A stretch of DNA of 64,000 bases from an uncultured Ardenticatenaceae bacterium. Lineage in GTDB: Bacteria > Chloroflexota > Anaerolineae > Promineifilales > Promineifilaceae. The position numbers and the translations under genes were made by a program. Location: NCBI GenBank assembly GCA_964602995.1, contig CAZRTM010000003.1, positions 17,142-81,141 of the forward strand. Direction: 5' to 3'. Position 1 is the stretch's first letter. Every line of letters begins with the position of its first letter. Under the pieces are notes generated by a model, which was not told the origin of the DNA, did no database searches, and was given only the letters and a program-made list of their open reading frames with translations. Shown here piece after piece: positions 1 to 64,000 of the stretch.

Positions 1-956
1 ATGATACGGTCTCGGTCGATATCTATGCTGGAGAACCGGGGAGTGCGGTGACGCAGCGGCCTTACCTCTTCCGCGCTACTGGTTCAAAGTTGCGCTTTGC
101 CGGTTTCCTGGCGCTTTATGAGGAGACCGAGCCTGAAGACCGGCCAGAAGATGCGGAAGTGGAAGTGCCGACCGATCTGGAAGAGGGCGAACACCTCGAT
201 ATGTTGCAGCTCCTGCCGCAACAGCACTTCACACAGCCGCCGCCCCGTTACACGGAAGCGACACTGGTGAAAGAGCTGGAGGAGAACGGTGTGGGACGAC
301 CCAGCACCTATGCCTCCATCATCTCCACGGTGCAACAGCGTGGCTATGTGGAGACAGATGAAAACAAGCGGCTGGTGCCGACGGAAACTGGCGAGACCGT
401 GAACGACCTCCTGGTGCAATATTTTCCTAACGTTATGTCTGTCGATTTCACCGCGCGCATGGAAGATGAGCTGGACGATATTGCCCAGGGCAAAGCCTGG
501 GTGCCGGTTGTGGCCGAATTCTATTCTGATTTCGAGCGCAATTTGAAAGTAGCCGAAGAGGATATGCCCAAGGTTAAGCAGGCTGAGGAGGTGGGACGTG
601 CCTGTCCTCAGTGTGGTAAACCGCTGCTCTACCGCCACGGCCGTTACGGCAGATTCATCGGCTGCAGCAACTTCCCCAAGTGCCGCTATACGGAGCAGAT
701 TCTGGAGAAGGTGGGTGTCGAGTGCCCCAACTGTGGCGGTGACCTGATCGTGAAGAAGACACGCCGCAAGCGTACTTTCTATGGCTGCGAGAACTATCCA
801 GAGTGTGAATGGACCAGTTGGAAGAAGCCCCTGCCACAGCCGTGCCCCAAGTGCGGTGGATTGCTTGTGCAGGCGAGCAAGACGGAGAGTGAATGCACCA
901 ACTGTGGTGAGCGCCACTCGTTGCGTGAGCTTGAGCGCCGGGCAGAACATGCCTGA
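1..956 (+). CDS. topA: DNA topoisomerase I, C-terminal part (5' end outside window)
   Basis: Frame is open to the window edge. Contains GVGRPSTYASIISTVQQRGYV, followed by three zinc-ribbon repeats (CPQCGK..C..C, CPNCGG..C..C, CPKCGG..C..C). Confidence 0.85.
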   Translation, partial: DTVSVDIYAGEPGSAVTQRPYLFRATGSKLRFAGFLALYEETEPEDRPEDAEVEVPTDLEEGEHLDMLQLLPQQHFTQPPPRYTEATLVKELEENGVGRPSTYASIISTVQQRGYVETDENKRLVPTETGETVNDLLVQYFPNVMSVDFTARMEDELDDIAQGKAWVPVVAEFYSDFERNLKVAEEDMPKVKQAEEVGRACPQCGKPLLYRHGRYGRFIGCSNFPKCRYTEQILEKVGVECPNCGGDLIVKKTRRKRTFYGCENYPECEWTSWKKPLPQPCPKCGGLLVQASKTESECTNCGERHSLRELERRAEHA

Positions 957-996
957 ACCGCGGTGAGCCACGACCTATAAATCAATTGAACATAGT

Positions 997-1024
997 CAGG
1001 GCTCCGGAGCTACCCGGGGCCCTG
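997..1024 (+). terminator. Putative hairpin downstream of topA
   Basis: CAGGGCTCCGG-agctac-CCGGGGCCCTG forms an 11-bp stem with one mismatch. It is followed by attctat, a weak U-tract. Confidence 0.3.
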
Positions 1025-1048
1025 ATTCTATACAGATAGCGAGGAGGC

Positions 1049-2731
1049 GTGTTGGAAAAGCAGGAGCAATCAGCAGCAACGGCCAGGAGGGTAGTAGAGC
1101 ATGTGTGGCCCTTGCTTTTTATTGCGCCGCTGGTTTTTCTGGCGCTCTTCTTCTTCTTCCCGCTGGGCAACATCCTGCGTCTGAGCCTGACGTATGATGC
1201 CTTCGCGCGCTTCATCACCACCCCTTACTACCTTGACATCCTTTGGTTTACCATCTGGCAGGCAGCGCTCTCTACATTGCTGACTCTGGCGTTGGGATTG
1301 CCCGCAGCCTATCTCTTCGCCCGTTATGAGTTCAAAGGGAAAGCTTTGCTTCGCTCCCTGACAACGGTGCCGTTCGTGATGCCGACGGTAGTGGTGGCCG
1401 CCGCATTTCGCGCACTGCTGGGAAGTAACGGGCCGTTGAACCAGGCTTTAATGGCTTTGGGGGATTTCCAGCAACCGCCCATTCGGCTGGAGCAGACGCT
1501 GACCATTATTCTCATGGCCCATGTCTTTTACAATGTCACCATCGTGATTCGGCTGGTCGGTGGCTTCTGGGCCAGCCTCAATTTACACACCGTGGAGGCC
1601 GCGCGCATGCTGGGCGCGACACCGTTCACCGCCTTCCGTGAGGTGACGCTGCCGTTGCTGCGCCCCTCCCTCATTGCCTCTTCTCTTCTGATTTACCTTT
1701 TCACCTTTACCAGTTTTGGTGTGATTCTGCTCCTGGGCGGCCCTGGGTACAGCACCCTGGAGACCGAAATTTACCGGCAATATATTACTTTCCTGCGCCC
1801 TGATGTAGCTGCCGTGCTATCCCTGCTGCAGATCATCTTCACCTTTATCCTGATGTCTCTCTACGCTCGCTGGCAGCAGCGCAGTACAGTGGCCCTTGAC
1901 TTCAGACCTCAGAGCGCGAACACGCACCGCCCAAAAACCATGTTTGAGAAAGGATCTGTGGTTGTCATCATCGGCGGCCTGTTGCTTTTCGAGGTGACGC
2001 CCCTTCTGACGTTGGCCGTGCGCTCGTTCACGGCGCGTGATGGTTCGTTCACCCTGGCATATTACAAGGCGCTGCCAGTGCTGGAGCGGGGTAGCGTGAC
2101 CTTTGTGCCGCCGTTAATTGCTGTTCGCAACTCAATTGCCTATGGCATACTGACGGTGGTGCTGGCCGTCTTGCTGGGGGCGATTAGTGCGCGGTTGCTG
2201 GCACGCAGCGGGCGGTGGCGTAGCTGGTTGGATCCGATCTTTATGCTGCCCCTGGGTGCGTCGGCTGTGACGCTGGGATTTGGCTACGTTGTCAGTTTTG
2301 ATCAGCTTCGCACTTCGCCGTTGCTGGTGCTCATTGCCCATACACTGGTGGCCTTCCCCTTTGTTGTGCGCACTGTGCTGCCAGTGTTGCAGGGTATTCA
2401 GCCCAGCCTGCGAGAAGCGGCTGCGATATTAGGGGCTTCCCCGCTGCGAGTATGGCGTGAAGTTGATCTGCCGATTGTGGGGCGCGCCTTGCTGGTGGCT
2501 GCCGTTTTTGCCTTCACCGTAAGTATTGGCGAGTTTGGCGCGACCAGTTTTATTGTTCGTCCCAATAGCGGCTATCTCACGATGCCGATTGCCATTGCAC
2601 GCTACCTGGGGACGCCTGGCGCCCTAAACTTTGGTCAGGCGCTGGCTATGAGTACAATTCTCATTGCTGTGACAGCCGTCGGCTTTATCGCCATCGAGCG
2701 CTTCCGCATCGGCGACGTTGGGGAATTCTAG
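1049..2731 (+). CDS. ABC transporter permease, duplicated (two-module) ThiP/FbpB-like
   Basis: 560 aa and highly hydrophobic, with two tandem binding-protein-dependent permease modules. The ATPase gene follows 3 nt downstream. The exact start is uncertain because the SD GAGGAGG lies very close to GTG 1049. Confidence 0.8.
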   Translation: MLEKQEQSAATARRVVEHVWPLLFIAPLVFLALFFFFPLGNILRLSLTYDAFARFITTPYYLDILWFTIWQAALSTLLTLALGLPAAYLFARYEFKGKALLRSLTTVPFVMPTVVVAAAFRALLGSNGPLNQALMALGDFQQPPIRLEQTLTIILMAHVFYNVTIVIRLVGGFWASLNLHTVEAARMLGATPFTAFREVTLPLLRPSLIASSLLIYLFTFTSFGVILLLGGPGYSTLETEIYRQYITFLRPDVAAVLSLLQIIFTFILMSLYARWQQRSTVALDFRPQSANTHRPKTMFEKGSVVVIIGGLLLFEVTPLLTLAVRSFTARDGSFTLAYYKALPVLERGSVTFVPPLIAVRNSIAYGILTVVLAVLLGAISARLLARSGRWRSWLDPIFMLPLGASAVTLGFGYVVSFDQLRTSPLLVLIAHTLVAFPFVVRTVLPVLQGIQPSLREAAAILGASPLRVWREVDLPIVGRALLVAAVFAFTVSIGEFGATSFIVRPNSGYLTMPIAIARYLGTPGALNFGQALAMSTILIAVTAVGFIAIERFRIGDVGEF

Positions 2732-2734
2732 ATC

Positions 2735-3859
2735 TTGACTGATTCCACGTTTCTCGAGCTGCAAAATGTTGTGAAGAGCTTCGGCGGGCCGCCCGTCTTG
2801 CGTGATATTTCGTTGCAGATTGAGGCCGGTGAGATTGTGGCGCTGTTGGGGCCAAGTGGCAGTGGCAAGACGACGCTGCTGAGGGTCATCGCCGGTTTGG
2901 AAAGCGCGGATAGCGGCAGGATATGGCTGGAGGGGCGCGATTTAACTGAGATAGCGGTCCATGAGCGCGGATTCGGTATGGTATTCCAGCAGTACGCGCT
3001 CTTTCCTCATAAGAACGTGGCTGAGAATGTGGCCTTTGGACTGCGAATGTTGGATTGGCCGCGCCCGCAGATTGCGGAGCGGGTGCAGCAAATGCTCAAC
3101 CTGGTGGGGCTTGAAGGGTTTGGCAATCGTGCTGTGTATGATCTTTCTGGTGGCGAGCAGCAGCGGGTAGCCCTGGCTCGAGCGTTAGCGCCTTCTCCGC
3201 GGCTCCTGCTGCTGGATGAGCCGCTGGGCGCGCTGGACCGGGCGTTGCGCGAGCGGCTGATGGGCGAGCTACGGGCCATTCTGAGCGAAGCCGAAGCGTT
3301 GAGCGACCGGCCTGAGGGCATGACGGCGATTTACGTTACCCACGATCAGGCGGAGGCATTCGCGGTATCTGACCGCGTCATTGTTCTGGAAGACGGGTGC
3401 ATCGTGCAGGATGATCCGCCCGTCGAATTATATCGCCATCCACGTACTCCATTTGTCGCTCGTTTCATTGGCATGGAAAATCTCTTCGACGCAAAGGTAG
3501 TCTCACGCGATCCGCCTGTGGCCTACAGCGCGCTGGGAGAACTGCAACTTGCCGAGATTCCGGATGGCTTTGGCGAGGCAGATGAAGCGGTTCTGCTGGT
3601 GCGGCCGGAGGCGGGCCATCTGGCCAATTCAGACGGGGCCGAACCGAATGTGGTGCGAGGTACGCTGGAATCGGTTTCGTTCCGCGGCCGGTACCAGCAG
3701 GCGACGATTGCGGTCGGCGCAGAGGGAGCGCGGCTGAAGCTGGAATTCGAGCCAACAGAGCTGCTGCCAGAACCCGGGAGCGCTCTTGCCGTGACGCTGG
3801 CGCCCGAAGCAGTTGTTCTGCTGCAGAATGGAGGGACGGATGGTGATTGTATTAGTTAG
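2735..3859 (+). CDS. ABC transporter ATP-binding protein (PotA/FbpC-like, with C-terminal TOBE-like extension)
   Basis: Walker A GPSGSGKTT, signature LSGGEQQRVALARAL and Walker B LLLLDEPL. Confidence 0.9.
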   Translation: MTDSTFLELQNVVKSFGGPPVLRDISLQIEAGEIVALLGPSGSGKTTLLRVIAGLESADSGRIWLEGRDLTEIAVHERGFGMVFQQYALFPHKNVAENVAFGLRMLDWPRPQIAERVQQMLNLVGLEGFGNRAVYDLSGGEQQRVALARALAPSPRLLLLDEPLGALDRALRERLMGELRAILSEAEALSDRPEGMTAIYVTHDQAEAFAVSDRVIVLEDGCIVQDDPPVELYRHPRTPFVARFIGMENLFDAKVVSRDPPVAYSALGELQLAEIPDGFGEADEAVLLVRPEAGHLANSDGAEPNVVRGTLESVSFRGRYQQATIAVGAEGARLKLEFEPTELLPEPGSALAVTLAPEAVVLLQNGGTDGDCIS

Positions 3860-3886
3860 AATGTTGTAAAAAGAGAAGGGGCATGG

Positions 3887-3916
3887 TTGTCACCGCCGTA
3901 CGCAGGGTCGTATAAT
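3887..3916 (+). promoter_or_regulatory. Sigma-70-type promoter candidate for the rseP-like gene
   Basis: TTGTCA-18 nt-TATAAT, about 50 nt upstream of ATG 3966. Confidence 0.45.
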
Positions 3917-3965
3917 CGATCTGATAAGAGCGTATTAATGTCATTTCCCAGCCAGGAAAAACCTG

Positions 3966-5027
3966 ATGTCTATTTTGTGGATGGTGGGCGCATTCGCCCT
4001 GATTCTGACACCGATAATCTTCATTCATGAGCTTGGGCACTTTGTGTCCGCCCGACTCTTTAACATTCGTGTTGAGGAATTTGGGCTTGGGTTTCCACCG
4101 CGAGCAGTCAAGCTGTTTGAACGGAACGGTACTATTTATTCGCTGAACTGGATTCCGCTCGGTGGATTTGTGCGTCCGGCGGGTGAGGATGACCCTTCTG
4201 TTCCCGGCGGTCTTGCTGCCGCTTCCAAGACAGCGCGCTTTTTCACACTTTCGGCGGGAGCAATCGCCAACTTTATACTGGCCTTCGTGGTCTTCTGGTT
4301 TGCGTTCATCATCGGTCCCTCGGCCGTCGTGGTCGAAGGAGTGCAGAGTGATTCACCGGCAATGAGCGCCGGTTTGCTGCAGGGTGATGTGATTATGGAG
4401 ATCAACGGCCAGGTCGTTGAAAACAGCAGCATCCTGGTGAACGAAGTGACGGAAAACGCGGGAGAAGAAGTTGAGCTTCTTATCCGGCGTGACGGTGAGG
4501 AGATGACGCTCAACGTGGTGCCGCGCCGCCCAGGGGAATATGACCCTGCTGTAGATGGGCCGATTGGCATTAGCCTGGGCTACACAACCAGTGACCGGCT
4601 GGCGCGAGGGCCAATTGACGCCGCCGCCGCTTCCGTGCGCAGCATTGGCGAAATTATCTATCTGACGGTGCGGGCGCCTCTCATGCTCCTTGAGGGTGAG
4701 ATTACGCCCGAACAGGCGCGCCCAGTCGGCCCCGTCGGTATCAGCCAGATTGCGGGCGAGACGGCGCGCTACACGGCTGCAACTGGTGACTGGTTCCAGC
4801 TCCTGCGTATTACGGCGTTTATCAGCGTTGCGTTGGGATTCACTAATTTGCTTCCAATCCCGGCTTTGGACGGGGGACGGTTGTTGTTTGTCCTCCTGGA
4901 AGCCGTGCGCGGTCGCCGTATCGAGCCTGAGCGCGAGGGTATGGTCCACCTGGTGGGGATGCTCTTCTTACTGGGCTTGATGTTTTTACTCATCATTCAG
5001 GATATTACAAATCCAATCATACAGTAA
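3966..5027 (+). CDS. rseP: RseP-like site-2 (M50) intramembrane zinc metalloprotease with PDZ domain
   Basis: HELGH zinc motif in the first TM segment, a central PDZ-like segment, and the NLLPIPALDGG motif. Confidence 0.85.
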   Translation: MSILWMVGAFALILTPIIFIHELGHFVSARLFNIRVEEFGLGFPPRAVKLFERNGTIYSLNWIPLGGFVRPAGEDDPSVPGGLAAASKTARFFTLSAGAIANFILAFVVFWFAFIIGPSAVVVEGVQSDSPAMSAGLLQGDVIMEINGQVVENSSILVNEVTENAGEEVELLIRRDGEEMTLNVVPRRPGEYDPAVDGPIGISLGYTTSDRLARGPIDAAAASVRSIGEIIYLTVRAPLMLLEGEITPEQARPVGPVGISQIAGETARYTAATGDWFQLLRITAFISVALGFTNLLPIPALDGGRLLFVLLEAVRGRRIEPEREGMVHLVGMLFLLGLMFLLIIQDITNPIIQ

Positions 5028-5995
5028 TGAATATGGACCACAGACAATTACCTTTTGAGACCGTTCTGACGAGACTATTTACAGACAGTGCGGTTCCCAT
5101 TTCTCTAATCTATCGCCTTTCGGATATGACACCGGAGGAGCTATTGACTTTCTGCGAGCGCTGGCGCGATCAGGACGATGAGCGCAGGCGTGTGATCGCG
5201 CGCCATATGGCCGATATCAGCGAAGAGAATTTTGTCGTTGATTTCAGCCCGGCGTTTCTTGAGCTGCTGGCTGACAGATCTGAAGAAGTTCGTCTGGCGG
5301 CGCTGGACGGGCTTTGGGATACGAGTAACCTCAGCGTAGTTGACCCTATTATCGGGCTTATGCGTTCTGACGTGGCCCTGGAAGTGCGCGCAGCTGCAGC
5401 ATCGGCATTGGGGCACTTTGTCCTGCTTGGTGAATGGAACCAGATCAGCCAGTCAATCGCCGATCGGATTGTGGACGCCCTGCTGGAAGAATATACGCGG
5501 GGTGATGTTCCCGAAGCTGTGCAGCGGGCGACTCTGGAGTCGCTGGGCAATGCGGCCCATCCTCGCCTGCCCGAGCTGATTGACGAGGCGTACCGGCATG
5601 GTGGAGAAGCGCTACAACTGAGTGCGATCTTTGCGATGGGGCGCAGCGCCGACCGGCGTTGGACGCCGATTATCCGCGATGAGCTGGAAAGCCCTGTTGC
5701 TGAGATGCGCATGGAGGCAGCGCGTGCGGCCGGTAGCATTGGCGATAGTGATACGGTAGACCGCCTGATTGAATTGCTGGACGATGAAGATCTGGAGGTC
5801 CAGTTGGCGGCGATTGACGCTCTGGCGCGTATCGGGAGCGACCAGGCTTATGAGGCGCTGGTGGCTAAAATGGAAGATCCAGACGCTTCTGTCCTCTACG
5901 AGGCGCTGGAAGAAGCCTTAGACGAGATAGAATGGCTGGGCGGAGACATTGACCTGAGTATGTTTGAATGGGACGAGGACGGGCCGGAAGCATAG
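5027..5995 (+). CDS. HEAT-repeat protein
   Basis: Repeated VR.AAA.ALG / D..V...AI.AL helical repeats and an acidic C-terminus. Start overlaps the upstream stop (TAATG). Confidence 0.65.
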   Translation: MNMDHRQLPFETVLTRLFTDSAVPISLIYRLSDMTPEELLTFCERWRDQDDERRRVIARHMADISEENFVVDFSPAFLELLADRSEEVRLAALDGLWDTSNLSVVDPIIGLMRSDVALEVRAAAASALGHFVLLGEWNQISQSIADRIVDALLEEYTRGDVPEAVQRATLESLGNAAHPRLPELIDEAYRHGGEALQLSAIFAMGRSADRRWTPIIRDELESPVAEMRMEAARAAGSIGDSDTVDRLIELLDDEDLEVQLAAIDALARIGSDQAYEALVAKMEDPDASVLYEALEEALDEIEWLGGDIDLSMFEWDEDGPEA

Positions 5996-6046
5996 CCGGC
6001 CCAGTCCCGACCTGACCTCTAACGACACTACTCCCCGCATCATTAC

Positions 6047-6958
6047 GTGAATGGCATCCTTGAAGTCATAGTCAATAACATTGTTCCTATTTTCCTGGTC
6101 GCGGCGCTGGGCTTCTGGTTGCGCCGCAGCCAGAACCTCGACCCTCGCCCTGTCGCAAGCGTTGTTTTTAACGGTTTCAGTCCGGCGCTGGTTTTCTCAG
6201 CCCTCGTTGGTTCGGAACTTGCTATCGGGGAAATTGCCCAACTCAGCCTCTTCACGGTTCTGACCATTCTCGCGATGGGGCTGGTTGGTGTGCTGGCGGG
6301 GCGTGTGCTGGGCCTTTCTCGTGCCCATACCATCGTGCTCCTGTTGATGCTGATGTTTGTGAACAGCGGCAACTATGGCCTGACTCTAAACCAGATTCGT
6401 TATGGTGAGGATGGCTTATCCAGAGCCATTGTCTACTATACGGTGAGCACGATTCTCGTCTATACGCTGGGCGTCTTCATTGTCTCTATGGGGCGCCAAA
6501 ACTGGACGGAGGCTCTGCGAGGGCTGGCCCGTGTTCCTGCTATCTATGCCGTGGTGTTGGCGCTGTTGGTTTATACTCTTGGCATTCCGGTTCCGGGACC
6601 GCTAATGAGCGCCATCGACGTGGCTGCCGCGGGGGCTATTCCGGCGATGATCGTCGTTCTGGGCATGAACATTGCCGAGCTGCCGGACCTGACTCATATG
6701 CGCCTTATGGCACCTGCTGTATCCTTGCGCCTCATTGTGGGGCCGCTGATAGCGCTTCTGATTGCTGCTTTGTTGGGTCTCAGCGGCATTGGCAGGGCGA
6801 CGTCGATTATTGAGGCCAGTATGCCGCCTGCCGTACTGACGACTGTGCTGGCCACGGAGTTTGAACTGGAACCGGCGCTGGTTACCAGCATAGTCGTCTT
6901 GTCAACCTTGCTCAGTCCGATTACACTGGCGCTGTTCATCAACCTGTTCACCTTGTAG
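6047..6958 (+). CDS. AEC (auxin efflux carrier) family transporter
   Basis: 303 aa polytopic membrane protein with the typical AEC N-terminus (ILEVIVNNIVPIFLVAALGF). Confidence 0.75.
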   Translation: MNGILEVIVNNIVPIFLVAALGFWLRRSQNLDPRPVASVVFNGFSPALVFSALVGSELAIGEIAQLSLFTVLTILAMGLVGVLAGRVLGLSRAHTIVLLLMLMFVNSGNYGLTLNQIRYGEDGLSRAIVYYTVSTILVYTLGVFIVSMGRQNWTEALRGLARVPAIYAVVLALLVYTLGIPVPGPLMSAIDVAAAGAIPAMIVVLGMNIAELPDLTHMRLMAPAVSLRLIVGPLIALLIAALLGLSGIGRATSIIEASMPPAVLTTVLATEFELEPALVTSIVVLSTLLSPITLALFINLFTL

Positions 6959-6966
6959 GAAGCCAC

Positions 6967-8184
6967 GTGAAAACAGCGGTATCTCTACATCGGAAGGTTG
7001 CCTTCAGCCTGGGGGTCTGTTTCTTGTTGTTCCTCTGCCTCAGTGGTGGGGTTGCACGGGCACAAGAGGAGTCCTATCAGGCTCAAAGCGAAGCCTCATA
7101 TACGTTCGGGCAAAGCATGCATTTCTTGCTGCGGGTGAAAAATCGAGTACCAATCACCGGAGCCACTCTCTTTTTTAACACACCGGAAATGACCAGCACC
7201 TACGTGGTGGACTTTGACGTGGAAGTGGCCACGGAAGTTGAGCTGCGACATGATTTGGCGCTGACACAACTGCGACTGGCGCCGTTTACGACTGTTCGTT
7301 ACTGGTGGCGAGTGGTCACCGAGGATGGCGCTTTCACCGTTGAAGAAAAGACGCTGGAATATATTGACGACCGCTTCCAGTGGCAGACGCTTGAAACGGT
7401 TGAAGAAGAGGGCATAACGGTTAATTGGACTGCCGCAGATAGCAGCCTGGGCCAGTCAGCCCTGGACGTGGTGGCTGAAGCACGGCCGCGGCTAGAGGAG
7501 ATTTTTACGTCTGATCTGACGCCAGTTGAAATTTACATCTATCCGTCGATGGCCGACCTGCGCACGGCGCTGAGGCTGACCGGGCGCGATTGGGTTGGAG
7601 CCGATGCCATACCGGAGCTTAACGTCGTCCTGGCAACGGCGGTCAATCCGCGAACGGCGTCAATCGACCTGGGGCAAAGCATCCCCCATGAGTTAAGCCA
7701 TCTTTTGCTATACCGCATGTCTGGTGCGAACTATGAAGACGTGCCGCTGTGGTTTGACGAGGGGCTGGCAACGCTTATGGAAAGCTCGGCCAATCTGGGT
7801 TACGAGGACGTTCTGGAACAGGCTATAGCTGCCAACAGTACGATTCCGCTGGCAGAACTGTGTCAAAGCTGGCCGGCCGCTGAAGCGCAGGCGCGCCTGG
7901 CCTATGCCCAGAGCGCGTCGGTGGTGCGCTTTATCCGTTCTGAGTACGGTAACCGCACTCTACAGGAAATGGCGCACGTCTTTGCCGATGGGGCAGATTG
8001 TGAATCAGGCGTGCGGCGCGCGCTGGGCCTTTCGGCGAGTGAACTGGAGAATGCCTGGCTGCAACGAGAGCAGCCAGTTTCGGCCGTGCAGCGCATCTGG
8101 CAGGAGTATGCCCTGTGGATCCTGTTGATGGGGGGCGGTTTTGGTATGATGGGATTGTTGTTATTACCAATCCGGAGAAAGTAG
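6967..8184 (+). CDS. Secreted/anchored peptidase MA-like metalloprotein
   Basis: N-terminal signal peptide, HELSH zinc-protease-type motif and a C-terminal TM anchor. Confidence 0.55.
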   Translation: MKTAVSLHRKVAFSLGVCFLLFLCLSGGVARAQEESYQAQSEASYTFGQSMHFLLRVKNRVPITGATLFFNTPEMTSTYVVDFDVEVATEVELRHDLALTQLRLAPFTTVRYWWRVVTEDGAFTVEEKTLEYIDDRFQWQTLETVEEEGITVNWTAADSSLGQSALDVVAEARPRLEEIFTSDLTPVEIYIYPSMADLRTALRLTGRDWVGADAIPELNVVLATAVNPRTASIDLGQSIPHELSHLLLYRMSGANYEDVPLWFDEGLATLMESSANLGYEDVLEQAIAANSTIPLAELCQSWPAAEAQARLAYAQSASVVRFIRSEYGNRTLQEMAHVFADGADCESGVRRALGLSASELENAWLQREQPVSAVQRIWQEYALWILLMGGGFGMMGLLLLPIRRK

Positions 8185-8191
8185 GAAGACG

Positions 8192-8704
8192 ATGAGTGAC
8201 GAGCAATTTATGAATCTCCTGCGCCTGGGCACGCAGTTGTTGCGCCAGGGTAAGTCTGAGGATGCATTGCCGCTCCTCAGGCGTGCACATGAACTGGAGC
8301 CTTCTAATTTTGACGCGGCCCTTAATCTGAGCGGCGCATACATCTTGCAGAAGCGGTTCAAGCAGGCAATACCTATTCTTGAGGCATTGCGCGATGAAGA
8401 GCCGGAAAACGCGATGATCTGGATCAATCTAGGCGCCGCCTATCTGGGCAATCCAATCCTGGCGACCGACGAGCAGCAGCAGAAGGCGATTGATGCCTTT
8501 AAGCAGGCACACGAGTTGCAGCCGGGGACGCACAATGTGGCCTATAACATTGGGCTGGTGTATCGCGACCGTAAAGAGACCAGCGAAGCGATTCAGTGGT
8601 TTGAAAGGGCGTTGGAAATCAATCCAGATGACAGACATGCCCATAACATTCTGAAGAAGCTTCGTGATGGGGAGCGGCCCGACGCGGACCGGCCAACTGA
8701 GTAA
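8192..8704 (+). CDS. Tetratricopeptide (TPR) repeat protein
   Basis: Repeated 34-residue A..NLG.AY...G....A...F..AL pattern. Confidence 0.75.
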   Translation: MSDEQFMNLLRLGTQLLRQGKSEDALPLLRRAHELEPSNFDAALNLSGAYILQKRFKQAIPILEALRDEEPENAMIWINLGAAYLGNPILATDEQQQKAIDAFKQAHELQPGTHNVAYNIGLVYRDRKETSEAIQWFERALEINPDDRHAHNILKKLRDGERPDADRPTE

Positions 8705-8826
8705 CCCATCATATTATATTAATCTACTTATGCTACAATGAATGCCAGTGTAAATGGAATCTTACGGTCCCTTGCTGGTTTCGCTGAGCATGAATTTTCG
8801 CCAGGCGCGAACCCTGGGGATCCGAG

Positions 8827-10230
8827 ATGGAGGATATGCGGAACAAAAAAGAGCTGATTGTTATTGGGGGTGGGCTGGCCGGCAGTGAAGCAGCGTGGCA
8901 GGCTGCGGAGCGAGGAATACGGGTCAAACTGTATGAGATGCGCCCGCAGCGCGAAACACCAGCACATGTGACTGACCAGCTTGCGGAGCTTGTTTGCAGT
9001 AATTCCCTTGGTTCTACCGTTACAACAAAAGCACCGGGCCTGCTGAAAGCGGAGATGCGCGGGCTGGGGTCGATGATCCTGGATTGCGCCACGCGTGCGG
9101 CCGTGCCGGCCGGCTCTTCGCTGGCCGTGGATCGCGAGAAATTTGCGACACTGGTTACGGAGCGGATCGAGAGCCATCCGAACATTGATGTGATCCGCGA
9201 GGAAGTGACGGCCATTCCACAAACCCCAACCATTATTGCCACCGGACCACTGACGTCTGACGCACTGGCGGCTGAGTTGGCGGGCCTCTCCGGACAGGAA
9301 TATCTCTACTTCTACGACGCGCTCTCTCCCATTGTCAGCTATGAGAGCATCAATATGGAGAAAGCGTTCCGCGCATCGCGCTATGAAAAGGGTGAACAGG
9401 AAGAAGGGGATTACATCAACTGTCCGATGACAGAGGAAGAGTACAACGCCTTCAATGATGCGCTGGTGGAGGCTGAGCAGATAACCTTGCGCGAATTTGA
9501 GCGCGAAGATGCCCATTTCTTTGAAGGCTGTCTGCCAATAGAAGTTATCGCACGGCGTAACCGTGATTCGCTGCGCTTTGGCCCGATGCGCCCCGTTGGC
9601 CTGGAAAACCCGCACACTGGCAAGCGCCCCTACGCTGTAGTTCAGCTACGACAGGATAACCTGGCAGGCACACTCTACAATCTGGTGGGTTTCCAGACGA
9701 ACTTAAGATGGGGCGAACAGCGGCGCATCCTGCGCATGATCCCGGGCCTGGAAGAGGCCGAATTCATGCGTTATGGCATGATGCACCGTAACACCTACAT
9801 CAATGCGCCAGAGCTACTGCAACCCACCATGCAATATCGCAACCGGGCCGACCTGTTCTTCGCCGGCCAGATTACGGGGGTTGAAGGTTACGTTGGCAAT
9901 GCGGGTACCGGCTTGCTTGCGGGCATTAATGCAGCCCGATTCCTGCTTGGCGAGCATCCGGTGATTCTTCCGGCGACGACGATGCTGGGCGCGCTGGCCC
10001 ACTATGTGACTCACGCAGAGGCGAAAAATTTCCAGCCGATGAAGGCTAACTTCGGCCTCTTGCCCATGCCCGAGCATCGAATGCACAAGAAGGAGCGCTA
10101 TGAATATTACACACATCGCGCCCTGACCACATTGCGCCGCTTCGCCCGTGATCGTCGCCTGGAATATGACCGGGAAGCAGCCGAGTCGGAAGCACCCGGT
10201 GCTGAAGTTGTGACGCCAGAATATGCCTGA
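8827..10230 (+). CDS. trmFO: Methylenetetrahydrofolate-tRNA-(uracil-5)-methyltransferase TrmFO
   Basis: N-terminal FAD fold [24 protein letters not shown] with full-length Gid/TrmFO-like sequence. Confidence 0.9.
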
Positions 10231-10242
10231 GGTCGTTGCCTG

Positions 10243-11325
10243 TTGATAAAGAACGAGAGAGAGTTCGGCCGGTGGCTGCTGCTAATGGCACTGCTGCTGG
10301 TACTCTCAGTTGCCTGCCAGGCAACCGGTTCTGGTGAAAATGGGGCAGCGACAGAGCCAGCAGAAGAAGCAGTCACCGAACTTCCCGCTGGAACGGCGAC
10401 GGTAGAAAGCGTGGCAACGCCAACTCAGGTCGAGGCGGAGGCTACTCCGGCCGTCACCAGCACAGCTTCTGTGACAGAGGAGCCGGCCACAGAACCAACA
10501 ACTGCGCCCGATTCGACAAGCTTTGACGGACAGGCGGCTTTCGACTATCTGGAAGCGCAGATGGCATTCGGCCCGCGCTGGCCTGGAAGCCCCGGTCATG
10601 AGGCTGTGGGCGACTACATAGTCGAGGAGCTAGAAGCGCTTGGCTGGCGGGTTGAAGAGCAACCAATTGAGTATCAGGGGGTTCAGGGCCGCAACATCAT
10701 TGCCCGGGCGAACGAAGAGCTGGAGGACGTGATTATCATCGGCGCGCATTACGATACGCGGCGCATTGCGGACCAGACGCCGGGTGCGGCAGAAGAAGAG
10801 TTGCCGGTTCCCGGCGCGGTTGACGGGGCCAGTGGCGTTGCCGTCTTATTGGAACTGGCTCGCACGTTGGATCTGGACCAGGTGCCGCGAGAAATCTGGC
10901 TCACCTTCTTTGACCTGGAGGACAACGGTAGCGGCGGCATTGAAGGCTGGGGCTGGATTGTCGGTTCCACTTATATGGCGCAGAATCTAGAGATAGAGCC
11001 TGAGGCAATGGTATTAGTGGATATGGTCGGCGATGCTGATCAGCAGTTATACTACGAGGGGAATTCAGATCCTGAGCTTCGTGCAGAGCTATGGGCGATT
11101 GCTGCCGACCTGGGCTATGGCGACGTTTTTATCCCTGAACTGCGGTACACGATGATTGACGACCATCTGCCTTTTGCGAACCAGGGGATACGGGCCGTTG
11201 ATATCATCGACTTTGATTATCCCTACTGGCACACAGTAGAGGACACAGCGGATAAGGCCAGTGCAGAGAGCCTGTTGCGCGTGGGCCGGACGCTTGAAGT
11301 CTGGCTGGAAGAGAGGCTCCAATAG
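10243..11325 (+). CDS. M28 family peptidase (lipoprotein-type signal)
   Basis: Signal ending LSVAC, a low-complexity T/E/P linker, and the IIIGAHYDT and GAVDGASGVAVLLELAR motifs. Confidence 0.8.
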   Translation: MIKNEREFGRWLLLMALLLVLSVACQATGSGENGAATEPAEEAVTELPAGTATVESVATPTQVEAEATPAVTSTASVTEEPATEPTTAPDSTSFDGQAAFDYLEAQMAFGPRWPGSPGHEAVGDYIVEELEALGWRVEEQPIEYQGVQGRNIIARANEELEDVIIIGAHYDTRRIADQTPGAAEEELPVPGAVDGASGVAVLLELARTLDLDQVPREIWLTFFDLEDNGSGGIEGWGWIVGSTYMAQNLEIEPEAMVLVDMVGDADQQLYYEGNSDPELRAELWAIAADLGYGDVFIPELRYTMIDDHLPFANQGIRAVDIIDFDYPYWHTVEDTADKASAESLLRVGRTLEVWLEERLQ

Positions 11326-11346
11326 ATAGGTTAAACGGAGGAGACT

Positions 11347-12675
11347 ATTTCAAACCATAACGATTTATTTCCAACGGCCCATCCCGAGGAGAAGGCATTT
11401 CTGATTGGGACGGAGCTAAAATCTGGGCGGCCTCTGCTGCCTGTGGAAGAAAGCCTGGACGAGCTGGAGAGACTGGCTGAGACAGCCGGTCTGGAGGTGG
11501 TTGGTCGCACCTGGCAACGTTTTGACCATCCTGATTCGGCTACATATATCGGCTCTGGTAAGGTGGAAGAAGTTCATACGCTGATGAAAGAAAAGGGGTG
11601 TGATGTAGCCCTTTTCGATGATGAGCTGTCGCCACGCCACCAACGCGAGCTGGAGAAGGCCTTTGGCGAGGAAATTAAGGTCATAGACCGCACGGCGCTC
11701 ATTCTGGACATTTTCGCCCAACACGCGATGACGGCAGAAGGTCAGTTGCAGGTGGAGCTGGCGCAGTTGGAATACCGGTTGCCGCGGCTCACGCGCATGT
11801 GGACCCACCTTGCGCGTCAGGCCGGTGGTCGCGCCGGTGGCGCCGGCGGCGGGGTGGGCGTGCGTGGTCCCGGTGAAAAGCAGTTGGAAATGGACCGCCG
11901 TGAGATTGGACGGCGTATTACGGCCATCAAAGAAGAGCTAGAAAAAGTGCGGCAGCGGCGCGAGCAGCACCGCGCCAAGCGGCAACAAACGGCGCTGCCT
12001 GTGATTGCGATCGTGGGATATACCAACGCCGGCAAGTCAACGCTGCTTAACCGTCTGAGTGGCTCTGACGTTGTTTCAGCCGACATGCTGTTTGCAACGT
12101 TAGATCCCACCACACGGCGGGTGAAACTGCCATCGGGCCGCGAAGCGCTGTTCACCGATACTGTTGGATTCATCCAGAAGCTGCCGGCGCAGATTGTGGC
12201 TGCCTTCCGCGCCACGCTGGAAGAAATTGCCGAGGCTGATATGATTCTGCACGTGGTAGATGCCGCACACCGCAATGCCAAAGCGCAGATTGAATCGGTA
12301 GAGGATACGCTGGCCGAGTTGGAGGTGGACCATCTGCCAACGGTTATGGCTCTTAACAAGGTAGACCAACTAGCGGACGATGTTGATGTGCTGGAGCTTT
12401 TGGACGTTGCCCATAGTGCTGTTCCGATTTCGGCGCTGAAGGGGTATAATATCGAAACATTGCTCCTGGCAGTTGAAGCCGTCATGGAGCGCTACCTGAA
12501 ATCGATACGGGTCTTTCTCCCCTATGAGCGCGGCGACTTGATGTCCCTCTTCTACGAGAGAGGTCAGGTCGTGGAGGATTCGCATACACCGGATGGCGTC
12601 TCATTATGGGGCCAGGTGCCAGAGAGGCTTATCCCCTACTTTTCAGGCTTTATTGTCGACGAGGAAGAAGTATAG
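11347..12675 (+). CDS. hflX: GTPase HflX (probable non-canonical ATT start; the first canonical start is GTG 11443)
   Basis: Motifs LILDIFAQHA, QVELAQL, G1 GYTNAGKST, DTVGF and NKVD. The HflX-like N-terminal segment EKAFLIGTEL lies upstream of the first ATG/GTG/TTG. Confidence 0.8.
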   Translation: MSNHNDLFPTAHPEEKAFLIGTELKSGRPLLPVEESLDELERLAETAGLEVVGRTWQRFDHPDSATYIGSGKVEEVHTLMKEKGCDVALFDDELSPRHQRELEKAFGEEIKVIDRTALILDIFAQHAMTAEGQLQVELAQLEYRLPRLTRMWTHLARQAGGRAGGAGGGVGVRGPGEKQLEMDRREIGRRITAIKEELEKVRQRREQHRAKRQQTALPVIAIVGYTNAGKSTLLNRLSGSDVVSADMLFATLDPTTRRVKLPSGREALFTDTVGFIQKLPAQIVAAFRATLEEIAEADMILHVVDAAHRNAKAQIESVEDTLAELEVDHLPTVMALNKVDQLADDVDVLELLDVAHSAVPISALKGYNIETLLLAVEAVMERYLKSIRVFLPYERGDLMSLFYERGQVVEDSHTPDGVSLWGQVPERLIPYFSGFIVDEEEV

Positions 12676-12693
12676 CCAGCCGCAGGAACGTAC

Positions 12694-12915
12694 ATGGAGC
12701 AACGGATCAATGAACTGGTTGAGCGCATCAATGCTTTTATGATGCAACGGCCCGGTGTTCTACCTCTCGTAGGACTCGGGCTTATTGTCATTAACTTGTT
12801 ACTACAGCTCTATCCAGGACCGGATAGCTGGATAGCGGCAAGCAACCTGTTCTTACATCTGGGGCTGATCATTAGTGTAATCGGCCTGCTGCTGGTCAAC
12901 GTTTACCGCCACTGA
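12694..12915 (+). CDS. Small two-TM membrane protein, unknown function
   Basis: 73 aa with two hydrophobic helices. It fills the gap between hflX and the M20 peptidase gene. Confidence 0.5.
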   Translation: MEQRINELVERINAFMMQRPGVLPLVGLGLIVINLLLQLYPGPDSWIAASNLFLHLGLIISVIGLLLVNVYRH

Positions 12916-12925
12916 TAAACCTGAT

Positions 12926-14080
12926 ATGAATCGAGTGCAGCAAATTGCCCGGCGCCAGCCTGTGCAGGAGGCGCTGGCCTGTTTATATGACCGGCTGGAC
13001 GAAATCATCGAACTGACGATCTCAATCCAGCAAATCCCGGCGCCGACGTTTAACGAGGCGCGACGAGCAGCATTCGTGCGCGCATGCTTCACCGAGCTGG
13101 GCCTGGAGGATGTTTATCAAGATGCCCTCGACAATGTGTATGGGCGGCTGAAGGGCAAACAGGAAAGGGATCCAGTGGTGGTCACGGCCCACCTTGATAC
13201 CGTTTTCGACGAAGAGACAGACCTGACTGTCAGGCGCAACGGCTCGCAGATTGAGGGGCCGGGCATTGCCGATAATTCTATGGGCGTCGGCGCCCTGCTG
13301 ACATTGGCTCAGATTGTGCGTGATCTGGATATGGAGCTGGCCAAGGATATCTGGTTTGTGGCCAACGTTGGCGAGGAGGGTCTGGGCGACCTTCGTGGCA
13401 TCCGCGCCGTTGTAGACCGTATAGGTGAGCGGGGCAGTTACATCGTTCTCGAAGGCGGTCTGTTCGGCTATATCTGCCACCAGGCGATTGGGGTGCGCCG
13501 CTACCGGATTGAAGTATCGACGCCAGGTGGGCATTCCTGGGGGGCGTATGGCATGCCCAGCGCCATTCATGTGTTGGGGCATCTCATCGCCGGTATTGAC
13601 CGGTTGAATGTTCCTGAATCACCGAAAACGACCTATAACGTAGGGGTGATTGAAGGCGGTACGACCATCAACGCCATTGCACGGCGCGCAAGTATGTTGC
13701 TAGACTTGCGCTCAGAGGAGGAGGGCGCCTTGCAGGCGTTGGTGGCGGAGGTTGAGAAGCTGGTGGAGCGCATTGGTAGCCAGCACGAAGTGGATATTCG
13801 CATAGAACTGATTGGCGACCGGCCAGCAGGACAGTTGCCAGCACACGCTCCCCTTGTGTACTGGTCTCTCGCTGCCCTGAAGGCAGTTGGTTTCGACGGC
13901 GCGGAGTTTACAATGGGCAGCACCGATGCCAACATTCCACTGAGCCGGGGCCTACCCGCAGTCTGCCTGGGTATCACCCGATCTGGCAATACGCACCGGC
14001 CGGATGAATATATGGAGGTAGATGCCATCCCACAGGGGATAGGCCAGGCGCTCCTTGTGGTGCTGGCGGCTGCGTCATAG
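12926..14080 (+). CDS. M20 family metallopeptidase (peptidase T/ArgE-like)
   Basis: AHLDTV, GIADNSMG and NVGEEGLGDL metal-ligand motifs. Confidence 0.85.
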   Translation: MNRVQQIARRQPVQEALACLYDRLDEIIELTISIQQIPAPTFNEARRAAFVRACFTELGLEDVYQDALDNVYGRLKGKQERDPVVVTAHLDTVFDEETDLTVRRNGSQIEGPGIADNSMGVGALLTLAQIVRDLDMELAKDIWFVANVGEEGLGDLRGIRAVVDRIGERGSYIVLEGGLFGYICHQAIGVRRYRIEVSTPGGHSWGAYGMPSAIHVLGHLIAGIDRLNVPESPKTTYNVGVIEGGTTINAIARRASMLLDLRSEEEGALQALVAEVEKLVERIGSQHEVDIRIELIGDRPAGQLPAHAPLVYWSLAALKAVGFDGAEFTMGSTDANIPLSRGLPAVCLGITRSGNTHRPDEYMEVDAIPQGIGQALLVVLAAAS

Positions 14081-14178
14081 GGATGGGAGTTTTTCACTAT
14101 TTATTCATGTTCCGGAACTGGGTAGGCTAGGAACTGTGCTGGTGCGCTTACTTCCTGGTTGTTTACCAGAGGTAAGTC

Positions 14179-16692
14179 GTGGTGATGGTGGCAAAGTGGC
14201 GTGGAGGTTTTTCCGAAGTGGATCACGTTCCCAAGGGCAAGCATACGGAACTGTTCGGGATTAGAAGTGCTACTGACCTAACCCGGGCAGCTACAAACGT
14301 CGATTTTGAGGTTGTTCCCCGCCACAAGAGTGGCTCAGAGGATGGCAATTCGCCCGTATGGCGCGTCAGATTTACCCCTGCCACGGATTCCAACAGCGAG
14401 TTTGGGCTGGAGATCCATGATGAGGTAATTCTGGGCCGCCAGCCGCTCACCAGTGACCGGGACAAGCTGGTCGATTTGACCCGTAACGACGCCGAGAAAT
14501 TAGGGGTCTCGCGCCGTCACCTGATGTTGCGCCCGACCACAACCAACCTCTTTGTGGTTGACCTGGGTAGCACCAACGGTACTTTTCGCAATGGGCAGTC
14601 TATAGGCAGCCACACGCCTTACACTCTGGTGGATGGAGATGTGCTCACCCTGGGCAAACTCCCGCTGCTGGTCGAGATCATCGAGCGGCCCTCGCTATCC
14701 TCAAACGGTGCTGCCAATGAACCTGACCTTACGAGCGCCCTGGTGCAGATTGCCAAGGCAATTACCTCGCAACTTAACCTGGATGAGGCTTTGAACCAGG
14801 TGGCGGAAACGGCGAGAGCGTTGACCTCAGCGGGAGAAACCGGCATCTGGCTGGTTGACGAGTTCAGTGGGGAGTTATTGTTAGAAGCGCAACGAGGTAT
14901 TGGCGACGAGAAGCTGCGCCGGATGCGCCTGCCGACAGATCGTGACACGTTGGTAGGGGAGGTGCTGCGCACAACAAAACCGGTGCGTACCAGCCGCCGT
15001 CCTGGTGGGGACGAAATCAAGGTGAAAACCGGTTACCTGGTAGAGGCGCTGGTCTACGTGCCAATTACGCTTGGTGGCGTTACTTTCGGCGTGCTTTCGG
15101 CCGTTCACCGCGAGGCAGGGAAGAAGTTCACGTGGCGGGATGAGCGACTGTTAGAGGCGATTGCCGATTTCGCTGCCATCGCCATTCAGAATGCCCGGCT
15201 TTACCATCGCACTGATGAGGCGCTGGAGCGGCGGTTGAAAGAGCTGGCAGCCCTGAATCAGCTCAGCTTCACGCTCTCCTCCTCGCTGGACCTCAATCAG
15301 GTTTATGAGGTGCTGGTGGAGCAGGTAAATCAGCACTGGCCTGTGGAGGCTGTGCAGCTCTATTTGCTGGATGAAGAACGGGGAGCATTGCGGCGTCATA
15401 CCCCCGCCGGCCTCGAAGCAGAAGCCTATTTTTCACAGGAGTGCGGGCTGGTCGGCGCTGTGTCGCGCAGCGGTAAATTCCTGGTGTCCAATGATCTGCA
15501 AAACGAACGGGAGCTGGCGCCTGAGATTGACGCTGTGGGCGTGGCTGAGCCTCGTTCCATGATCTGCGCTCCGTTGCGCGTGCAAAGCCGGGTTGTGGGT
15601 GTGCTGGCTCTGCTGAATAAGATTGATGGGCCGTTCACCGAAGAGGATGTCATTCGCTTGCGCGCGTTTACCAACCCAGTTGCCACGGCCGTAGAGAATG
15701 CGCGCCTTTATGCGCAATCTGAGGGGCGGAGACGCGCCATACAGGCCACGGCGGAGATCTTGCCACAACCGCTGCTGATTCTGGATGAAAATGGACGGCT
15801 GCTGATTGCCAACCAGGCCGCGCAGGAGATATTGCAGACCAATATGTCGGCCCTATTCGACGGCATCAGCCGGGGCCTTGGGCGCACCATCGAGGTACAC
15901 ATCGACAACACAACCTTTCTCTCGACCAGTGAGCATATTGAAGGCGTTGGTACCATTACGGTGATGCAGGATATCACATACGTGAAACAGTTGGAGGCGG
16001 ACCGTTCTGACTTCATGCATGCGCTCTCCCACGACATGCGCAACCCACTGACCTCTATTATTGGCTACACTCAGGTAATGGATCGCACCTTGCCACCGAA
16101 TGAGGAATACCGCAGTTACCTGGGCCGCATTCGCATGTCCGCCCACCGGATGTTAGAGATGGTGAATCAGCTTCTGCAAACGGTTGACTCGGATACGGTG
16201 GAAAAGTTAGAGCGCCAACCTACAGACCTGGCGGCTATAGTGTCTGGAGTGATTCAGGATGTAGAAGGGATTGCGTTGGGTAAAGAGGTGAGGGTGAAGT
16301 ACCGGCAGGAAGGCGAACCGTATCCCGTGCTGGTTGATGAGACCCGCCTTTACCACGCGATTCTTAACCTCGTGGAGAACGCTGTGAAATATTCACCTGA
16401 GCAATCGGAAATTTGCATTAGCCTGACGTTCAGTGATGAAGAAACGGTGTTTCGCGTGGCCGATGAGGGGCCAGGCATCCCACAAGACGAGATTGATTTC
16501 ATCTTCGAGAAATATTACCGTGGCTCGACCAATCAGCCGGGGAACGGCGTGGGCTTATCGGTGGTGCGTTCCGTTGCCAATGCCCACGCCGGATCGGTGT
16601 CGGCTGCCAATGGAGAGGAGGGGGGCGCGGTCTTTACGTTGATTCTACCGCCGAGCGCCCGCCTGCCAGTTTCTGTCCCGCGCTTTAGCTGA
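14179..16692 (+). CDS. Sensor histidine kinase with N-terminal FHA domain and tandem GAF domains
   Basis: FHA signature (ILGR..., [20 protein letters not shown]), two GAF-like blocks, H-box [15 protein letters not shown]-box LVENAVKYS, and G-boxes DEGPGI / GNGVGLS. Confidence 0.85.
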
Positions 16693-17986
16693 GCGCGCGG
16701 AAAGCCTTTTCTGCTGCCCGGATCGTAGTCTCGACTTCTGCTTCGCCGTGCGCGGCCGAGACAAAGCCGGCCTCAAACTGTGAGGGCGCCAGATATATCC
16801 CTTCTTCGAGCATCATCTGGAAGTAGCGTTTGAAATGGTCGGTGTTGGCCTGGCTGGCATCCTGCCAGTTGGTGACTGGCTTCTCGCTGAAGAAAAGGCC
16901 AAACATGGTGCCAACACGACAGCTACTGGCCGGAGCAGCAGCCTTCTGAGCTGCCTGTTGCAGACCCTGCACCAATGTCTCGGCAGTTGCTTCCATCTGC
17001 TGCCACACCGTTGGGTCCTGAATGGCCTTCAATGTTTCGATACCGGCGGTCATAGCCAACGGATTGCCGGAAAGGGTGCCCGCCTGGTACATGGGACCCG
17101 ACGGCGCCACCATCTCCATAATCTCACGCCGCCCGCCGTAGGCTCCGACAGGGAGTCCGCCGCCAATTACTTTGCCCAGCGTGGTCAGATCAGGCTGTAC
17201 GTTATAGAGGGCTTGTGCGCCGCCCGGATGCACGCGAAAGCCAGTCATCACTTCGTCGAACAGCAGCAACGCACCATCAGCCGCCGTAATGTCGCGTAGA
17301 CCCTGGAGGAAGCCGTCCTGCGGTGGGACAAGGCCCATATTGCCCGCAACCGGTTCTAAGATTACCGCTGCAATCTCGCCCGGGAATTGCTCAAAAAGGG
17401 CCTCGACGGCGTTGAGGTCATTGTAGGGAGCAGCCAGTGTATTGGCTGTGGTCGAAGCAGGGACGCCGGGGGAGTCGGGCAGCCCCAGGGTGGCCACACC
17501 AGAGCCGGCCTGAACCAGCAGCATATCGCTGTGGCCATGATAGTTGCCCTGAAATTTGATGATCTTGTCGCGACCGGTGAAGGCGCGTGCCAGGCGCAGC
17601 GCGCTCATCGTCGCTTCCGTTCCCGAGTTGACAAAGCGGAGCATCTCAAGATTGGGCATAAAGGATTGCACCAACTCCGCCAGTTCTACTTCCAGGGGGC
17701 TGGGGGCGCCGAAGCTGGTCCCACGAGCGGCTGCCTTGTTGAGGGCGCCAATGACGCGCGGGTCGGCGTGGCCCAAGATGAGCGGCCCCCAGGAGAGGAC
17801 GTAATCAATGTAGCGGTTGCCATCGACGTCGTAGAGATAGGCGCCGGCTCCCTTTTCGATGAAGGGCGGTTGCCCACCAACGGCGCGGAAGGCGCGCACC
17901 GGCGAACTGACCCCGCCAGGCATCAGCTCCTGTGCCCGTTCGTATAGCGATATAGAGTTCTTTAGCTCAGGCATCGTTTTCTCCAA
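16685..17986 (-). CDS. hemL: Glutamate-1-semialdehyde 2,1-aminomutase
   Basis: [21 protein letters not shown] and [10 protein letters not shown], with full-length similarity to HemL. Confidence 0.93.
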
Positions 17987-18023
17987 AGGCGTGGTTTAGC
18001 AGTTGTTGGGGTGGAGCGAGGAA

Positions 18024-18977
18024 CTAGCGAGCATCGGGCAACCAGCCGGCTGCTCTGGCCCGGTCACGGATGAGGGAGGCCAGTTGCTCGATGAAGAGCG
18101 GGTCGTCGTTCAGAGCCGGGGGCCGTTCCAGACGCACACCGTGTTCCTGCGCTACCTGCCCCGCTTCAATGTCAATATCGAAGAGTATCTCGACGTGATC
18201 GGAGACGAAGCCCACGGGGATAGAGACGACGTTGCGAATGCCCTGAGCGGCGAGGTCAGGAATATGTTCTTCCAACTGAGGCCCCAGCCACGGTTCAGGG
18301 CTGCGCCCTGCTGATTGGTAGCTCCAGGACCATTGGTCGTCGCGCAGCCCCGCCTGTTGGGCTACTAAGCGCGCCGTTTCACGAAGCTGCTCATCATAGG
18401 GATCGCCCATTTTCAGGATGCGAGTGGGCAGGCTATGGGCGCTAAAGATGACGTGTACAGCGTTGCGCTCGGAAGCGGGCCAGCGCTCCAGACCATCGTG
18501 CACGCGGTTGGTAAGAGCCTTGATGTAGGCCGGCGCGTCGTGGTAACTGGCAATATGCTCAAATTCGATAGCACCGCGGTACATCTCCAGGCCATCGGCA
18601 ATTTTGGCCTGATACCGGGCGACGCTCATCTCGCTGTAATGAGGCGCCAGCACCAGACTGACGGCGTGGGTGATGCCATCCGCGAGCATGTCGCGTACCG
18701 TTTCCTCAATCCACGGTGACCAGTGGCGCATGCCCAGGTAACAATGGAAGCGCTCGCCGAGCTGTTCTTGAATGGCAGACACCTGGGCGAGGGTCATTTC
18801 CAACAGCGGGGATTTGCCGCCGATTTGCCGGTAATTATTGGTGATTTCCTCCAGCACTGCGGTGGAGGTCACACGGCCGTTGCGGATATCGGCCAGATAG
18901 CCGGGAATTTCTTCGAGGGAGTTGGGGCCGCCGTAGGCCATGATCAAGACCCCAATCGGATATTGAATGGTGCTCAT
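18024..18977 (-). CDS. hemH: Ferrochelatase (coproporphyrin ferrochelatase by context)
   Basis: 317 aa with a typical N-terminus (GVLIMAYGGPNSLEEI), plus SAHSLP and the HVEIL motif. Confidence 0.9.
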   Translation of the reverse strand: MSTIQYPIGVLIMAYGGPNSLEEIPGYLADIRNGRVTSTAVLEEITNNYRQIGGKSPLLEMTLAQVSAIQEQLGERFHCYLGMRHWSPWIEETVRDMLADGITHAVSLVLAPHYSEMSVARYQAKIADGLEMYRGAIEFEHIASYHDAPAYIKALTNRVHDGLERWPASERNAVHVIFSAHSLPTRILKMGDPYDEQLRETARLVAQQAGLRDDQWSWSYQSAGRSPEPWLGPQLEEHIPDLAAQGIRNVVSIPVGFVSDHVEILFDIDIEAGQVAQEHGVRLERPPALNDDPLFIEQLASLIRDRARAAGWLPDAR

Positions 18978-18997
18978 ATCTTAATCTTTTCTCTTTT

Positions 18998-20083
18998 TCA
19001 GCGTGCTGTTTGCTCGCGGACGTAGTCAACCAGCCGGCGCACAGTGTCTACCGGCGTCGTCTTGTGGATGCCGTGGCCCAGGTTAAAAATATGGCCCGGC
19101 CGGCCCGCTGCCTGCTCTAATACCTCGTCAATACGCGGCTTTAGCTCACGCCAGGGGGCAAGTAGAGCGATTGGTTCCAGATTGCCCTGGATGGCTTTGT
19201 CGTAACCAATCCGTTCCCAGGCCCAATCCAGCGGCATGCGCCAATCCACGCTAATGACGTCACCGCCGCAGGCGGCGACCTCTTCCAGATAGGCTGCAGT
19301 GCCGGTGCTGAAGCTGATAAGCGGTACCTGAGCGCGTTCCAGCATTTTAAACAGCTTTGTGTTATAGGGGGCAACGTAGCGCACGTAGTCCTGCTTGCTG
19401 AGCGCCAGCCCGGCCCAGGAGTCGAAAAGCTGCAGGGCCGAAGCGCCGGCCTGGGCCTGGGCAATCATGTACTCGGCCTGCACCGTCACCAGCTTGTCCA
19501 TGAGCCGGCGCCAGGCGGCAGGCTCGTTGTACATCAGGGACTTCGTCTTGACGTAGTTCTTAGAGCCGCCTCCTTCGACGGCGTAACTGGCCAGCGTAAA
19601 GGGCGCACCGGCAAAGCCAATGAGCGGGATGTTTCGGCTTTCTAGCTCGCGCGTCACTATGCTGATCGCCTCTAATGTGGAGGCGAGCATCGTAGAGGCT
19701 GCGGGAGGCGTTGCCAGCATGTCGATGTCGTAGGGTGTGGTCAGCGGATTGTTGATGCGCGGGCCGTCCCCTTTCACAAATTCCAGGTCGAGACCCATGC
19801 CAATCAGGGGCGGCAGTATGTCGGCGAAGATAATGGCAGCGTCCATCTGGAATGCGTCGATGGGTTGCAGGGTGATTTCGGCGGCCAGCTCTGGCGTGCC
19901 TATGACTTCCAACATGCTGTGCCGGGCGCGGATTTCGCGATATTCGGACATATAGCGCCCCGCCTGGCGCATGAGCCAGATGGGTGTGGCATCGACGTCA
20001 AGCCGGCGACAGGCGCGCAGGAAACGGGAGGTAGGCTCGTTGGCCGTGGTCAGCTTCGTATCTTGTTTGCGTTCAGGAATCAT
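18998..20083 (-). CDS. hemE: Uroporphyrinogen decarboxylase
   Basis: PIWLMRQAGRYM signature. The likely start is MIPERK at 20083; the ORF track extends to 20176. Confidence 0.9.
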   Translation of the reverse strand: MIPERKQDTKLTTANEPTSRFLRACRRLDVDATPIWLMRQAGRYMSEYREIRARHSMLEVIGTPELAAEITLQPIDAFQMDAAIIFADILPPLIGMGLDLEFVKGDGPRINNPLTTPYDIDMLATPPAASTMLASTLEAISIVTRELESRNIPLIGFAGAPFTLASYAVEGGGSKNYVKTKSLMYNEPAAWRRLMDKLVTVQAEYMIAQAQAGASALQLFDSWAGLALSKQDYVRYVAPYNTKLFKMLERAQVPLISFSTGTAAYLEEVAACGGDVISVDWRMPLDWAWERIGYDKAIQGNLEPIALLAPWRELKPRIDEVLEQAAGRPGHIFNLGHGIHKTTPVDTVRRLVDYVREQTAR

Positions 20084-20813
20084 GAGTAGCCTGCCAGACA
20101 ACTTTGCCAATGAAGAATGGTCCCAGTCGCTCAAGGTGGAGCGAGGTTTGTTTCGTTTTGCGCATACGTTGCACAATTTGCGAGAGCGGGTTTAGCTCAG
20201 GGCCGACGAGGCCGACCACGAAATCGTTATCGTTCTTGTCCAGGCCATGACAGGCCAGGCGCACGTCGTGGCCGTAGCCTGCTTTGCCAAAGGCGCGGCC
20301 GATGCCTCCGTGCTCCATGAGAATGACGCGTTGCTCTTCGGCGGAGAGCCGTTCGAAGGAGCCGGCGCGTCGCAATGGGTACCAGATGGCCCAGGGCAGA
20401 TTGGGATCGGTGACGCGGCGGATTGGGCGCTTGATCAGCGTTTCGTCCAGGTCCGGCTCATAGCCGAGGGCGTAGGTCCGGCCGAGCATGGTGTACTCCG
20501 GCTTGGGCGCCAATTCACTGAAAGGCGGCCGGTTCAGGAAGCCGCGCATCGTCTCTATAAAGTAATCCGGATTGTCGCTGAACGTGAGCAGGGCGACGCC
20601 TCGCGGATCGTTGATATCCTCATAGAGGACGCCGCTGATGTTTGCCTGTTCCAGTGCCTCAATCAGAGGACCAGAATCATTACATTCGCCAAAGCTCATC
20701 AGTTGCATAAAAAGGCGGCGGTCGGAGCTGATGATTTCTCCTGTTGTACTGCGCCCCTTTTCCCGAATATCCACGACTTCATCGTCGTGACGGCGTTGGA
20801 TGTCTAGTGCCAT
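20073..20813 (-). CDS. hemQ: Chlorite-dismutase-family coproheme decarboxylase (HemQ/ChdC)
   Basis: About 245 aa Cld-family sequence (WAIWYPLRR, EHGGIG) inside the hem operon. Overlaps the hemE start by 11 nt. Confidence 0.85.
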   Translation of the reverse strand: MALDIQRRHDDEVVDIREKGRSTTGEIISSDRRLFMQLMSFGECNDSGPLIEALEQANISGVLYEDINDPRGVALLTFSDNPDYFIETMRGFLNRPPFSELAPKPEYTMLGRTYALGYEPDLDETLIKRPIRRVTDPNLPWAIWYPLRRAGSFERLSAEEQRVILMEHGGIGRAFGKAGYGHDVRLACHGLDKNDNDFVVGLVGPELNPLSQIVQRMRKTKQTSLHLERLGPFFIGKVVWQATHDS

Positions 20814-20842
20814 TTGTTCTTAATCACACTCCAGTTAACTAT

Positions 20843-21928
20843 CTAGTGGCCCAGCCAGGTAGCGGCCTCACGGGCATGGTAGGTAATAATCAGGTCGGCT
20901 CCCGCACGCTTAATCGACGTCAGCGCCTCGAGAACAGCTTGCTCTTCATCGAGCCAGCCGTTTGCAGCAGCGGCTTTTAGCATGGCATATTCACCGCTGA
21001 CGTTGTAGGCGACCATTGGCAGCTCGGGATGCGCGCTGTGAACGCGGTGGATGACGTCGAGGTAGGGCAGGGCGGGCTTGACCATGAGGAAATCGGCTCC
21101 TTCCTCGACGTCCAACTGCGCCTCGCGCAACGCTTCACGGGCGTTGCCCGGATCCATCTGGTGCGTCTTGCGGTCGCCAAAGCTGGGCGCGCCTTCTGCC
21201 GCCTCACGAAAGGGTCCGTAGAAGGACGAGGCGTATTTCACAGCGTAGGACATGATAGCAACGTTTTGGAAGTCATGACGGTCCAGGTGGCTGCGAATGG
21301 CCCTAACCATACCGTCCATCATCCCGCTGGGCGCCACGATATCCGCCCCGGCTTCGGCATGGGCCAGCGCCACACGTGCCAAAATAGGTAATGTCTCATC
21401 GTTTAGAACATAGCCTTCTTCGAGGTGAGTATGAGGGCGTTCGCCGCCGTTGGCGCTGTTTAGCAGGCCGCAATGGCCATGGTCGGTATATTCACAGAGG
21501 CAGACGTCGGTGACTACAACCAGTTCGGGAACGGCGTCTTTGATGGTGCGGATGGCCTGGGGAATGATGCCATCAGGGTTGAAATTTTCCTGGCCCACGG
21601 GATCCTTCTCGGCCGGGATACCAAAGAGGACGACGGCTGGAATTGATTGGGCGGCAATTTGCTCTGCTTCCCGCGCCAACTGGTCCACGGAAAGCTGGAA
21701 GATGCCTGGCATGGAGCTGATGGGATTGCGTACACCGGCGCCATGGGTGACGAACAGCGGGTAGATGAAATCCCCGGCGCTGATTTCTGTTTCGCGCACC
21801 ATGCGCCTGATGGCCGGTGTGGCGCGCAGGCGGCGCGGGCGCACGGTGGGCGTGGGGAATCCGCCGTGCTGTTCTGCGCTCAGTGGGGCAGAGGCTTCCT
21901 GTGAGGCAGGTGCTTTCTCTTGTAACAT
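20843..21928 (-). CDS. hemB: Porphobilinogen synthase (zinc type)
   Basis: [14 protein letters not shown] cysteine-rich zinc site and the Schiff-base lysine motif [12 protein letters not shown]. Confidence 0.93.
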
Positions 21929-21934
21929 GCTCTC

Positions 21935-23680
21935 TTAACTCCTCAGGGCAGCGCGGCTGTTGTCATTCTCATAGTATCTGACCAGAGCCTCGACCAGCCC
22001 GTCCATTGTATACTTTGCGGCCACGACATCGGCGGGAATATCCAGCTCAGTGGCGGTTCCTGCGGTAATGGGTCCAATGCAGGCAACGACGGCATTGTGG
22101 GTCAATCGTTGTGCTGCGGCTGGGCCGCCAACAAGGTCAACGAAGTTGCGCACGGTTGACGAGCTGGTGAAGGTGATGGCATCAGTGTTTTCCAGCCGTT
22201 GTAGCACTTTATCGTCGGGGCTGGCCGGCAGGGTATGGTAGGTAGCGATTTCTTCGACGTTGGCGCCGTTCTCGTTCAGCATATCGGCGAGAGTGGTGCG
22301 GGCCTGCTCGGCGCGTGGCAGAAGAATGGAAAGGCCTTCAACATTACCCAGCCCTTCTGCAATGCGTTCGGCAACAAATTCATCGGGGATAAAATCGACG
22401 TCCACGCCTCGCCCGGCAAGGGCGCGCCCGGTGGCAGGGCCAATAGCGGCGACCTGCACCTGGCGAAGGCTGCTTGCATCCAGGCTGGCGGCCAGGAGCC
22501 GTTCCCAGAAGATCTCCACGCCATTGACGCTGGTGAAGATAATCCAGTCATAGTGCTGCAGCCTGCGTATGGCATCGTCCAGCTCGGTCGTGTCGGCAAC
22601 CGGCGCAATTTTAATGGTGGGAAAGAAGATGGGTGTAGCGCCCAGGTTAATAAGACGCTCTGCCAGCTCTGGCGCCTGGGCGCGGGTGCGCGTGATCACA
22701 ATGCGCCTCCCATGCAGAGGCAGTTGTTGCACTGCTTTGCCGGTGCTCCTGGTCACGTCTTCCAGAATGGCGTTTGCGCCTTGCTGCAGGGCCTCTTGCG
22801 CCAACTTGTGGCCCAGCTCATAAGGGTCGTCATCTCGTCCGCTGACTCGAATGAGCCGGCCACCATTGGGCGCGGCAATAAGCCCGGTCATTTCCATATC
22901 GCCACCATTCACCGGCCGGGCATAAGCGGCAATGGGAGCTGAGCAGCCACCGCCCAGCGTTTGCAGAAAATGCCGTTCGGCTGTGGTAGTCTGGCGCGTC
23001 TTGTCGTCGTCGATGCGGGCCAGAAGCGCCAGCGTCTCTTCATCGTCGGCCCGGCACTGCACGGCCACGGCGCCCTGCCCCGGCGCCGGTAGCATCACGT
23101 CCAGCGCCAGCCAGTCAGAAACCAGGTCATCCATCCCTAAGCGCTGCAGGCCGGCGGCGGCCAATACAGCGGCGTTGTAGTCGTCGCTCTCCAATGCCTT
23201 CTTCACTCGCGTGCCCACATTGCCCCGAATCGACTTAACGACCAGATCGGGGCGGACCGCCAGTAGCTGGGCCTGGCGGCGCAGGCTGCTGGTGCCGATG
23301 ATGGAGCCGGGCGGCAACGTTTCAAGCGTGTGGCCGTTGCGCGCTACGAGTCCATCGCGCACATCACCGCGAGCCGGTATGGCGCCGATGGTCAGGCCAG
23401 GCGCGTTCTGGACCGGAAGGTCTTTCAGGGAATGGACGGCAATGTCGATGACGCCCTCGCGCAAGGCTTTCTCCAGTTCGGCGGTAAATAGACCTTTGCC
23501 GCCGATTTGTGGCAAAGGTTGGTCAAGGCTCTTATCGCCGCGTGTTACAAACGGTTTTATGTCGCAGGCGAGACCGGGCCACGCTTGTTGCAAAAGGTTG
23601 ACAATGTACTCTGTCTGCCAGCGGGCGAGTTCGGAGGTGCGCGTTCCTATGCTCAGGGTACGGGTTGGTACAGAATTCAT
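21935..23680 (-). CDS. hemC: Fused hydroxymethylbilane synthase / uroporphyrinogen-III synthase
   Basis: The N-terminal half is HemC-like (IGTRTSELARWQ, SLKDLP). The C-terminal half is HemD-like (RRIVITRTRAQAPELAERL..GA.P). Single 581-aa ORF. Confidence 0.9.
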   Translation of the reverse strand: MNSVPTRTLSIGTRTSELARWQTEYIVNLLQQAWPGLACDIKPFVTRGDKSLDQPLPQIGGKGLFTAELEKALREGVIDIAVHSLKDLPVQNAPGLTIGAIPARGDVRDGLVARNGHTLETLPPGSIIGTSSLRRQAQLLAVRPDLVVKSIRGNVGTRVKKALESDDYNAAVLAAAGLQRLGMDDLVSDWLALDVMLPAPGQGAVAVQCRADDEETLALLARIDDDKTRQTTTAERHFLQTLGGGCSAPIAAYARPVNGGDMEMTGLIAAPNGGRLIRVSGRDDDPYELGHKLAQEALQQGANAILEDVTRSTGKAVQQLPLHGRRIVITRTRAQAPELAERLINLGATPIFFPTIKIAPVADTTELDDAIRRLQHYDWIIFTSVNGVEIFWERLLAASLDASSLRQVQVAAIGPATGRALAGRGVDVDFIPDEFVAERIAEGLGNVEGLSILLPRAEQARTTLADMLNENGANVEEIATYHTLPASPDDKVLQRLENTDAITFTSSSTVRNFVDLVGGPAAAQRLTHNAVVACIGPITAGTATELDIPADVVAAKYTMDGLVEALVRYYENDNSRAALRS

Positions 23681-23683
23681 CAG

Positions 23684-25006
23684 TTACTTTTCAGTTTCAG
23701 GATTCAGGTTAAACAGGTCGCGCATGGTCGCCGCGTAGGTCTCGGCCTCGCCGTTGGTTGCTTTCTGACGTAGCCGGATGGTTGGCTCGTGCAATAGTTT
23801 GTTGACCAGCGAGCGGGAGAGATGCTGGAGGTGCCGCAGGGTTTCGGGATCAAGATCCTCGCCCAGATGGCGCAGCGTCCGTTGTAGCTCTCGCTGGCGA
23901 ATCGCTTCCGCTTTCTGCCGCAAATCGGTGATGACGGGCGCCACCACAAACTGCCGGTACTCTTTTTCAACGGCTGTCACTTCCTGGGCGATAATTTCCT
24001 CAACCAGCGGCACTTCCTTCTGCCGGGCTGCCAGCGCCTGATCTAGCGTATTTTGCAGATTGTCCATGTTAAAAAGCTGAACGCCTTGCAGCTCGCCGAC
24101 GGCGGGGTCCACGTCACGAGGGACGGCGATGTCGATGAGAACCAGCGGTGTCTGGCGTTGCTGGAGCTGTGCTCTATGAGCGACTTCCAGGTCAATCAGG
24201 GTGTGTGGGGATGCTGTCGCACTAAAGACAACATCAGCCGCCTGCATCGCGCCGGGCAGCTCGTCCAGCGAATAAACGGTACCGCTCCAGCTCTGCGCAA
24301 TGCTGGCCGCGGTATCGACTGTGCGGTTGACGAGCGCCAGATTTTGCACCCCACGCTTTTGCAGCGCGCTCACTGTGAGCCGGCCCATTTGACCGATGCC
24401 GACCACCAGGACCCGGCGCTCTTGCAGATTACCTACAATCTGCTCGGCCAATGCAATTGCTACAGAGCTAATGGTGGCCGGATTGCTGCTGATGCGCGTC
24501 TCGTTACGCGCTCGTTTGCCGGCGCGAATGGCGCCGCGAAACAGCACGGTGAGGGCGGCGCCAATGGCGCCTGTCTCGATGCCCCGCATGAAGACGTCGC
24601 TCACCTGGCCCAGAATTTGTGGTTCACCCAGAACGAGCGAGTCCAGCCCGGCGGCCACGCGCGCCAGGTGTTCGATGACGTGGCTCCCTGAGTAGCAGTA
24701 GATCTGTTCCTGTTCGGTAGCGTTCAGCTCAACCTGGTAGGCGTCGCGCAACAAGGCCAGTAACAGGTGGCGTGGATTGCCGGCTTCAGGCTCAATGGCG
24801 GCATAGAGTTCGATGCGGTTGCAGGTTGAGAGAACGGCCAGTTCGCTGATGGAGGCAAACTCGGCCGGTAGCTCGTCTGGCAGGAGCGGGGTGGGTAGGG
24901 CGCGGCAGATACGCTCGCGCAGGGCAACCGGAGCCGTGTGATGGCTAAGTCCAAGGCAGGTTATTTGCATAATTGGCGTCATATTCCTGGGCATATTCAT
25001 CGGCAA
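23684..25006 (-). CDS. hemA: Glutamyl-tRNA reductase (the true start may be MQITCLG at 24970)
   Basis: GLSHHTAPVALRE, the active-site motif LSTCNRIELY, and the NADPH fold VVGIGQMG. Confidence 0.9.
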   Translation of the reverse strand: MPMNMPRNMTPIMQITCLGLSHHTAPVALRERICRALPTPLLPDELPAEFASISELAVLSTCNRIELYAAIEPEAGNPRHLLLALLRDAYQVELNATEQEQIYCYSGSHVIEHLARVAAGLDSLVLGEPQILGQVSDVFMRGIETGAIGAALTVLFRGAIRAGKRARNETRISSNPATISSVAIALAEQIVGNLQERRVLVVGIGQMGRLTVSALQKRGVQNLALVNRTVDTAASIAQSWSGTVYSLDELPGAMQAADVVFSATASPHTLIDLEVAHRAQLQQRQTPLVLIDIAVPRDVDPAVGELQGVQLFNMDNLQNTLDQALAARQKEVPLVEEIIAQEVTAVEKEYRQFVVAPVITDLRQKAEAIRQRELQRTLRHLGEDLDPETLRHLQHLSRSLVNKLLHEPTIRLRQKATNGEAETYAATMRDLFNLNPETEK

Positions 25007-25610
25007 TTGCCAGGTGAACGGCGTTCAGTAAAACGTTTATGCGCCGTAACAGGCGCAGACTGGCCTCAGGCCGAATATGGGTGTTTTCGGGAAGGTGGAG
25101 CGCAGTTTCCACCAGGGTGTCGCGGAAGAACATGGCGGCGCGAATGGCAACCGTCAGCGGCATGCGCTCTTCCAGGGCCATCTGTGCATATTCCTTCCCA
25201 ATCTGGTGCGCTTCCTGTAACAGCTCTTCGTCTCCTTCTTCGGATAGATAGCGCAGGGTCAGCCCCATCAGCCGCTGTCCAAGGGTGCGATGGCGCGCTC
25301 GCGCTTCATCATCGAATTGCGACAACCATTGCTCGTTACTGTGGACGACGATCTCCTGACGGGCCTGTGTCAACGCTTCATTGGCCCATAGTTGCGCCAG
25401 GCCGTTTACGTGGCGCAGGCCATGCCGCGCCTCAGCAAACTGGGCGAGATCGGAGCTGGCGAAGCGACGGTGCCCGCCGGGGGTGAGCATGACCGGTATT
25501 TCGCCGTTGTCAGCCCATCGCCGCAGAGTAGAAGGATGTACGTTCAATTGGGCGGCGGCACGGCTCAAAGGCAGCCATTCTTCTGTGCCGGTAGCGGGAT
25601 GCTTGCTCAT
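24945..25610 (-). CDS. MerR/excisionase-type HTH protein with helical C-terminal sensor-like domain
   Basis: N-terminal LSRAAAQLNVHPSTLRRWADNGEIP...GGHRRF HTH, followed by an all-helical C-terminal domain of about 150 aa. Its stop overlaps the hemA start region. Confidence 0.7.
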   Translation of the reverse strand: MSKHPATGTEEWLPLSRAAAQLNVHPSTLRRWADNGEIPVMLTPGGHRRFASSDLAQFAEARHGLRHVNGLAQLWANEALTQARQEIVVHSNEQWLSQFDDEARARHRTLGQRLMGLTLRYLSEEGDEELLQEAHQIGKEYAQMALEERMPLTVAIRAAMFFRDTLVETALHLPENTHIRPEASLRLLRRINVLLNAVHLAIADEYAQEYDANYANNLPWT

Positions 25611-25664
25611 CGAAAAGCCTCAACAAAGCTATCAAAATCTAACTAAATCTATGCGCTTGTGAAA

Positions 25665-25692
25665 ATTATACCGAGGAGGGTATGGGTGTCAA
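25665..25692 (-). promoter_or_regulatory. Near-consensus sigma-70 promoter for the HTH-hemA operon
   Basis: Minus strand reads TTGACA-16 nt-TATAAT, about 55 nt upstream of ATG 25610. Confidence 0.6.
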
Positions 25693-25721
25693 GCCAGGTG
25701 GGAGCTGCTGATAGGTATTGC

Positions 25722-27209
25722 TTAGCTTGCCGTAACTGTGCGAGCTTCCAACAGCGCCTGCACGGTGAGTTGGGCCTGGTGGATGCAATCGGGGATGCCG
25801 ACGCCACGGTAGGGGCTTCCTGAGACATAGATGCCGGATGGGAGCGCGGCCTCAATAGCCGAGACTCGCTGCAAGTGCCCGACGTCATATTGGGGATTGG
25901 CATTGTGCCAGCGATAGATGCGGTGGAAGAGGGGGGTGGCTGTGATGCCCATCAGTTGTTCTAGCTCGCGGCGGACAATGGTCAGCAGCGTGCCGTCGTC
26001 GACATCCACCATTTCCGGCCGGCGCGAGCCGCCAAAGAAGACGCGCAGCAAGGCGTGTCCCTGAGGTGCGCGGCGGTCGAATTTTGTGGAGGTCCAGGTG
26101 ATGGCGTTGATAGAGCGCTGTTCGCTGCGCGAGATGACGACGCCGAAGCCGTCGAGCGGGTGCGCTATCTCGTCCAGATGGTAACCCAGGGAAATGGTGC
26201 CGGTACTCACATAGCGGATACCGTTCAGTTCCGCGGCGGCGTCGGGGGCAAAAGGTTGCAAGAGTGCTGCCGCCGCATAGGCCGGGATGGCCAGGAGCAC
26301 GGCGTCGGCTTCCAGCTCGCTCTCCCCGCCGTTCAGGATGAGCCGGTAGCGTCCATCGTGTGGCTGCAGCGCGCTGACTGTAGTGTTCAGGAAGCGGTCG
26401 CCGCTCAGAGCGTTGTCCAGGGCGGTAATCAGCTCGCCCATGCCCTGTTGGAAGGAGATGAACATGGCCGACGGCCGGTTGCCTGATTCCGTGCTGTCCT
26501 GATTTGCTGCGCGCTTCTGCTGGCCGGCCAGCATGCCGCGGATCAGGCTGCCATGCTCCTTTTCTAGCTGGCGGAAGCGGGGAAAGGTGGCCAGCAGGCT
26601 CTGGCGATCCGATTCGGCATTATAAATGCCTGCCAGCAGTGGCTCTGCCAGGCGGTCCAGCGCTTCGAAGCCTAGGCGGCGGGTGATAAAAGTGGCCAAT
26701 GTTTCGTCATCATCACCGGGACGGGGTGGAATAACGAGATCCAGGGCCATGCGCAGCTTGCCCAACGGACTAAGCAGTGGCGAGCGCACAAAGGGGAGGA
26801 TTTTGGTGGGGACGATCAGCCGTAGTCCGTCGGGCATGGGCAGCGGCCGGCCCTTGTTGAGAACGAACACCTTGCGGCGGTCGTCGTTGGTGGGCAACAT
26901 GCGCTCTTCCATTCCCAGCTCGCGGGCCAGCTCTAAGGCCCACGGTTTCTGTGTGATGAAGGAGTCAGGCCCCGCTTCGATGATGAAGGGTTGTCGGGCG
27001 GCGGTTACCACCTCATCGGTCAGAACTTTGCCGCCCCAACGCTCGCTTTGCTCAAGCAGCGTATAGCGGATGTTGCCCTCGTCATTGGCTGCTTGCTGTA
27101 AGTACCAGGCAGCGCTGAGACCCGTAATGCCGCCGCCAACAATGGCGACGTGAAATTCATTAGTAGAGTGCGGTGTTCGTGAGCGGTCAGTCGTAGAGAG
27201 ATTGGTCAT
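25722..27209 (-). CDS. hemY: Coproporphyrinogen/protoporphyrinogen oxidase (HemY type)
   Basis: FAD fold VAIVGGGITGLSAAWYL and a HemY-like length. The likely start is MTNLST at 27209; the ORF track extends to 27347. Confidence 0.88.
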   Translation of the reverse strand: MTNLSTTDRSRTPHSTNEFHVAIVGGGITGLSAAWYLQQAANDEGNIRYTLLEQSERWGGKVLTDEVVTAARQPFIIEAGPDSFITQKPWALELARELGMEERMLPTNDDRRKVFVLNKGRPLPMPDGLRLIVPTKILPFVRSPLLSPLGKLRMALDLVIPPRPGDDDETLATFITRRLGFEALDRLAEPLLAGIYNAESDRQSLLATFPRFRQLEKEHGSLIRGMLAGQQKRAANQDSTESGNRPSAMFISFQQGMGELITALDNALSGDRFLNTTVSALQPHDGRYRLILNGGESELEADAVLLAIPAYAAAALLQPFAPDAAAELNGIRYVSTGTISLGYHLDEIAHPLDGFGVVISRSEQRSINAITWTSTKFDRRAPQGHALLRVFFGGSRRPEMVDVDDGTLLTIVRRELEQLMGITATPLFHRIYRWHNANPQYDVGHLQRVSAIEAALPSGIYVSGSPYRGVGIPDCIHQAQLTVQALLEARTVTAS

Positions 27210-27828
27210 AAGGATAGATTGGTTCAGAAGACGATGTTTGTGCGGGTTGCGGCTTGCGCGCCAGGAGCCGGGCGGCCAGCGCGCCGGTAAGGAAGCCAAA
27301 GAGATGAGCTTCCCAGGAGATGCCAGGCTCTTGCGGCAACACGCCAAGGATTAGACCGCCATAGAAGAAAGCCACAACAAGCGCAATGAGAATCGATTGG
27401 GGGCTGCGCTCGAAGTAACCGCGCAACAGGAGGAAGCCGAAATAGGCGAAAATGACGCCACTGGCGCCGATATAGACGGCGTTGGAGGAACCGAAAAACC
27501 ACAGCCCGGTCCCGGTCAGCAACATCGAAAAGGCCGTAACAATAATGAAGTCGGCGGTACTGCGCAGCATGACGAGCCAACCCAGAATCAGGAAGGGCAT
27601 CGTGTTGGCTGTGAGATGGGCCAGGCCGCCATGGAGGAGCGGCATCAGGAAGATGCCCCAGAGGCCGGAAAGCTGACGGGGCCAGACGCCGAGAGCGTTC
27701 AGCCCCTGCTGGAAGAACAGGATGTCAACTATTTCCAGGAGCCACATAATAGAGATCGTGCTACCCAGGATTGTTACCTGTTGTTTGAACCGGCCGGCGG
27801 CTCGCTGCACCCGAGATTGTTCTATCAT
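27187..27828 (-). CDS. Rhomboid family intramembrane serine protease
   Basis: HLTAN motif, GASGVIFAYFG catalytic serine motif and a downstream His-containing TM segment. Confidence 0.85.
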   Translation of the reverse strand: MIEQSRVQRAAGRFKQQVTILGSTISIMWLLEIVDILFFQQGLNALGVWPRQLSGLWGIFLMPLLHGGLAHLTANTMPFLILGWLVMLRSTADFIIVTAFSMLLTGTGLWFFGSSNAVYIGASGVIFAYFGFLLLRGYFERSPQSILIALVVAFFYGGLILGVLPQEPGISWEAHLFGFLTGALAARLLARKPQPAQTSSSEPIYPYDQSLYD

Positions 27829-28033
27829 TGTCGTTTCATGATTTATTTATGCTACATTCCCTTCAATTAAAGCAGCGGCGCCTGGAGATGCAAAAAGTGG
27901 CGTTCGACGATCTGCGGCCGGTGCTGCTTTTGGGATTGTGTTTAAGGCTGCTAAAATAGCTTCAGTTTCTTTACGGAAGTGCCATCGCGCCGGTTTCATA
28001 CCCGCTGCAAAGCAATATAGTGGAGGAGATGCT

Positions 28034-29182
28034 ATGAACTTTGAATTGAGCGAAGAACAACAGCAATTTCGCGACCTGGTTCACAACTTTGTGGCCAGGG
28101 AAGTGCGGCCCCATGCCCATGAGGTTGATGAGGAGGCGCGGTTTAACTGGGAGGCTGTGCGTAAGATGGGGCCGTTGGGCCTCCTCGGGCTGGAAGTGCC
28201 CATGGAGTATGGCGGCGCTGAAGTAGACGCTATCAGCGCTGCGATTGCTATTGAAGAGCTGGGGTGGGGCTGTGGTTCGACGGCGCTGGCTATCTCAGCC
28301 CACAATGGGCTGGCGCTGGGACCTATCGTCAATTATGGCAGCGAGACGCAAAAGGAAAAGTGGCTGCCCAAACTGGCGGCGGGCGAAGGACAGCTGGCCT
28401 GCCTGGCGCTGACCGAACCGGGAGCTGGTTCAGATTTGCAGGGTGGGGTGCGCACAAAGGCTGTGCGCGACGGTGACGAGTGGGTGATTAATGGCAGCAA
28501 GATGTGGATGACCAACGCTTCCATCTCGGATCTGATGGTCGTGTTGTGCCGCACGGACAGCGCGGGAGGCAGCCGTAGCCTGAGTATGATTCTGGTCCCC
28601 AGCGATACACCGGGCATTACAATTGGCCCCGCGGAGAAGAAGATGGGCCTGAAAGGGTCGCCCACGCACGCCGTCACTTTCGACAACGTGCGCGTTCCAG
28701 CGGAGAATCTGCTGGGCGAGGAAGGGCGCGGCCTGCAGCAGACGCTGGCCACGTTGGACAATGGGCGTATTGGCATCGGCGCTCTGGCCCTGGGACTGGC
28801 GCAGGCTGCCTATGAAGAAGCGGTACGGTATGCGAAGGAGCGGGAGGCGTTCGGCAAACCGATTGCTAACTTCCAGGCCATCCAGTGGATGATAGCGGAC
28901 GCGGCAACAGAGATTGAAGCGGCGCGGCTCATGGTTTACTATGCCGCCTGGCGCAAACAACAGAGTCTCTCTTATAGTAAAGAGGCAGCTATGGCCAAAC
29001 TGTTTTCCACCGAAGTGAGCGAGCGCGTTTGCCGCAATGCGATCCAGGTGCATGGCGGTTATGGCTACAGCCGTGAGTTTCCGGTGGAGCGCATCTACCG
29101 CGATACGCGCCTGATGACGATTGGCGAGGGAACCAGCGAAATCCAGCGGCTGGTCATTGCCCGGCGCATTCTGGACCTTTAG
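28034..29182 (+). CDS. Acyl-CoA dehydrogenase
   Basis: ALTEPGAGSD, QVHGGYGYSREFPVERIYRD and IGEGTSEIQ. SD GGAGGAG precedes ATG 28034; the ORF track start 27938 is probably too long. Confidence 0.9.
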   Translation: MNFELSEEQQQFRDLVHNFVAREVRPHAHEVDEEARFNWEAVRKMGPLGLLGLEVPMEYGGAEVDAISAAIAIEELGWGCGSTALAISAHNGLALGPIVNYGSETQKEKWLPKLAAGEGQLACLALTEPGAGSDLQGGVRTKAVRDGDEWVINGSKMWMTNASISDLMVVLCRTDSAGGSRSLSMILVPSDTPGITIGPAEKKMGLKGSPTHAVTFDNVRVPAENLLGEEGRGLQQTLATLDNGRIGIGALALGLAQAAYEEAVRYAKEREAFGKPIANFQAIQWMIADAATEIEAARLMVYYAAWRKQQSLSYSKEAAMAKLFSTEVSERVCRNAIQVHGGYGYSREFPVERIYRDTRLMTIGEGTSEIQRLVIARRILDL

Positions 29183-29193
29183 GTAAGAACTTT

Positions 29194-29307
29194 ATGATGC
29201 CCCTGGTTGGCGCAGGCGAAATCTTTGTCATTGCCGCCATCGTACTGGCCATCTTTCTGCTCGCGTTTCTGTTCCGCCTGTTTCGTAGCTGGCAAGAAAG
29301 AGGTTAA
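29194..29307 (+). CDS. Possible 37-aa single-TM peptide (MMPLVGAGEIFVIAAIVLAIFLLAFLFRLFRSWQERG)
   Basis: Short ORF 12 nt after the acyl-CoA dehydrogenase stop, with one clear hydrophobic helix and a weak SD (AGGTAAG). It is below the 60-aa cut-off of the ORF track. Confidence 0.3.
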   Translation: MMPLVGAGEIFVIAAIVLAIFLLAFLFRLFRSWQERG

Positions 29308-29400
29308 TACTTGTCTATTGCTAATGGTATCCTGGTGACAGTTATGTATAATTAAGAGTCGCCCATTTGGGTGTGTTGAGAAGGTCGAGAAGAAGTGTTT

Positions 29401-29435
29401 AAGCGGTTGCGGCCTGTTCGCGGCCGCTTTTGTTG
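29401..29435 (+). terminator. Intrinsic-terminator-like hairpin immediately upstream of prfC
   Basis: AAGCGGTTGCGG-cctgt-TCGCGGCCGCTT forms a roughly 12-bp stem including G-U pairs, followed by TTTTGTTG. Confidence 0.4.
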
Positions 29436-29437
29436 TA

Positions 29438-31084
29438 TTGGGTGAGGCAGAATCTGTGACAAGGGACGAGATAATCAGTAAAGAGAATAGTAACGGTAAT
29501 TTGCAGCCGGCAACGCTGGAAGCTATCCAGGCGCGACGAACGTTCGCCATCATTTCCCATCCTGATGCCGGTAAAACGACCCTGACTGAGAAGCTGCTGC
29601 TGTATGGCAACGCCATTCATCTGGCCGGTAGCGTGCGCGCGCGGCGCAACCAGCGCAGCGCGACCTCCGACTGGATGGCGATGGAGCGTGACCGTGGTAT
29701 TTCGATTACATCGACGGTGCTGCAGTTCCCTTATAAGGGACGTGTGGTTAACCTGTTGGATACGCCGGGTCACCAGGATTTCTCAGAAGATACTTACCGC
29801 ACGCTGATGGCTGTGGACAGCGCCGTGATGGTCCTGGATGCTGCCAAGGGGGTTGAGCCGCAGACGCGCAAGCTGTTCGATGTCTGTCGCCGCCGTGGCA
29901 TTCCCATTTTCACCTTCATTAACAAGATGGACCGGCCCGCGCGCGACGCGCTCTCGCTGCTGGATGAGATTGAGACCGTGCTGGGAATGGAGCCGGTGCC
30001 GATGAACTGGCCCATTGGCGACGGGCAGAGCTTCCTGGGCGTCTATGACCGTGGGAGCGAGCAGGTCTATCTTTACGACCGCACGGTGCACAACCAGACC
30101 GTATCACCGGAGACAATCACCACGCTGGATGATCCACGCATTAAGGCCGGGCTGAATTCGATGCAGTTCGAGGATCTGCATGTGAATATCGGACTCCTGG
30201 ATGAGCTGCGGGAGTTTGATTTCGAGGCATTCCGCGCTGCCCAACAGAGTCCGGTCTACTTTGGTAGTGCACTGACTAACTTCGGCGTCCAGCTCTTCCT
30301 GGATGATTTCGTTCGTCTGGCCCCTGCGCCAGGCCCCTATCCCAGTGATGTGGGCGCCGTCGATCCCTTACAGCAGCCGTTCTCCGGTTTCGTGTTCAAG
30401 ATTCAGGCCAATATGGATCCGCGCCACCGTGATAGTGTGGCTTTCATTCGTATCTGTAGCGGCCAATTTGAACGGAATATGACTGTCAACCACGCCCGCA
30501 CGGGGAATACGATCCGGCTCTCGCGGCCTTATCGCTTTTTTGCCGATGAGCGGGAAGTGATTGATGAGGCGTATGCCGGTGACATCATCGGTGTGCCTTC
30601 GAGCCGCCGCGATTTCGCCATTGGCGACACGGTCAGCGCCGAGGACCTTTTCGAATACGAGCGCATCCCGCGCTTTGCGCCAGAGCATTTCGCGCGGTTA
30701 ATCTACACCGACGTCAGCAAGTATAAGCAATTTCGCAAAGGATTGGGGCAGTTGGAGACTGAAGGCGCCATGCAGGTGCTTCATGAAACCAACGCTGCCC
30801 GCCGCGAACCGATTCTGGCTGTGGTCGGCGTGTTGCAGTTTGATGTTGTGCGGGCGCGCTTAGAGGCGGAATATAACGTCGTCACGCGCCTGGAGCCGCT
30901 CCCTTACCAGGTGGCCAGGTTAGTTGAGGGGCCAGAGGAGAAGGTGGCAGCGTTGCCCTGGGATATGGGTCTCCTGCGCACACAGGACAGCGATGGGCGG
31001 CTGGTGGCCCTTTTCCGCTCGGAGTTCGAGGTGGGTTACTACGCCGAACGGTATCCGGACGTCATCTTTAAGGAAATCAGCTAA
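29438..31084 (+). CDS. prfC: Peptide chain release factor 3
   Basis: AIISHPDAGKTTLTEKLL, DTPGHQDF and NKMD. GTG 29456 is an alternative start. Confidence 0.92.
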   Translation: MGEAESVTRDEIISKENSNGNLQPATLEAIQARRTFAIISHPDAGKTTLTEKLLLYGNAIHLAGSVRARRNQRSATSDWMAMERDRGISITSTVLQFPYKGRVVNLLDTPGHQDFSEDTYRTLMAVDSAVMVLDAAKGVEPQTRKLFDVCRRRGIPIFTFINKMDRPARDALSLLDEIETVLGMEPVPMNWPIGDGQSFLGVYDRGSEQVYLYDRTVHNQTVSPETITTLDDPRIKAGLNSMQFEDLHVNIGLLDELREFDFEAFRAAQQSPVYFGSALTNFGVQLFLDDFVRLAPAPGPYPSDVGAVDPLQQPFSGFVFKIQANMDPRHRDSVAFIRICSGQFERNMTVNHARTGNTIRLSRPYRFFADEREVIDEAYAGDIIGVPSSRRDFAIGDTVSAEDLFEYERIPRFAPEHFARLIYTDVSKYKQFRKGLGQLETEGAMQVLHETNAARREPILAVVGVLQFDVVRARLEAEYNVVTRLEPLPYQVARLVEGPEEKVAALPWDMGLLRTQDSDGRLVALFRSEFEVGYYAERYPDVIFKEIS

Positions 31085-31098
31085 GGGCAGGTGGCAGG

Positions 31099-33678
31099 TT
31101 ACGACAATTCAATGCCTTCCAGATAGGTTTTTACAGCAGCGGCGCTCTCTTGTTGCAGGGCGCCGTTTGCGATCTGGCGTGCCTGCTGGAAATTCAGCTT
31201 GCGGATGATTTCCTTAACAGTGGGGATGCTGGGAGCATTCATACTTAGCTCATCCAGGCCCAACCCGACCAGCAGCGGCGTTGCCAGAGCGTTGCCCGCC
31301 AGCTCACCGCACATGCCGACCCAGATGCCGGCATCGTGCCCGGCACGCACTGTTTGCTGAATCATGTGCAACACGGCCGGTTGCAGGGCGTCGGCCAGTT
31401 CGGCGACGTGCGCGTTGCCACGGTCTGCGGCCATAACGTACTGCGTGAGGTCGTTGGTGCCGATGCTGAAAAAGTCTACTTCGGGCGCCAGTTGCTCGGC
31501 AAGGGCTACGGCGGCGGGAACTTCGATCATAATGCCCACCGGCATCTGATCATCGTGCACTATGCCCTCGCCTGCCAGCGCCTCCTGGACTTCCCGGACG
31601 AGTTGCTTGGCTTTCTGCAGCTCGTAAAGGGTGCCCACCATGGGGAACATCATGCGAATCTTTTGATTATTTCCTGCGCGTAAGATGGCGCGCAACTGGG
31701 TGACGAAAATGTCGCGACGGTCGAGCGTAAGGCGGATGCCGCGCCAACCCAGGAAGGGGTTGTCTTCAGGTTCGAAATCGAAGTAAGGTAGCGGTTTATC
31801 GCCGCCGACGTCCAATGTGCGGATGATCAGTGGACGCCCGCCCAGGGCCTCGGCCGCGCTGCGATAGGCAGTGTACTGTTCTTCTTCTGACGGCGCGCTG
31901 TCGCGATCCAGAAAGAGGAACTCTGTGCGGAAGAGGCCAACGCCTTCGGCGCCGTATTCAACGGCGGTAGGGACATCGTTGGGATTGCCGATGTTAGCTG
32001 CCACTTCAATGCGCCGGCCATCGCGGGTTACGGCCGGTTGTTGCGCCGCCACTTTGGCTTCTGCTTCCCGCTTCAGCCATGCGCTCCGTTCCGCCTCCAG
32101 TTGTTCCAACTGTGCCGCATCGGGTTCAACCCAGATTTCTCCGCTCTGGCCGTCAATGGCCAGGGGGGTGCCCTGGGAGATGGTTTGCAGCCCTGGCCCG
32201 ACGCCGACGATGGCCGGAATGCCGAAGGCACGAGCGAGGATGGCGCTGTGCGACGTTGCGCCGCCGCGCTCGGTACAAATACCCAGCACGAGGGACGGTT
32301 CAAATTGGGCCGTGTCTGAAGGCGCCAGGTCGCTTGCCAACACAATGGATGGTTCTGACAGGTCAAGAGAAGCTGCCTGGGCGCCAAGTAGATGGCGCAA
32401 CACACGCTGTCCCACGTCGAGGACATCAGCGGCGCGACCCTGCATATAGTCGTCTGTCATTTGCCGGAATTGGCCGGCAAGCTCGTCGATTTCAGTCTGC
32501 CACGCAGCACCGGCGTTGATGCTTTGGGAAAGAATGCGTTCCTGGACGGCCTCCAGCAAAGATGGGTCCTCCAGAATCAGCATGTGTGCCTGAAAGATGG
32601 CGGCTTCGGCGCGGTTGCCCTGCGCGATGACTCGCCGGCGCAGGGCGTCGATTTCCTGACGGGCCGCGTGGATGGCGTCGAGCAGGCTTTGCCATTCGGC
32701 CGAGGGATCCGCAACGGAGTACGTTTCAACCCGGTGTTGTTGGGCGCGGTAATGGACGGCCGGACCGATGGCGATTCCCGGAGACGCAGGAATGCCGGCC
32801 AATGTTCCTGTGCCGCTTTCGGGTGGCGCCGGGCTGGTCACGGCTCGGGCTTGCTTCCCTTCAACCTCAGCTTCCACCAGCTCCTCTTCTTCGCCGAAGC
32901 GGGAACGGACCAGCGCTTGTAGTTCTGCCAGGGCCTCCTGCGCGTCGGGGCCGCTGGCGGTGATGGCAATCTCGTCGCCGAAGCGCGCTCCCAGTGTGGC
33001 TACCTGGTTGATGCTTTTCGCATTGGCGCTCTTGTCTTCTTTGCGCACCTGGATGTCGGAGGCGAAGCGGTTGGCGGTGGAGACGAACTGTGCAGCGGGG
33101 CGGGCGTGTAGGCCCATGCGGTTCTCAATGGCGACGCGAACTTCGTGGCCTGCGCCGCCGTCTGCATCGCCGGTTGCTGTTTCTTGCGCGACGCTTTCAG
33201 CACCGGCCGCTGCTCCAGGCATCTGATCTTGCTTGGCACGGAGTGCGCCGAGCGCTTCTTCGCAGACCTGATCCAGCGTGCCGCCGACCGAGGCCTGGAC
33301 TGCCGCGGCAATGGCCCCTTCGACGAGGGGGGCGCCGCAGAGGCGTACACTGGCTTGCTGTTCTTCGGGCAGGAACTCCACGGCCATTTCAGTACTCATA
33401 ATGGCGCTACCCAGATCAACCAGAACAACAACGCCGTCATCGGAGTAGACCGACTGAATGGCCTCGTGGACCTTCATGGCATCGGTCCCAATGGGATTGT
33501 CTGGATCGTCAATGCCACCGGCGGCGGCAATTTGTACGGCGCTGCCCTGGACCATCTGCGTTGCAAGCTCGCGTACGCCTTCAGCCAGGCTGGCGCTATG
33601 GGATACGATAACAATGCTAACCACGGTTCCTTTACCTTTCGTTGGCGTAGGTTTAGGCTCAGGTTTGAATGATGCCAA
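31099..33678 (-). CDS. dhaM: DhaM-type EIIA(Man)-like domain fused to HPr and a full-length PTS Enzyme I
   Basis: IVIVSHSASLAEG (DhaM phospho-His), GLHARPAAQF (HPr His15 motif), GGATSHSAILARAFGIPA (EI phospho-His), and the C-terminal PEP-binding barrel motifs GLFRTEFLF, IGTNDLTQY and MCGELAG. Confidence 0.88.
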   Translation of the reverse strand: MASFKPEPKPTPTKGKGTVVSIVIVSHSASLAEGVRELATQMVQGSAVQIAAAGGIDDPDNPIGTDAMKVHEAIQSVYSDDGVVVLVDLGSAIMSTEMAVEFLPEEQQASVRLCGAPLVEGAIAAAVQASVGGTLDQVCEEALGALRAKQDQMPGAAAGAESVAQETATGDADGGAGHEVRVAIENRMGLHARPAAQFVSTANRFASDIQVRKEDKSANAKSINQVATLGARFGDEIAITASGPDAQEALAELQALVRSRFGEEEELVEAEVEGKQARAVTSPAPPESGTGTLAGIPASPGIAIGPAVHYRAQQHRVETYSVADPSAEWQSLLDAIHAARQEIDALRRRVIAQGNRAEAAIFQAHMLILEDPSLLEAVQERILSQSINAGAAWQTEIDELAGQFRQMTDDYMQGRAADVLDVGQRVLRHLLGAQAASLDLSEPSIVLASDLAPSDTAQFEPSLVLGICTERGGATSHSAILARAFGIPAIVGVGPGLQTISQGTPLAIDGQSGEIWVEPDAAQLEQLEAERSAWLKREAEAKVAAQQPAVTRDGRRIEVAANIGNPNDVPTAVEYGAEGVGLFRTEFLFLDRDSAPSEEEQYTAYRSAAEALGGRPLIIRTLDVGGDKPLPYFDFEPEDNPFLGWRGIRLTLDRRDIFVTQLRAILRAGNNQKIRMMFPMVGTLYELQKAKQLVREVQEALAGEGIVHDDQMPVGIMIEVPAAVALAEQLAPEVDFFSIGTNDLTQYVMAADRGNAHVAELADALQPAVLHMIQQTVRAGHDAGIWVGMCGELAGNALATPLLVGLGLDELSMNAPSIPTVKEIIRKLNFQQARQIANGALQQESAAAVKTYLEGIELS

Positions 33679-33722
33679 TGTACTCTATTGGACGGCTACC
33701 GCCCCGAGAGCGGGCTATATAA

Positions 33723-34109
33723 TCACATGCTGACCAGAACAACTTCTAACCAGATGCCATAAGCGATGGCGATGATGCCGATAATGACGGCTGCCCAATC
33801 AACGACTCGGCGTGTGGACGGACTGACGTTGAGATCGAGGATAATGGCCCTCATGCCAAGCATGGCGTGGATGGTCACAACGATGAGGAAAATGATGGTG
33901 ATGGTGAAGATGAGTGGGTTGGATATGTAATCGATGACCTGTTCAAAGTTGCGAAGGCTACCTTCAACGACGAAGTGGTGCGCGATCATGTGCAGGAGCA
34001 GCAGAAAGACGAGGAGGACACCGGTGAAGGCCTGAATCAGCCAGATGGTCCCGGCGGCGCTGCCGCGGGGCTGTCCTTGTTTAGTTTGTGAAAGTTGGAC
34101 GTCTGTCAT
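33723..34109 (-). CDS. SdhD-like small membrane anchor subunit (3 TM)
   Basis: 128 aa with three hydrophobic helices and His-containing motifs (LHMIAHHF, HAMLGMR). Lies 10 nt after the SdhC-like ORF. Confidence 0.65.
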   Translation of the reverse strand: MTDVQLSQTKQGQPRGSAAGTIWLIQAFTGVLLVFLLLLHMIAHHFVVEGSLRNFEQVIDYISNPLIFTITIIFLIVVTIHAMLGMRAIILDLNVSPSTRRVVDWAAVIIGIIAIAYGIWLEVVLVSM

Positions 34110-34119
34110 GGCTAGACTC

Positions 34120-34551
34120 CTATAGCGTGAAGATGATATAGGCGCTGATCGTCAACAGGACAATGGTGACGGCGGTGACGACCCAGAACAGAGTGCGTTG
34201 GCGGTCGGCGCCCATGCCCAGACCCACAAGCGTGACCCGGATGCCGTTCAGCCCATGAAACAGCACGCCGAAGATGAGAATGACGTCAAGGATCAGGAAG
34301 AAGGGTGTCTTTGCCAGCGCTATGAAGCTGTCCCAACCTTCTTCACCGCGGGTCAACAGAAAGAGGACGGCCAGGTGCAGAAAGAGGTAGAGCGTAAGCC
34401 CCAGCGCTGTGAGACGGTTGAGGGCAAAGGCCCAGGAGCCTGCACGGTCGCGGCGCACGTCGAACCAGGCGCGGATGGGGTTTTTGGCGCGCACGCGTCG
34501 CAATTTTCTGGCCTGAGGAAAATCTCTTAATTCAGGTGGGGCGTCTTCCAT
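34120..34551 (-). CDS. SdhC-like cytochrome b membrane anchor subunit (3 TM)
   Basis: 143 aa with three helices, a LHL motif and the FHGLNGIR motif typical of SdhC. Confidence 0.7.
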   Translation of the reverse strand: MEDAPPELRDFPQARKLRRVRAKNPIRAWFDVRRDRAGSWAFALNRLTALGLTLYLFLHLAVLFLLTRGEEGWDSFIALAKTPFFLILDVILIFGVLFHGLNGIRVTLVGLGMGADRQRTLFWVVTAVTIVLLTISAYIIFTL

Positions 34552-34575
34552 AGGACTTTCTCCTTTTTGATCAGC

Positions 34576-35304
34576 CTAGCGGCGCCCAAAGTCAAAGAGG
34601 TTGCGAAACTTCTGCCTGGTCAGCTCGCCGCGCAAAGACATGATCTTGCCGCCGGGGTCAACACCGGTGGGGCAGACTTCTGTGCATTCATAGGCGACGT
34701 GACAGCGCCAGCAGCCTTTCTCATTGTCAACCCAGTCCAGCGCATCTTGTGGGTCGCGGCCACGTGGTTCCTCCACCACGCGCCAGGCGGCCGCCAGCGC
34801 CGCCGGACCATAATAATTTTCGTCTGTGCCCATAATGGGGCAGGCAGAGACACAGGCGCCACATTCAATACAGTTCTCAAAGCGTGTGTACAATTCTATG
34901 CCATCGGGCGTCGCTGACTCTGCCAGGAATTCGCTTTGGCGGATATAGGGCCGGTCGGCGGGGTTGAGGCGCCCGTAGAAATTGACCATGTCTACGACCA
35001 GATCGCTCACCACCGGGATGTTGCGCAATGGCTCAACCAGAACTGTCTCTGTGCCAAGCTCCATGGCTCTGACCACACAGGCCAGTTGTTCCTGCCCGTT
35101 GATGACCATGGCGCAGGTGCCGCACGAGGCGTGGTGACAGGAGTGGCGTAGCATAAGTGAGGGGTCCTGGTCGCGGCGAATGTGCATCAGGGCGATCAGA
35201 ACGGTGGTGTTTTCGTCAACAGTGACAGGATAGGTTTCGTAGCGAGGCGCTTCGTCTCCTTCATTGTAGCGGAATAGCTTGAACTGAAGTTCTTTCTGAG
35301 CCAT
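34576..35304 (-). CDS. SdhB/FrdB-like iron-sulfur subunit
   Basis: 2Fe-2S pattern CHHASCGTC...C, then CIECGACVSACP and CHVAYECTEVCP cluster motifs. Confidence 0.88.
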   Translation of the reverse strand: MAQKELQFKLFRYNEGDEAPRYETYPVTVDENTTVLIALMHIRRDQDPSLMLRHSCHHASCGTCAMVINGQEQLACVVRAMELGTETVLVEPLRNIPVVSDLVVDMVNFYGRLNPADRPYIRQSEFLAESATPDGIELYTRFENCIECGACVSACPIMGTDENYYGPAALAAAWRVVEEPRGRDPQDALDWVDNEKGCWRCHVAYECTEVCPTGVDPGGKIMSLRGELTRQKFRNLFDFGRR

Positions 35305-35312
35305 TAGTCTCC

Positions 35313-36491
35313 TCAGGCGTAGTATGCTTCGAATGGTAGGAGGACGACTTCTTTGGTGCGGCAGGGTGCATCGATGCCCAGTTTGCCGACTACGACATCG
35401 GCCGCTGCTTCTGCCATGCCACGTAGCGTGGTTGCTTTCCCCCCGGTGATGGTGACAAATCCTTCGACCCCCTCATCGCTATGGTCAAAGCATTTGAAGG
35501 TGCGGCTCAGCGCCCGGCCACTATCGGCATCGGCCTGTCGCGGGCCAATGAGGGGGCGAGCGGCCGACCACGCGGCGCGGAACGGTGTCTCATTGACGAG
35601 TGGTATCATCTTGGCTCCTTCATCATACATCAGTTGGATGTGGTCTTCGGGCAAACCCAGAGCGTCGGGATCCTCAACGACCCAGGAGCTGGTGCCAATA
35701 ACTGAGAGGTTGCGCTGGGGAACGATGATGTCACCGTCGCCGGATCTGGTCATGCGATTGATGACCATATTGCACAAACGGCCCTGCAGCGCGACCATGA
35801 CGCCGGGCGAGGGCCGGATCGGCACTTCCACGCCGGCCATGTCGGCGATCTGCCCGCTCCAGGGGCCGGCGGCGTTGATGATGATGTCAGCGCCAATTTC
35901 GTACTCTTTGCCGCGCGCATGATCGATGGCGCGCACGCCCGTGACTGTGTTGCCCTGTTTGACGACGCCAATCACCTCGTGGAAGGGGCGAATGGTGGCG
36001 CCGTTCTGTTTGGCAGTGGCAAAGAAGCGTAGTGGCAGGCGCATGGCGTCCATGGTGGCGTCGGGGATGCGAACGGCCAGAATTGTGTCTGGGTTGAGAT
36101 TTGGTTCCAGGCGCAGCGCTTGCTCTCGGGTCAGCCGTTGTGTGGGAATGCCGCACTCAGCGCATCCTTCCAGAAAGGCGTGGCTGTATTCAACATCCTC
36201 GTCATTGATGGCTACAAAGAGGCCGTCATTTTCCTCGAAAGAGCCAGGAGCGATCCGGCGCAGCGTCATGTTTTCTTCGATGCACTCGATGGCGCTCTCC
36301 TGGTCGTTGACGGCGTAGCGGGCGCCGCTGTGTAACAGACCGTGATGGCGGCCGGTTGTGCCCGCTGTGACTTCATGCCGTTCCAGCAGCGTCACCTTCA
36401 GGCCCCGCAACGCCAGGTCGTGTGCAACGGCTGCACCTGTGCCACCCCCACCCACAATCAGTGCGTGAAATGTTTCCATAGTTTCCCCCAT
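35313..36491 (-). CDS. glpA: GlpA-like FAD-dependent glycerol-3-phosphate dehydrogenase, lacking the C-terminal BFD-type 2Fe-2S domain
   Basis: IVGGGGTGAAVA, TGRHHGLLHSGARYAV and GFVTITGGKATTLRGMAE match E. coli GlpA motifs. The protein is 392 aa, against about 540 aa in E. coli. The second ATG (36479) has the better SD spacing. Confidence 0.85.
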   Translation of the reverse strand: MGETMETFHALIVGGGGTGAAVAHDLALRGLKVTLLERHEVTAGTTGRHHGLLHSGARYAVNDQESAIECIEENMTLRRIAPGSFEENDGLFVAINDEDVEYSHAFLEGCAECGIPTQRLTREQALRLEPNLNPDTILAVRIPDATMDAMRLPLRFFATAKQNGATIRPFHEVIGVVKQGNTVTGVRAIDHARGKEYEIGADIIINAAGPWSGQIADMAGVEVPIRPSPGVMVALQGRLCNMVINRMTRSGDGDIIVPQRNLSVIGTSSWVVEDPDALGLPEDHIQLMYDEGAKMIPLVNETPFRAAWSAARPLIGPRQADADSGRALSRTFKCFDHSDEGVEGFVTITGGKATTLRGMAEAAADVVVGKLGIDAPCRTKEVVLLPFEAYYA

Positions 36492-36520
36492 CCTCGCCTG
36501 TAGCCATGCAGTTCAGTGAG

Positions 36521-36548
36521 ACATCCGGTTTTCCGGAAAAGCGGATGT
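36521..36548. repeat. 28-nt near-perfect palindrome between glpK and the glpA-like gene
   Basis: ACATCCGGTTTTCC|GGAAAAGCGGATGT with one mismatch. On the plus strand it is followed by TTTTT. Confidence 0.7.
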
Positions 36549-36567
36549 TTTTGCCGATAAGAAGGGA

Positions 36568-36601
36568 GGATTTACCATAACAGATCTGTTACGGTAAATC
36601 C
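36568..36601. repeat. 34-nt near-perfect palindrome centred on AGATCT
   Basis: GGATTTACCATAACAG|ATCTGTTACGGTAAATCC, arms 16/17 nt with one mismatch. Confidence 0.7.
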
Positions 36602-36684
36602 TACCCGATTTCTTGACAAACTGCATGCTACTGCTGCTTCTCATGGAGAGAGTCGCAGCGCGCAAGGGGGTTGATGGGTTGAGG

Positions 36685-38217
<1,533 letters not shown>

Positions 38218-38252
38218 CTCCTTACCGGCGTGAATTTCACATTACCGGTTCA

Positions 38253-38885
38253 CTATGCCTCTTTGAGCGTCTCAAGCAACGTCTTTAGCATCAGGTAGGA
38301 TGAGGTTGCTCCCGGATCCTGATGACCAATACTACGTTCTCCGAGGTAACTGGCCCGTCCTTTCTTGGCCTGCAGGGGTATGGTGTCTTCCATGCCCTGT
38401 TCCGCGGCTTGCACGGCCGCCTCCAGAGCCGTTATTGTGTCGTTGCCTTCGCCCAGCGATTTCCGCATGGCGTCCAGCGCCGGCATCCAGGCATCTATCA
38501 TCGTTTTGTCGCCCAATTGAGCGCGTCCACGTTGGATCAGACCATCAACACCGGCCTGCAACAGCGCCGCCAGATCTTCGCCGCTTAGCTCTTCTTTAGC
38601 CGCGGCGGACATGCCGGCGCGCATAAAGAAAGTGCCATAGAGCGGGCCACTGGCGCCGCCGACGCTGGAAATGAGCGTCATACCCGTTGTTTTGAGAATG
38701 TTACCGATGTCTTTATCGGCAACGCCAGGTAGCTTCTCCATCACTTTGTCGAAGCCCCGCTTCATGTTGGTGCCATGATCGGCATCACCAATCGCGGAGT
38801 CTAGCTGCGTGAGATACTCTTTGTTCTCCGTGAGGACACCGGCCAGATTCTTCAACCACTGTACAACTTGGTCCTTGCTTGCCAT
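38253..38885 (-). CDS. dhaL: Dihydroxyacetone kinase, ADP-binding subunit DhaL
   Basis: LTQLDSAIGDADHGTNM and GGASGPLYG motifs. Confidence 0.9.
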   Translation of the reverse strand: MASKDQVVQWLKNLAGVLTENKEYLTQLDSAIGDADHGTNMKRGFDKVMEKLPGVADKDIGNILKTTGMTLISSVGGASGPLYGTFFMRAGMSAAAKEELSGEDLAALLQAGVDGLIQRGRAQLGDKTMIDAWMPALDAMRKSLGEGNDTITALEAAVQAAEQGMEDTIPLQAKKGRASYLGERSIGHQDPGATSSYLMLKTLLETLKEA

Positions 38886-38916
38886 ATCAGAACGGTCCTT
38901 TATTGCCTGAACGAGC

Positions 38917-39990
38917 TTATACGCCCCAACGCAATCCTGGTGTGTTCACTGGCGCATCCCAAAAGCGGAGTATCTCATCATCTGCTTTAAGGAGGGTGAT
39001 CGATGCACCCTGCATTTCCAGAGACGTGATGTAAGGTCCGATCAGATTGCGTACAATCTCGATTCCTCTGTCTTCACAAATCTCGGTTAGTTTGCGATAG
39101 ATGGTGTACAGCTCAGAGACGGGTGTGCCGCCCATGCTATTGACGAAGGCGATGACGCGGTCGCCGGATTGGAACGGCTCGTCAGTCAGTTCCTTATCTA
39201 CCCATTCGCCATTTTCGTTGTCCCATTCACGGACTGTGCGCGAGTAGGCCGGGTCGTCGAGGATTTCGGTGGCCAGTATTTCGGTGATTTCATCAGCCGT
39301 AGTCATTTCCATACGGCGCTGGCCTGGTTCACCGTGGATACCAATACCGATTTCAATTTCGTTTTCGCCCAGTTCAAAAGTGGGTTTGCCGGCGGCAGGG
39401 ACCGTGCAGGAGGTCAGGGCCATGCCCATGGAACGGCCATACTGACTCACTCGTCTACAGAGGTCGGCGCATTGCTCAAGGGAATAGCCAGCTTCAGCAG
39501 CCGCGCCGACGATCTTTTCAGCCAGAACAGTCGTGCCTACACCACGGCGTCCGGCGGTGTAGAGGCTATCTTTCACGGCGACATCGTCGTCGATCAGGAT
39601 CGTCTGAACCTTAATGCCATCGGCATGGGCCAGCTCGGCGGCGGTTTCGAAGTTGAGGACATCGCCAGTGTAGTTCTTGACGATGAACAGGACGCCTTCG
39701 CCGCTGTCTACGGCCTTGGCGCACTCGTACATCTGGTCGGGAGTGGGGGACGTGAAGACTTCGCCGGGGCAGGCGCCGTCAAGCATGCCCATGCCCACGA
39801 ATCCACCATGCATTGGCTCATGCCCACTGCCGCCACCTGAGACAATGGCCACCTTGCCTGCAACTGGTGCATCGGCGCGATAGACATAGTTTGGTTCAAA
39901 ATGGACCTTCAGCATGTCGGGGTGGGCGATGGCCATCCCCTCCAACTGTTCCTTCACGACGTCGTCGACGGCGTTGATTAACTTCTTCAT
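38917..39990 (-). CDS. dhaK: Dihydroxyacetone kinase, DHA-binding subunit DhaK
   Basis: MKKLIN start with SD AAGGAG, plus [16 protein letters not shown] and the NYTGD motif. The ORF track start 40068 is probably too long. Confidence 0.92.
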
Positions 39991-40118
39991 GCTGCGCTCC
40001 TTTAGCTGATTGACCGTTTGATGACGGTCTAGATATGGGTCAGGTAACAGCCTGTGTTCCTGACCCATTATTCAGATTCAGTCGCGATCGTAGTGATTGT
40101 TGGGTCGACTGATTATGG

Positions 40119-40859
40119 TTACGGCGTTGCCAGAATGATAAGGATGCCAGCGAGGATGCCGCCAATGATCGGGCCAACGACCGGAATCCAACTGTAGCCC
40201 CAGTCGGAGTCTCCTTTGCCGGCAATGGGAAGCAGTTGGTGTGCGATACGGGGGCCGAGGTCACGGGCGGGGTTAATGGCGTACCCTGTGGGGCCGCCCA
40301 GAGAAAGGCCAATACCCCACACCAGGGCGCCGACGAGAAACGGTCCCAGACCGTCAACCGGGATGCCCATTGCGGTCGGTGAGCCGGTCATGTCAAATAT
40401 CGCTGCGACGCCCATGACCAGCACGATGGTGCCGACGATTTCAGTAACGGTGTTCCAAATAGGATTGCGAATGGCTGGGGCCGTGGAGAAGACGGCCAGC
40501 TTCAGGCCAGGATCCTGCGTAGGCGCCCAGTGCGGCATGTAGGCGAGCCAGACAATGATCGCGCCGATGATTGCGCCGACCATCTGAGCGATGATAAATC
40601 CTGGTACGTCTCCCCAAGCAAAGTTACCGGCAACAGCTAATCCGACGGTGACGGCCGGGTTGATATGTGCGGCAGAACTTCCGAAGAGGCCGGAAATGAA
40701 GACACCAACCATCACCGCAAAGGCCCACCCCGTGGTTATGACAATCCATCCTGCATTCTGCCCCTTAGATCTCTCCAGCAGTACATTGGCCACAACGCCA
40801 TCACCGAGAATGATCAGGAACATTGTGCCGAACAGTTCACCAAGAAACGGACTATTCAT
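40119..40859 (-). CDS. glpF: Aquaglyceroporin (MIP family)
   Basis: Two NPA boxes (HINPAVT, INPARD) and six TM segments. Confidence 0.92.
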   Translation of the reverse strand: MNSPFLGELFGTMFLIILGDGVVANVLLERSKGQNAGWIVITTGWAFAVMVGVFISGLFGSSAAHINPAVTVGLAVAGNFAWGDVPGFIIAQMVGAIIGAIIVWLAYMPHWAPTQDPGLKLAVFSTAPAIRNPIWNTVTEIVGTIVLVMGVAAIFDMTGSPTAMGIPVDGLGPFLVGALVWGIGLSLGGPTGYAINPARDLGPRIAHQLLPIAGKGDSDWGYSWIPVVGPIIGGILAGILIILATP

Positions 40860-40885
40860 CTTTTCCCATCCTTTTTTCTAACTGG

Positions 40886-40894
40886 TTGTTTCAA
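40886..40894. repeat. TTGTTTCAA motif copy just upstream of glpF
   Basis: Exact 9-mer that is also present at 41234-41242. Its reverse complement is at 41276-41284. Confidence 0.6.
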
Positions 40895-41233
40895 CGTCGC
40901 AACATTCGTCTGCAATCTGTATATCTTCTGATGGTTACTCAGCAGTTACCTCCCTCCTTTCATGATAGCCACAATACCCTGGTGACACAGAGATTGTGGG
41001 ACACGGAACAGATTCAACGAGAAGTACCTCTCCATGATTGAAAAGGTACGAGTTGCGGAGTAGGTTGAACAATGAGGGGTGTGGTGAACACAGCATGTAA
41101 CTCCTCGTAAGATTTGTCACAGCCGGTACCCGCAAACGTGCACAAGAAAAGCGGACGTTGTTGCTGCAGTTGTTACAGCATCCAGTGAGCATTCTGTAGG
41201 ATTTATAGAGGCGATTCAACGGGTAGGGGGAAA

Positions 41234-41284
41234 TTGTTTCAAATTGGAACGAGAGCCAATGAGCTTTGTTTCGGTTTGAAACAA
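41234..41284. repeat. Cluster of TTGTTTC(AA)/TTGAAACAA motifs next to the dhaR-like stop codon
   Basis: TTGTTTCAAA at 41234-41243, TTGTTTC at 41266-41272 and TTGAAACAA at 41276-41284. The last two form a 7-bp hairpin with a 5-nt loop. Confidence 0.6.
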
Positions 41285-41288
41285 GAGG

Positions 41289-43292
41289 TCAGGAGGGAGG
41301 CGTTTTGAATAGATCAGCTTCAATATTGTATTGCTTCATTTTGCGCCACAAGGTTGTACGCCCAATGCCTAGCTGTTCTGCCATCTTTGTTGGCTGCCCG
41401 GCGCAAGCCCAACCTGCGCGGATGATCGCTTCGCGTTCGGCCTCGGCAATGGAGAGGAGGGGCTGCGGTTCGGGCGAGTTCCCCGTGAGCACACGGCCTT
41501 CGCGGACAGGGCGGGGCAGGTCGAAGAGGCGTACGGTACCATCATTACTGTGGTTGAGCGCCCGCTCCAGCACGCTTTCCAGCTCACGCACATTACCGGG
41601 CCAGGGATAGCGGTTGAGGATGGCCATTACGTCGTCGCTGATCCAGGCTGCTCGTTTCTCAGTGCGGGTGATGCGCGCCAGGAATCGTTCAGCCAGAAGC
41701 GGAATGTCCTCTGCTCGCTCGCGCAGGGGCGGAATTGTAATGCTGAATACGCCGAAACGATAGTAGAGGTGGGGCAGAAAGCTTCCTTCTCGCACGCGCT
41801 GTTGAAGGTCGGCAGTGGAGGCGGCGATAATGCGCACATCGACCGGAATGGAGCGGCGGCTGCCCAGGCGCATAATGTGTCCGGTCTCGATGAGGTGGAG
41901 AACGACAGCCTGCATTTCCAGCGACAGGTGTTCGACCTGATCCAGAAGCAAAGTGCCTCCGGCAGCCAGCTCAAATTTACTGGGCCGGCTGTTCCTGTTT
42001 CCTTCCTCGTCGTGGCCCAGGAATTCGCTGATCATCAGCTCGTGAGGGATGGCCTGGCAATTGATGGCGATAAATGGCGCGTCGGCTGGCATACCGTCAT
42101 TGTGGATGGCGCGGGCCAGGTGGTTCTTGCCCACGCCCCCTTCGCCGCGAATCAGCACGGGCGCTGTGCCTCGCGCCGCAATGCGGGCCTGCCGTAGCAC
42201 TGCGCGCATGGCGCCTGACTGACTGGAACTGGCAATGTTGTCCAGGCTGAGGGTAGCCTTCACACCGATTTGCTGGTGTACCAAACGACGCACGTGCTCA
42301 ATCGGGCGCAGCATTACGAGATTGCCAATATAGCGCTGGCCCTCGAAAACAGGGCGCAGGCTGACGAGGCAGTGCGCGCTGTGACCATCCAATTGTAGAA
42401 CGGTATCCACGTCACGCAGCTCTGAGCGGTTGGCGGCAGCATCGGTGATGAGCGACGGGAAGGGCAAAGCCTCTGTGAAAGGTCGGCCCACAATGGAGGC
42501 AGGGTTGAGCTGCAAAATTTCACCAGCCGTGGGGTTGACATGATTGATGATGCCATTTTCGTTCCAGGAGATGATGCCCTCGGAAATGGCGCTCAGAATG
42601 GTTCGTACTTCGGTCAGATGCCTGTTAGCTTCTTCCACAAACCAATCTGTCTGTAACTGGTTGCTGATGGCGCGAGCGGCAGTCATCACCAGACCCAGGG
42701 TGTGTGAGCTGGCATTCTGCACAGAACCGACGATGCCTAGAATGCCAACGAGCGCAATGCGCCCGCGTACGTCGTGAATGGGAGCCGCGGTTGTGGTCAG
42801 CTCATGGTTGGCCTGGAAATAATGTTCAGCTCCTACCACCTGCATAGGCATGGCCGTGATGCGGACCACACCAAGGGCGTTGGTTCCCAACTGTCCTTCG
42901 GACCAGTAGGCACCCTGACCCAGCCCACGCTGTTGTAGAGAGTGCACACGCTGGGGGTCGCCGACGACGTCGAGGACGCAGGCTGAAGCGTCCGCCAACA
43001 GAATGGCGCAATCAGAGCCTTCAATAAATTGGTGGATATCTTCCATAAGTGGGGCTGCCACCCCGATTAGCGTGCTATGGGCGCGCAGGACCCGCTCCAG
43101 GGACGCTTTTTTCAGGCTTTTGGAGTGTGGTTCTGCCTCGTAATCGAGCCGCGGCAGGCAGCGCCGCCACGATTGCAAAACGGCGGGATCCAGGAATTTG
43201 CTTTCTTCAGAGTTGAGCTGTCCGGTTTCGACAAAGGAACGCCAGACCTCACTCAGGCGCTCCCATTGCACAGGATACGCGTCTGGTTGCAT
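41289..43292 (-). CDS. dhaR: DhaR/AcoR-like enhancer-binding-protein-family regulator (GAF/PAS sensor, AAA+ domain, Fis-type HTH), GAFTGA-less
   Basis: Walker A GEGGVGKNHLARAIH, Walker B GGTLLLDQVE, WPGNVRELE, and the C-terminal HTH MAEQLGIGRTTLWRKM. The GAFTGA position reads HDEEGNRNSRPS. Confidence 0.82.
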   Translation of the reverse strand: MQPDAYPVQWERLSEVWRSFVETGQLNSEESKFLDPAVLQSWRRCLPRLDYEAEPHSKSLKKASLERVLRAHSTLIGVAAPLMEDIHQFIEGSDCAILLADASACVLDVVGDPQRVHSLQQRGLGQGAYWSEGQLGTNALGVVRITAMPMQVVGAEHYFQANHELTTTAAPIHDVRGRIALVGILGIVGSVQNASSHTLGLVMTAARAISNQLQTDWFVEEANRHLTEVRTILSAISEGIISWNENGIINHVNPTAGEILQLNPASIVGRPFTEALPFPSLITDAAANRSELRDVDTVLQLDGHSAHCLVSLRPVFEGQRYIGNLVMLRPIEHVRRLVHQQIGVKATLSLDNIASSSQSGAMRAVLRQARIAARGTAPVLIRGEGGVGKNHLARAIHNDGMPADAPFIAINCQAIPHELMISEFLGHDEEGNRNSRPSKFELAAGGTLLLDQVEHLSLEMQAVVLHLIETGHIMRLGSRRSIPVDVRIIAASTADLQQRVREGSFLPHLYYRFGVFSITIPPLRERAEDIPLLAERFLARITRTEKRAAWISDDVMAILNRYPWPGNVRELESVLERALNHSNDGTVRLFDLPRPVREGRVLTGNSPEPQPLLSIAEAEREAIIRAGWACAGQPTKMAEQLGIGRTTLWRKMKQYNIEADLFKTPPS

Positions 43293-43298
43293 ACGCTG

Positions 43299-43326
43299 AT
43301 GATACTGAGCGAGGGGCGTTTGTCAA
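43299..43326 (-). promoter_or_regulatory. Sigma-70 promoter predicting a leaderless dhaR-like mRNA
   Basis: Minus strand reads TTGACA-16 nt-TATCAT-6 nt-ATG (ATG at 43292). Confidence 0.5.
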
Positions 43327-43376
43327 AACGTTTGTACGACCAGTTGGTAACTGGCTAAGCGATTCACCAAATCGCT

Positions 43377-44111
43377 TTACGTGCCGGATGCTTCTTGCCG
43401 GCAGCCCACGGGCAACTCCCGGTTGCGCTCAAAAACAACATCCATGCCCAGATAGGGAGAGGGATCGACGGTATTGCCAAAGATCAATTCGTTGAGATAG
43501 TTGCCGTCACCATCGTCAAGAACTATCGAGAAGTGGAGGTGTGTCCAGACAGAGCGTACGGGCGAGCCACTGTAATCCCCTGTGTAGCCCAGGAGGGTAC
43601 CTTGCTCGACGAAAAACTCGCGTGTTCCCGGTGCGAAGGCAGGCTCGATAAAGTCATTCTTGCCCGATTTGTCAGCCATATGCGTGTAATAGAGCCAGAT
43701 CTGGCGCTGCGGATTGAGGGGATCCTGGGGGACGCGCTGGATGAGTGTGCTTTTCCAAGTCGGCTCGCGGGTGATGTAACCGTCATAAGCAGCATAGACG
43801 GGCGTGACGCCCGGTTCGCCGTCGCTAAAGATATCTATGCCCTGATGGGGCTGTTCTTCTGAGTAGGGGCCGCCCGGATCGGCGTAGAATAAGCCGATGA
43901 AACCGTCAGCGGGCAAGATAAAGGGAGCGCCAGGGCATGCCTCCCGTTGCACGGTCATCAAGGATTGGCGCACCGCTTCATCACCGCGCCACCAGCGAAG
44001 CAGGGTCTGGCTGCCGGGGCTGTTTAGCCAACGCCAGGCCAACGAGATGAGCACAGCGGCGCCGGCCATGATTGCCAACAAGAGCAGCAAGATTTTCTGC
44101 CGTTGGCTCAT
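43377..44111 (-). CDS. M23 family metallopeptidase with N-terminal membrane anchor
   Basis: HQGIDI (HxxxD) and THLHFSI (HxH) motifs. Confidence 0.85.
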   Translation of the reverse strand: MSQRQKILLLLLAIMAGAAVLISLAWRWLNSPGSQTLLRWWRGDEAVRQSLMTVQREACPGAPFILPADGFIGLFYADPGGPYSEEQPHQGIDIFSDGEPGVTPVYAAYDGYITREPTWKSTLIQRVPQDPLNPQRQIWLYYTHMADKSGKNDFIEPAFAPGTREFFVEQGTLLGYTGDYSGSPVRSVWTHLHFSIVLDDGDGNYLNELIFGNTVDPSPYLGMDVVFERNRELPVGCRQEASGT

Positions 44112-45202
44112 TCAAGCTCCCCGAGATGGATGTGGGCATATTCATTCTCGCAAGGCGGACCATCGCTGACCAACATCGACGCTTCATGGAGGTCGATGAC
44201 GATACTGGTGACCGTCTCGTACTGTTCGTCAACGGGCGCGGAACGGTCCACGTGACGACAAATCGAACGGGGGGGATTGGCATGGTCGCGCAGGGCGTCG
44301 AGAATGTTAGCGACGCTAATCCGTTCATGCTGCTCGAGTTGTGCTTCCATGCGTTCTTGCCGCAGGCATGAGTAGCCACGTATTTCATCTGAAGGTTCCT
44401 GGATGCCCAGTTGGTCTGGATCGATGAAATGGTTGGTGTGCACGAGGCAGCCATTTTGCCAGCCGAGCTGATTGGCGGCGCCTGGGGCGGCTTCGACGTC
44501 AATGGCCTGATCGGGCAGCGCTGCGATGAGGAAGTTGGCCGAACAAGAGATATCACCGCCGCTCGCGGCGCGCACAGCGTCGTCTAATGACTGCTGCTGC
44601 AGAATTTCGTAACAGCGAAGATGGAACGGCCGGCCCAGGCGCGCCCAGTCGTCCTCAGTGGTCGTAATGCCGTTGATGGCCAGGCCCACTCCTGCACTAT
44701 TAAAACCGATCTTGCCGCCGAAGATGCCCGCCTCGGTGAAAGATAAGACTTGATGCCCCTCCGGCGTTTTTGTGTGCAAGAGCGCTCCTGCGACGTCAGG
44801 AATCCAGTCCCAGTTCTGCCCAAGGAGGAGGTGGCCATTCTCGGAACGGGCAGGGGCAACGGCAAAGGCTGTGCAGCCGTCCTGGGCTGCCATTTCTCTA
44901 ACGGCAAATTGGTAATAGAGGATTTCATAGCGCACATTGAGCGCTACGATTTCCTCAAAACTCAATTCTGCACCCTCGGCAATGCCGCGCATGCCATCTT
45001 CATAGTCGCTGTTTTGTTCCTTTATTGCAGCGGCATAACGCCGAGCGCGCTGCAGCACTTCGTCCCTCGTCAGCGCGCCTTCCTGTAGGAAACGGTCGAA
45101 GTAGACCTCGATATTGTGGTGGATGCGCTGCCGCAGTTGCTGACCATGTTGCAGACCCTGTTCATAGGCAGAGCCGCTAAGATGAACGATTGGAAGTGTC
45201 AT
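44108..45202 (-). CDS. Peptidase C45 / acyl-CoA:6-APA acyltransferase family protein
   Basis: N-terminal pro-region followed by the DGCTAFAV nucleophile motif. 4-nt overlap with the M23 gene. Confidence 0.75.
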   Translation of the reverse strand: MTLPIVHLSGSAYEQGLQHGQQLRQRIHHNIEVYFDRFLQEGALTRDEVLQRARRYAAAIKEQNSDYEDGMRGIAEGAELSFEEIVALNVRYEILYYQFAVREMAAQDGCTAFAVAPARSENGHLLLGQNWDWIPDVAGALLHTKTPEGHQVLSFTEAGIFGGKIGFNSAGVGLAINGITTTEDDWARLGRPFHLRCYEILQQQSLDDAVRAASGGDISCSANFLIAALPDQAIDVEAAPGAANQLGWQNGCLVHTNHFIDPDQLGIQEPSDEIRGYSCLRQERMEAQLEQHERISVANILDALRDHANPPRSICRHVDRSAPVDEQYETVTSIVIDLHEASMLVSDGPPCENEYAHIHLGELE

Positions 45203-45386
45203 CGGTTCCCTTCACTACCATCCTGGATGGGTAAATGGCCGCCGGAAGCGGCGGCCCGCAACCACGCTCGTTCAGAAACTTCCGAACGGGTACGGCGCGG
45301 GCCACGGGCTTCACGGTGGTGTGACTCTCATTTGTCTTTAGCATAGCGCGATCAGACAGATCGTTCCAAGTTTCAGGGACCACCAG

Positions 45387-46400
45387 CTAGACAGGTGAGA
45401 CGACTCTCTCAGAATCAGGCTCTTCAGCCTCTGCCTCGTCCCCGTCGTTGACTTCCTTCATGTAATCAAGAGCGGCCGGCAGTGGCTTGAAGCCGAGTTG
45501 CAGGTTTAGCTGGAACATCGGATTGTTCTCTTCGTTATCGGTCACGATCGCGGCGTTGCCATACTCTTGGGCGTAACGAATGGCATGCACCTTCAGCGCG
45601 GTTGCGATACCGCGGCGGCGGTGGCTGCGCGCCACACCGGTAAGCCCTGTTTCCAGCAACTTGCTGTTAGACAGGTTACGCCAGAGGACGCTCAGGCCGA
45701 CATATTTGTCGCCGTCGAGGGCTACAAACCAGGCATCGGGTAGCAAGTTTGGACTACCCAGCGTCTGTTTTTCAAACTGTTCGAAGGGTCGCTTCGTCAG
45801 CGTGTCCGGCGTCGGCACGTCCTGCACCAGTTCCCACTCCAGTTCGTATAGCTTCCGTTTCCATTCGGGATCTTCCTCCCTGAGCTGGGCCATCGTCTTG
45901 ATGGCAATGCCCGAATTGGCTACACGTTCCAGCTTCTCAGCAAAGCGCTCGGCATCGAAAGTCGCCGATTCCAGGCGCGAAACGGGGACGCGCATGACCT
46001 TCTTGTAACCCCGGTTCTCCAGGAAGTGGATGGCATCGGTGAAATGCTCTCTCGTGAAGCTGATCAGGAGGCGCGGTTCTCTCGGCTCCAGCTGTTCAAG
46101 GATGAAATCATACAAGGTGTTGCCAAAGCCCTGGCGTTGCGCTTTGGGATGGACCATCACGCGCACAAAGTATTTGTCTGGTTTGAAGGACCATGTTGTA
46201 TGCCCGTACATACCTACGGCGACGACTTCACCCTCATACTCACCGAGAAGGCGTTGGTGAAGGTACTTTGCATCGCGACTGCGATCGTAGTGCTTCCAGC
46301 CGGTTACTGACGAGGGGATGTCTGGCTCAAGCGCATTGGCGATGGCAACCAGCGCCTCGTAGTCTTTATCGCTTTCGAAATCAAACGGTCTAATCTTCAT
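45387..46400 (-). CDS. Tandem-GNAT N-acetyltransferase
   Basis: Two acetyl-CoA loops (QRQGFGNTL, RRRGIATAL). The likely start is MKIRPF at 46400. Confidence 0.78.
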   Translation of the reverse strand: MKIRPFDFESDKDYEALVAIANALEPDIPSSVTGWKHYDRSRDAKYLHQRLLGEYEGEVVAVGMYGHTTWSFKPDKYFVRVMVHPKAQRQGFGNTLYDFILEQLEPREPRLLISFTREHFTDAIHFLENRGYKKVMRVPVSRLESATFDAERFAEKLERVANSGIAIKTMAQLREEDPEWKRKLYELEWELVQDVPTPDTLTKRPFEQFEKQTLGSPNLLPDAWFVALDGDKYVGLSVLWRNLSNSKLLETGLTGVARSHRRRGIATALKVHAIRYAQEYGNAAIVTDNEENNPMFQLNLQLGFKPLPAALDYMKEVNDGDEAEAEEPDSERVVSPV

Positions 46401-46446
46401 TTCTTTCTCTCTCGACTTCAGTTCAAGCGTGCTGTTCTTACGTTTA

Positions 46447-47109
46447 CTATTCAGCTTTGCGTTCATTACGGCCTTCCTCCATTGCCATTTCTGTCTTATC
46501 TGGCCTCACCCCAAGGGCAGCCAGTTCGGACACCACATCTACACCTGCCTGATAATGAATTGCGGACATACCTACCTCCTTTGCTGCCCTGACGTTGGCT
46601 TCGTTATCGTCGATAAACACTGCTTCTTCGGGTTTGCGGCCCAGTCGCTCCAGCGTCAGCTCATATATTTCGGGAGCCGGTTTCATTACGCGCTCCTCGG
46701 CGGAACAGACAATCAGATCGAAGGCATCGGCAATCGGATAGTCATTGTCTAACGTGAGGCGCAGCCGGTCGGTGGCGTTGCTGATGATTGCCGTCTGGTA
46801 CCGGGGGCGCAGGGAGCGAATGTAGCGCATCAGCTCTTCGTCCAGGACGTCTCCGGCCCAGAAGTCGGTGCGGAACTGTTCCAGATCGTGTTGGGATAGC
46901 CGGAGCTGGTTACCAACCCAGGTCCAGAGCTCCTGGTCTGTGATGGCGCCCGATTGGGCCTTGGTGCCCATATCGTCGGCAATACCAAAGACGATTCTTT
47001 CCGATTCCCATTCGTCCAGACCGAGCCGCTTTTCCCAATCGCGCCGGTAGTTGTGATTATGAGTGCGTATCAGGACGCCGCCGACATCGAAGATAACTGC
47101 CTTGATCAT
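46447..47109 (-). CDS. HAD superfamily hydrolase
   Basis: MIKAVIFDVGGVLI (DxD-type motif I), SNA and a FIDDN-type motif IV. Confidence 0.85.
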   Translation of the reverse strand: MIKAVIFDVGGVLIRTHNHNYRRDWEKRLGLDEWESERIVFGIADDMGTKAQSGAITDQELWTWVGNQLRLSQHDLEQFRTDFWAGDVLDEELMRYIRSLRPRYQTAIISNATDRLRLTLDNDYPIADAFDLIVCSAEERVMKPAPEIYELTLERLGRKPEEAVFIDDNEANVRAAKEVGMSAIHYQAGVDVVSELAALGVRPDKTEMAMEEGRNERKAE

Positions 47110-47149
47110 GATTCCTCCAGTGATAAATTCGTGTTCGGAAACAAAAAAA

Positions 47150-47181
47150 GGACGTGAACACCTACACCGGTGTTCACGTCC
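47150..47181 (-). terminator. Rho-independent terminator (distal of a tandem pair)
   Basis: 13-bp perfect stem GGACGTGAACACC/GGTGTTCACGTCC with a 6-nt loop. On the minus strand it is followed by TTTTTTT. Confidence 0.7.
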
Positions 47182-47228
47182 TTTTGGGGTGGAAGGTCGC
47201 CTGTGGTTGGGCGACAGACAACAAAAAA

Positions 47229-47259
47229 GGCCGCAGACACCGGGTGGTGCGCTGCGGCC
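47229..47259 (-). terminator. Rho-independent terminator (proximal, bidirectional-looking)
   Basis: GGCCGCAG...CTGCGGCC stem flanked by A6 and T5 runs, 21 nt after the stop of the 30-codon ORF. Confidence 0.7.
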
Positions 47260-47279
47260 TTTTTGAGTTCTACTTTATG

Positions 47280-47372
47280 TTAACAGGCCATAGACGCACC
47301 ACGAGATGGATCGGAGTATCCTCCGCCACCTGGCCGAGTCAGTTGAGCGATGACAGTCATTATCTTGTGCAT
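47280..47372 (-). CDS. Unannotated 30-codon ORF (MHKIMTVIAQLTRPGGGGYSDPSRGASMAC)
   Basis: SD AGGAGG, a 5-nt spacer and ATG, with its own promoter upstream and two terminators downstream. It is below the ORF-track length cut-off. Confidence 0.45.
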   Translation of the reverse strand: MHKIMTVIAQLTRPGGGGYSDPSRGASMAC

Positions 47373-47442
47373 GCTCGCCTCCTGGTGCATCTAAGTAAGG
47401 CCAATAATCAATGGGCGCTTCACACGAAGCGCACCGTTGGAT

Positions 47443-47472
47443 ACTCTACCATAGCTGTAAGACCGCTGTCAA
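47443..47472 (-). promoter_or_regulatory. Sigma-70 promoter for the small-ORF transcript
   Basis: Minus strand reads TTGACA-18 nt-TAGAGT. A 7-bp stem-loop (GCGCTTC-gtgt-GAAGCGC) lies at the predicted 5' end. Confidence 0.5.
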
Positions 47473-47625
47473 GGGGGTTACTAGGGCTTTTCCAAAGTCC
47501 GAATTATAGCTCGCTCTGGCCGGTCTCCCGACCGTGCCAGTTGCCATCAACTCGAGACGGGTCGCGCGGTCGGGAGACCGGCGACAGCATCGTTTATGAG
47601 AATGGAAAAGCCCTGAGGGGGTTAC
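47473..47625. mobile_element. MITE-like element: 135-bp inverted-repeat unit flanked by 9-bp direct repeats
   Basis: GGGGGTTAC occurs at 47473-47481 and again at 47617-47625. The terminal inverted repeat is AGGGCTTTTCC (47483-47493) / GGAAAAGCCCT (47604-47614). There is an internal 16-bp perfect stem, GCCGGTCTCCCGACCG / CGGTCGGGAGACCGGC. Confidence 0.4.
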
Positions 47626-47659
47626 GTTCGTGTTTTTTGTTTGATTCCCGTTGTGCTAA

Positions 47660-47688
47660 TTGACAGTGACAGGGCGCTCGGCTATAGT
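47660..47688 (+). promoter_or_regulatory. Near-consensus sigma-70 promoter, about 250 nt upstream of slyD
   Basis: TTGACA-17 nt-TATAGT. Confidence 0.6.
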
Positions 47689-47940
47689 CACTTTTACAAG
47701 ACGTTGTAAGTTCTGCCACGGAACACGCTACCGCTCAGATCTACATGTCCGGGCGGTTTTTTTATTTTTACTTGCAACGTGCTTGTGCTTAAAAGAAGAA
47801 GCTCGACGAACAAGCTGGCGTAGAGGCGCATGAGCAAGCCTTGTAGAGCGATTTGGCAAATCGCCTTGCATGACAGTGCTGAGATGGCAGGTTGTTTGTA
47901 AATCTCGGAAAAAGAAGTCTTCAGCAAGGAGTAAAACGAA

Positions 47941-48428
47941 TGACGAGTGATAAGGCGCAAATGACAGTTCAGGATGATATGGTAGTCAGCCTTGACTATA
48001 CTTTGAGACTTGACGACGGTGAAGTAATTGACTCTTCGGATGGTCGCGAACCGCTGGAGTACCTGCAGGGTCACGGGCAGATCATTCCTGGTCTGGAAAA
48101 TGAGCTTTATGGTATGGCCGTGGGGGAAGAGAAGAGTGTGACCGTGTCGCCTGGAGATGGCTATGGCGATTATGACGATAGCCGTCTGCAGCAAGTTCCG
48201 CTTGATGCTTTCCCTGAAGGAATGGAGCTGGAAGAAGGAATGAGCGTCCGCATGCGCGATTCCAACAGTGGGCAGCTATTCGATGCCTATATTGATGAAA
48301 TTGGAGATGACGCCGTTACCCTGGACTTCAACCACCCGCTGGCCGGTGAGACACTCTACTTCGAGGTGAAGATCGCCAATCTGCGCCAGGCGTCACCCGA
48401 AGAGCTGAGCCACGGGCACGCACACTAA
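47941..48428 (+). CDS. slyD: FKBP-type peptidyl-prolyl isomerase (SlyD-like)
   Basis: VSLDYTLRLDDGEVIDSS, LEYLQGHGQIIPGLE and FNHPLAGETL. SD AAGGAG precedes ATG 47941. Confidence 0.88.
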
Positions 48429-48482
48429 GCTTAAAGCGGCGTTGCAGAGGGTCGAAATGCCCTCATCTGACAGGCAAAAGTT

Positions 48483-48532
48483 GGTCTGATTAGGCCTGGT
48501 TACGTCTGGTTAGACCTGATCACGCCTGATCA
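48483..48532. repeat. Five in-phase tandem 10-bp degenerate repeats
   Basis: GGTCTGATTA GGCCTGGTTA CGTCTGGTTA GACCTGATCA CGCCTGATCA. The last unit contains the stop codon of the downstream convergent gene. Confidence 0.7.
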
Positions 48533-50245
48533 TTCGTCGAGAAGAATAACCGGTTCCTGGTAGTAACGAAGACGGCTACGCGCCAGCTTTTCGGCCAGGA
48601 ACTGGTTAAACCATACGCGTTTGGCTGCCAGCGGTTCATCCGCCTTTAGCCGTTCCAGATCGGCATTGAGGCGCAGGATGCGCCCGGGAATTACGAAGCG
48701 CGTAAGCCCTGCCGGCAACAGTTTGCTCTGACTGGCCTGTTCGAAGACAACCTCAGGCTCGAATTGCGGAAAGACTGCCAGTGCTTTCAGGTCGGGAAAT
48801 TGTCCCTGTAAACGGGAAAGCTCAGTAAGCAACGTTCTCTCTACCGTTCCCCATTTTGTATAACAACTGACAAGCTGATTCATCAGCCGCAAGCGTTTGT
48901 GCCTATCTTCCACTTCAATGAGCGTGGCATTGCCGTCACAATCTAAGAGGTAACAGAGAGCGCCGCTTTCGCGGAACACAGATTGCACATCTTCGGCGGG
49001 AAGGGCGGTGAACCTCAACCCTTCTATCGTTTGTAGATGGGCAAACAGCTCTTCGACCGGCTTATCACTGGAAATCACGTGGTACCAGGTGTGCAGGTCA
49101 AAGTCGTCGCGGTGGGGATCGACGACCTGGACGATGATGTGTGGGTAGCCCAGGCGCTTGAGGGCTGTAAAGCGAGTAGCGCCATCGAGGATGATGTACT
49201 TGTCGTCCCAGCGCGTGACGATAGGTGGATTGATCAGTTTGGCTTCATTTTGCAGCCGTTCCATCAGCCGCGTAACTCGCTTCTCGTCAATCTCCTCGTG
49301 CGGCATCACCTGTTCTATGGGCACCAGCTCCAGCGAGAGCGTTTCGCTGGGCCGTTTCACCCGCAACCACCTGAGCACCTGCTGCGCTATGGAAATGGAT
49401 GCCTCGCGACGGTGGTCGCCGATAATGACCGTCGCGTGGGGAGCCACAATTACGCGCTTGTGCTGGCGAACGAGGTCAGATTCCTCGCTACGTAGACGTT
49501 CGATCTGGTTCGGATATTCAGGAACGGCGGCGCCCGCCAACCATCCCTCATTCAGCGCCTGTAGGAGGGCTGAGTCATCGACCAGGTCGGTATGGCCGGT
49601 GTTGATCAGGTAAGCTGACGGCTTCATCTCCCGCAGCTCGGCCTCTCCGATCAACGTTTCTGTTTCTGCTTTAAACGGTACGTGAAGGCTGACGAAATCA
49701 GCGCGTCGCAACAACTCTACGAAATCGGTTGCGGTGACGCCAGCGTCCAGAGCCAGTTCGGGCGTGAGGCGTGGCTGGTTGACAATGACGTTCATATCAA
49801 AGGCCAGCGCCCGGCGCGCGACCTGGCGGCCAATGAGACCAAAGCCGATGATGCCCAGCGTCTGGCCCGAAAGGCGTCGCGCCCCAGCCCCTTGCATTGT
49901 CAGGCGCAACATGAGGGTCAGAGTGTGTTCGGCAATGGCTACGGCGTTACTGCCCGGGCTGTTACGGACCTCAATGCCCATAGCGCGCGCGGTTGTGACG
50001 TCTATGTTGTCGAGGCGCGGGCCGGCGCACCCAATAACGCGCAGGTTTAAGCCTTCCTCGATAATATCGTGTGTAATTCGACGCCGTGGTCCAACGACAA
50101 GGCCGTGATAGCCGCCAATTCGTTCCTGTATCTCACGTGTCGTGAGTTCTGGTAGCAGGTCAACGTCAGCTTTTTGCCGGAGGATCTCTATACCGTCTGG
50201 ATGTATCGAATCGCAGATAAGGACACGAGGACGATCTGTCATCAC
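48530..50245 (-). CDS. Fusion protein: D-2-hydroxyacid (phosphoglycerate) dehydrogenase-like domain plus ParB/Srx-fold domain
   Basis: The N-terminal roughly 300 aa has the NAD fold GIIGFGLIGRQVA and an APH histidine motif. The C-terminal roughly 270 aa has ParB/Srx-type motifs (PHEEID..., ILDGATRFTAL). Confidence 0.75.
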   Translation of the reverse strand: MMTDRPRVLICDSIHPDGIEILRQKADVDLLPELTTREIQERIGGYHGLVVGPRRRITHDIIEEGLNLRVIGCAGPRLDNIDVTTARAMGIEVRNSPGSNAVAIAEHTLTLMLRLTMQGAGARRLSGQTLGIIGFGLIGRQVARRALAFDMNVIVNQPRLTPELALDAGVTATDFVELLRRADFVSLHVPFKAETETLIGEAELREMKPSAYLINTGHTDLVDDSALLQALNEGWLAGAAVPEYPNQIERLRSEESDLVRQHKRVIVAPHATVIIGDHRREASISIAQQVLRWLRVKRPSETLSLELVPIEQVMPHEEIDEKRVTRLMERLQNEAKLINPPIVTRWDDKYIILDGATRFTALKRLGYPHIIVQVVDPHRDDFDLHTWYHVISSDKPVEELFAHLQTIEGLRFTALPAEDVQSVFRESGALCYLLDCDGNATLIEVEDRHKRLRLMNQLVSCYTKWGTVERTLLTELSRLQGQFPDLKALAVFPQFEPEVVFEQASQSKLLPAGLTRFVIPGRILRLNADLERLKADEPLAAKRVWFNQFLAEKLARSRLRYYQEPVILLDE

Positions 50246-50307
50246 GTATTCTCAAAAACAAAATTTTCTACCAGGGGGCAAGGCTGCGATGCTAATCAGC
50301 TGCGATG

Positions 50308-51279
50308 TTAATCAATCTGGGGCAATTGTATCTTCAGGAGATCTACATTGCCGCCGCTGAGGAGGACGCCAACCCGTTTGCCGCTGACCGGATAGCGGCC
50401 CAGAAGAGCGGGAGCGAGCGCCACAGCGGCACTCGGTTCTACCACAATCTTCATACGCTGCCATATAAATTGCAGTGTCTCTGCAATATCGCGCTCACTG
50501 ACCGTGATCATATCATGAACGTACTTCTGCATCACGGCGAGATTGCGCCGGCCAATGAAGCGGGTCCGCAGCCCATCGGCGATGGTGTCGGGGACGGCGT
50601 CTAGCTCCACAATGCGACTCAAACGCCAGGAGCGGCTGGCGTCGTCGGCCGTTTCAGGCTCCACGCCGATGACATGGCAACCGGGCGCGCGCAGGGCGGC
50701 AGCAAGGGCGCTGCCGCTGATCAAGCCCCCGCCGCCAACAGGGACAAAAAGGAGGTCAAGCTCTCCGGCTTCGTCAATCAGCTCAAGCGCTGCTGTTCCC
50801 TGCCCGGCGATAATGTGGTCGTTGTCGTAGGGGTGAATAAGTGTGTAGCCATGTTCGGCGACTAGCTGTGCGGCCACTGCCTCACGTTCGGCCGCTGCGC
50901 AGGAGATGATTTCGGCGCCGTAGCCTGCGGTGGCATCGCGCTTAATCTGCGGGGCATCGGCGGGCATGACGACCACCGCGCGGACATCGAGTAGCGCGGC
51001 TGCCAGAGCCACCCCCTGTGCGTGGTTGCCGCTGGAGTGGGTGATGACGCCGGCAGCTCGCTGGGGTGCGCTTAACCTGCTGATGGCGTTGTAGGCGCCG
51101 CGAAACTTGAACGCTCCAACCCGTTGGAAGTTTTCACATTTGAGGAATACGCGGGCGCCACTCTGCCTGTCGAGCGTGCGCGATGTCATGACCGGCGTGC
51201 GGTTGGCTACGCCTCGCAAGCGGTCAGCGGCCTGCAAGACGATTTCAGGACTAAGCGTAACAGTAGACATTTCAGACAT
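50308..51279 (-). CDS. PLP-dependent serine/threonine dehydratase (serine racemase-like, fold type II)
   Basis: PLP-lysine motif NFQRVGAFKFRGAYN, HSSGNHAQG and the glycine loop VGGGGLISG. Confidence 0.88.
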   Translation of the reverse strand: MSEMSTVTLSPEIVLQAADRLRGVANRTPVMTSRTLDRQSGARVFLKCENFQRVGAFKFRGAYNAISRLSAPQRAAGVITHSSGNHAQGVALAAALLDVRAVVVMPADAPQIKRDATAGYGAEIISCAAAEREAVAAQLVAEHGYTLIHPYDNDHIIAGQGTAALELIDEAGELDLLFVPVGGGGLISGSALAAALRAPGCHVIGVEPETADDASRSWRLSRIVELDAVPDTIADGLRTRFIGRRNLAVMQKYVHDMITVSERDIAETLQFIWQRMKIVVEPSAAVALAPALLGRYPVSGKRVGVLLSGGNVDLLKIQLPQID

Positions 51280-52165
51280 TTTCAGATATTTCGCCTTTGT
51301 GCCAGCCTGTCATATCTTTGACCATTTCCACCCGTCGGAAGGCGTCAAAGTAGCCTGCCTGTTGGAAGCCAGACCAGCGTGGATCACCATCAGGCACATT
51401 CTCGGCGATGGCGTCCTGAGTCGGGTAATATTCGTGTAGTGATTGGAGGATTGTCTTTGTGACTCGCGCCGGTTCCCCTTCCAGCACACAAACAACGATG
51501 CGCGACAGGCGCAGGAGGCTGGATTTATACGTCACCCAACCGCGTCCACCATCCTCCGTTTCGACCAACAAGGAGGACAGCTCGGGAACATTGCAGAGTG
51601 ACTCGGTCTGGTTTAGCCAGTTTGGCTGGTCATTGCGGTTGGCCAATAGTTTGAGCGTTGCCTCATAGCCCAGGGTGCGCACATCAGCTACTTGCGGACG
51701 TACACTATGCTCGCCGGGTTTGAAGGCGCGGAAGGTAGGGGGGCGACGGGCAACGATCAGCTCGCGAGTTTTCTGGAAACCCAGGTTCAGGAAAAGTTCG
51801 TGAGCAGGGCCATTGCCTTCAATCACTTCCAGCCAGACCACGGGCAGCTCTTTGCAAGCGGCGGCATCGAGCAGGAAATGCATGATGCGGCTGCCCACTC
51901 CCTGCCGGCGGCCCGAGGGTAGAACACCTAGCCGCGTAATCCAACCCCGCCCTTTGCGCACACCGAGCATGCCAATTCCCAGAATTTCCCCGTCGCGCAC
52001 GGCGGCACAGGAACAGGAGAGGTCTACATCATAGACGTGGATGTAGCTACGAAGCCGTTCCACAGTCATAGGCATGGGCACGATATAATCAATTCGGGTT
52101 TCGTTGTAGGCCTCAGCTAGCTCTTCCAGGCTAAATTCTGTGGCTCGAATCAGCTCCATGTTCAT
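51272..52165 (-). CDS. GNAT family acetyltransferase with C-terminal extension
   Basis: Acetyl-CoA loop RRQGVGSRIM. 8-nt overlap with the dehydratase start. Confidence 0.72.
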   Translation of the reverse strand: MNMELIRATEFSLEELAEAYNETRIDYIVPMPMTVERLRSYIHVYDVDLSCSCAAVRDGEILGIGMLGVRKGRGWITRLGVLPSGRRQGVGSRIMHFLLDAAACKELPVVWLEVIEGNGPAHELFLNLGFQKTRELIVARRPPTFRAFKPGEHSVRPQVADVRTLGYEATLKLLANRNDQPNWLNQTESLCNVPELSSLLVETEDGGRGWVTYKSSLLRLSRIVVCVLEGEPARVTKTILQSLHEYYPTQDAIAENVPDGDPRWSGFQQAGYFDAFRRVEMVKDMTGWHKGEISENV

Positions 52166-52211
52166 TGTTCATTGTTCGGATGCATGCGTGATGACTGAAC
52201 TGAGCGATTGG

Positions 52212-52583
52212 CTACAGCGCCGGTGTTAAGTACCGGGCGATCTGTTTCGGGAAATTGCGGACGCTGATTGGCTTAATGATAATGCCGTCGTAACCATACT
52301 TTTCACACATTTCACGTGCGATGTCTGCCGGCCAGGCGGTGATTGCCACCAGGGGAACATCCTCCAATTCAGGAACTTGTTGCAGCAAGGTGACAACGGT
52401 ATGACCATCGATGTCTGGAAGCCCGATATCAATAAGAACCAAGTCTGGCGCGGTTTCGACAGCTAACTGAATACCCGATTCCCCATCGGGAGCATGCACA
52501 ATCTCGTAACCGCTGGCCTGTAGGACGCGTTCTACGAGAATGACATTTTCAAGGCTGTCTTCGATGAGCAGGATTGTTTTCAT
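52212..52583 (-). CDS. Stand-alone response-regulator receiver protein
   Basis: LLIEDS, DLVLIDIGLPDIDG (phospho-Asp) and a conserved T/K region. No output domain. Confidence 0.9.
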   Translation of the reverse strand: MKTILLIEDSLENVILVERVLQASGYEIVHAPDGESGIQLAVETAPDLVLIDIGLPDIDGHTVVTLLQQVPELEDVPLVAITAWPADIAREMCEKYGYDGIIIKPISVRNFPKQIARYLTPAL

Positions 52584-52704
52584 GGTAGTAGGCGCTCACT
52601 TTATGGTATCTGGAACATACCAGAAGGGCTGAGCGCAAGCAACCGGGAAAAGGTACCAACAAGCGATTGATCTATCTCTGACTGTTACGATATATTTAGG
52701 TGAA

Positions 52705-54783
52705 ATGATTGCCAGAGGAGAACATCACGCGCAGCGGGGAGAACAAACGGAAAAGCAAGTAATAACGAAGGCTGCATGGTTGCCGCTATTGGCTGCCACT
52801 GCCGCCGTTCTCCTGTTGTCACTGGGGCAGTGGGCTGTCAGCAAACCACGTTTGACTGGGTGGGGCGTGACCGCGTTCGTTTTGGGAACCGTGCTTTTCT
52901 TTGCTCCGCCACTACGAGCGGGCGCTGTTGCTTTGCCGCGGCGGCCTCAGGAGGATAAGGGTGGCCAGGACTCCCGGCAATGGCTCGTCACTTTACCAAA
53001 ATGGCGCAAAGTTTTTGGCGCCAGCGCTTTGGTGTTAGCTGCCGTAGCCTATATCCAATTTTCGGGAAACCAGTTGGATGGCGGATTTTGGTTCTGGATT
53101 GGAGGTATTTTCTACTTTCTGGCAAGCGTGATGGAACGGCCCCAATTGAACCGGCAGGCATTGGCGAAAACGCTCCGCTCGCGCCAGACCAGGCAGTTAC
53201 TTGTTGCAATACTGCTCGTTACGTTCATTGGTATCTTCTTCCGCACCTACCGTCTGGCAGCCGTGCCAGCAGAGATGACCAGCGATCACGCGGAGAAGCT
53301 GCTAGACGTGAATGACGTGCTCAACGGGCTGCGGCCGATTTTCTTCCCGCGCAATACGGGTCGTGAGGGGTTTCAGTTCTACCTGACGGCAGCGCTGATA
53401 TCTCTGACGCCGCTGACGATCAGCCATCTGGCCTTGAAGGCCGGAACGGCGCTCTTCGGCATCATCACGGTGCCGCTGACCTATTTGTTAGGCCGGGAGC
53501 TGTATGGGCGTCACGTTGGTTTGTTGGCGGCATTCTTTCTGGCCATTTCACACTGGCACGTAGCGATTACCCGTGTGGGGTTGCGCTTCCCGTTTACAGC
53601 AGCGTTTGCCACGCCGGCGCTCTTTTTCCTATTCCGGGCCATGCGCTCGAACCGGCGTAATGACTGGCTGGCGTCAGGCCTGTGTCTGGGATTAGGCCTG
53701 CACACCTATACGGCCATGCGCATTGTTCCTGTCCTCTTTTTGCTCCTGATCCTGGTGAAATGTGGCTTTGACCTTATGGCGCGCCGGCGGGGAGGCGGGT
53801 TACGAGATGGGGAAGCGACGGCTTTGACCTGGTCATTCTGGCAGAACGGATTGTCAGGAGCCACTGCCTCTCTGCTGGTGTTTCTACCGCTGCTGCGCTA
53901 TATGCAGGATGAGCCTGATTCGTTCTGGTATCGGGCCGCCAGCCGCGCCCAAGGCTCTCTCTCAGCAGGGGAGCAGTGGCGCACGTTGTGGAACAACACG
54001 ATAGACGCGCTGCTGATGTTCAACTACCGCGGCGACGTCGTGCCCGCGAACACCATTCCTGAAGCGCCTGTGTTAGGCCTGGTTTCGGGCGGCCTGTTCA
54101 TAGCCGGGTGCGCCTATCTGCTGTGGCGTTTACTGGCTCGTAGTGAGCGGCAGGCTGCCTACGTGCTGGTCTCGATATTTGTCTTGCTAACCCCTTCGAT
54201 TCTCAGTCTGGCATACCCGGCAGAGAACCCCAGCGTGGTGCGGACTGGCGGTGCGCCACCGTTTGTGATGATTGCTGTCGCTATGCCACTGGTGGTGGCC
54301 GGTAAGCGATTGTTAGAACTGCTCGGCCAGCAAATTCTGACGCCGCTCCTGGTGGGTGGGCTACTCCTGGGGCTGGTCGCTACTGCCGATAATTATCACT
54401 GGTACTTTGTGGACTATGATGCCCATATCCGGGCGTCGGCGTGGAATGCCAGCGAGATAGGGGCCGTCGTACGGCAATATGTGGACAACGGGGGAGCGTT
54501 TGAGGAGGTTTATCACATACCCTACCCGCACTGGGTAGATACGAGGAATATCGCCATAACGGCGGGCAACATTGGGTGGCAGAACGCGGTGCTCGACCTC
54601 TCTGAGCTGGAGGAGCACGTTACACAGCCAGGACGCAAACTATATATTGTGCATCCCTCGCACCGTGTGGCGTTGGAGCTGTTGCACTCACTCTATCCAG
54701 ATGGGGAATTGACCCGGCGCACATCGGAGCGGCCGGGGAAGGAGTTCATGCTTTTTTACGTCCCAGGGGCGCCAGAAGAGTAA
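52705..54783 (+). CDS. GT39/ArnT-like polytopic glycosyltransferase
   Basis: 692 aa with more than 10 TM segments in the N-terminal two-thirds, an early-loop acidic motif (DHAEKLLD) and a soluble C-terminal domain. Confidence 0.72.
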   Translation: MIARGEHHAQRGEQTEKQVITKAAWLPLLAATAAVLLLSLGQWAVSKPRLTGWGVTAFVLGTVLFFAPPLRAGAVALPRRPQEDKGGQDSRQWLVTLPKWRKVFGASALVLAAVAYIQFSGNQLDGGFWFWIGGIFYFLASVMERPQLNRQALAKTLRSRQTRQLLVAILLVTFIGIFFRTYRLAAVPAEMTSDHAEKLLDVNDVLNGLRPIFFPRNTGREGFQFYLTAALISLTPLTISHLALKAGTALFGIITVPLTYLLGRELYGRHVGLLAAFFLAISHWHVAITRVGLRFPFTAAFATPALFFLFRAMRSNRRNDWLASGLCLGLGLHTYTAMRIVPVLFLLLILVKCGFDLMARRRGGGLRDGEATALTWSFWQNGLSGATASLLVFLPLLRYMQDEPDSFWYRAASRAQGSLSAGEQWRTLWNNTIDALLMFNYRGDVVPANTIPEAPVLGLVSGGLFIAGCAYLLWRLLARSERQAAYVLVSIFVLLTPSILSLAYPAENPSVVRTGGAPPFVMIAVAMPLVVAGKRLLELLGQQILTPLLVGGLLLGLVATADNYHWYFVDYDAHIRASAWNASEIGAVVRQYVDNGGAFEEVYHIPYPHWVDTRNIAITAGNIGWQNAVLDLSELEEHVTQPGRKLYIVHPSHRVALELLHSLYPDGELTRRTSERPGKEFMLFYVPGAPEE

Positions 54784-54834
54784 TCTGGGTCTTGTCGTGG
54801 GAGCGGATGTGGGGAGTGGGGCTTGCCCCGTCGC

Positions 54835-55110
54835 TTATTCAGCAGGCGGCGGTACCGGTAGTTCGTCCTCCGGCACGTCTTTCCACTTTTCGCCTTCTTC
54901 GATCAGCATGACAGGAATGCCATCGCGAATGGGATATTTCAGCCCTGAGTCGTCGGACACCAGCCAGCTATTTTTAACCAGGCGCAGCCGGCCGGGATCA
55001 TCACCATATTCATCTGACTGGACTGCTTTGGGACAGCGCAGAATTTCAAGAAGCTCTGGGCTTACGGCAAGCCCTTCGTTTTCTGCAGCGTTCATATTCT
55101 CTTCAGTCAT
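54835..55110 (-). CDS. Trm112/YcaR family small protein
   Basis: LLEILRCP...YPIRDGIPVMLIEEG. Confidence 0.8.
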   Translation of the reverse strand: MTEENMNAAENEGLAVSPELLEILRCPKAVQSDEYGDDPGRLRLVKNSWLVSDDSGLKYPIRDGIPVMLIEEGEKWKDVPEDELPVPPPAE

Positions 55111-55215
55111 TTAACAGGCCTCCTTGCATACTGTTCCCTCACCAGGCGATGATAATACGCACAACCGCCGTGCGAGGCAAGTTGCATCACAAGCTGACTC
55201 GGCGCTGTGTCTGGC

Positions 55216-55932
55216 TTACTCAATCGGCTCAATCAGAATGGAGCCTGCGACCTTATGGCCGATAACGATTTCTTCGTTGTCGAGGCGGAGTGTCAGGGGA
55301 CCATCGAACGGTTCCATATTCAGGACTTCAAAATCAGTCCCGGGTTTCAGGCCCAGCGCGGCCAGGTAGCGGAGCATTTCACTGTTGGTGTCATCGACGA
55401 CGCGCACCACGCGGCCACGTTGCCCTTCGGTGAGGGTTGATAGGGCCTGAACTTCCAATATTTCCACCGTCCCGTCCCGTGCTGGAATGGGGTCGCCATG
55501 AGGATCGATGGTCGGGTGATTGAGGGCCGCTGCGATGCGTTCCTCTAATTTTTCGCTGATAACGTGTTCCAGGATATCGGCCTGTTCGTGAACCTCATCC
55601 CAACTGAATCCCAGCGCCTCCATCAGGTAGAGTTCGATAAGCCGGTGGTGGCGCAAGACCTCAAGCGCAATCCGGCGTCCGCTTTCAGTTAATGTGACGC
55701 CGCTATGTTTCTCATAGCTGACCAGGTTCAGATTGGCCAAGCGCTGCATCATGTTGGTTACGGAAGCAGGTTTGACATCGCGGGCTTCGGCAATTCGGGA
55801 CGTGCTGACTGGACCTTCTTCCTCTTCAGCCAGCGCGTAGATCGTCTTCAGATAATCCTCAATGGCCTGGTGGGTCAGGCTGTTGCGCTGTGTGGAGGAG
55901 CCATCCGGCAGATTGTCGATTCGTGGCGACAT
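55216..55932 (-). CDS. DtxR/MntR family metal-dependent repressor with FeoA/SH3-like C-terminal domain
   Basis: EDYLKTIY, the HTH VSTSRIAEARDVKPASVTNMMQRL and HRLIELYL. Confidence 0.9.
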   Translation of the reverse strand: MSPRIDNLPDGSSTQRNSLTHQAIEDYLKTIYALAEEEEGPVSTSRIAEARDVKPASVTNMMQRLANLNLVSYEKHSGVTLTESGRRIALEVLRHHRLIELYLMEALGFSWDEVHEQADILEHVISEKLEERIAAALNHPTIDPHGDPIPARDGTVEILEVQALSTLTEGQRGRVVRVVDDTNSEMLRYLAALGLKPGTDFEVLNMEPFDGPLTLRLDNEEIVIGHKVAGSILIEPIE

Positions 55933-56142
55933 ATCATTCCTTCAATCACTGGCGACACCCGGTGGCGGCGAGCGCTCGCGTGTCGTTAACTCATTTCTAC
56001 CTTCATTATACCTGAAAGCGGCGCGTTTCGAGGCATGCCCTGGCGCCCTTCTTATTCTTTGCGTATGCTGGCTGCTTTGCGTGTTAGAGAGCTTTTGTAC
56101 AAAATGGTGTCGATCTAAACAAAAGGAGGACGTTGCCAACCT

Positions 56143-57159
56143 TTGATACAAATTTGGGTTTCGAAGACCGGCGGCCCCGCCGTGTTGCAGCCGCGAGAGG
56201 CTCCTGACCCCACTCCGCGTAGCGGTGAGGTGCGGATTCGGGTGGAAGCAAGCGGCGTGAATTATGTGGACGTTCTTGGCCGGGCCGGATTGGATTTCAA
56301 TATTGCCCGCGCCCCCTTTGTGCCCGGTTTTGAAGTGGCAGGCACGATAGATATGGTGGCGCAGGGCGTCACTGGCTTCAAAGAAGGAGACTCCGTGCTG
56401 GCCTTCACACACCTGGGCGGCTATACGGATCTGATCTGCGTTCCTTACCGGCAGGTGTTTCGGCGGCTGGATTGGATGAGCGCCGAGGATGGCGCGGCGT
56501 TGCCGGTGGATTATCTAACCGCGTATGTGGCGCTGGTCGTCATGGGCTCTGTGCGCAAAGAAGACAGGGTATTGATTCATGCTGCTGAAAGCGGCGTTGG
56601 TCTGGCGGCGATACATATTTGTCGCATCCTGGGTGTGGAGACATTCGGAACGGCTGCCGCAGCGCGCCATGAATTTCTAAGGTCGCATGGTCTCAACCAT
56701 GCCATTGACCACGCCAATGTGGATTATGAAGAAGCGGTGCGAGAGCTGACCGGTGGGCAGGGAGTAGCCTTGATATTGAATCCCTACGGTGGGGTGCACC
56801 GCATGAAGAATTTCCGGCTTCTGAAACCGACCGGGCGTCTGGTTTACTTTGGGCACCATAACCCGTTCACCAGCGGCCCCAGCCGCTTACCAGGTTGGCT
56901 GCTGCGCTTCACCTCCGATGCCGTTTACACCGCAGAAGATTTGATGAATGCTAACAAGGGGATTCTTGGCCTACGCTTCGACCGGCTGTGGAACGAGCCT
57001 GAGGTGTTACAGCGCCCGATGCAGCAGATTATCGAATGGTACGACGAGGCGCTGTTCCGGCCAGCCATCGAGCGCACTTACCCTCTGACCCGGGCCGCCG
57101 AGGCTCATTTCTACCTGCAAAATGGAGACAATGAAGGGAAGTTGCTGCTGACGCCTTAG
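56143..57159 (+). CDS. MDR-superfamily quinone oxidoreductase (VAT-1-like)
   Basis: GEVRIRVEASGVNYVD and the nucleotide fold AAESGVGLAA. Confidence 0.82.
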   Translation: MIQIWVSKTGGPAVLQPREAPDPTPRSGEVRIRVEASGVNYVDVLGRAGLDFNIARAPFVPGFEVAGTIDMVAQGVTGFKEGDSVLAFTHLGGYTDLICVPYRQVFRRLDWMSAEDGAALPVDYLTAYVALVVMGSVRKEDRVLIHAAESGVGLAAIHICRILGVETFGTAAAARHEFLRSHGLNHAIDHANVDYEEAVRELTGGQGVALILNPYGGVHRMKNFRLLKPTGRLVYFGHHNPFTSGPSRLPGWLLRFTSDAVYTAEDLMNANKGILGLRFDRLWNEPEVLQRPMQQIIEWYDEALFRPAIERTYPLTRAAEAHFYLQNGDNEGKLLLTP

Positions 57160-57171
57160 CTCGAGCGCCCA

Positions 57172-57927
57172 CTACTCACTAGTCCATGTGGCCTTGAGCA
57201 AGGCCGGAAGAACCTCCCCGGCCGGGCCGCGCAAGACGTAGTCCATCCACTGTGAAAGGGCGGTCACCTGGGGATTGATTTCCACTGTGAGCGCCCCTCG
57301 TTCGGCAGCAAGCAGTGGCAGTGATGCAGCAGGATGTACCAACCCTGATGTGCCGATGCAGAGCAGCATCTGGCACTCCTCTACGGCTCTCATAGCCGCG
57401 CTTAGCTCACCCTCGGGCAGCGCCTCGCCAAACCAGACCACGTCCGGGCGAAGGTAGTCACCACAGTGCGGGCAGCGTGGCGGTCCGACCCCATCGCCTG
57501 GCTCCTCATCCCCGGCCGCGATGACCGTCTCTTCGCTGAAGCATTTATTGCGCATGATGTTACCGTGAAGCTCGAGCACATTACGGCTGCCTGCCTGGCG
57601 GTGTAGCCCATCGACATTTTGTGTGACGAGCGTGAAGTGTGGAACCTTCTGCTCCATCTCAGCCAGCGCTCTGTGGCCGGGGTTGGGTGCGGCCTGGGCA
57701 ACGAGGGAACGGCGCCATTCATACCAATCCCAGACCAGAGCCGGGTTACGGCGGAACGCGGCGGCAGTGGCCAGCTCTTGTGGGTCGTACTGTGCCCACA
57801 ACCCGCTTTGTGCATCGCGAAAGGTGGGCACGCCACTCTCGGCGGAGATGCCGGCGCCTGTGAGAGCGACCACGTGCGTGGCGCGGCGCAGGTATGTAAT
57901 CAGCTCAGGAGGAATGTGTGCAGGCAT
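57172..57927 (-). CDS. cobB: NAD-dependent protein deacylase (Sir2 family)
   Basis: GAGISAESGVPTFRD, QNVDGLH and the zinc ribbon C..C...CPHCG. Confidence 0.9.
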   Translation of the reverse strand: MPAHIPPELITYLRRATHVVALTGAGISAESGVPTFRDAQSGLWAQYDPQELATAAAFRRNPALVWDWYEWRRSLVAQAAPNPGHRALAEMEQKVPHFTLVTQNVDGLHRQAGSRNVLELHGNIMRNKCFSEETVIAAGDEEPGDGVGPPRCPHCGDYLRPDVVWFGEALPEGELSAAMRAVEECQMLLCIGTSGLVHPAASLPLLAAERGALTVEINPQVTALSQWMDYVLRGPAGEVLPALLKATWTSE

Positions 57928-57943
57928 AGGCTTGTCTCGCTTA

Positions 57944-59305
57944 TTAGAGGCCGAGGACCAGCCTGGCGATCAGAAAATAGATCAGCAGGGCTGAGGCGTC
58001 GACAATGGTCGTGATCATAGGAGCGCTGATTACAGTGGGATCGATATTCAGCCGCTCGGCGGCCATTGGTACCAGTGTGGCGATGGTGTTGGACCAGATA
58101 ACGACAAGGGGCAGAGTGAGGCCTACGACAATCCCGATTATTAAATCGCCGCCCAGCAGAGCAGCAACAACGAGACCGACCAAACCCAAGAAGAGGCCAA
58201 GAATCAGGCCAACCGAGACCTCCCGTCGCCAGGCACGGCCGACGTCATTGGGCCTGACTTCGTCTACGGCAATGGCGCGGATGACGGTGGTGACCGTTTG
58301 GGAACCGGCGTTGCCGCCCGTGCCGGTGATGAGGGGAATGAAGGCGTTGAGAATGACGAAGGAGGTGAGGAGCATTTCGAAAGAGCGAATGACGGTGCTG
58401 GTGAGCAGGGAGGCTACGAAGAGGAGCAGCAGCCAGACTGCGCGCTTGCGCACCATCTGGAAGACGGAGACGGCGAAGTAGGGATTGGCCAGAGGCTCTG
58501 AACCACCAAGCCGTTGAATATCCTCGGTAGCTTCTTCTGCCAGAACGTCCAATGCGTCGTCAACGGTAACGACGCCAAGGAGGTGGTTCTGTTCATCGAC
58601 GATGGGCATGGCTACAAAGTCGTAACGCGAGATGAATTCGGCCAGTTCCTCCTGGTCGGCGGTCACCGGCACAGAGACCACGTCGGGCATCATAATGCTG
58701 TCGATGGTTGCTTCCGGCTTGGCGACAATGAGGCTGCGGATGGGCACAACGCCAATGAGATGATTGTCGCGGTCGACGACGTAGAGATAATGGAGCGTTT
58801 CCGCTTCTTCGAGCGAACGTAGATAGTCAATCGCTTCCGCGGCCGTCCATTGGCGGCGCAAGGCAGCGATTTGAGTGGTCATGATACGACCGGCTGTCTC
58901 ATCCGCATATTGTAATAGCTCGCGGACATCCTCAGCCTCAGAGGGTTCCATCAACTCCAGCAAGCGATCTGCTGTCGGTTCTGGTAGGTCCTCCAGGAAT
59001 TCCGCCGCGTCGTCCATGGGCAGCTCGTCCAGCAAGTCGGCGAGCCGTTCATCATCTACTTTTTCCAGCAGCTCCTGGCGCACAAGGGTCCCGGTTTCGT
59101 CGAGGACCTCACTCGCCGTTTCAACGCTGAGAAGGTTGAACAAAACGACTGCTTCTTCTGGTTGCAGGTCATCAAGCAGGTCAGCAATGTCCGCCGGATG
59201 GATTTCTGCCAGGCGAGCGGCAAGCTCAGGCAGGTCTCGCTGCTGGATCAAAGCACGAAGTTCCGCAATAAATTCACCGGCAGTTGGTTGTTCGGGTATG
59301 CTCAT
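57944..59305 (-). CDS. mgtE: Magnesium transporter MgtE
   Basis: N-domain, tandem CBS domains and a C-terminal TM domain (GNAGSQ). The second ATG (59305) has a proper SD, GGGAGG. Confidence 0.92.
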   Translation of the reverse strand: MSIPEQPTAGEFIAELRALIQQRDLPELAARLAEIHPADIADLLDDLQPEEAVVLFNLLSVETASEVLDETGTLVRQELLEKVDDERLADLLDELPMDDAAEFLEDLPEPTADRLLELMEPSEAEDVRELLQYADETAGRIMTTQIAALRRQWTAAEAIDYLRSLEEAETLHYLYVVDRDNHLIGVVPIRSLIVAKPEATIDSIMMPDVVSVPVTADQEELAEFISRYDFVAMPIVDEQNHLLGVVTVDDALDVLAEEATEDIQRLGGSEPLANPYFAVSVFQMVRKRAVWLLLLFVASLLTSTVIRSFEMLLTSFVILNAFIPLITGTGGNAGSQTVTTVIRAIAVDEVRPNDVGRAWRREVSVGLILGLFLGLVGLVVAALLGGDLIIGIVVGLTLPLVVIWSNTIATLVPMAAERLNIDPTVISAPMITTIVDASALLIYFLIARLVLGL

Positions 59306-59556
59306 ACTGCCTCCCATTACCTAACGATTCTACGACAGGTATAGGTTGCCGTTGAATTCGTAGTATGATTTATGTACCTATGATTCATGACCTCAGCGTG
59401 GAGGCAGGAGAGAAAAACCACGCTGAGTAACCGGGTGAATTATAGCGGAGTGTGCTAGGATAAGATAGCAGTTTTTTTCCAGGCCCGGCCAAGTAGGGGG
59501 GCGTGCGGTGCAATGGATAGACGAAATCGTCGTATCGGACAGCAAGGAGAATAGAG

Positions 59557-60408
59557 GTGCATTATTTTCTGTACGGCCTGAACAGCCTGCTTATGATCTT
59601 TCTACCATTGCTCATTGCCAATGCAATTCACCGGCGCTACCGACCGAGCTGGGGGCTGTTCGGTATTGGCGCGGTGACGTTCATTGCGTCGCAGGTGCTC
59701 CATATTCCGTTCAACGCAGCTGTGGAAAGAAGCGGCGTGTTACCAGACCCCATGGCTGGAACCGTAAGCCTTCTGTTGGTTGCCCTTTTCTATGGCCTAT
59801 CGGCCGGCGTTTTCGAGGAAGTGGCGCGTTATCTTACCATGCGCTTTTGGGCAAAGGATGCCCGTTCGCCGCGCCATGCGCTCATGCTGGGCGCCGGACA
59901 TGGCGGCATTGAGGCAATTCTGCTCGGACTTATCACTCTGGTGAATATGAGCGTTCTGTTTGGCATCAATCTCGGCTACTTTACGTCGCTGATTCCACCC
60001 GAGGCGCTGACTGAGGTACAGGAGCAGGCGTCAATCCTGCTTAGTGCGCCTTTGTGGACCACGCTGTTGGGGGCGCTAGAGCGGCTGTTTGCCATTACGG
60101 CCCATATTGCAATGTCCCTTATGGTGTTGAAAGCGGTTCGAGGTCGCGTTTACTGGTTGGGTATTGCCATCCTGTGGCATACACTGCTCAACGCCAGCGC
60201 TGTTTTTGTTCAGGTGCGGTTCGGTGGGGTGTCTGCGGAGATCCCCATTGCTATTATGGCCGTACTGAGCGCTCTTCTAATATGGCGTTGGGTTCAGGAG
60301 GAGGAAGCGCCCGCCGACGAAGCGCCAGAACCGATTGAGCTTCCCGATCCTGGCCGGGTGGAGCCTGAGGTGACAGCCGAGAAGGTGGATGATAGCCGCT
60401 ACCAGTAG
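59557..60408 (+). CDS. YhfC-family (CPBP-like) intramembrane metalloprotease
   Basis: Polytopic membrane protein with the FEEVARY glutamate motif and a downstream His-containing helix (AITAHIAM). Confidence 0.7.
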   Translation: MHYFLYGLNSLLMIFLPLLIANAIHRRYRPSWGLFGIGAVTFIASQVLHIPFNAAVERSGVLPDPMAGTVSLLLVALFYGLSAGVFEEVARYLTMRFWAKDARSPRHALMLGAGHGGIEAILLGLITLVNMSVLFGINLGYFTSLIPPEALTEVQEQASILLSAPLWTTLLGALERLFAITAHIAMSLMVLKAVRGRVYWLGIAILWHTLLNASAVFVQVRFGGVSAEIPIAIMAVLSALLIWRWVQEEEAPADEAPEPIELPDPGRVEPEVTAEKVDDSRYQ

Positions 60409-60451
60409 TAATTTCTATGAAGCCGTATATTCAGGATGAACGAGATTAGAA

Positions 60452-61357
60452 ATGATCCATGCCGAAAATTTGACTAAGGAGTTTGATGGACATGTAGCGG
60501 TCGAGCGGCTTTCGCTGGATATCCCGGCAGGTGAAGTGTTCGGGTTCCTGGGGCCGAATGGGGCAGGTAAGACAACGACGGTACGTATGTTGGTCAGCCT
60601 TATCGCTCCCACCAGTGGCACAGCAACTGTCGCCGGTTATCGCCTGGGGGAGGACGATCGCGAGATCCGGCGCCACGTGGGAATCCTGACCGAAGCGCCG
60701 GGATTGTATGAACGGTTGAGCGCCGAGCGCAATCTGCAAATCTATGCCCATCTCTATGAAGTGGAGGATGTGGCGGGGCAGGTTGAGAAGTATCTGCGTA
60801 CGCTTGGCCTCTGGGAGCGGCGGACTGATGCAGCGGGGACGTTTAGCAAGGGGATGAAACAGAAGCTGAGTATTGCTCGGGCGCTTTTGCATGAACCGGC
60901 TGTTATGTTTCTTGACGAGCCAACCTCGGGATTGGATCCGGAAGCGGCCAAGCTGGTTCGTGATTTTGTGAGCGATCTGCGCGACCAGGGGCGGACGATT
61001 TTTATGTGCACGCACAACCTTGACGAGGCGGAAAGATTGTGTGATCGCATTGCAGTCTTTAATAGAACATTGCGGGTGGTAGACACACCTGCTGGTCTGA
61101 GGCGGCGACTTTACGGAAGGCAGGTTGTCTTTCACCTTGCTGATCCAGCACAACCTTTCCTGGGAGAGCTGCAAGAGCTGGTGTATGTCAAAGAAGTGCA
61201 GGCGCTGGATAATAAGCTCATCGTTGCCCTGGATGAGCCGGAAGTGCATAACCCGGAGATGATTCGCATTCTGGTTGGAGCGGGCGCGAATATTCAGTTT
61301 GTGGGCGAGATCAGACATTCCCTGGAAGACATCTACCTGCAACTGGTTGGGACCTGA
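60452..61357 (+). CDS. ABC transporter ATP-binding protein (ABC-2 exporter type)
   Basis: GPNGAGKTT, FSKGMKQKLSIARAL and MFLDEPTSGLD. Confidence 0.9.
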   Translation: MIHAENLTKEFDGHVAVERLSLDIPAGEVFGFLGPNGAGKTTTVRMLVSLIAPTSGTATVAGYRLGEDDREIRRHVGILTEAPGLYERLSAERNLQIYAHLYEVEDVAGQVEKYLRTLGLWERRTDAAGTFSKGMKQKLSIARALLHEPAVMFLDEPTSGLDPEAAKLVRDFVSDLRDQGRTIFMCTHNLDEAERLCDRIAVFNRTLRVVDTPAGLRRRLYGRQVVFHLADPAQPFLGELQELVYVKEVQALDNKLIVALDEPEVHNPEMIRILVGAGANIQFVGEIRHSLEDIYLQLVGT

Positions 61358-61366
61358 GGTGTATAG

Positions 61367-62152
61367 ATGGACAAGGTGAAGACGATTATCTGGAAGGAGT
61401 GGGCGGAGGTATTTAAGAACCGCCTGGTGCTGTTTAGCGTGGGTTTTTTGCCCCTGCTGTTTGTGGCCTTGCCGGTTATCACCTTGCTGGTGGGCGGAGA
61501 TCCTGGCGCTGCTCCCAGTGGGATGGAAGAGACGCTGCCGGGCACTGAAGCGCTCTGCGAAGGGCTGACTGCGGCTGAATGTACTCAGATTTACTTACTA
61601 AACCTCTACGCGTTTATGTTCATGATCTTGCCGGTGGCGATACCAGTCACAATCGCCGCCTATAGCATCGTGGGCGAGAAGACGACGCGCAGCCTGGAAC
61701 CTCTGCTGGCGACGCCGATTACGACAGAAGAGTTGTTGGCCGGCAAGGCGCTGGCGGCGATTATTCCGGCGCTGGTTGCTACCTGGCTGAGCTATGGCCT
61801 GTATGTCGCTGCAACTGCCTTCATCGTTGGAGAGAACGGAGTGCGCTTTTTGCTCGAACCGCTCTGGTTGCTGGCGATCTTCGTTGTTGGCCCTCTGCTG
61901 ACCTTGTTGGCGGTGAGCATTGCCATGATGGTCTCATCGCGTGTCTCTGACCCGCGGGTGGCGGAACAGTTGTCGATGTTTATCATCCTGCCGGTGATAG
62001 TGGGTATCATTGGCCAGTCGGTGGGGCTGGTGCTCATTGACCGCGAAATCGTGTTGATTGTGGCCGTTGTTGTGGCTGTTATTGACGTTATCTTGCTTTT
62101 CATTGGTGTCAGAGCATTTCAACGAGAGACGATTCTAACGCGGTGGAAATAG
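61367..62152 (+). CDS. ABC-2 type transporter permease
   Basis: 261 aa with six TM segments. It follows the ATPase gene after 9 nt. Confidence 0.8.
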   Translation: MDKVKTIIWKEWAEVFKNRLVLFSVGFLPLLFVALPVITLLVGGDPGAAPSGMEETLPGTEALCEGLTAAECTQIYLLNLYAFMFMILPVAIPVTIAAYSIVGEKTTRSLEPLLATPITTEELLAGKALAAIIPALVATWLSYGLYVAATAFIVGENGVRFLLEPLWLLAIFVVGPLLTLLAVSIAMMVSSRVSDPRVAEQLSMFIILPVIVGIIGQSVGLVLIDREIVLIVAVVVAVIDVILLFIGVRAFQRETILTRWK

Positions 62153-62156
62153 GCGT

Positions 62157-62184
62157 TTGCGTCTTTTTTCACGTAAGTTATAAT
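62157..62184 (+). promoter_or_regulatory. Promoter candidate for rpsB-tsf
   Basis: TTGCGT-16 nt-TATAAT, which predicts a leader of about 185 nt. Confidence 0.4.
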
Positions 62185-62373
62185 TACAATGTTGTCTATT
62201 TGTCGACAACGAAAACACACATGCTTGGACCAGCCTGGGTGTGCTTACATCGTATCGCTTGAACCGTCCACAGGTCACCCCCCGGACGGGTAAAGCGGAT
62301 ACGCAGGCCGTGTAAGTTCTGGGCCGGGATGAAGAGCATGGAAGCCTAAAACAATAAAAGGAGAATAAACCCC

Positions 62374-63252
62374 ATGGCCGTAGTTTCAATGAAAGCACTG
62401 CTGGAAACCGGCGTGCATTTTGGACACAGAACGCGCCGTTGGAACCCGAAGATGAAACCTTACATCTTCACGGAGCGCAACGGCATTCACATTTTAGACC
62501 TACAACAGACCCTCTATATGATAGAGGAAGCGTATAATCTGGTGCGCGACACCGTCGCCGACGGCGGAACGGTCCTGTTTGTTGGCACCAAGCGCCAGGC
62601 TCAGGACACCATTGCTCGCGAAGCAACACGGGCGCGCCAGCCATACGTCAACCAGCGCTGGCTGGGTGGGACGCTGACCAACTGGCAGACAATTCGCCAG
62701 CGTATTAAGTATCTGGACGAGTTGGAGCAGCGCCGCAACGAAGGTGAGTTTGATCGCCTGAAGAAGAAAGAGCGCCTGATGTTGGAGCGCGAAATCGAAA
62801 AGCTGTTGCTGCGCCTGGGTGGTATCCGCGAGATGTCGAGCCTTCCTGATCTGCTGTTCGTTATCGATGTTAATAACGAAGAGACGGCAGTTCGAGAAGC
62901 CAACATTCTGGGCATTCCGGTTATTGCCATGGTCGATACCAACTGCGATCCGGACGTGATCGATTATATTATTCCCTCCAATGATGATGCGATTCGGGCC
63001 ATCAAGCTGATCACCAGCAAGATGGCTGATGCCGCTTTGGAAGGGCTTGCGATGCGCGAAGAGTCGCTGGTGGATGAGGTTCGCGGCTACGATTACGACG
63101 AAGATGAAGACGTCGTCTACGGTGACGATTACGATGAAGATTTGACCGATGAAGAGCTGTTGGGCGCCGCCACGCTGGCCAAGATTCGCGAGGCCGAGGA
63201 AGCAGCCACTACAGCATCTGCAGCGGAAGAGGATCTGGACGAAGAAGAGTAG
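62374..63252 (+). CDS. rpsB: 30S ribosomal protein S2 with acidic C-terminal extension
   Basis: [19 protein letters not shown] and a full S2 core, followed by a D/E-rich tail of about 45 aa. Confidence 0.95.
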
Positions 63253-63387
63253 TCAACGCGCCTTTGTTATGGGGCGCGCTCGGACATAGGTAAGCAATGT
63301 ATGCTGGACGGGATGTCTGGCATTAACAAGTGGCCGGTGTCCTTATCAGACGCCGGTCACTTATTGTAAGCAGGGAGATAGGATTAT

Positions 63388-63990
63388 ATGGCTATTACAG
63401 TTGAGATGATTCGTAAATTGCGTGAGGTCACCGGCGCCGGTGTCCTGGACGCTAAGAAGGCATTGGAAGCAAGCGCAGGGGATTTCGAAAAGGCGGTTGA
63501 CGCCTTGCGCGAGAAAGGGTTGGCTCGGGCCGAGAAGCGTTCCGACCGGGCGGCAAACGAGGGCCTCATTGAGATGTACTCGCACCTGGCCAATCGTGTA
63601 GGCGTTATGGTCGAGGTCAATTGTGAGACTGACTTCGTGGCGCGTAACGAGCAGTTTAAAGAGCTGGCCCATGACATTGCTCTGCATATTGCGGCGGCGG
63701 ATCCCAAGTATCTTTCTCGTGAAGACGTGCCCCAGGCTGACCTGGACCGTGAGGCTGAGGTGTTACGCGCGCAGGCCAGGGCAGAGGGAAAGCCTGAAGA
63801 TGTCGTGGAAAAGGTTGTCCAGGGCCGTTTAAACAAGTTTTACAAAGACTTCGTCTTGCTTGAGCAACCATTTATTAAAGATGAAAGCGTGACGGTGGGA
63901 GACCTGGTCAACAATGCCATCGCCGTCATCGGCGAGAACATTATCGTGCGCCGCTTCGTTCGCTATGAACTGGGCGAGGCCATTGACTGA
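63388..63990 (+). CDS. tsf: Elongation factor Ts (short form)
   Basis: MIRKLREVTGAGVLDAKKAL UBA-like N-terminus and VEVNCETDFVARN. Confidence 0.95.
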   Translation: MAITVEMIRKLREVTGAGVLDAKKALEASAGDFEKAVDALREKGLARAEKRSDRAANEGLIEMYSHLANRVGVMVEVNCETDFVARNEQFKELAHDIALHIAAADPKYLSREDVPQADLDREAEVLRAQARAEGKPEDVVEKVVQGRLNKFYKDFVLLEQPFIKDESVTVGDLVNNAIAVIGENIIVRRFVRYELGEAID

Positions 63991-64000
63991 GTTAGTTAAG

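Follow-up and report, generated by a model that had tools for sequence, protein, structure and literature searches.

The list of sn-glycerol-3-phosphate (G3P) dehydrogenase (G3PDH) types given by Schmerling et al. (2025, Commun Biol 8:539; PMC11962113; preprint 2024) includes "GlpA-SdhBCD (T. pendens)", a type deduced from gene synteny, presented with a cartoon for Thermofilum-related archaea, and read as a membrane-anchored G3PDH. The same paper states that bacterial glpA consistently co-occurs with glpBC (PMC11962113). In Thermofilum pendens, the short GlpA (Tpen_1127) has (almost) no C-terminal extension past the DAO fold, and its gene is followed by sdhB-, sdhC-, and sdhD-like genes. Escherichia coli GlpABC combines a catalytic subunit bearing a BFD [2Fe-2S] domain with GlpB and GlpC, and delivers electrons to the quinone pool via Fe-S centres. 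GlpD works as a monotopic homodimer of a single subunit, capped by a DAO_C domain and lacking an Fe-S partner. The truncated GlpA of Sulfolobus acidocaldarius GlpA-CoxG (Saci_2032/2031), which goes without BFD, GlpB, and GlpC, has been shown biochemically to work with a small CoxG-like protein that has no redox centres. Among complex II enzymes, Mycobacterium smegmatis Sdh2 (PDB 6LUM) is a type A di-haem succinate:menaquinone oxidoreductase with a three-cluster SdhB and two 3-TM anchor subunits. The characterised succinate dehydrogenase (SDH) of a Chloroflexota member is of type B, an SdhABC with a single 5-TM subunit, and D. vulgaris is cited as having a canonical menaquinone-dependent SQR.

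The window, by which we mean the whole 64,000-nucleotide stretch of DNA analysed here, contains a locus with the same gene content and order as Tpen_1127 and the genes downstream of it. Four minus-strand ORFs (33723-36491) are close-set between glpK and dhaM, with gaps of 8, 24, and 10 nt, and a GGAG-type ribosome-binding site precedes the ATG of every downstream gene of the set by 6-9 nt. They comprise a short glpA for a predicted FAD-dependent G3P dehydrogenase catalytic subunit (35313..36491, minus strand; 392 aa as the longest ORF), followed on the same strand by genes for an SdhB/FrdB-type iron-sulfur subunit (34576..35304; 242 aa), an SdhC-type membrane anchor subunit (34120..34551; 143 aa), and an SdhD-type membrane anchor subunit (33723..34109; 128 aa). 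An earlier sequence-only reading had described the same packed arrangement of a GlpA-like protein ending before the BFD domain, an SdhB/FrdB-like protein, and two SdhC/SdhD-like 3-TM proteins, and the ORF coordinates and profile searches agree with it: the DAO/GlpA, Fer2_3 plus Fer4_8, and Sdh_cyt families are all matched, and GlpA is the best-scoring family for the first ORF. Its further claim, that no G3PDH of such composition had been described, has to be withdrawn, as GlpA-SdhBCD was already named (PMC11962113). Judged by its sequence, the locus is a bacterial member of the GlpA-SdhBCD kind predicted earlier for a few archaea. The Thermofilum type is archaeal, whereas the window locus is bacterial (its closest homologues are labelled Chloroflexota and its activator is sigma-54-dependent), and the likeness drawn here is one of gene arrangement. 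In our reading, the four genes very probably encode one membrane-bound sn-glycerol-3-phosphate:menaquinone oxidoreductase, in which a GlpA-type flavoprotein is carried on an SdhB/C/D scaffold.

The surrounding genes, all on the minus strand, point to glycerol catabolism. The glycerol facilitator gene glpF (40119-40859; MIP on the orthologous gene) is accompanied by ORFs for the dihydroxyacetone kinase subunits DhaK (38917-40068) and DhaL (38253-38885), for which Dak1 and Dak2, respectively, were matched on the orthologous genes. The glycerol kinase gene glpK (36685..38217), recognized from its translation and an L001/L085 homologue with FGGY_N and FGGY_C, lies directly upstream of the short glpA. 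On the other side, 44 nt past sdhD, begins the gene for an 859-aa DhaM-HPr-EI fusion (31099..33678; EIIA-man, PTS-HPr, PEP-utilisers_N, PEP-utilizers, and PEP-utilizers_C), which is the phosphoryl donor for DhaKL. A DhaR-like sigma-54-dependent activator with GAF-PAS-AAA+-HTH_8 domains (41289..43292) is likely the regulator of the glycerol operon; its gene is equally placed in loci L001, L006-L008, L011, L048, L053, L054, and L075, and the glpF/dhaKL/glpK gene order is conserved across related loci. The region upstream of glpF yielded no sigma-54 promoter consensus, and the operon structure is therefore read from spacing only. When E. coli SdhA, GlpB, and GlpC were used as tblastn queries against the 64-kb window, no homologue was found, in line with the sequence-only reading, and the sole GlpC signal was a ferredoxin motif matching the SdhB gene itself. 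The same 64-kb window also holds haem biosynthesis genes.

The first ORF matches Pfam DAO (E 2.4e-48) and contains both motifs quoted in the sequence-only reading. Among NCBIfam families, TIGR03377 GlpA fits it best (E 3e-133), though matched at profile positions 2-377 of 530 only; the next-best family is GlpO (E 3e-26), and the GlpD scores are far under their cut-offs (PRK12266, 90.6 bits vs 360; PRK13369, 73.7 vs 352). Identity to E. coli GlpA amounts to 41.6% over residues 26-386 of the latter. While the BFD domain of E. coli GlpA spans residues 432-484, the window protein stops at the equivalent of about residue 390, and the Pfam search found in it neither a PF04324 (BFD) match nor DAO_C (PF16901) or any other C-terminal domain beyond the DAO fold. 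It resembles Thermofilum GlpA in ending with the DAO fold, and GlpA-CoxG in doing without BFD, GlpB, and GlpC and in its predicted reliance on a non-canonical partner to reach the membrane. Because the C-terminal third is missing, the ORF scores under the GlpA cut-offs (TIGR03377, 445.2 bits vs 552.8; PRK11101, 382 vs 425). The true start is probably Met5 at 36479, giving 388 aa; this is the gene start on a near-identical ENA contig, and it fits the length of most close homologues (386-389 aa).

Cofactor and substrate residues are intact in this short GlpA. FAD-binding residues are G14-x-G16-x2-G19 and E37, and the FAD is probably bound non-covalently, by analogy with the DAO family. H54 (36330-36332), R58 (36318-36320), Y59 (36315-36317), R312 (35556-35558), and K352 (35436-35438) align with H65, R69, Y70, R346, and K429 of GlpO, which, following the GlpO and GlpD structures, we take to be G3P/FAD active-site residues, the two arginines and the lysine presumably binding the phosphate. 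These five positions are conserved in 79-80 of 81 aligned related sequences (80 genome loci and L001). GlpD and GlpO share the fold and the active-site residues of the window flavoprotein, as well as the reaction predicted for it here, and their solved structures are the best matches of the modelled flavoprotein part of a homologous fusion, P0408.

G3P specificity is predicted from homology and gene context only, and a complex of the same architecture could instead feed electrons from another small 2-hydroxy or amino compound (L-2-hydroxyglutarate, glycine, sarcosine, or an opine) into the SdhB/C/D chain. The DAO superfamily is catalytically diverse, with glycine oxidase, sarcosine oxidase beta, proline dehydrogenase, and L2HGDH as structural neighbours, and the genes are not adjacent to glpK in Cellulomonas and many Desulfobacterota and Spirochaetota loci. 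The score below the GlpA trusted cut-off would also fit such an enzyme, but it is due to the missing C-terminal third, and over the 377 shared positions the GlpA E-value is better by over 100 orders of magnitude. Together with the near-invariance of all five GlpO/GlpD-type active-site residues, and the place of the gene directly after glpK, which the window locus shares with most loci of Chloroflexota and Actinomycetota, this makes a substrate other than G3P improbable.

The second ORF is a clear member of the SdhB family, with 196 bits for TIGR00384 dhsB against a cut-off of 88. It is about 30-38% identical to the compared E. coli SdhB/FrdB sequences, and among solved structures E. coli FrdB comes closest to it (E 6.7e-41). 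Its cysteines fall into the groups C56/61/64/76, C145/148/151/155, and C201/207/211, and the complete set of 11 supplies candidate ligands for a [2Fe-2S] (C56/C61/C64/C76), a [4Fe-4S] (C145/C148/C151 and C211), and a [3Fe-4S] cluster (C155/C201/C207), as the three cysteine clusters of the sequence-only reading had suggested. All 11 are conserved in 71-75 of 75 orthologues. A proximal quinone-site motif, W199-R200-C201-H202, is also present, in which H202 (34699-34701) corresponds to E. coli SdhB His207. Of the 53 loci that have SdhCD, 51 keep this W-R-C-H motif at the 3Fe-4S/quinone face, whereas 0 of the 22 loci lacking SdhCD do.

The membrane anchor looks like the di-haem type A anchor of Sdh2. 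Both anchor proteins score above the Sdh_cyt cut-off of 25.8 bits (SdhC 54, SdhD 47), and SdhC also passes TIGR02970 (55.3 bits vs 52.3). The best solved match of SdhC is M. smegmatis Sdh2 SdhC (6LUM_C, E 1.3e-12), while SdhD matches both 6LUM_C and 6LUM_D. Three TM segments are predicted in each (SdhC, approximately 47-65, 83-101, and 124-142; SdhD, approximately 24-42, 66-84, and 108-126). The resemblance rests on the presence in SdhC and SdhD of all four axial histidines that bind haems bP and bD in the mycobacterial enzyme, and from this alignment haem binding is predicted. SdhC H59 (34375-34377) aligns with the distal-haem ligand His C47 and H99 (34255-34257) with the proximal-haem ligand His C87, and they are conserved in 53/53 and 52/53 orthologues, respectively; SdhD H40 (33990-33992) and H81 (33867-33869), which align with the distal ligand His D65 and the proximal ligand His D107, are invariant (53/53). 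Complex II-like residues near the proximal site are likewise retained, namely SdhC R46 at the position of E. coli SdhC Arg31 (53/53) and SdhD D92 at that of E. coli SdhD Asp82 (52/53). SdhD H45 is conserved in 53/53 orthologues as well. Compared with Sdh2, no SdhF-like gene was seen, and the flavoprotein differs altogether: that of Sdh2 combines FAD_binding_2 and Succ_DH_flav_C and acts on succinate, whereas that of the window has a DAO fold without the covalent-FAD histidine context and is predicted to act on G3P.

These parts suggest a mechanism. Glycerol would enter via GlpF and be phosphorylated by GlpK, supplying G3P, which the cytoplasm-facing, FAD-bearing short GlpA would oxidize to DHAP. 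Having lost the BFD [2Fe-2S] domain, the flavoprotein would pass electrons to the [2Fe-2S] cluster of the docked SdhB-type subunit, and from there they would travel through the [4Fe-4S] and [3Fe-4S] clusters. Their destination would be a quinone site where SdhB, SdhC, and SdhD meet, the pair of b haems coordinated by the four SdhC and SdhD histidines, or both. The net design would be a complex II whose dicarboxylate flavoprotein SdhA has been swapped for a G3P flavoprotein. For the window's proteins we infer their assembly, G3P as substrate, menaquinone as acceptor, haem occupancy, and the choice between the proximal and distal quinone sites. E. coli GlpABC carries out the reaction predicted here with a homologous catalytic subunit, but its output path is the peripheral CCG-domain GlpC, where the window has a predicted three-cluster SdhB wire and an integral di-haem anchor; relative to GlpA-CoxG, too, the difference is an Fe-S/haem wire, here predicted from the genes. 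The route through three Fe-S clusters given in the sequence-only reading remains the predicted one, with intact ligands, but its haem b/quinone site needs correction, as the anchor has the four histidines of a two-haem type A anchor and not the single-haem arrangement of E. coli.

One would not expect a di-haem anchor where the reaction, from G3P to menaquinone, is exergonic. A complex working mainly in reverse, for example as a menaquinol:DHAP reductase supplying G3P for lipid synthesis, or one in which SdhCD is a mere non-redox tether, deserves consideration. Complex II enzymes are reversible, the closest solved relative of the SdhB subunit, FrdB, is from a quinol-oxidising enzyme, and the existence of anchor-less two-subunit GlpA-SdhB forms shows that some function can do without the anchor. 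Nevertheless, reduction of DHAP by menaquinol is thermodynamically uphill (E0′ about -190 mV for the DHAP/G3P couple against about -74 mV for MK), the operon is catabolic, combining these genes with glpF, glpK, and dhaKLM and having a DhaR-like activator as its likely regulator, and the strong conservation of the haem ligands and quinone-face residues favours a redox-active anchor. We therefore regard a reversed or merely tethering role as very improbable.

The best 80 matching loci, all bacterial and each from a different GTDB species, were surveyed for their gene neighbourhoods. In 74 of them SdhB comes after the short GlpA, and since a contig end truncates three of the other six, the arrangement holds in 74 of 77 judgeable loci; SdhC and SdhD also follow in 52 of the 80. 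No SdhA homologue lies within 8 kb in any of the 80, and GlpB/GlpC are absent from 78. Some genomes (L044, L059) carry GlpABC-type and short-GlpA/SdhB systems side by side. The judgeable loci come from records labelled Chloroflexota, Actinomycetota, Desulfobacterota, and Spirochaetota and from single records of other groups, with those labelled Chloroflexota closest to the window locus. Both CCG variants and anchor-less variants occur among the bacterial loci. In-frame GlpA-SdhB fusions form about 30 protein clusters (90% identity) of 664-752 aa in Cellulomonas spp., Pengzhenrongella, Isoptericola, and Actinotalea, where the short GlpA is joined to SdhB by a linker of about 65 aa and genes for SdhC and SdhD come next. 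An AlphaFold2 model of a natural fusion (pTM 0.62) is confident in the GlpA half and poor in the SdhB half (pLDDT approximately 50-65), and is uninformative on the interface between the two. All SdhB-linked GlpAs form one clade, separate from every long, C-terminally extended GlpA (most of them BFD-type) and from every GlpA-GlpB fusion.

That the three downstream proteins are bona fide SdhB and Sdh_cyt family members would also suit an ordinary SDH or fumarate reductase with a distant sdhA outside the 64-kb window covered here, leaving the short GlpA alone or with some other partner, but this is scarcely credible given the pairing across several phyla with no sdhA within 8 kb, the covalent fusions in several Micrococcales genera, the exact coincidence of BFD loss with SdhB gain in one clade, the type B rather than two-subunit anchor of the characterised Chloroflexota SDH, and the extra GlpA-SdhB pair of Nitratidesulfovibrio, relatives of D. 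vulgaris with its canonical SQR. The adjacency of GlpA and SdhB is not chance, as the synteny, the lack of SdhA within 8 kb, the fusions, and the restriction of the W-R-C-H motif to loci with SdhCD attest. By the same cross-phylum synteny, fusions, and co-variation of the quinone motif, along with the intact cofactor ligands and G3P active-site residues, there is strong support for the proposal of the sequence-only reading, in which the GlpA-type flavoprotein would take the place of SdhA on a complex-II-like scaffold of SdhB/C/D.

The bacterial distribution, the GlpA-SdhB fusions, the di-haem ligands, and the anchor-less and CCG variants are new beyond PMC11962113, with no report of them in that paper or in the literature searched. 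Ultimately, a design predicted for a few archaea turns out to be widespread in bacteria, against the stated constant pairing of glpA with glpBC (PMC11962113).

The four genes inside the glycerol operon are packed on the minus strand of the window (33723-36491) and encode proteins of 392, 242, 143, and 128 aa, with spacers of 8, 24, and 10 nt and a GGAG-type ribosome-binding site before each of the three downstream genes. The cluster is flanked upstream by glpK (36685-38217, minus strand) and on the other side by a fusion gene of dhaM with HPr and full-length EI (31099-33678, minus strand). The genes dhaK and dhaL (within 38253-40068, minus strand) lie further upstream than glpK, as do glpF and the gene of a GAF-PAS sigma-54-dependent activator. 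Searches by tblastn with E. coli SdhA, GlpB, and GlpC find none of these genes anywhere in the 64-kb window. This agrees in every detail with the sequence-only reading, which had described four packed minus-strand ORFs with these gaps in a glycerol operon missing SdhA, GlpB, and GlpC. Its assignment of the individual proteins, as a GlpA-type flavoprotein that stops short of the BFD domain, an iron-sulfur subunit with the three cysteine clusters of SdhB/FrdB, and two SdhC/SdhD-like proteins with three transmembrane segments each, is likewise upheld by the alignments and profile searches described below.

The sigma-54-dependent activator is DhaR-like and is encoded directly upstream of glpF. A search for the sigma-54 -24/-12 consensus (TGGCAC-N5-TTGC, at most one mismatch) finds no site in the interval upstream of glpF (40860-41288) and two matches elsewhere, which is below chance expectation. 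The glpK-glpA intergenic spacer (36492-36684, minus strand) is 193 nt long and features two palindromes, GGATTTACC...GGTAAATCC around TAACAGATCTGTTA and CATCCG...CGGATG, which could form an operator, an internal promoter region, or an attenuator dividing glpK from the dehydrogenase genes. The operon encodes DhaK, DhaL, and the DhaM triple fusion; no glycerol dehydrogenase (gldA-like) gene occurs among the flanking ORFs scanned. Two minus-strand genes of haem biosynthesis, hemA (glutamyl-tRNA reductase, 23684-25006) and a hemC-hemD fusion (porphobilinogen deaminase/uroporphyrinogen-III synthase, 21935-23680), are located ~10 kb from the operon.

The product of the first gene (35313-36491) is a DAO-fold flavoprotein (Pfam DAO, E 2.4e-48) whose best NCBIfam family is GlpA (TIGR03377, E 3e-133, compared with 3e-26 for the runner-up family). 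It matches positions 2-377 only of the 530 in this profile and therefore scores below the curated cut-off. Identity to E. coli GlpA is 41.6% over E. coli residues 26-386, where the alignment ends; the BFD [2Fe-2S] domain of E. coli GlpA comprises residues 432-484. The protein thus has the catalytic domain of the GlpA family, and the GlpA-level score, the BFD domain, and the GlpB/GlpC partners are absent. A near-identical ENA contig starts the gene at Met5, giving 388 aa, and most homologues have 386-389 aa. The 43-kb ENA contig carrying an identical SdhB adds no sequence outside the window, and the closest species in the one-genome-per-species contigs is only 81% identical. Because the Rossmann motif begins at residue 10, short GlpA has no apparent signal peptide.

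Residues H54, R58, Y59, R312, and K352 align with His65, Arg69, Tyr70, Arg346, and Lys429 of Streptococcus GlpO, which are the conserved G3P/flavin-site residues of GlpO and GlpD, and they are retained in 79-80 of 81 aligned related sequences. A flavoprotein of the DAO fold could in principle act on a different substrate, but the retained active site and the position beside glpK speak against this. Ten positions of short GlpA were flagged in a comparison with long canonical GlpAs, and seven of them (H24, N88, F156, P229, Q259, R260, and A310) are at least 90% conserved in SdhB-linked GlpAs and at most 4% in the long proteins; judged by this pattern, they are candidates for an SdhB-docking surface. 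Cys377 near the C-terminus was ruled out as an adaptation to SdhB, being equally conserved in long GlpAs (61/80).

The second gene (34576-35304) encodes a full SdhB/FrdB protein with Fer2_3 and Fer4_8 domains, which scores 196 bits against TIGR00384 (cut-off 88) and has E. coli FrdB as its best solved relative (E 6.7e-41). Its cluster cysteines C56/61/64/76, C145/148/151/211, and C155/201/207 are retained in 71-75 of 75 orthologues. An extra cysteine, C198, is found in only 13 of the 75 and was ruled out as a fourth ligand that would convert the 3Fe-4S cluster to 4Fe-4S.

SdhC (34120-34551) and SdhD (33723-34109) both belong to the Sdh_cyt family, with three hydrophobic segments apiece. Their nearest solved relatives are chains C and D of M. 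smegmatis Sdh2 (PDB 6LUM), a di-haem succinate:menaquinone oxidoreductase whose axial ligands are His D107 and His C87 for haem bP and His D65 and His C47 for haem bD (PMC7447783). In the alignments these residues correspond to SdhC H99 and H59 and SdhD H81 and H40, which are retained in 52-53 of 53 glpA-linked orthologues. The anchor therefore has the haem ligands expected of a type A complex II with two haems; the haem histidines that the sequence-only reading had noticed are present, but not as the single-haem E. coli type that it implied. At the proximal quinone site, SdhC R46 (53/53 orthologues) and SdhD D92 (52/53) occupy what are, by our own reading of the motifs, presumably the positions of E. 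coli SdhC Arg31 and SdhD Asp82. A fifth histidine, SdhD H45 (33975-33977), lies five residues past the distal-haem ligand H40, is invariant (53/53), and may be part of a distal site for quinone or protons.

The SdhB motif W199-R200-C201-H202, in which H202 corresponds to E. coli SdhB His207, is retained in 51 of 53 loci with SdhCD and in none of 22 without, which ties the SdhB of these operons to the SdhCD encoded beside it. Compared with complex II, the cluster has the features of SdhB and of a type A anchor, while SdhA, which defines the complex, is absent from the window.

Contigs representing one genome per species were scanned using a short-GlpA alignment as query, and all ORFs of the best 80 loci were searched with the window proteins and E. 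coli references. Grouped by record title, these loci belong to Chloroflexota (37), Actinomycetota (23), Desulfobacterota (9, including Nitratidesulfovibrio isolates), and Spirochaetota (8), with one each from Planctomycetaceae, Bacteriovoracaceae, and an unclassified bacterium. SdhB adjoins short GlpA in 74 of the best 80 loci, SdhC and SdhD are both present in 52, and none has an SdhA/FrdA homologue within 8 kb. Three of the six loci without SdhB end at a contig edge, and the other three (Thermoflexales and one Chloroflexota MAG) genuinely lack it. The order glpF-dhaK-dhaL-glpK-glpA-sdhB-sdhC-sdhD-dhaM is conserved in most Chloroflexota and Actinomycetota loci, and a 707-kb Ardenticatenaceae contig shows the identical operon order from glpF-dhaK-dhaL-glpK through sdhD to dhaM. 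In three Chloroflexota loci (L049, L050, and L063, two of them Thermoflexales) the short GlpA belongs to the same clade, no SdhB is encoded nearby, and the neighbours are a LacI-type regulator and a luciferase-like monooxygenase; here the partner may be a different protein or one whose gene lies elsewhere.

In several genera, GlpA and SdhB are fused. A single 712-aa ORF of Cellulomonas sp. T2.31MG-18 comprises short GlpA (residues 14-395) joined by a ~65-residue linker rich in Thr, Ala, Gly, and Pro to SdhB (462-692), with SdhC and SdhD genes downstream. With this protein as query, ~30 distinct 90%-identity clusters of fusions were found, 664-752 aa in length, with DAO, Fer2_3, and Fer4_8 domains and identity to the query as low as 67% (proteins P0391-P0421; loci L041:7917-10055 and L086:9001-11067). 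Their sources include Cellulomonas sp. SG140 and P24, Pengzhenrongella phosphoraccumulans, Isoptericola sp. b490, and Actinotalea sp. M2MS4P-6. The fusion gene of strain P24 is followed by two Sdh_cyt genes in a stand-alone three-gene unit that is not beside glpK. Within the fusions, SdhB occupies the sequence position of the BFD domain of canonical GlpA. Such a fusion across several genera is classic Rosetta-stone evidence that GlpA and SdhB work as one unit, and it is hard to reconcile with an SdhB that serves a distant SdhA. An AlphaFold2 model of fusion P0408 (87-row block alignment; pTM 0.62) has pLDDT >90 in the GlpA half and ~50-65 in most of the SdhB half, and Foldseek returns GlpD and GlpO as its best folds. 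Another apparent fusion, P0327, was ruled out as a scrambled 483-aa sequence and is probably an assembly artefact.

Neighbour joining of 208 GlpA-family sequences, with E. coli GlpA as the root, places all 78 SdhB-linked or SdhB-fused GlpAs in one 100-leaf clade, whose remaining leaves are short proteins and two anomalous sequences only. None of the 67 long GlpAs or the 13 GlpA-GlpB fusions belongs to this clade. As the tree carries no bootstrap support, a single origin of the SdhB-linked GlpAs is a reasonable but unproven inference. Two loci, from a Streptosporangiaceae MAG (L044:10791-14988) and a Chloroflexia MAG (L059:1321-5970), encode canonical glpA-glpB-glpC directly beside short glpA-sdhBCD. 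This marks the short form as an enzyme in its own right and not a decayed glpA, and the two G3PDH types coexist, perhaps serving different redox conditions.

The output module varies within the clade. SdhCD is found in Chloroflexota and Actinomycetota loci. In three Actinomycetota loci of Solirubrobacterales type (L025:9104-10777, L033:9040-10788, and L036:8980-10890), the GlpA-linked SdhB carries a ~290-aa C-terminal extension and is not followed by SdhC or SdhD. Of the two extensions scanned, that of L025 has a CCG cysteine-rich domain, as in TfrB, SdhE, and GlpC, and no such domain was found in that of L036. The extended SdhB points to an output module of another kind, perhaps a monotopic one. 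Certain loci of Desulfobacterota, Spirochaetota, and some further groups (L051, L052, L056, L058, L060, L062, L064, L065, L067, L068, L071, L072, L074, L076, L078-L080, L082, and L084) have no recognisable membrane partner beside the GlpA-short/SdhB pair, and the SdhB of all these anchor-less loci has lost the W-R-C-H quinone-face motif. Immediately upstream of the pair in a Spirochaetaceae MAG (L074:2474-5604) are genes for a 906-aa DAO-BFD-Pyr_redox_2 fusion and a DUF1667 protein, which resemble the Thermococcus-type G3PDH-NOX-MOX system.

The sequence-only reading had placed a G3P-oxidising flavoprotein in the SdhA slot of an SdhB/C/D scaffold. Given the conserved gene set, the GlpA-SdhB fusions, and the co-variation of W-R-C-H with the anchor, this mechanism is very probably right. 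The parts list, ligands, conservation, fusion, and co-variation are observed, while the assembly of the window's own proteins, their substrate and acceptor, haem occupancy, and the choice of quinone site are inferred. Glycerol would enter through GlpF and be phosphorylated by GlpK, and short GlpA, facing the cytoplasm, would use its FAD to oxidise G3P to DHAP. Electrons would then pass from FAD through the [2Fe-2S], [4Fe-4S], and [3Fe-4S] clusters of SdhB and reach the two haems, a quinone where SdhB, SdhC, and SdhD meet, or both. Menaquinone is used by Chloroflexota and Actinomycetota, and with E0' of ~ -190 mV for DHAP/G3P and ~ -74 mV for menaquinone the reaction is exergonic. Both these thermodynamics and the operon context make reverse operation of the complex unlikely. 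That SdhB, SdhC, and SdhD pair with a distant sdhA and adjoin glpA by coincidence is very unlikely in view of the conserved adjacency, the fusions, the one clade, the cofactor sites, and the W-R-C-H co-variation, as well as of the characterised Chloroflexus SDH, a type B SdhABC whose single 5-TM subunit differs in type from the anchor of the window, and of D. vulgaris, which is counted among organisms with a canonical menaquinone-dependent SQR (PMC12663545 for both), while Nitratidesulfovibrio genomes have the GlpA-SdhB pair in addition.

In an exergonic G3P dehydrogenase, the two haems might serve only to stabilise the anchor, or they might let electrons cross the membrane to a distal site, as happens in Sdh2. 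A wider and distinctly tentative proposal, which we consider rather less probable than its converse, is that GlpA-short/SdhB is a portable, ancient G3P-oxidising module, hitherto overlooked in bacteria, with lineage-specific outputs (SdhCD, a fused CCG domain, or none), and that the haems of the SdhCD form may relay electrons through the membrane to menaquinone at a distal site. If such transmembrane transfer is true, G3P oxidation would be electrogenic and coupled to the proton motive force, a property that we know of in no G3P dehydrogenase.

The subunit composition, which the sequence-only reading had proposed as undescribed, already has a name, since the G3PDH classification of Schmerling et al. 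includes 'GlpA-SdhBCD (T. pendens)', drawn from Thermofilum on synteny evidence only (Commun Biol 2025, PMC11962113; bioRxiv 2024). The window cluster has both architectural features of that type and is therefore a bacterial member of a kind predicted in Archaea. The source labels of its closest homologues probably put it in Chloroflexota, class Anaerolineae or Ardenticatenia. In the literature searched, no bacterial description of GlpA-SdhBCD was found, and only the Sulfolobus/Thermofilum paper and its preprint matched. A cluster look-up of distant short-GlpA representatives gave no archaeal members (Chloroflexota names or none). What appears new relative to the published classification is how widely the type occurs in bacteria, together with the fusions of GlpA to SdhB, the ligands for two haems, the dependence of the W-R-C-H motif on the anchor, and the CCG-fused and anchor-less variants. 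The generalisation that glpA in Bacteria consistently co-occurs with glpB and glpC (PMC11962113) needs correcting.

In pipeline annotation the parts currently go under 'FAD-dependent oxidoreductase' and 'succinate dehydrogenase/fumarate reductase iron-sulfur subunit', so glycerol catabolism and the TCA cycle can both be scored wrongly in metabolic reconstructions of MAGs; the system is widespread and its genes are routinely labelled as SDH subunits by mistake. Cultured carriers (Thermanaerothrix solaris, Cellulomonas spp., and Nitratidesulfovibrio spp.) and the natural fusions are open to purification and cryo-EM. As a clean natural swap of the flavoprotein on an SdhB/C/D scaffold, the arrangement bears on the evolution of complex II. 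If the mechanism holds, a third route, neither GlpD nor GlpABC, would carry glycerol electrons to the quinone pool in numerous Chloroflexota and Actinomycetota, and sulfate reducers and spirochaetes would use a reduced form of it.

What the first reader, a model, noticed from the sequence alone, without database searches (positions are those of the whole stretch)
47150..47472. Unannotated 30-codon gene with a full set of expression signals and a tandem terminator
Seen in sequence, on the minus strand in order:
1. Promoter TTGACA-18-TAGAGT.
2. A 5' stem-loop.
3. SD AGGAGG, a 5-nt spacer and ATG.
4. A 30-codon ORF, MHKIMTVIAQLTRPGGGGYSDPSRGASMAC.
5. Two strong rho-independent terminators: an 8-bp GC stem with a T6 run, then a 13-bp perfect stem with a T7 run.

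The peptide has a hydrophobic N-terminal half, a Gly4 run and a C-terminal Cys. It matches no family I recognise. A dedicated promoter and double terminator for such a short unit suggest a highly expressed small protein, a peptide precursor or a dual-function sRNA.
Basis: seen in the sequence. Interest (0 to 1): 0.6.

Follow-up and report, generated by a model that had tools for sequence, protein, structure and literature searches.

The report
Leader-peptide attenuator before HAD hydrolase
The 30-codon mini-gene with its promoter and two terminators is real, but it is most likely a ribosome-sensing on/off switch for the downstream HAD hydrolase operon. The same switch family sits before ABC-F, ABC exporter and acetyltransferase genes across Chloroflexota, so it is not a stand-alone small-protein gene.

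Summary
The unit is not a free-standing gene. It is conserved as a single-copy cassette in 60 of 151 genomes of its family (Candidatus Promineifilaceae, Chloroflexota) and occurs in other families and classes of the phylum.

The cassette always points into a downstream gene. That gene is an orthologous HAD-IA hydrolase in 51 of 60 assessable copies. In the rest it is an ABC-F protein, an ABC exporter, an ABC-2 transporter or a GNAT acetyltransferase.

An ORF of 20-45 codons is kept everywhere, but its peptide changes freely, even by frameshift. What is frozen is an RNA box (X) at the ORF's 3' end. X mimics the right arm of terminator 1 and can pair with its left arm (antiterminator) or with a 5' element (anti-antiterminator).

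The stop codon lies 12 nt after X and 23 nt before T1. All three frames are closed there. No promoter exists between T2 and HAD.

Best reading: a ribosome-mediated transcription attenuator of the bmrB-bmrCD type, probably sensing slowed translation. The inducing signal and the HAD function are not shown. I found no published description, but this scan has reported the same kind of leader on other Chloroflexota DNA.

The parts
47443..47472 (-). Sigma-70-type promoter: -35 TTGACA (47472-47467), 18-nt spacer, TG-extended -10 TAGAGT (47448-47443). Predicted start near 47438-47435.
   Evidence: CTTGACA...TATGCTAGAGTA is conserved in the genus. A promoter-like site lies upstream of the leader in 55 of 58 copies.
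47413..47435 (-). 5' hairpin of the leader RNA (GCGCTTC-GUGU-GAAGCGC).
   Evidence: In many genera the equivalent 5' element (GGCGCA...GCGACU) is the partner of box X.
47383..47393 (-). Anti-X (anti-antiterminator arm): UAGAUGCACCA, abutting the SD. It pairs with box X in the minimum-free-energy fold.
   Evidence: Matched 5'/X duplexes average -21.4 kcal/mol, against -18.5 for cross-locus pairs and -15.9 for shuffles.
47378..47383 (-). Shine-Dalgarno AGGAGG of the leader ORF.
   Evidence: An SD plus start codon is conserved in relatives.
47280..47372 (-). Leader ORF, 30 codons plus TAA stop: MHKIMTVIAQLTRPGGGGYSDPSRGASMAC.
   Evidence: The ORF is kept in all intact copies, median 28 codons, range 20-45. 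RNA-library contigs cover it.
47304..47331 (-). Internal hairpin within the ORF, spanning the Gly-run codons.
   Evidence: RNAalifold consensus on the genus alignment, with several compensatory pairs.
47292..47303 (-). Box X (CGUGGUGCGUCU), the antiterminator arm. It is complementary to the T1 left arm and to anti-X, and it mimics the T1 right arm.
   Evidence: Nucleotide-invariant in the genus. Third codon positions are frozen. 88% of cells can pair with T1-left, against 7-60% for slid controls. Co-variation across families.
47275..47283 (-). Stop block UUAACAUAA (UUGACAUAA in relatives). It holds the leader stop codon and a second stop in another frame.
   Evidence: All three frames are closed between X and T1 in 45 of 59 copies, against 5.5 expected.
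47223..47259 (-). Terminator 1: a 13-bp stem with one bulge (47259-47229) plus a U6 tract (47228-47223).
   Evidence: Covariation: 7 of 10 pairs have compensatory changes, 97% of cells are paired, 0 of 500 shuffles reach this.
47196..47215 (-). Spacer hairpin H (GUCGCC...GGCGAC) between T1 and T2.
   Evidence: A hairpin of variable sequence sits at the same place in relatives. Seen, not tested formally.
47143..47185 (-). Terminator 2: A-tract, a 13-bp perfect stem (47181-47150) and a U7 tract (47149-47143). Its left arm resembles the T1 left arm.
   Evidence: Present about 40-50 nt after T1 in about 49 of 62 copies. T1-right/T2-left duplexes average -15.9, against -8.9 for shuffled.
46447..47118 (-). 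Regulated gene: HAD-IA family hydrolase (220 aa, ATG 47109) with its SD GGAGGA (47118-47113). Only about 33 nt separate the T2 U-tract from the ATG.
   Evidence: Pfam PF00702 and PF13419, NCBIfam TIGR01509. Orthologues follow the leader in 51 of 60 copies. No promoter in the spacer.
45387..46466 (-). Two-domain GNAT acetyltransferase. It overlaps the HAD stop by 20 nt, so it is probably co-transcribed.
   Evidence: It follows HAD in the genus and in some other genera only.

Best explanation
The unit is the 5' leader of the HAD(-GNAT) operon, a ribosome-dependent (leader-peptide) transcription attenuator.

Proposed sequence of events:
1. Transcription starts at the strong promoter.
2. The RNA can fold in two ways. 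Box X, at the 3' end of the 30-codon ORF, pairs either with a 5' element next to the SD (anti-antiterminator) or with the left arm of terminator 1 (antiterminator).
3. If the leader is translated briskly, the ribosome reaches the stop codon 12 nt beyond X and sits on X while RNA polymerase makes T1. T1, and then T2, form and transcription ends.
4. If ribosomes are slowed or arrested earlier on the leader, X stays free and captures the T1 left arm.
5. The released T1 right arm can in turn pair with the look-alike left arm of T2. Both terminators are then opened and the HAD operon is transcribed.

Shown here:
- The anatomy and its conservation.
- The T1 helix.
- The complementarity and co-evolution of X with its two partners.
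- The stop-codon geometry.
- The absence of a separate HAD promoter.
- The reuse of the cassette before ABC-F, ABC exporter, ABC-2 and GNAT genes.

Inferred:
- That translation decides termination.
- That the signal is translation inhibition, for example by ribosome-targeting antibiotics. This rests on analogy with bmrB-bmrCD and vmlR and on the kinds of genes controlled.
- That T2 is opened by a relay.
- What the HAD enzyme does.
For: 1. Conservation as a cassette.
- 60 of 151 family genomes, 17 of 36 genera, about one copy each.
- Also in six other Anaerolineae families, and in a further Anaerolineae family plus two families outside the class.

2. An ORF with SD and start, median 28 codons, is kept in all intact copies of the family set.

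3. T1 is proven by covariation: 7 of 10 pairs are compensatory and 0 of 500 shuffles reach this.

4. X can pair with T1-left.
- 88% of cells pair, against 7-60% for slid controls.
- In other families T1-left changed to CCGUGGGCGCAC and X changed with it to GUGCGCCCA, giving 10-14 contiguous pairs.
- Own pairs average -21.5 kcal/mol, outgroup X on family T1-left -14.6, shuffled -12.9.
- In G003, X, the SD-adjacent arm, T1-left and T1-right all switch together to GUAC-type boxes.

5. The 5' partner of X co-varies: -21.4 matched, -18.5 mismatched, -15.9 shuffled.

6. Geometry.
- The stop lies a median of 12 nt after X and 23 nt before T1.
- All three frames are closed there in 45 of 59 copies, against 5.5 expected.

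7. Cis linkage.
- A same-strand HAD orthologue follows in 51 of 60 copies.
- There are 0 of 45 promoter-like sites between T2 and HAD, against 55 of 58 before the leader.
- In this genus the spacer is only about 33 nt.

8. The same leader precedes ABC-F, ABC_membrane exporters, ABC-2 permeases or ATPases, and GNATs (Pfam).

9. RNA-library contigs from two studies cover the ORF and T1 and run past T1 as far as the T2 stem. This is a weak hint.

10. The logic matches the experimentally dissected bmrB-bmrCD attenuator (PMC4191407).
Against: - No experiment or raw-read data show that T1 or T2 terminate, or that read-through is regulated. Contigs cannot show RNA ends, and DNA may be present in RNA libraries.
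- Within the family, the X:T1-left covariation is not above shuffles because both sides are nearly invariant. Support comes from cross-family comparison of only 8 outgroup copies.
- Two strong terminators in series are unusual for an attenuator. The relay that would open T2 rests on complementarity, with only a modest matched-versus-mismatched difference (-15.9 against -14.2). About 13 of 62 copies lack T2.
- Arg(-2), Pro(-4) and Gly(-9) codons have free third positions. This could mean the peptide itself matters, as an arrest peptide or in trans, which the simple model does not need.
- HAD hydrolases are not a known resistance or translation-stress class, so the inferred signal is least secure for this window's own operon.
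Confidence: 0.78

Rival explanations
1. It is a stand-alone gene for a small protein that acts in trans, or a precursor of a modified peptide. In this reading it ends at its own two terminators and merely lies next to HAD.
For: - Strong promoter and SD. The ORF is conserved.
- Gly(-9), Pro(-4) and Arg(-2) codons vary at third positions as under amino-acid selection.
- There is a precedent for a leader peptide with a trans function, peTrpL (PMC7298713).
Against: - The peptide is not conserved outside the part that overlaps RNA boxes.
- Several lineages read the C-terminus in another frame.
- No Pfam or NCBIfam family matches it.
- No maturase-type neighbours are present.
- The cassette always points into a gene that lacks its own promoter.
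- The cassette is reused before six different gene classes.
- The CGN pattern is also explained by an RNA helix (GUCG with CGAC) that ends at the G.
Confidence: 0.07
2. It is an amino-acid-sensing attenuator of the trp/his/ilv type. Stalling at particular codons (for example Gly, Ser and Cys, or Ile and Asn) would report shortage of that amino acid, and HAD would be a biosynthetic phosphatase such as a phosphoserine phosphatase.
For: - The four-segment architecture is the same as in classical attenuators.
- The window's peptide has a Gly4 run.
- Asn, Ile, Phe and Ser are over-represented in the N-terminal halves.
Against: - No amino acid is present in two or more copies in the N-terminal parts of all leaders. 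The best is Ile, in 32 of 59.
- The enrichment is for AT-rich codons in general.
- The same leader controls ABC-F, multidrug-type ABC exporters and GNATs, which are not amino-acid biosynthesis genes.
Confidence: 0.07
3. It is primarily a trans-acting small RNA, alone or dual-function. The terminated 150-290 nt transcript would be the functional product, and the single-stranded UUGACAUAA block its seed.
For: - The unit is highly structured (z = -8.5).
- The UUGACAUAA block is conserved and unpaired, and lies before a terminator hairpin.
- There is a precedent of attenuator-derived sRNAs, rnTrpL.
- RNA contigs cover just this unit.
Against: - The UUGACAUAA block is explained by its role as a multi-frame stop.
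- Strict cis linkage to a downstream gene without a promoter.
- The alternative pairings of X are not needed for an sRNA.
- This reading does not exclude the attenuator. It could be an added function.
Confidence: 0.05
4. It is a riboswitch or a protein-binding antitermination leader in which the ORF is incidental.
For: T1 and T2 stems are conserved in sequence, not only in structure. That could mark a protein-binding site.
Against: - No Rfam family reaches threshold.
- There is no conserved multi-helix aptamer.
- The ORF, with SD or leaderless start, its length and the position of its stop relative to X and T1 are conserved far beyond chance.
Confidence: 0.03

Closest known systems
bmrB leader of the Bacillus subtilis bmrBCD operon (ribosome-mediated transcriptional attenuation; Reilman et al. 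2014, PMC4191407)
   Same: - Own promoter and a translated short ORF.
- Terminator, antiterminator and anti-antiterminator arrangement.
- Efficient leader translation favours termination, and slowed translation favours read-through.
- Paralogous copies of the present leader control ABC_membrane-type exporters like BmrCD.
   Different: - No sequence similarity.
- Here the ORF is about 28 codons and ends 23 nt before the terminator. In bmrB (53 codons) the terminator lies inside the ORF.
- Two tandem terminators with look-alike left arms.
- The main regulated gene in this family is an HAD hydrolase.
- Induction by antibiotics is untested here.
Leaders of ABC-F resistance genes: vmlR (B. subtilis), lmo0919, and msrD with its leader MsrDL (PMC10314930)
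   Same: A short upstream ORF plus an intrinsic terminator ahead of an ABC-F gene. At least five copies of the present leader family precede ABC-F genes.
   Different: - Those uORFs are very short (3-6 codons), and some stall at the stop codon or overlap the terminator.
- Here a terminating ribosome covers the antiterminator arm, not the terminator.
- The drug specificity of the present family is unknown.
Classical amino-acid operon attenuators (trpL, hisL, ilvL and others)
   Same: The 1:2, 2:3, 3:4 logic with a translated leader. A ribosome at the stop codon masks segment 2.
   Different: - No run of regulatory codons.
- Segment 1 lies at or before the SD, not inside the ORF.
- The regulated genes are not biosynthetic.
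Leader-peptide attenuators of Chloroflexota reported earlier in this scan (unpublished AI notes e1-4352333, e1-4884402, e1-3192943 and others)
   Same: A promoter, an ORF of about 28-33 codons and one or two look-alike terminators ahead of ABC-2/DrrAB-like exporters, GNATs and, in one operon, an HAD gene. My model also finds copies outside the class, ahead of ABC ATPases.
   Different: Identity of family was not verified. A sequence look-up with one out-of-class copy found nothing. In this window and its family, the HAD hydrolase is the first and usually the only conserved regulated gene.

Membership tests
Ribosome-dependent (leader-peptide) transcription attenuator | A short ORF with translation signals in the 5' leader, conserved as an ORF. 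| tested here: met
   In the family set, all intact copies have an SD plus start and 20-45 codons. Of the 20 distant copies, 17 have an SD-led ORF, two are leaderless, and for one (L213) the script found no leader ORF. Translation itself is not shown experimentally.
Ribosome-dependent (leader-peptide) transcription attenuator | An intrinsic terminator between the leader ORF and the regulated gene. | tested here: met
   T1: 7 of 10 pairs are compensatory, followed by a U-tract. T2 is found by the scanner and is conserved.
Ribosome-dependent (leader-peptide) transcription attenuator | A mutually exclusive antiterminator whose upstream arm lies where a translating ribosome can mask it. | tested here: met
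   X:T1-left complementarity and co-evolution across families. X ends 12 nt before the stop codon. The covariation test within the family is uninformative.
Ribosome-dependent (leader-peptide) transcription attenuator | The regulated gene is co-oriented and depends on the leader promoter. | tested here: met
   51 of 60 copies have HAD on the same strand. 0 of 45 spacers have a promoter-like site, against 55 of 58 upstream of the leader.
Ribosome-dependent (leader-peptide) transcription attenuator | Read-through changes with leader translation. | not testable with these tools
   This needs reporter fusions, Term-seq or in vitro coupled transcription-translation.
Antibiotic-responsive attenuators (bmrB, vmlR, erm, cat class) | Control of resistance-type genes. 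| tested here: inconclusive
   Met for paralogous copies: ABC-F, ABC exporters, ABC-2 and GNAT. The window's own target is an HAD-IA hydrolase of unknown substrate.
Antibiotic-responsive attenuators (bmrB, vmlR, erm, cat class) | Induction by ribosome-targeting drugs. | not testable with these tools
   No culture or expression data under drug exposure are available.
Amino-acid operon attenuators | A run or enrichment of codons for the sensed amino acid in the leader. | tested here: not met
   No residue is shared at two or more copies by all leaders. Ile is the best, in 32 of 59.
Known RNA families (Rfam 15) | A match at the gathering score. | tested here: not met
   No match in the whole window. 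Below-threshold matches are generic hairpin hits only.
Known small-protein or RiPP-precursor families | A profile match or adjacent maturase genes. | tested here: not met
   No Pfam or NCBIfam hit up to E = 10. The neighbours are HAD, GNAT, a C45 hydrolase and SlyD.
Type I toxin-antitoxin mRNA | A hydrophobic membrane peptide. | tested here: not met
   The peptides are mostly polar or basic and not conserved. An antisense RNA was not sought.

The most novel reading that the evidence does not exclude
The leader defines a phylum-wide translation-stress regulon of Chloroflexota in which one sensing ORF opens two tandem terminators by a helix relay (X captures T1-left, then T1-right captures T2-left). 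In Promineifilaceae its principal output is an HAD-family hydrolase. That enzyme would be a new kind of effector against ribosome-targeting compounds or stalled translation.
Probability: 0.3. Interest if true: 0.7.

Novelty: new member of a known kind. Interest (0 to 1): 0.5.

Why it matters
Chloroflexota such as Promineifilaceae are abundant and mostly uncultured in soil, compost and activated sludge, and almost nothing is known about their gene regulation.

This leader family offers three things:
- A sequence-recognisable marker for genes that these bacteria switch on when translation falters. Those genes include ABC-F, multidrug-type ABC and ABC-2 exporters, and acetyltransferases.
- An uncharacterised HAD hydrolase, flagged as the main regulated gene in one family. 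That makes a concrete, testable lead to its function.
- A clean natural example of one ORF possibly controlling two terminators in series.

For annotation, it also shows that the 'gene' here should be recorded as a regulatory leader, not as a small protein.

Tried and rejected
- **Rfam:** the gathering and E-value modes gave nothing usable. Only miRNA- or sRNA-like hits to generic hairpins appeared, far below threshold.
- **Global pattern scan of genome contigs** (GTGCGYCT-N22-52-GCCGCAGCGCA): too loose. It was useful only for the record title that names the family. Three other Chloroflexota hits from it did not match the model.
- **Within-family covariation of X with T1-left:** not above shuffles, because the columns are almost invariant.
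- **RNA contigs:** the lack of cover over the 5' UTR (47377-47436) and over the T2 stem cannot be interpreted. Palindromes break k-mer contigs, and contigs show no ends.
- **Peptide as a known family, RiPP precursor or type I toxin:** no profile hit, no maturases, not hydrophobic.
- **Peptide-level selection from codon periodicity alone:** rejected as proof. The free third position of the Arg codon coincides with the end of an RNA helix.
- **Amino-acid-specific sensing:** no shared regulatory residue.
- **UUGACAUAA as a second promoter's -35:** no conserved -10 at the right spacing (read).
- **L064 and L066** were model hits that proved to be ordinary terminators. One lies beside what looks like a tRNA gene (not scanned). 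Both were dropped.
- **Sequence look-up of an out-of-class copy** in earlier findings: nothing found.

Full report
**1. Observation**

- -35 TTGACA at 47472-47467.
- 18-nt spacer.
- TG-extended -10 TAGAGT at 47448-47443. The scanner scored it 10/12.
- 5' hairpin within 47435-47413.
- SD AGGAGG at 47383-47378.
- ATG at 47372.
- 30-codon ORF ending with TAA at 47282-47280.
- Terminator 1 at 47259-47229, with U6.
- Small hairpin at 47215-47196.
- Terminator 2 at 47181-47150, with U7.

Only about 33 nt after T2 comes the ATG (47109) of a 220-aa gene on the same strand. The predicted transcript folds far better than shuffles (z = -8.5). Rfam has no family for it, and Pfam and NCBIfam have none for the peptide.

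**2. Conservation**

A DNA search in relatives showed that only the distal ORF and T1 are alignable. In six species of the genus the following are conserved, while the peptide is not:
- the promoter;
- the ATG;
- an ORF of 29-31 codons;
- the stop inside UGUUGACAUAA;
- T1 and T2.

A covariance model of the distal ORF plus T1 (R1) found the unit in 60 of 151 genomes of the family, in 17 of 36 genera, and nearly always as one copy. A record title identifies the family as Candidatus Promineifilaceae. Earlier notes place the genome in Chloroflexota.

With R1 and a broader model R2, the unit also appears elsewhere:
- in six other Anaerolineae families;
- in a further Anaerolineae family;
- in two families outside the class.

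**3. The ORF is kept, the peptide is not**

All intact copies of the family set have an SD-preceded ORF, median 28 codons, range 20-45. Among the 20 distant copies, two are leaderless, with the ATG 7 nt after a TATAAT box, and for one (L213) no leader ORF was found.

The N-terminal half is unconserved. About 90% of copies share the C-terminal pattern G-[DG]-G-x(1-3)-P-[CS]-R-[SG]-A-[PS]-x-x.

Entropy by codon position is mixed:
- Gly(-9), Pro(-4) and Arg(-2) have free third positions. For Arg the counts are CGU 14, CGG 12, CGC 9 and CGA 4.
- The codons AGU/GGU-GCG-CCU/UCU have frozen third positions, which is an RNA-level constraint.

At least five lineages (L033/L048, L042, L068, L206, L207/L212) read this stretch in a different frame after a 1-nt indel. 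They keep the nucleotide boxes, and their ORF still ends at the same place.

The conserved UUGACAUAA block helps to explain this. All three frames are closed between X and T1 in 45 of 59 copies, against 5.5 expected. So it is translation up to a fixed point that is selected. The peptide sequence is largely a by-product of the RNA constraints.

**4. The RNA switch**

T1 is a true helix: 7 of 10 pairs show compensatory changes and 0 of 500 shuffles reach this.

Box X is CGUGGUGCGUCU in the window (47303-47292) and AGUGCGCCUGC in most of the family. It mimics the T1 right arm and is complementary to the T1 left arm.
- 88% of cells can pair, against 7-60% when the partner is slid. Both sides are too invariant within the family for a covariation signal.
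- The outgroup supplies that signal. There T1-left is CCGUGGGCGCAC and X is GUGCGCCCA(U), giving 10-14 contiguous pairs.
- Own X:T1-left duplexes average -21.5 kcal/mol. Outgroup X on family T1-left gives -14.6, and shuffled X gives -12.9.
- In G003, X, the SD-adjacent arm, T1-left and T1-right have all changed together to GUAC-type boxes.

X also has a 5' partner. It is either GGAGACGCA(C), right after the SD, or GGCGCA...GCGACU in the 5' UTR. In the window it is UAGAUGCACCA at 47393-47383. Matched pairs average -21.4, cross-locus pairs -18.5 and shuffles -15.9 kcal/mol.

This gives the classical set of four segments: anti-X (1), X (2), T1-left (3) and T1-right (4).

**5. Geometry**

The stop codon lies a median of 12 nt after the GCG of X and 23 nt before T1. 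A terminating ribosome therefore covers X but cannot touch T1.
- Brisk translation masks the antiterminator arm, and T1 forms.
- A ribosome held back earlier leaves X free to take T1-left.

This is the logic demonstrated for bmrB-bmrCD in B. subtilis. There, translation inhibitors allow the antiterminator to form, and an anti-antiterminator is also predicted (PMC4191407).

**6. Terminator 2**

T2 (AAGGACGYRGG...CCYRCGUCCUUUUUU) follows T1 by about 40-50 nt in about 49 of 62 copies. Its left arm resembles the T1 left arm, so the T1 right arm plus U-tract can pair with it. The duplexes average -15.9 kcal/mol matched, -14.2 mismatched and -8.9 shuffled.

A relay is thus possible: X takes T1-left, and the freed T1-right takes T2-left. 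I rate it at about 0.4. It is an inference.

**7. Cis linkage and the regulon**

The same-strand gene after the cassette is an orthologue (52-68% identity) of the window's HAD-IA hydrolase in 51 of 60 assessable copies.

Between T2 and HAD there is no promoter-like site in 0 of 45 spacers, with 2.4 expected by shuffling. By contrast, 55 of 58 leaders have one upstream.

The remaining family copies are often second copies in a genome. Together with all copies in other families, they precede the following genes by Pfam:

| Downstream gene | Loci |
|---|---|
| ABC-F proteins | L038, L063, L198, L209, L213 |
| ABC_membrane exporters | L035, L041, L042, L045, L197, L214 |
| ABC-2 permeases | L200, L201, L202, L204 |
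| Single ABC ATPases | L203, L207, L211, L216 |
| GNATs | L061, L199, L205, L210, L215 |
| Unknown 132-aa protein (hydrophobic N-terminus; no Pfam match) | L060, L062 |

A portable cassette in front of exactly the gene classes known to be governed by ribosome-stalling leaders argues for a cis-acting sensor of impaired translation.

No amino acid is consistently enriched in the leaders, which speaks against an amino-acid attenuator.

The HAD enzyme resembles uncharacterised HAD phosphatases, YihX and the phosphatase domain of epoxide hydrolase 2. Its substrate is unknown.

**8. Expression**

Six metatranscriptome runs hold part of the stretch. Contigs from two studies match 47187-47376 and 47196-47363 exactly. 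That is the ORF, T1 and the spacer hairpin, stopping at the T2 stem. A separate contig covers HAD from the T2 tail onward.

This is consistent with transcription through T1. However, contigs do not show RNA ends, and palindromes break them, so I count it only as a weak hint.

**9. Comparison and novelty**

The mechanism is a known kind. The family is absent from Rfam, and my literature searches found no description of it.

After I had reached this reading, look-ups showed that this scan had already reported leader-peptide attenuators in other Chloroflexota. Some have twin terminators, most sit ahead of ABC-2 or DrrAB-like exporters, and one sits ahead of an operon that contains an HAD gene. 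These are unchecked notes. They agree with my reading but are not independent evidence, and I could not verify family identity.

What this window adds:
- the HAD hydrolase as the dominant regulated gene of a whole family;
- the cross-family covariation of the antiterminator;
- the multi-frame stop block;
- the promoter-free spacer.

**10. Verdict**

| Question | Verdict |
|---|---|
| Observation | Confirmed |
| First reading | Partly supported: the ORF is real and probably translated, but it is a cis-acting leader |
| Attenuator | Confidence about 0.78 |
| Signal is slowed or inhibited translation | About 0.55 |
| T2 relay | About 0.4 |
| Novelty | New member of a known kind |

Noticed in passing
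window 47482-47615 (core hairpin 47511-47589): A palindromic, MITE/REP-like element lies directly upstream of the leader's -35 box. It recurs at least 12 times in this genome at about 80% identity, once at 100%, and occurs in relatives. Its 15-bp stem gave the only sub-threshold Rfam 'miRNA' hits.
   Followed up: partly
L028, L016, L021, L024, L026, L045 (spacer between T2 and the regulated gene): In many genera the T2-to-gene spacer is filled with short tandem repeats of about 7-8 nt, for example GGCAAGGT, CTGCAACT, CAATTAC and GGAGATT. Their number varies between species. Function unknown.
   Followed up: no
L208 and L209 (another Anaerolineae family): The leader ORF starts 7 nt after a GGTATAAT box and has no SD. 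This is apparently a leaderless version of the same attenuator, ahead of ABC-F genes.
   Followed up: partly
window 47660-47688 (+ strand): A near-consensus promoter, TTGACA-17-TATAGT (11/12), points towards slyD, about 200 nt before its start.
   Followed up: no
G003 (L020 and L039), G125, G145, G154, G090, G162, G117, G114: Some genomes carry two copies of the leader. In several, one copy precedes HAD and the other an ABC exporter. In G003 both copies share the GUAC-type variant of all pairing boxes.
   Followed up: partly
window 44108-46466 (- strand): In this genus HAD is followed by a two-domain GNAT that overlaps it by 20 nt, and then by a C45-family autoproteolytic acyltransferase/hydrolase. 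The GNAT follows HAD in only some other genera.
   Followed up: partly

Follow-up and report, generated by a model that had tools for sequence, protein, structure and literature searches.

The gene at 48530..50245 of the window (the whole 64,000-nucleotide stretch of DNA that was analysed) probably encodes a two-domain protein, in which a free L-serine kinase making O-phosphoserine (OPS) is joined to a former phosphoglycerate dehydrogenase (PGDH) that acts as a non-redox module; from sequence comparison and structure models, the probability of this reading was put at about 0.68. The kinase domain would phosphorylate free serine on its side-chain hydroxyl, with a nucleotide, probably ATP, as the donor and O-phospho-L-serine as the product; Glu317 would be its catalytic base, and Asp354 would lie in the nucleotide/Mg site. 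The dehydrogenase remnant would most likely serve in oligomerisation or docking, and possibly in dinucleotide or metabolite sensing. The functional unit reaches past 48530..50245 to the upstream PLP gene; in most relatives that gene is fused. The kinase and PGDH families are known; the dehydrogenase-kinase fusion itself is undescribed in the literature searched, in which no paper on it was found. The initial annotation, which knew of no characterised member with this architecture, was right on this point as far as the search reached. A 2025 survey of the ParB-CTPase fold lists no fusion to 2-Hacid_dh or PALP in its text or supplements. The features of the locus were as follows (residue numbers are those of the 571-aa protein).

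48530..50245, minus strand: whole open reading frame, 571 aa; PGDH-derived domain plus predicted SbnI/SerK-type kinase domain.
49355..50245, minus strand: dehydrogenase-like domain, residues 1-297; remodelled D-2-hydroxyacid/phosphoglycerate dehydrogenase fold with a substrate lobe and an NAD-type lobe.
49868..49948, minus strand: shortened inter-lobe helix and linker, residues 100-126, lacking the G.W.K segment in alignments.
49829..49846, minus strand: GxGxxG dinucleotide-binding motif, G134-F-G-L-I-G139, retained.
49769..49780, minus strand: N156-Q157-P158-R159 replacing the canonical YDP, with Gln at the position of the NAD-ribose Asp.
49592..49594, minus strand: codon of His218, at the position of the catalytic Arg of D-2-hydroxyacid dehydrogenases.
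49436..49438, minus strand: codon of His270; the catalytic-His position is kept, in APHAT as against TPHIG.
48533..49348, minus strand: predicted free-serine-kinase domain, residues 300-571, from SbnI/SerK profile, sequence and structure matches.
49286..49303, minus strand: P315-H-E317-E-I-D320; Glu317 corresponds to SerK Glu30 and SbnI Glu20 in alignments.
49169..49192, minus strand: I352-L-D354-G-A-T-R358-F, a DGxxR motif; Asp354 corresponds to SbnI Asp58 in alignments.
50246..50307, minus strand: spacer of 62 nt between the PLP gene and the dehydrogenase-kinase gene; an in-frame linker takes its place in most relatives.
50308..51279, minus strand: partner gene for a predicted fold-type II PLP enzyme of the serine racemase/dehydratase family, 323 aa (PALP, 3e-77).
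51272..52165, minus strand: GNAT acetyltransferase, 297 aa (Acetyltransf_1, 4e-14), a frequent third member of the cluster.

The open reading frame (start codon GTG, with ATG as codon 2) and every motif quoted in the initial annotation were found in the translation: GIIGFGLIGRQVA at residues 131-143, VIVNQP at 153-158, NTGHTDLVD at 215-223, GAAVPE at 238-243, PHEEID at 315-320 and ILDGATRF at 352-359.

For the C-terminal half, Pfam alone gave only sub-threshold ParB_N (PF02195; E = 0.017, 15.6 bits against a cut-off of 26.3), beside a weak match to GmrSD_N (E = 0.034), and NCBIfam and structure searches were required. The NCBIfam SbnI profile (NF033589) matched at 4e-25 over model positions 7-253 of 254 (88.6 bits; cut-off, 350) and the SerK profile (NF053625) at 6e-15 (55 bits; cut-off, 380). 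Searches of PDB sequences with phmmer returned SbnI (3e-16) and SerK (4e-7) and no other families. Because a full-length model compared with the PDB returned dehydrogenases only, a separate model of the kinase domain was built (AF2, pLDDT 95.3), which comprises a ParB/Srx-like N-terminal subdomain (about residues 300-392) and a C-terminal subdomain (about 393-571). Its nine best Foldseek matches were all to SbnI or SerK and spanned both subdomains (237-272 columns; E 1e-14 to 1e-20; TMt 0.76-0.85, with 0.82-0.85 for SbnI and about 0.8 for SerK). Structures of ParB, Noc and Srx were matched at E of about 1e-4 over the N-terminal subdomain only (about 75-135 residues), some ten orders of magnitude worse than SbnI and SerK. 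The ParB/Srx-type signatures are genuine, and they fall on the motifs that are catalytic in free serine kinases. The P, H, E and D of PHEEID are invariant in 121/121 close homologs, and its H and E also across 77 diverse homologs; LDGATR is invariant in the family alignments, and Asp354 across the 77 diverse homologs as well. Glu30 of SerK is the residue replaced in PDB entries 5x0j/5x0k (E30Q) and 5x0e/5x0g (E30A), and the kinase activity of SbnI requires Glu20 and Asp58, as stated in PMC9641203, a paper that cites the SbnI work. The C-terminal domain is accordingly named here as a predicted full-length free-serine kinase of the SbnI/SerK type. Of the 'serine or phosphoserine-related kinase or ligase' proposed initially, the kinase was upheld by the SbnI profile and the structure match, and the ligase found no support.

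To our knowledge, archaeal SerK and staphylococcal SbnI are the only free-serine kinases that have been characterised. SbnI (Staphylococcus aureus / S. pseudintermedius) uses ATP to phosphorylate free L-serine and so provides the O-phosphoserine from which staphyloferrin B is made. It shares with the window protein the full-length two-subdomain fold, a profile match across the whole SbnI model, the motifs H-E (Glu20), DGxxR (Asp58), (S/T)W and C-terminal PAG(V/L)TRF..GR..L, and genetic coupling to a fold-type II PLP enzyme. The window protein differs from it in its low identity (about 23%), in the fused dehydrogenase-derived domain, in lying outside siderophore clusters and in a PLP partner of the serine-racemase type instead of the CysK-like SbnA; no sign of the heme- or DNA-binding regulatory role of SbnI was seen in it. 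SerK (Thermococcus kodakarensis TK0378), which phosphorylates free serine at the expense of ADP, has the same fold and shares P-H-E with the catalytic Glu30, DGxxR and TWY; it is about 18-19% identical and archaeal, whereas the bacterial window protein has its PGDH covalently fused and, in its clade, catalytically remodelled. The DUF1015 'SerBK' proteins (GapMind 2026 preprint) are likewise proposed serine kinases with an SbnI-like structure, tied to serA and an OPS route, but belong to another sequence family (the window protein has no DUF1015 match in Pfam), are encoded by a separate gene and have a canonical SerA partner. With about 23% identity to SbnI and NCBIfam scores far under the equivalog cut-offs, the substrate and the nucleotide could therefore differ, and the domain is best placed by its sequence in a distinct subfamily, as the equivalog of neither SbnI nor SerK. 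For one SerK-like protein, recent work reported binding of CTP and not of ATP (PMC12704722).

Residues 1-297 matched Pfam 2-Hacid_dh_C (PF02826, 3e-40) and 2-Hacid_dh (PF00389, 2e-20). The PGDH profile TIGR01327 gave 207 bits, below half of its cut-off of 454, and ASB and ACT regions were absent; the PGDH 1WWK ranked first both among PDB sequences and in Foldseek (7e-28). The nearest relatives are thus PGDHs by profile, PDB sequence and Foldseek, in agreement with the SerA-like domain first proposed. With 1WWK, the short type III enzyme of Pyrococcus horikoshii, the domain has in common the two-lobe fold, GxGxxG, LHVP and the catalytic His. Three departures from the canonical enzyme had been pointed out in the initial annotation, and each held in the alignment with solved PGDHs (1WWK and others): the catalytic Arg (Arg240 in E. 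coli, Arg236 in human) is absent, and His218 of NTGHTDLVD occupies the column of the Arg in NTSRG/NAARG; VIVNQP has Gln157 where YDP has the NAD-ribose Asp; and the 'LDV' of GAALDV is 'VPE' in GAAVPE. Canonical relatives read INTARGG at the catalytic-Arg site. Further changes were found beyond that list. The catalytic Glu is missing together with the LDV Asp, and the region, which reads AAVPEYPNQIER, is variable and gapped across the family; the anion-site arginines of PGDH are gone (VRS to VGP and GRAG to GCAG in the alignment); and the inter-lobe helix, located at residues 100-118 of the predicted structure, is 13-17 residues shorter than in canonical PGDH, with the G.W.K region deleted. The linker measures 14-21 residues in fusions with a remodelled dehydrogenase (class B) against 31 in those with a canonical one (class A).

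The earlier suggestion that dehydrogenase chemistry was altered or lost stands as regards the residues of hydride transfer, which are missing, but VNQP is no sign of lost activity. NQPR is invariant within the clade and also present in fused proteins with a canonical dehydrogenase, whereas unfused operon PGDHs carry YDP or FDP at this position. Reading VNQP as lost NAD binding was rejected, since NQPR(L)TPE occurs in relatives whose dehydrogenase is otherwise fully canonical; the D-to-Q change is, by this comparison, a lineage trait and not an inactivating one.

Many columns of the domain are invariant, including those of GxGxxG (G134, F135 and G136 throughout; G139 in 114/121 family members). 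His218 is His in 121/121 family members, and His270 is present in 120/121 of the close clade and lost in several more distant degenerate fusions. The dN/dS of the dehydrogenase-like domain was 0.054, against 0.107 for the kinase domain. The domain is maintained by strong purifying selection and is not decaying. Residues 1-297 appear from their sequence to derive from a short (type III) PGDH and to have lost the dehydrogenase catalytic residues; with the fold and GxGxxG kept and strongly conserved, the domain is therefore most likely a non-redox module.

The invariant His218, the near-invariant His270 and the very low dN/dS would also fit retained but altered catalysis. The domain may, at rather long odds, still be an oxidoreductase with a new chemistry, in which His218 and His270 replace the Arg/Glu/His triad and the product of the PLP partner (for example 2-iminopropionate or pyruvate, from serine or OPS) is reduced, in a true three-step pathway. 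Besides the two histidines, the retained GxGxxG and NQPR, a dN/dS below that of the kinase domain and the exact coincidence of dehydrogenase remodelling with acquisition of the PLP enzyme all agree with such a role. A precedent exists as well: the kinase SbnI works together with SbnA, a fold-type II PLP enzyme, and SbnB, an NAD enzyme. The same domain, however, has lost the nicotinamide-anchoring Asp of LDV, the Glu that pairs with His, the arginines that bind the substrate and half of the inter-lobe hinge helix, and some more distant relatives have dropped the catalytic His too, or the whole NAD-binding domain, while the kinase stays. These losses argue that redox chemistry is dispensable in the lineage.

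By its sequence, the product of the PLP gene is predicted to belong to the serine racemase/dehydratase family of fold-type II PLP enzymes. It scored 435 bits with PRK07048, just under the cut-off of 452; its closest structure was the S. pombe serine racemase 1V71 (7e-94), and the Schiff-base Lys (FKFRG) and the second-base serine motif (HSSGNH) are kept. The PLP lysine, SSGNH and the overall length are conserved with the S. pombe and mammalian serine racemases/dehydratases, but in the window lineage a kinase and a pseudo-dehydrogenase are fused to the enzyme or tightly coupled with it. The PLP gene is directly upstream or fused in 58/58 class B loci with a detectable PLP gene, and in none of the canonical loci compared. 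About 47 of these 58 loci have PLP-dehydrogenase-kinase fused in a single reading frame of 847-1021 aa, that is, one protein of typically about 910 aa. The stop of the GNAT gene (51272..52165) overlaps the start of the PLP gene (50308..51279) by 8 nt; about 44 of the 58 loci have a GNAT homolog upstream of the PLP gene, and the GNAT itself had generic NCBIfam matches only. In the rest of the 64-kb window no serC, serB or cysK was found near the gene. No riboswitch or leader was identified in the window, as the Rfam scan gave no match; the promoter/terminator scan gave no more hits than expected by chance, and PADLOC no meaningful match.

From this linkage we infer what the PLP partner and the conserved GNAT do. 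Kinase and PLP enzyme would share one serine pool: the latter may interconvert D- and L-serine and so supply the kinase with L-serine, a flux that phosphorylation would make irreversible, or it may consume the OPS made by the kinase. TrpB2, SbnA and the OPS sulfhydrylases all use OPS. By analogy, it is conceivable, though we hold it only tentatively, that the serine-racemase-type enzyme uses OPS from the attached kinase, so that one self-contained machine would 'activate, then substitute or eliminate'. The serine hydroxyl would first be activated at the expense of ATP, and PLP-dependent beta-replacement, beta-elimination or racemisation would follow, with the ex-dehydrogenase as a channel, scaffold or allosteric sensor; the product would be a metabolite not yet assigned to Chloroflexota, and the GNAT, which would be co-transcribed, might acetylate it.

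The PGDH-kinase architecture was found in more than 100 protein clusters and 307 species-level genomes, and 80/80 inspected loci belong to Chloroflexota; the family branch as a whole is bacterial and comprises about 1000 clusters at 50% identity. Members are publicly annotated as 'NAD(P)-dependent oxidoreductase', 'phosphoglycerate dehydrogenase-like' or 'PLP-dependent enzyme', and the kinase is missed. Comparison of loci and sequences shows an evolutionary series, which began with an operon of a class-V aminotransferase, a canonical PGDH and the kinase, all unfused. PGDH and kinase were then fused with the dehydrogenase still canonical, and in a third stage the dehydrogenase was remodelled and a serine-racemase-type PLP enzyme recruited. 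The PLP gene in the window, now adjacent upstream, probably split off again from a fused ancestor. In a simple neighbour-joining tree without support values, class B formed one clade nested among the canonical fusions. A small paralogous group (L042, L043 and L049) has a remodelled dehydrogenase and no PLP neighbour. Stand-alone homologs are found in tight aminotransferase-PGDH-kinase operons, and in 4 loci the same class-V aminotransferase precedes a canonical fusion. In the canonical loci this upstream aminotransferase is of the AGXT type, with 227 bits as BhcA-like and only 88 bits for serC_3, and the canonical dehydrogenase domains carry the anion-site arginines of PGDH (VRS, ARAG) and not GRHPR-type motifs. 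Two supposed stand-alone genes, P0126 and probably P0122, were set aside, as they look like contig-edge fragments of fusions; P0126, P0156, P0128 and P0149 lie on short contigs, and their neighbourhoods are little informative. The unfused and class A loci mirror the archaeal serK-PGDH-aminotransferase clusters of Desulfurococcales, for which a route from Ser through OPS to 3-PG was proposed (PMC5120207).

In 8 contigs, other true stand-alone homologs sit immediately downstream of TrpB2, a tryptophan synthase that depends on OPS (PMC11917138). This adjacency gives independent genomic support that the kinase family handles OPS; the literature search found no paper tying a dedicated kinase to TrpB2 as its source of OPS. 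A further lead, the SepRS/SepCysS system of tRNA-dependent cysteine synthesis, which needs phosphoserine and is known from Chloroflexi (PMC5424206), was dropped, as it concerns Dehalococcoidia and shows no link to the gene.

The same neighbourhoods bear on the direction of the reaction. We consider it improbable that the kinase runs in reverse in place of phosphoserine phosphatase (OPS + ADP or AMP to Ser + ATP or ADP), the module making serine that the PLP enzyme converts to D-serine or pyruvate. In unfused operons the kinase does take the place of serB beside serC-like and serA-like genes, and such a dual role has been proposed for the unrelated DUF1015 'SerBK' proteins next to serA (GapMind 2026 preprint); but thermodynamics disfavour the reverse reaction (K estimated at about 4e-4, same preprint), adjacency to the OPS-consuming TrpB2 better fits OPS supply, and in the clade of the window the dehydrogenase that starts serine synthesis is inactivated. 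Less probable still is a different small hydroxy substrate (D-glycerate, threonine, homoserine or 3-hydroxyaspartate), with the ancestral operon serving the non-phosphorylated route from Ser through hydroxypyruvate and glycerate to phosphoglycerate. The AGXT family of the upstream aminotransferase includes serine-glyoxylate aminotransferases, hydroxypyruvate reductases are found among D-2-hydroxyacid dehydrogenases, and the kinase scores lie under the equivalog cut-offs; against these, both characterised members of the kinase family, archaeal and Firmicutes, are specific for free L-serine (PMC5120207), the PGDH-type arginines of the canonical domains and their lack of GRHPR-type motifs do not fit, the recurrent TrpB2 adjacency indicates OPS, and a fold-type II PLP partner works on amino acids and not on glycerate. 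A ParB-like DNA-binding regulator or a nuclease/defence module, to which the weak ParB_N and GmrSD_N matches and the second role of SbnI as a transcriptional regulator might point, is very improbable given the missing HTH and dimerisation domain, the short span of the ParB, Noc and Srx structural match and the PADLOC result, and the assembly or frameshift artefact named in the initial annotation as what would undo the fusion is ruled out by the recurrence of the architecture in 307 species genomes and by purifying selection on both halves.

A free L-serine kinase carrying a former PGDH as a non-redox module would add to the two characterised examples a large bacterial branch of free-serine kinases that is unannotated as such. 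The gene represents one stage in a traceable series of phosphoserine-centred clusters in Chloroflexota, a stepwise record of enzyme evolution from an operon to a bifunctional fusion and on to a conserved pseudoenzyme with a new PLP partner, the NAD domain elsewhere being excised. The use of serine may proceed through O-phosphoserine in Chloroflexota, a phylum that abounds in wastewater, soils and sediments. The kinase family may bear on the missing serB steps flagged by pathway-gap tools such as GapMind. Stand-alone kinases may supply O-phosphoserine to TrpB2 tryptophan synthases and, if the PLP enzyme indeed uses OPS, would be the missing OPS suppliers of TrpB2-type enzymes.

The open reading frame at 48530..50245 on the reverse strand was confirmed as genuine. 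It encodes a protein of 571 residues, and every motif quoted for it in the initial annotation was found in its position. In Pfam searches the C-terminal half was matched by ParB_N alone, below threshold (E = 0.017). The NCBIfam models were more informative, and the following matches were recorded for the protein (reverse strand throughout):

residues 8-273: both D-2-hydroxyacid dehydrogenase halves (Pfam)
residues 7-317: phosphoglycerate dehydrogenase (PGDH), TIGR01327 (4.5e-61; 207 bits vs a cut-off of 454 bits)
residues 299-411: SerK, archaeal ADP-dependent serine kinase (NCBIfam, 6e-15)
residues 304-570: SbnI, staphylococcal O-phospho-L-serine (OPS) synthase (NCBIfam, model positions 7-253 of 254, 4e-25)

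The PGDH-like part has neither an ASB nor an ACT region. The C-terminal 267 residues were also compared with PDB sequences, where the only significant matches were SbnI (3e-16) and SerK (4e-7). Three motifs were aligned at residue level with S. pseudintermedius SbnI and Tk-SerK:

motif 1: P315-H-E317 in the window's protein; L-H19-E20 in SbnI; P28-H29-E30 in Tk-SerK
motif 2: D354-G-A-T-R358 in the window's protein; D58-G-V-H-R in SbnI; D-G-H-H-R in Tk-SerK
motif 3: H-T-W387-Y in the window's protein; S-W-H in SbnI; T-W-Y in Tk-SerK

Glu20 and Asp58 are needed for SbnI to work as a kinase, according to a passage of PMC9641203 that cites Verstraete (2018). PDB entries of SerK carry the substitutions E30Q (5x0j/5x0k) and E30A (5x0e/5x0g). 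Residues 300-571 were modelled with AlphaFold on 77 diverse homologs, giving a pLDDT of 95.3. The model's nine top PDB matches were SbnI or SerK, with both subdomains aligned (TMt 0.76-0.85, E 1e-14 to 6e-20); only the N-terminal subdomain was matched by ParB, Noc and sulfiredoxin (E ~1e-4). The ParB/sulfiredoxin-type motifs had been read initially, as a speculation, as part of a kinase or ligase module related to serine or phosphoserine; profile, PDB sequence and model all support the kinase reading. Since both sequence and structure match SbnI and SerK, the domain belongs to the free-serine-kinase fold family. The motifs and the two-subdomain fold are shared with both enzymes, but identity is only ~23% to SbnI and 18-19% to Tk-SerK and both scores lie under the equivalog cut-offs, so that the domain forms a separate subfamily. 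The reaction predicted for it, most probably, is the conversion of free L-serine to OPS.

Gene neighbourhoods provide independent evidence that the kinase family handles OPS. In eight contigs (L087, L088, L091/L092, L094 and L096-L099), TrpB2, the OPS-using tryptophan synthase, has a stand-alone kinase directly downstream, as in the following pair:

L096:3530-4900: TrpB2
L096:5001-5825: kinase

The L091 protein scored above both TrpB2 cut-offs (PRK12391, 724 bits vs 366; TIGR01415, 637 bits vs 519), and there TrpB2 and the kinase sit within a trpC-F-B-A-trpS operon. TrpB2 was also found in L105, upstream of aminotransferase, PGDH and kinase genes. The part of PMC11917138 citing Busch (2014) gives OPS, and not serine, as the TrpB2 substrate. 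The arrangement suggests that TrpB2 has an OPS supply dedicated to it. In Desulfurococcales, serK adjoins PGDH and aminotransferase genes, and the route Ser to OPS to 3-phosphohydroxypyruvate to 3-PG has been proposed (Makino et al., PMC5120207); an analogous role was proposed for unrelated DUF1015 proteins encoded beside serA (GapMind 2026 preprint). At L093:6001-9506, genes for chorismate mutase, DAHP synthase and prephenate dehydrogenase have a stand-alone kinase homolog immediately upstream of them, a second tie of the family to aromatic amino-acid biosynthesis.

A word-indexed search returned more than 100 close clusters, and all of these come from Chloroflexota MAGs. Their annotations go no further than 'NAD(P)-dependent oxidoreductase', 'phosphoglycerate dehydrogenase-like' or 'PLP-dependent enzyme'; in about half, the protein has ~910 residues in the order PALP, dehydrogenase-like domain, kinase. 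With the kinase domain as query, an exhaustive HMMER search gave 1035 representatives at E <= 1e-3, mostly stand-alone proteins of ~275 residues, together with fusions of 530-605 residues and a class of ~390 residues. One homolog, P0259 (438 residues), differs from the other architectures in carrying a Prok-JAB (JAMM-type) domain N-terminal to the SbnI/SerK-like kinase domain. A genome scan found relatives in 307 species-representative genomes, of which the best 80 were all Chloroflexota (Ardenticatenaceae, Promineifilaceae, Caldilineaceae, Anaerolineae and one Roseiflexaceae).

Solved PGDHs and canonical relatives served as references for the dehydrogenase part; its top match, by sequence and by structure, was 1WWK, the short PGDH from Pyrococcus horikoshii. 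Conservation was scored in a family alignment of 121 members (>=57% identity). The initial annotation had noted NTGHTDLVD in place of the catalytic Arg motif, and in the alignment His218 occupies the Arg position and is invariant in all 121 members. The 'LDV..EP' stretch, noted before as GAAVPE, is indeed altered and reads 'VPEYPNQIER'. The third change pointed out, VIVNQP, is real insofar as Gln157 replaces the NAD-ribose Asp of 'YDP', but it was ruled out as a mark of inactivation because fusions with a fully canonical dehydrogenase (class A) already have NQ(P/R/T)R there. The anion-site arginines are missing (VRS to VGP, GRAG to GCAG), and the inter-lobe helix, which has no G.W.K segment, is shorter by 13-17 residues. 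The catalytic His (His270, present in 120/121) is retained, along with GxGxxG and LHVP; 'NQPRLTPE' is almost invariant, and the Glu region varies and has gaps. Against L090, a relative 90% identical, residues 1-300 gave a dN/dS of 0.054 and the kinase 0.107. Canonical PGDH residues have been lost, purifying selection acts on both halves, and the dehydrogenase-like domain is not decaying. It is probably non-redox, with a role as a scaffold, in oligomerisation or in ligand sensing.

Alignment of the dehydrogenase parts of all fusions separated three states, which form an evolutionary series. Examples, with the related operons of separate genes, are:

class A (dehydrogenase fully canonical): L063, L073, L077, L079, L082-L085, L003-L005
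class C (~390 residues): P0145, P0157, P0154, P0144, P0134; locus L089:1958-3127
operons of AGXT-type aminotransferase, PGDH and kinase: L105:581-3368, L106:2932-5822, L107:1195-4241, L109:7-2207

Class A has a 31-residue linker with G.W.K, INTARGG, ALDVF..EP and TPHI(A/G), and matches positions 1-178 of 178 of Pfam 2-Hacid_dh_C (1e-58 to 1e-64). In class B, to which the window's protein belongs, the linker is 14-21 residues, Arg is changed to His and LDV is gone; remoter, degenerate members have lost the His too. From class C the whole NAD-binding domain has been cleanly removed, leaving the substrate lobe, the last dehydrogenase helix and the kinase. The four operons encode a class-V aminotransferase, a canonical short PGDH (with YDP) and a stand-alone kinase, separated by gaps of 3-15 nt; they resemble a serC/serA-like pair with the kinase in the expected serB position. 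The class A fusions of L003, L063, L065 and L073 lie downstream of the same AGXT-type class-V aminotransferase. In a neighbour-joining tree of kinase domains (rough, without support values), class B forms a single clade inside the class A fusions, and the deep stand-alone proteins fall outside. The most economical history would start from an operon of separate genes, in which PGDH would have been fused to the kinase and the dehydrogenase then remodelled.

The genes upstream of the fusion in the window are:

50308..51279, reverse strand: PLP-dependent enzyme, serine-racemase type
51272..52165, reverse strand: GNAT acetyltransferase
52212-52583, reverse strand: single-domain response regulator, just upstream of the GNAT gene here and in the related locus L002

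Neighbour conservation was assessed by tBLASTN of the window's neighbour genes against all loci. In 58 distinct class B loci a PLP-gene homolog (64-73% identical) stands directly upstream in the same orientation (fused in ~47, separate in ~11), and no class A locus has one. It is also absent from L042, L043 and L049, paralogous class B' copies that share MAGs with PLP-linked ones (L037 and L017); these three read INTGHAG, with the catalytic His changed to Tyr (TTPYQT). The remodelled dehydrogenase is strictly coupled to the PLP enzyme. Since the PLP domain is part of the fusion in basal class B members, the split layout of the window, with a 62-nt spacer, is probably a secondary fission. The GNAT gene and the PLP start share 8 nt, an arrangement of translational coupling; a GNAT homolog lies upstream of the PLP gene in ~44/58 loci, and the window's copy matches generic acetyltransferase models only.

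The PLP protein is close to the S. pombe serine racemase/dehydratase (1V71, 7e-94), with which it shares the Schiff-base lysine and the SSGNH motif, and scored 435 bits with the threo-3-hydroxy-L-aspartate ammonia-lyase model, barely below the cut-off of 452 bits. It might feed L-serine by D/L interconversion. That it uses OPS as an activated substrate is less likely than not, and is kept in view because TrpB2 stands in the same gene order and because the hydroxy-amino-acid kinases known so far (SerK, SbnI, ThrB) all feed a fold-type II PLP enzyme.

In the window no Rfam family, defence-system signal or further serine-pathway gene was found, and promoter and terminator scans were at chance level. 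Other features were:

35313-43292, reverse strand: glycerol/dihydroxyacetone utilisation cluster (DAO-family FAD oxidoreductase, FGGY glycerol-type kinase, Dak1, MIP channel), adjoined by a GAF-PAS sigma-54 activator
44108-47109, reverse strand: C45-family autoproteolytic acyltransferase/hydrolase, double-GNAT protein and HAD-IA phosphatase (46447-47109), in a gene order syntenic with L002, which has several additional GNAT genes
47110-47890: ~780 nt between the HAD gene and a SlyD-like FKBP gene, with no convincing ORF, in the lowest-GC segment of the window (0.524)

Beyond the FKBP gene, the close relative L090 carries a transposase-like gene.

A search of the accessible literature returned no paper describing a PGDH-SerK/SbnI fusion, with or without a linked serine racemase, and none on a TrpB2-serine kinase link or containing both 'TrpB2' and 'serine kinase'; this agrees with the earlier statement that no characterised member of the architecture was known. 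The fusion is a new architectural and evolutionary form of a known kind of enzyme, and not a categorically new system.
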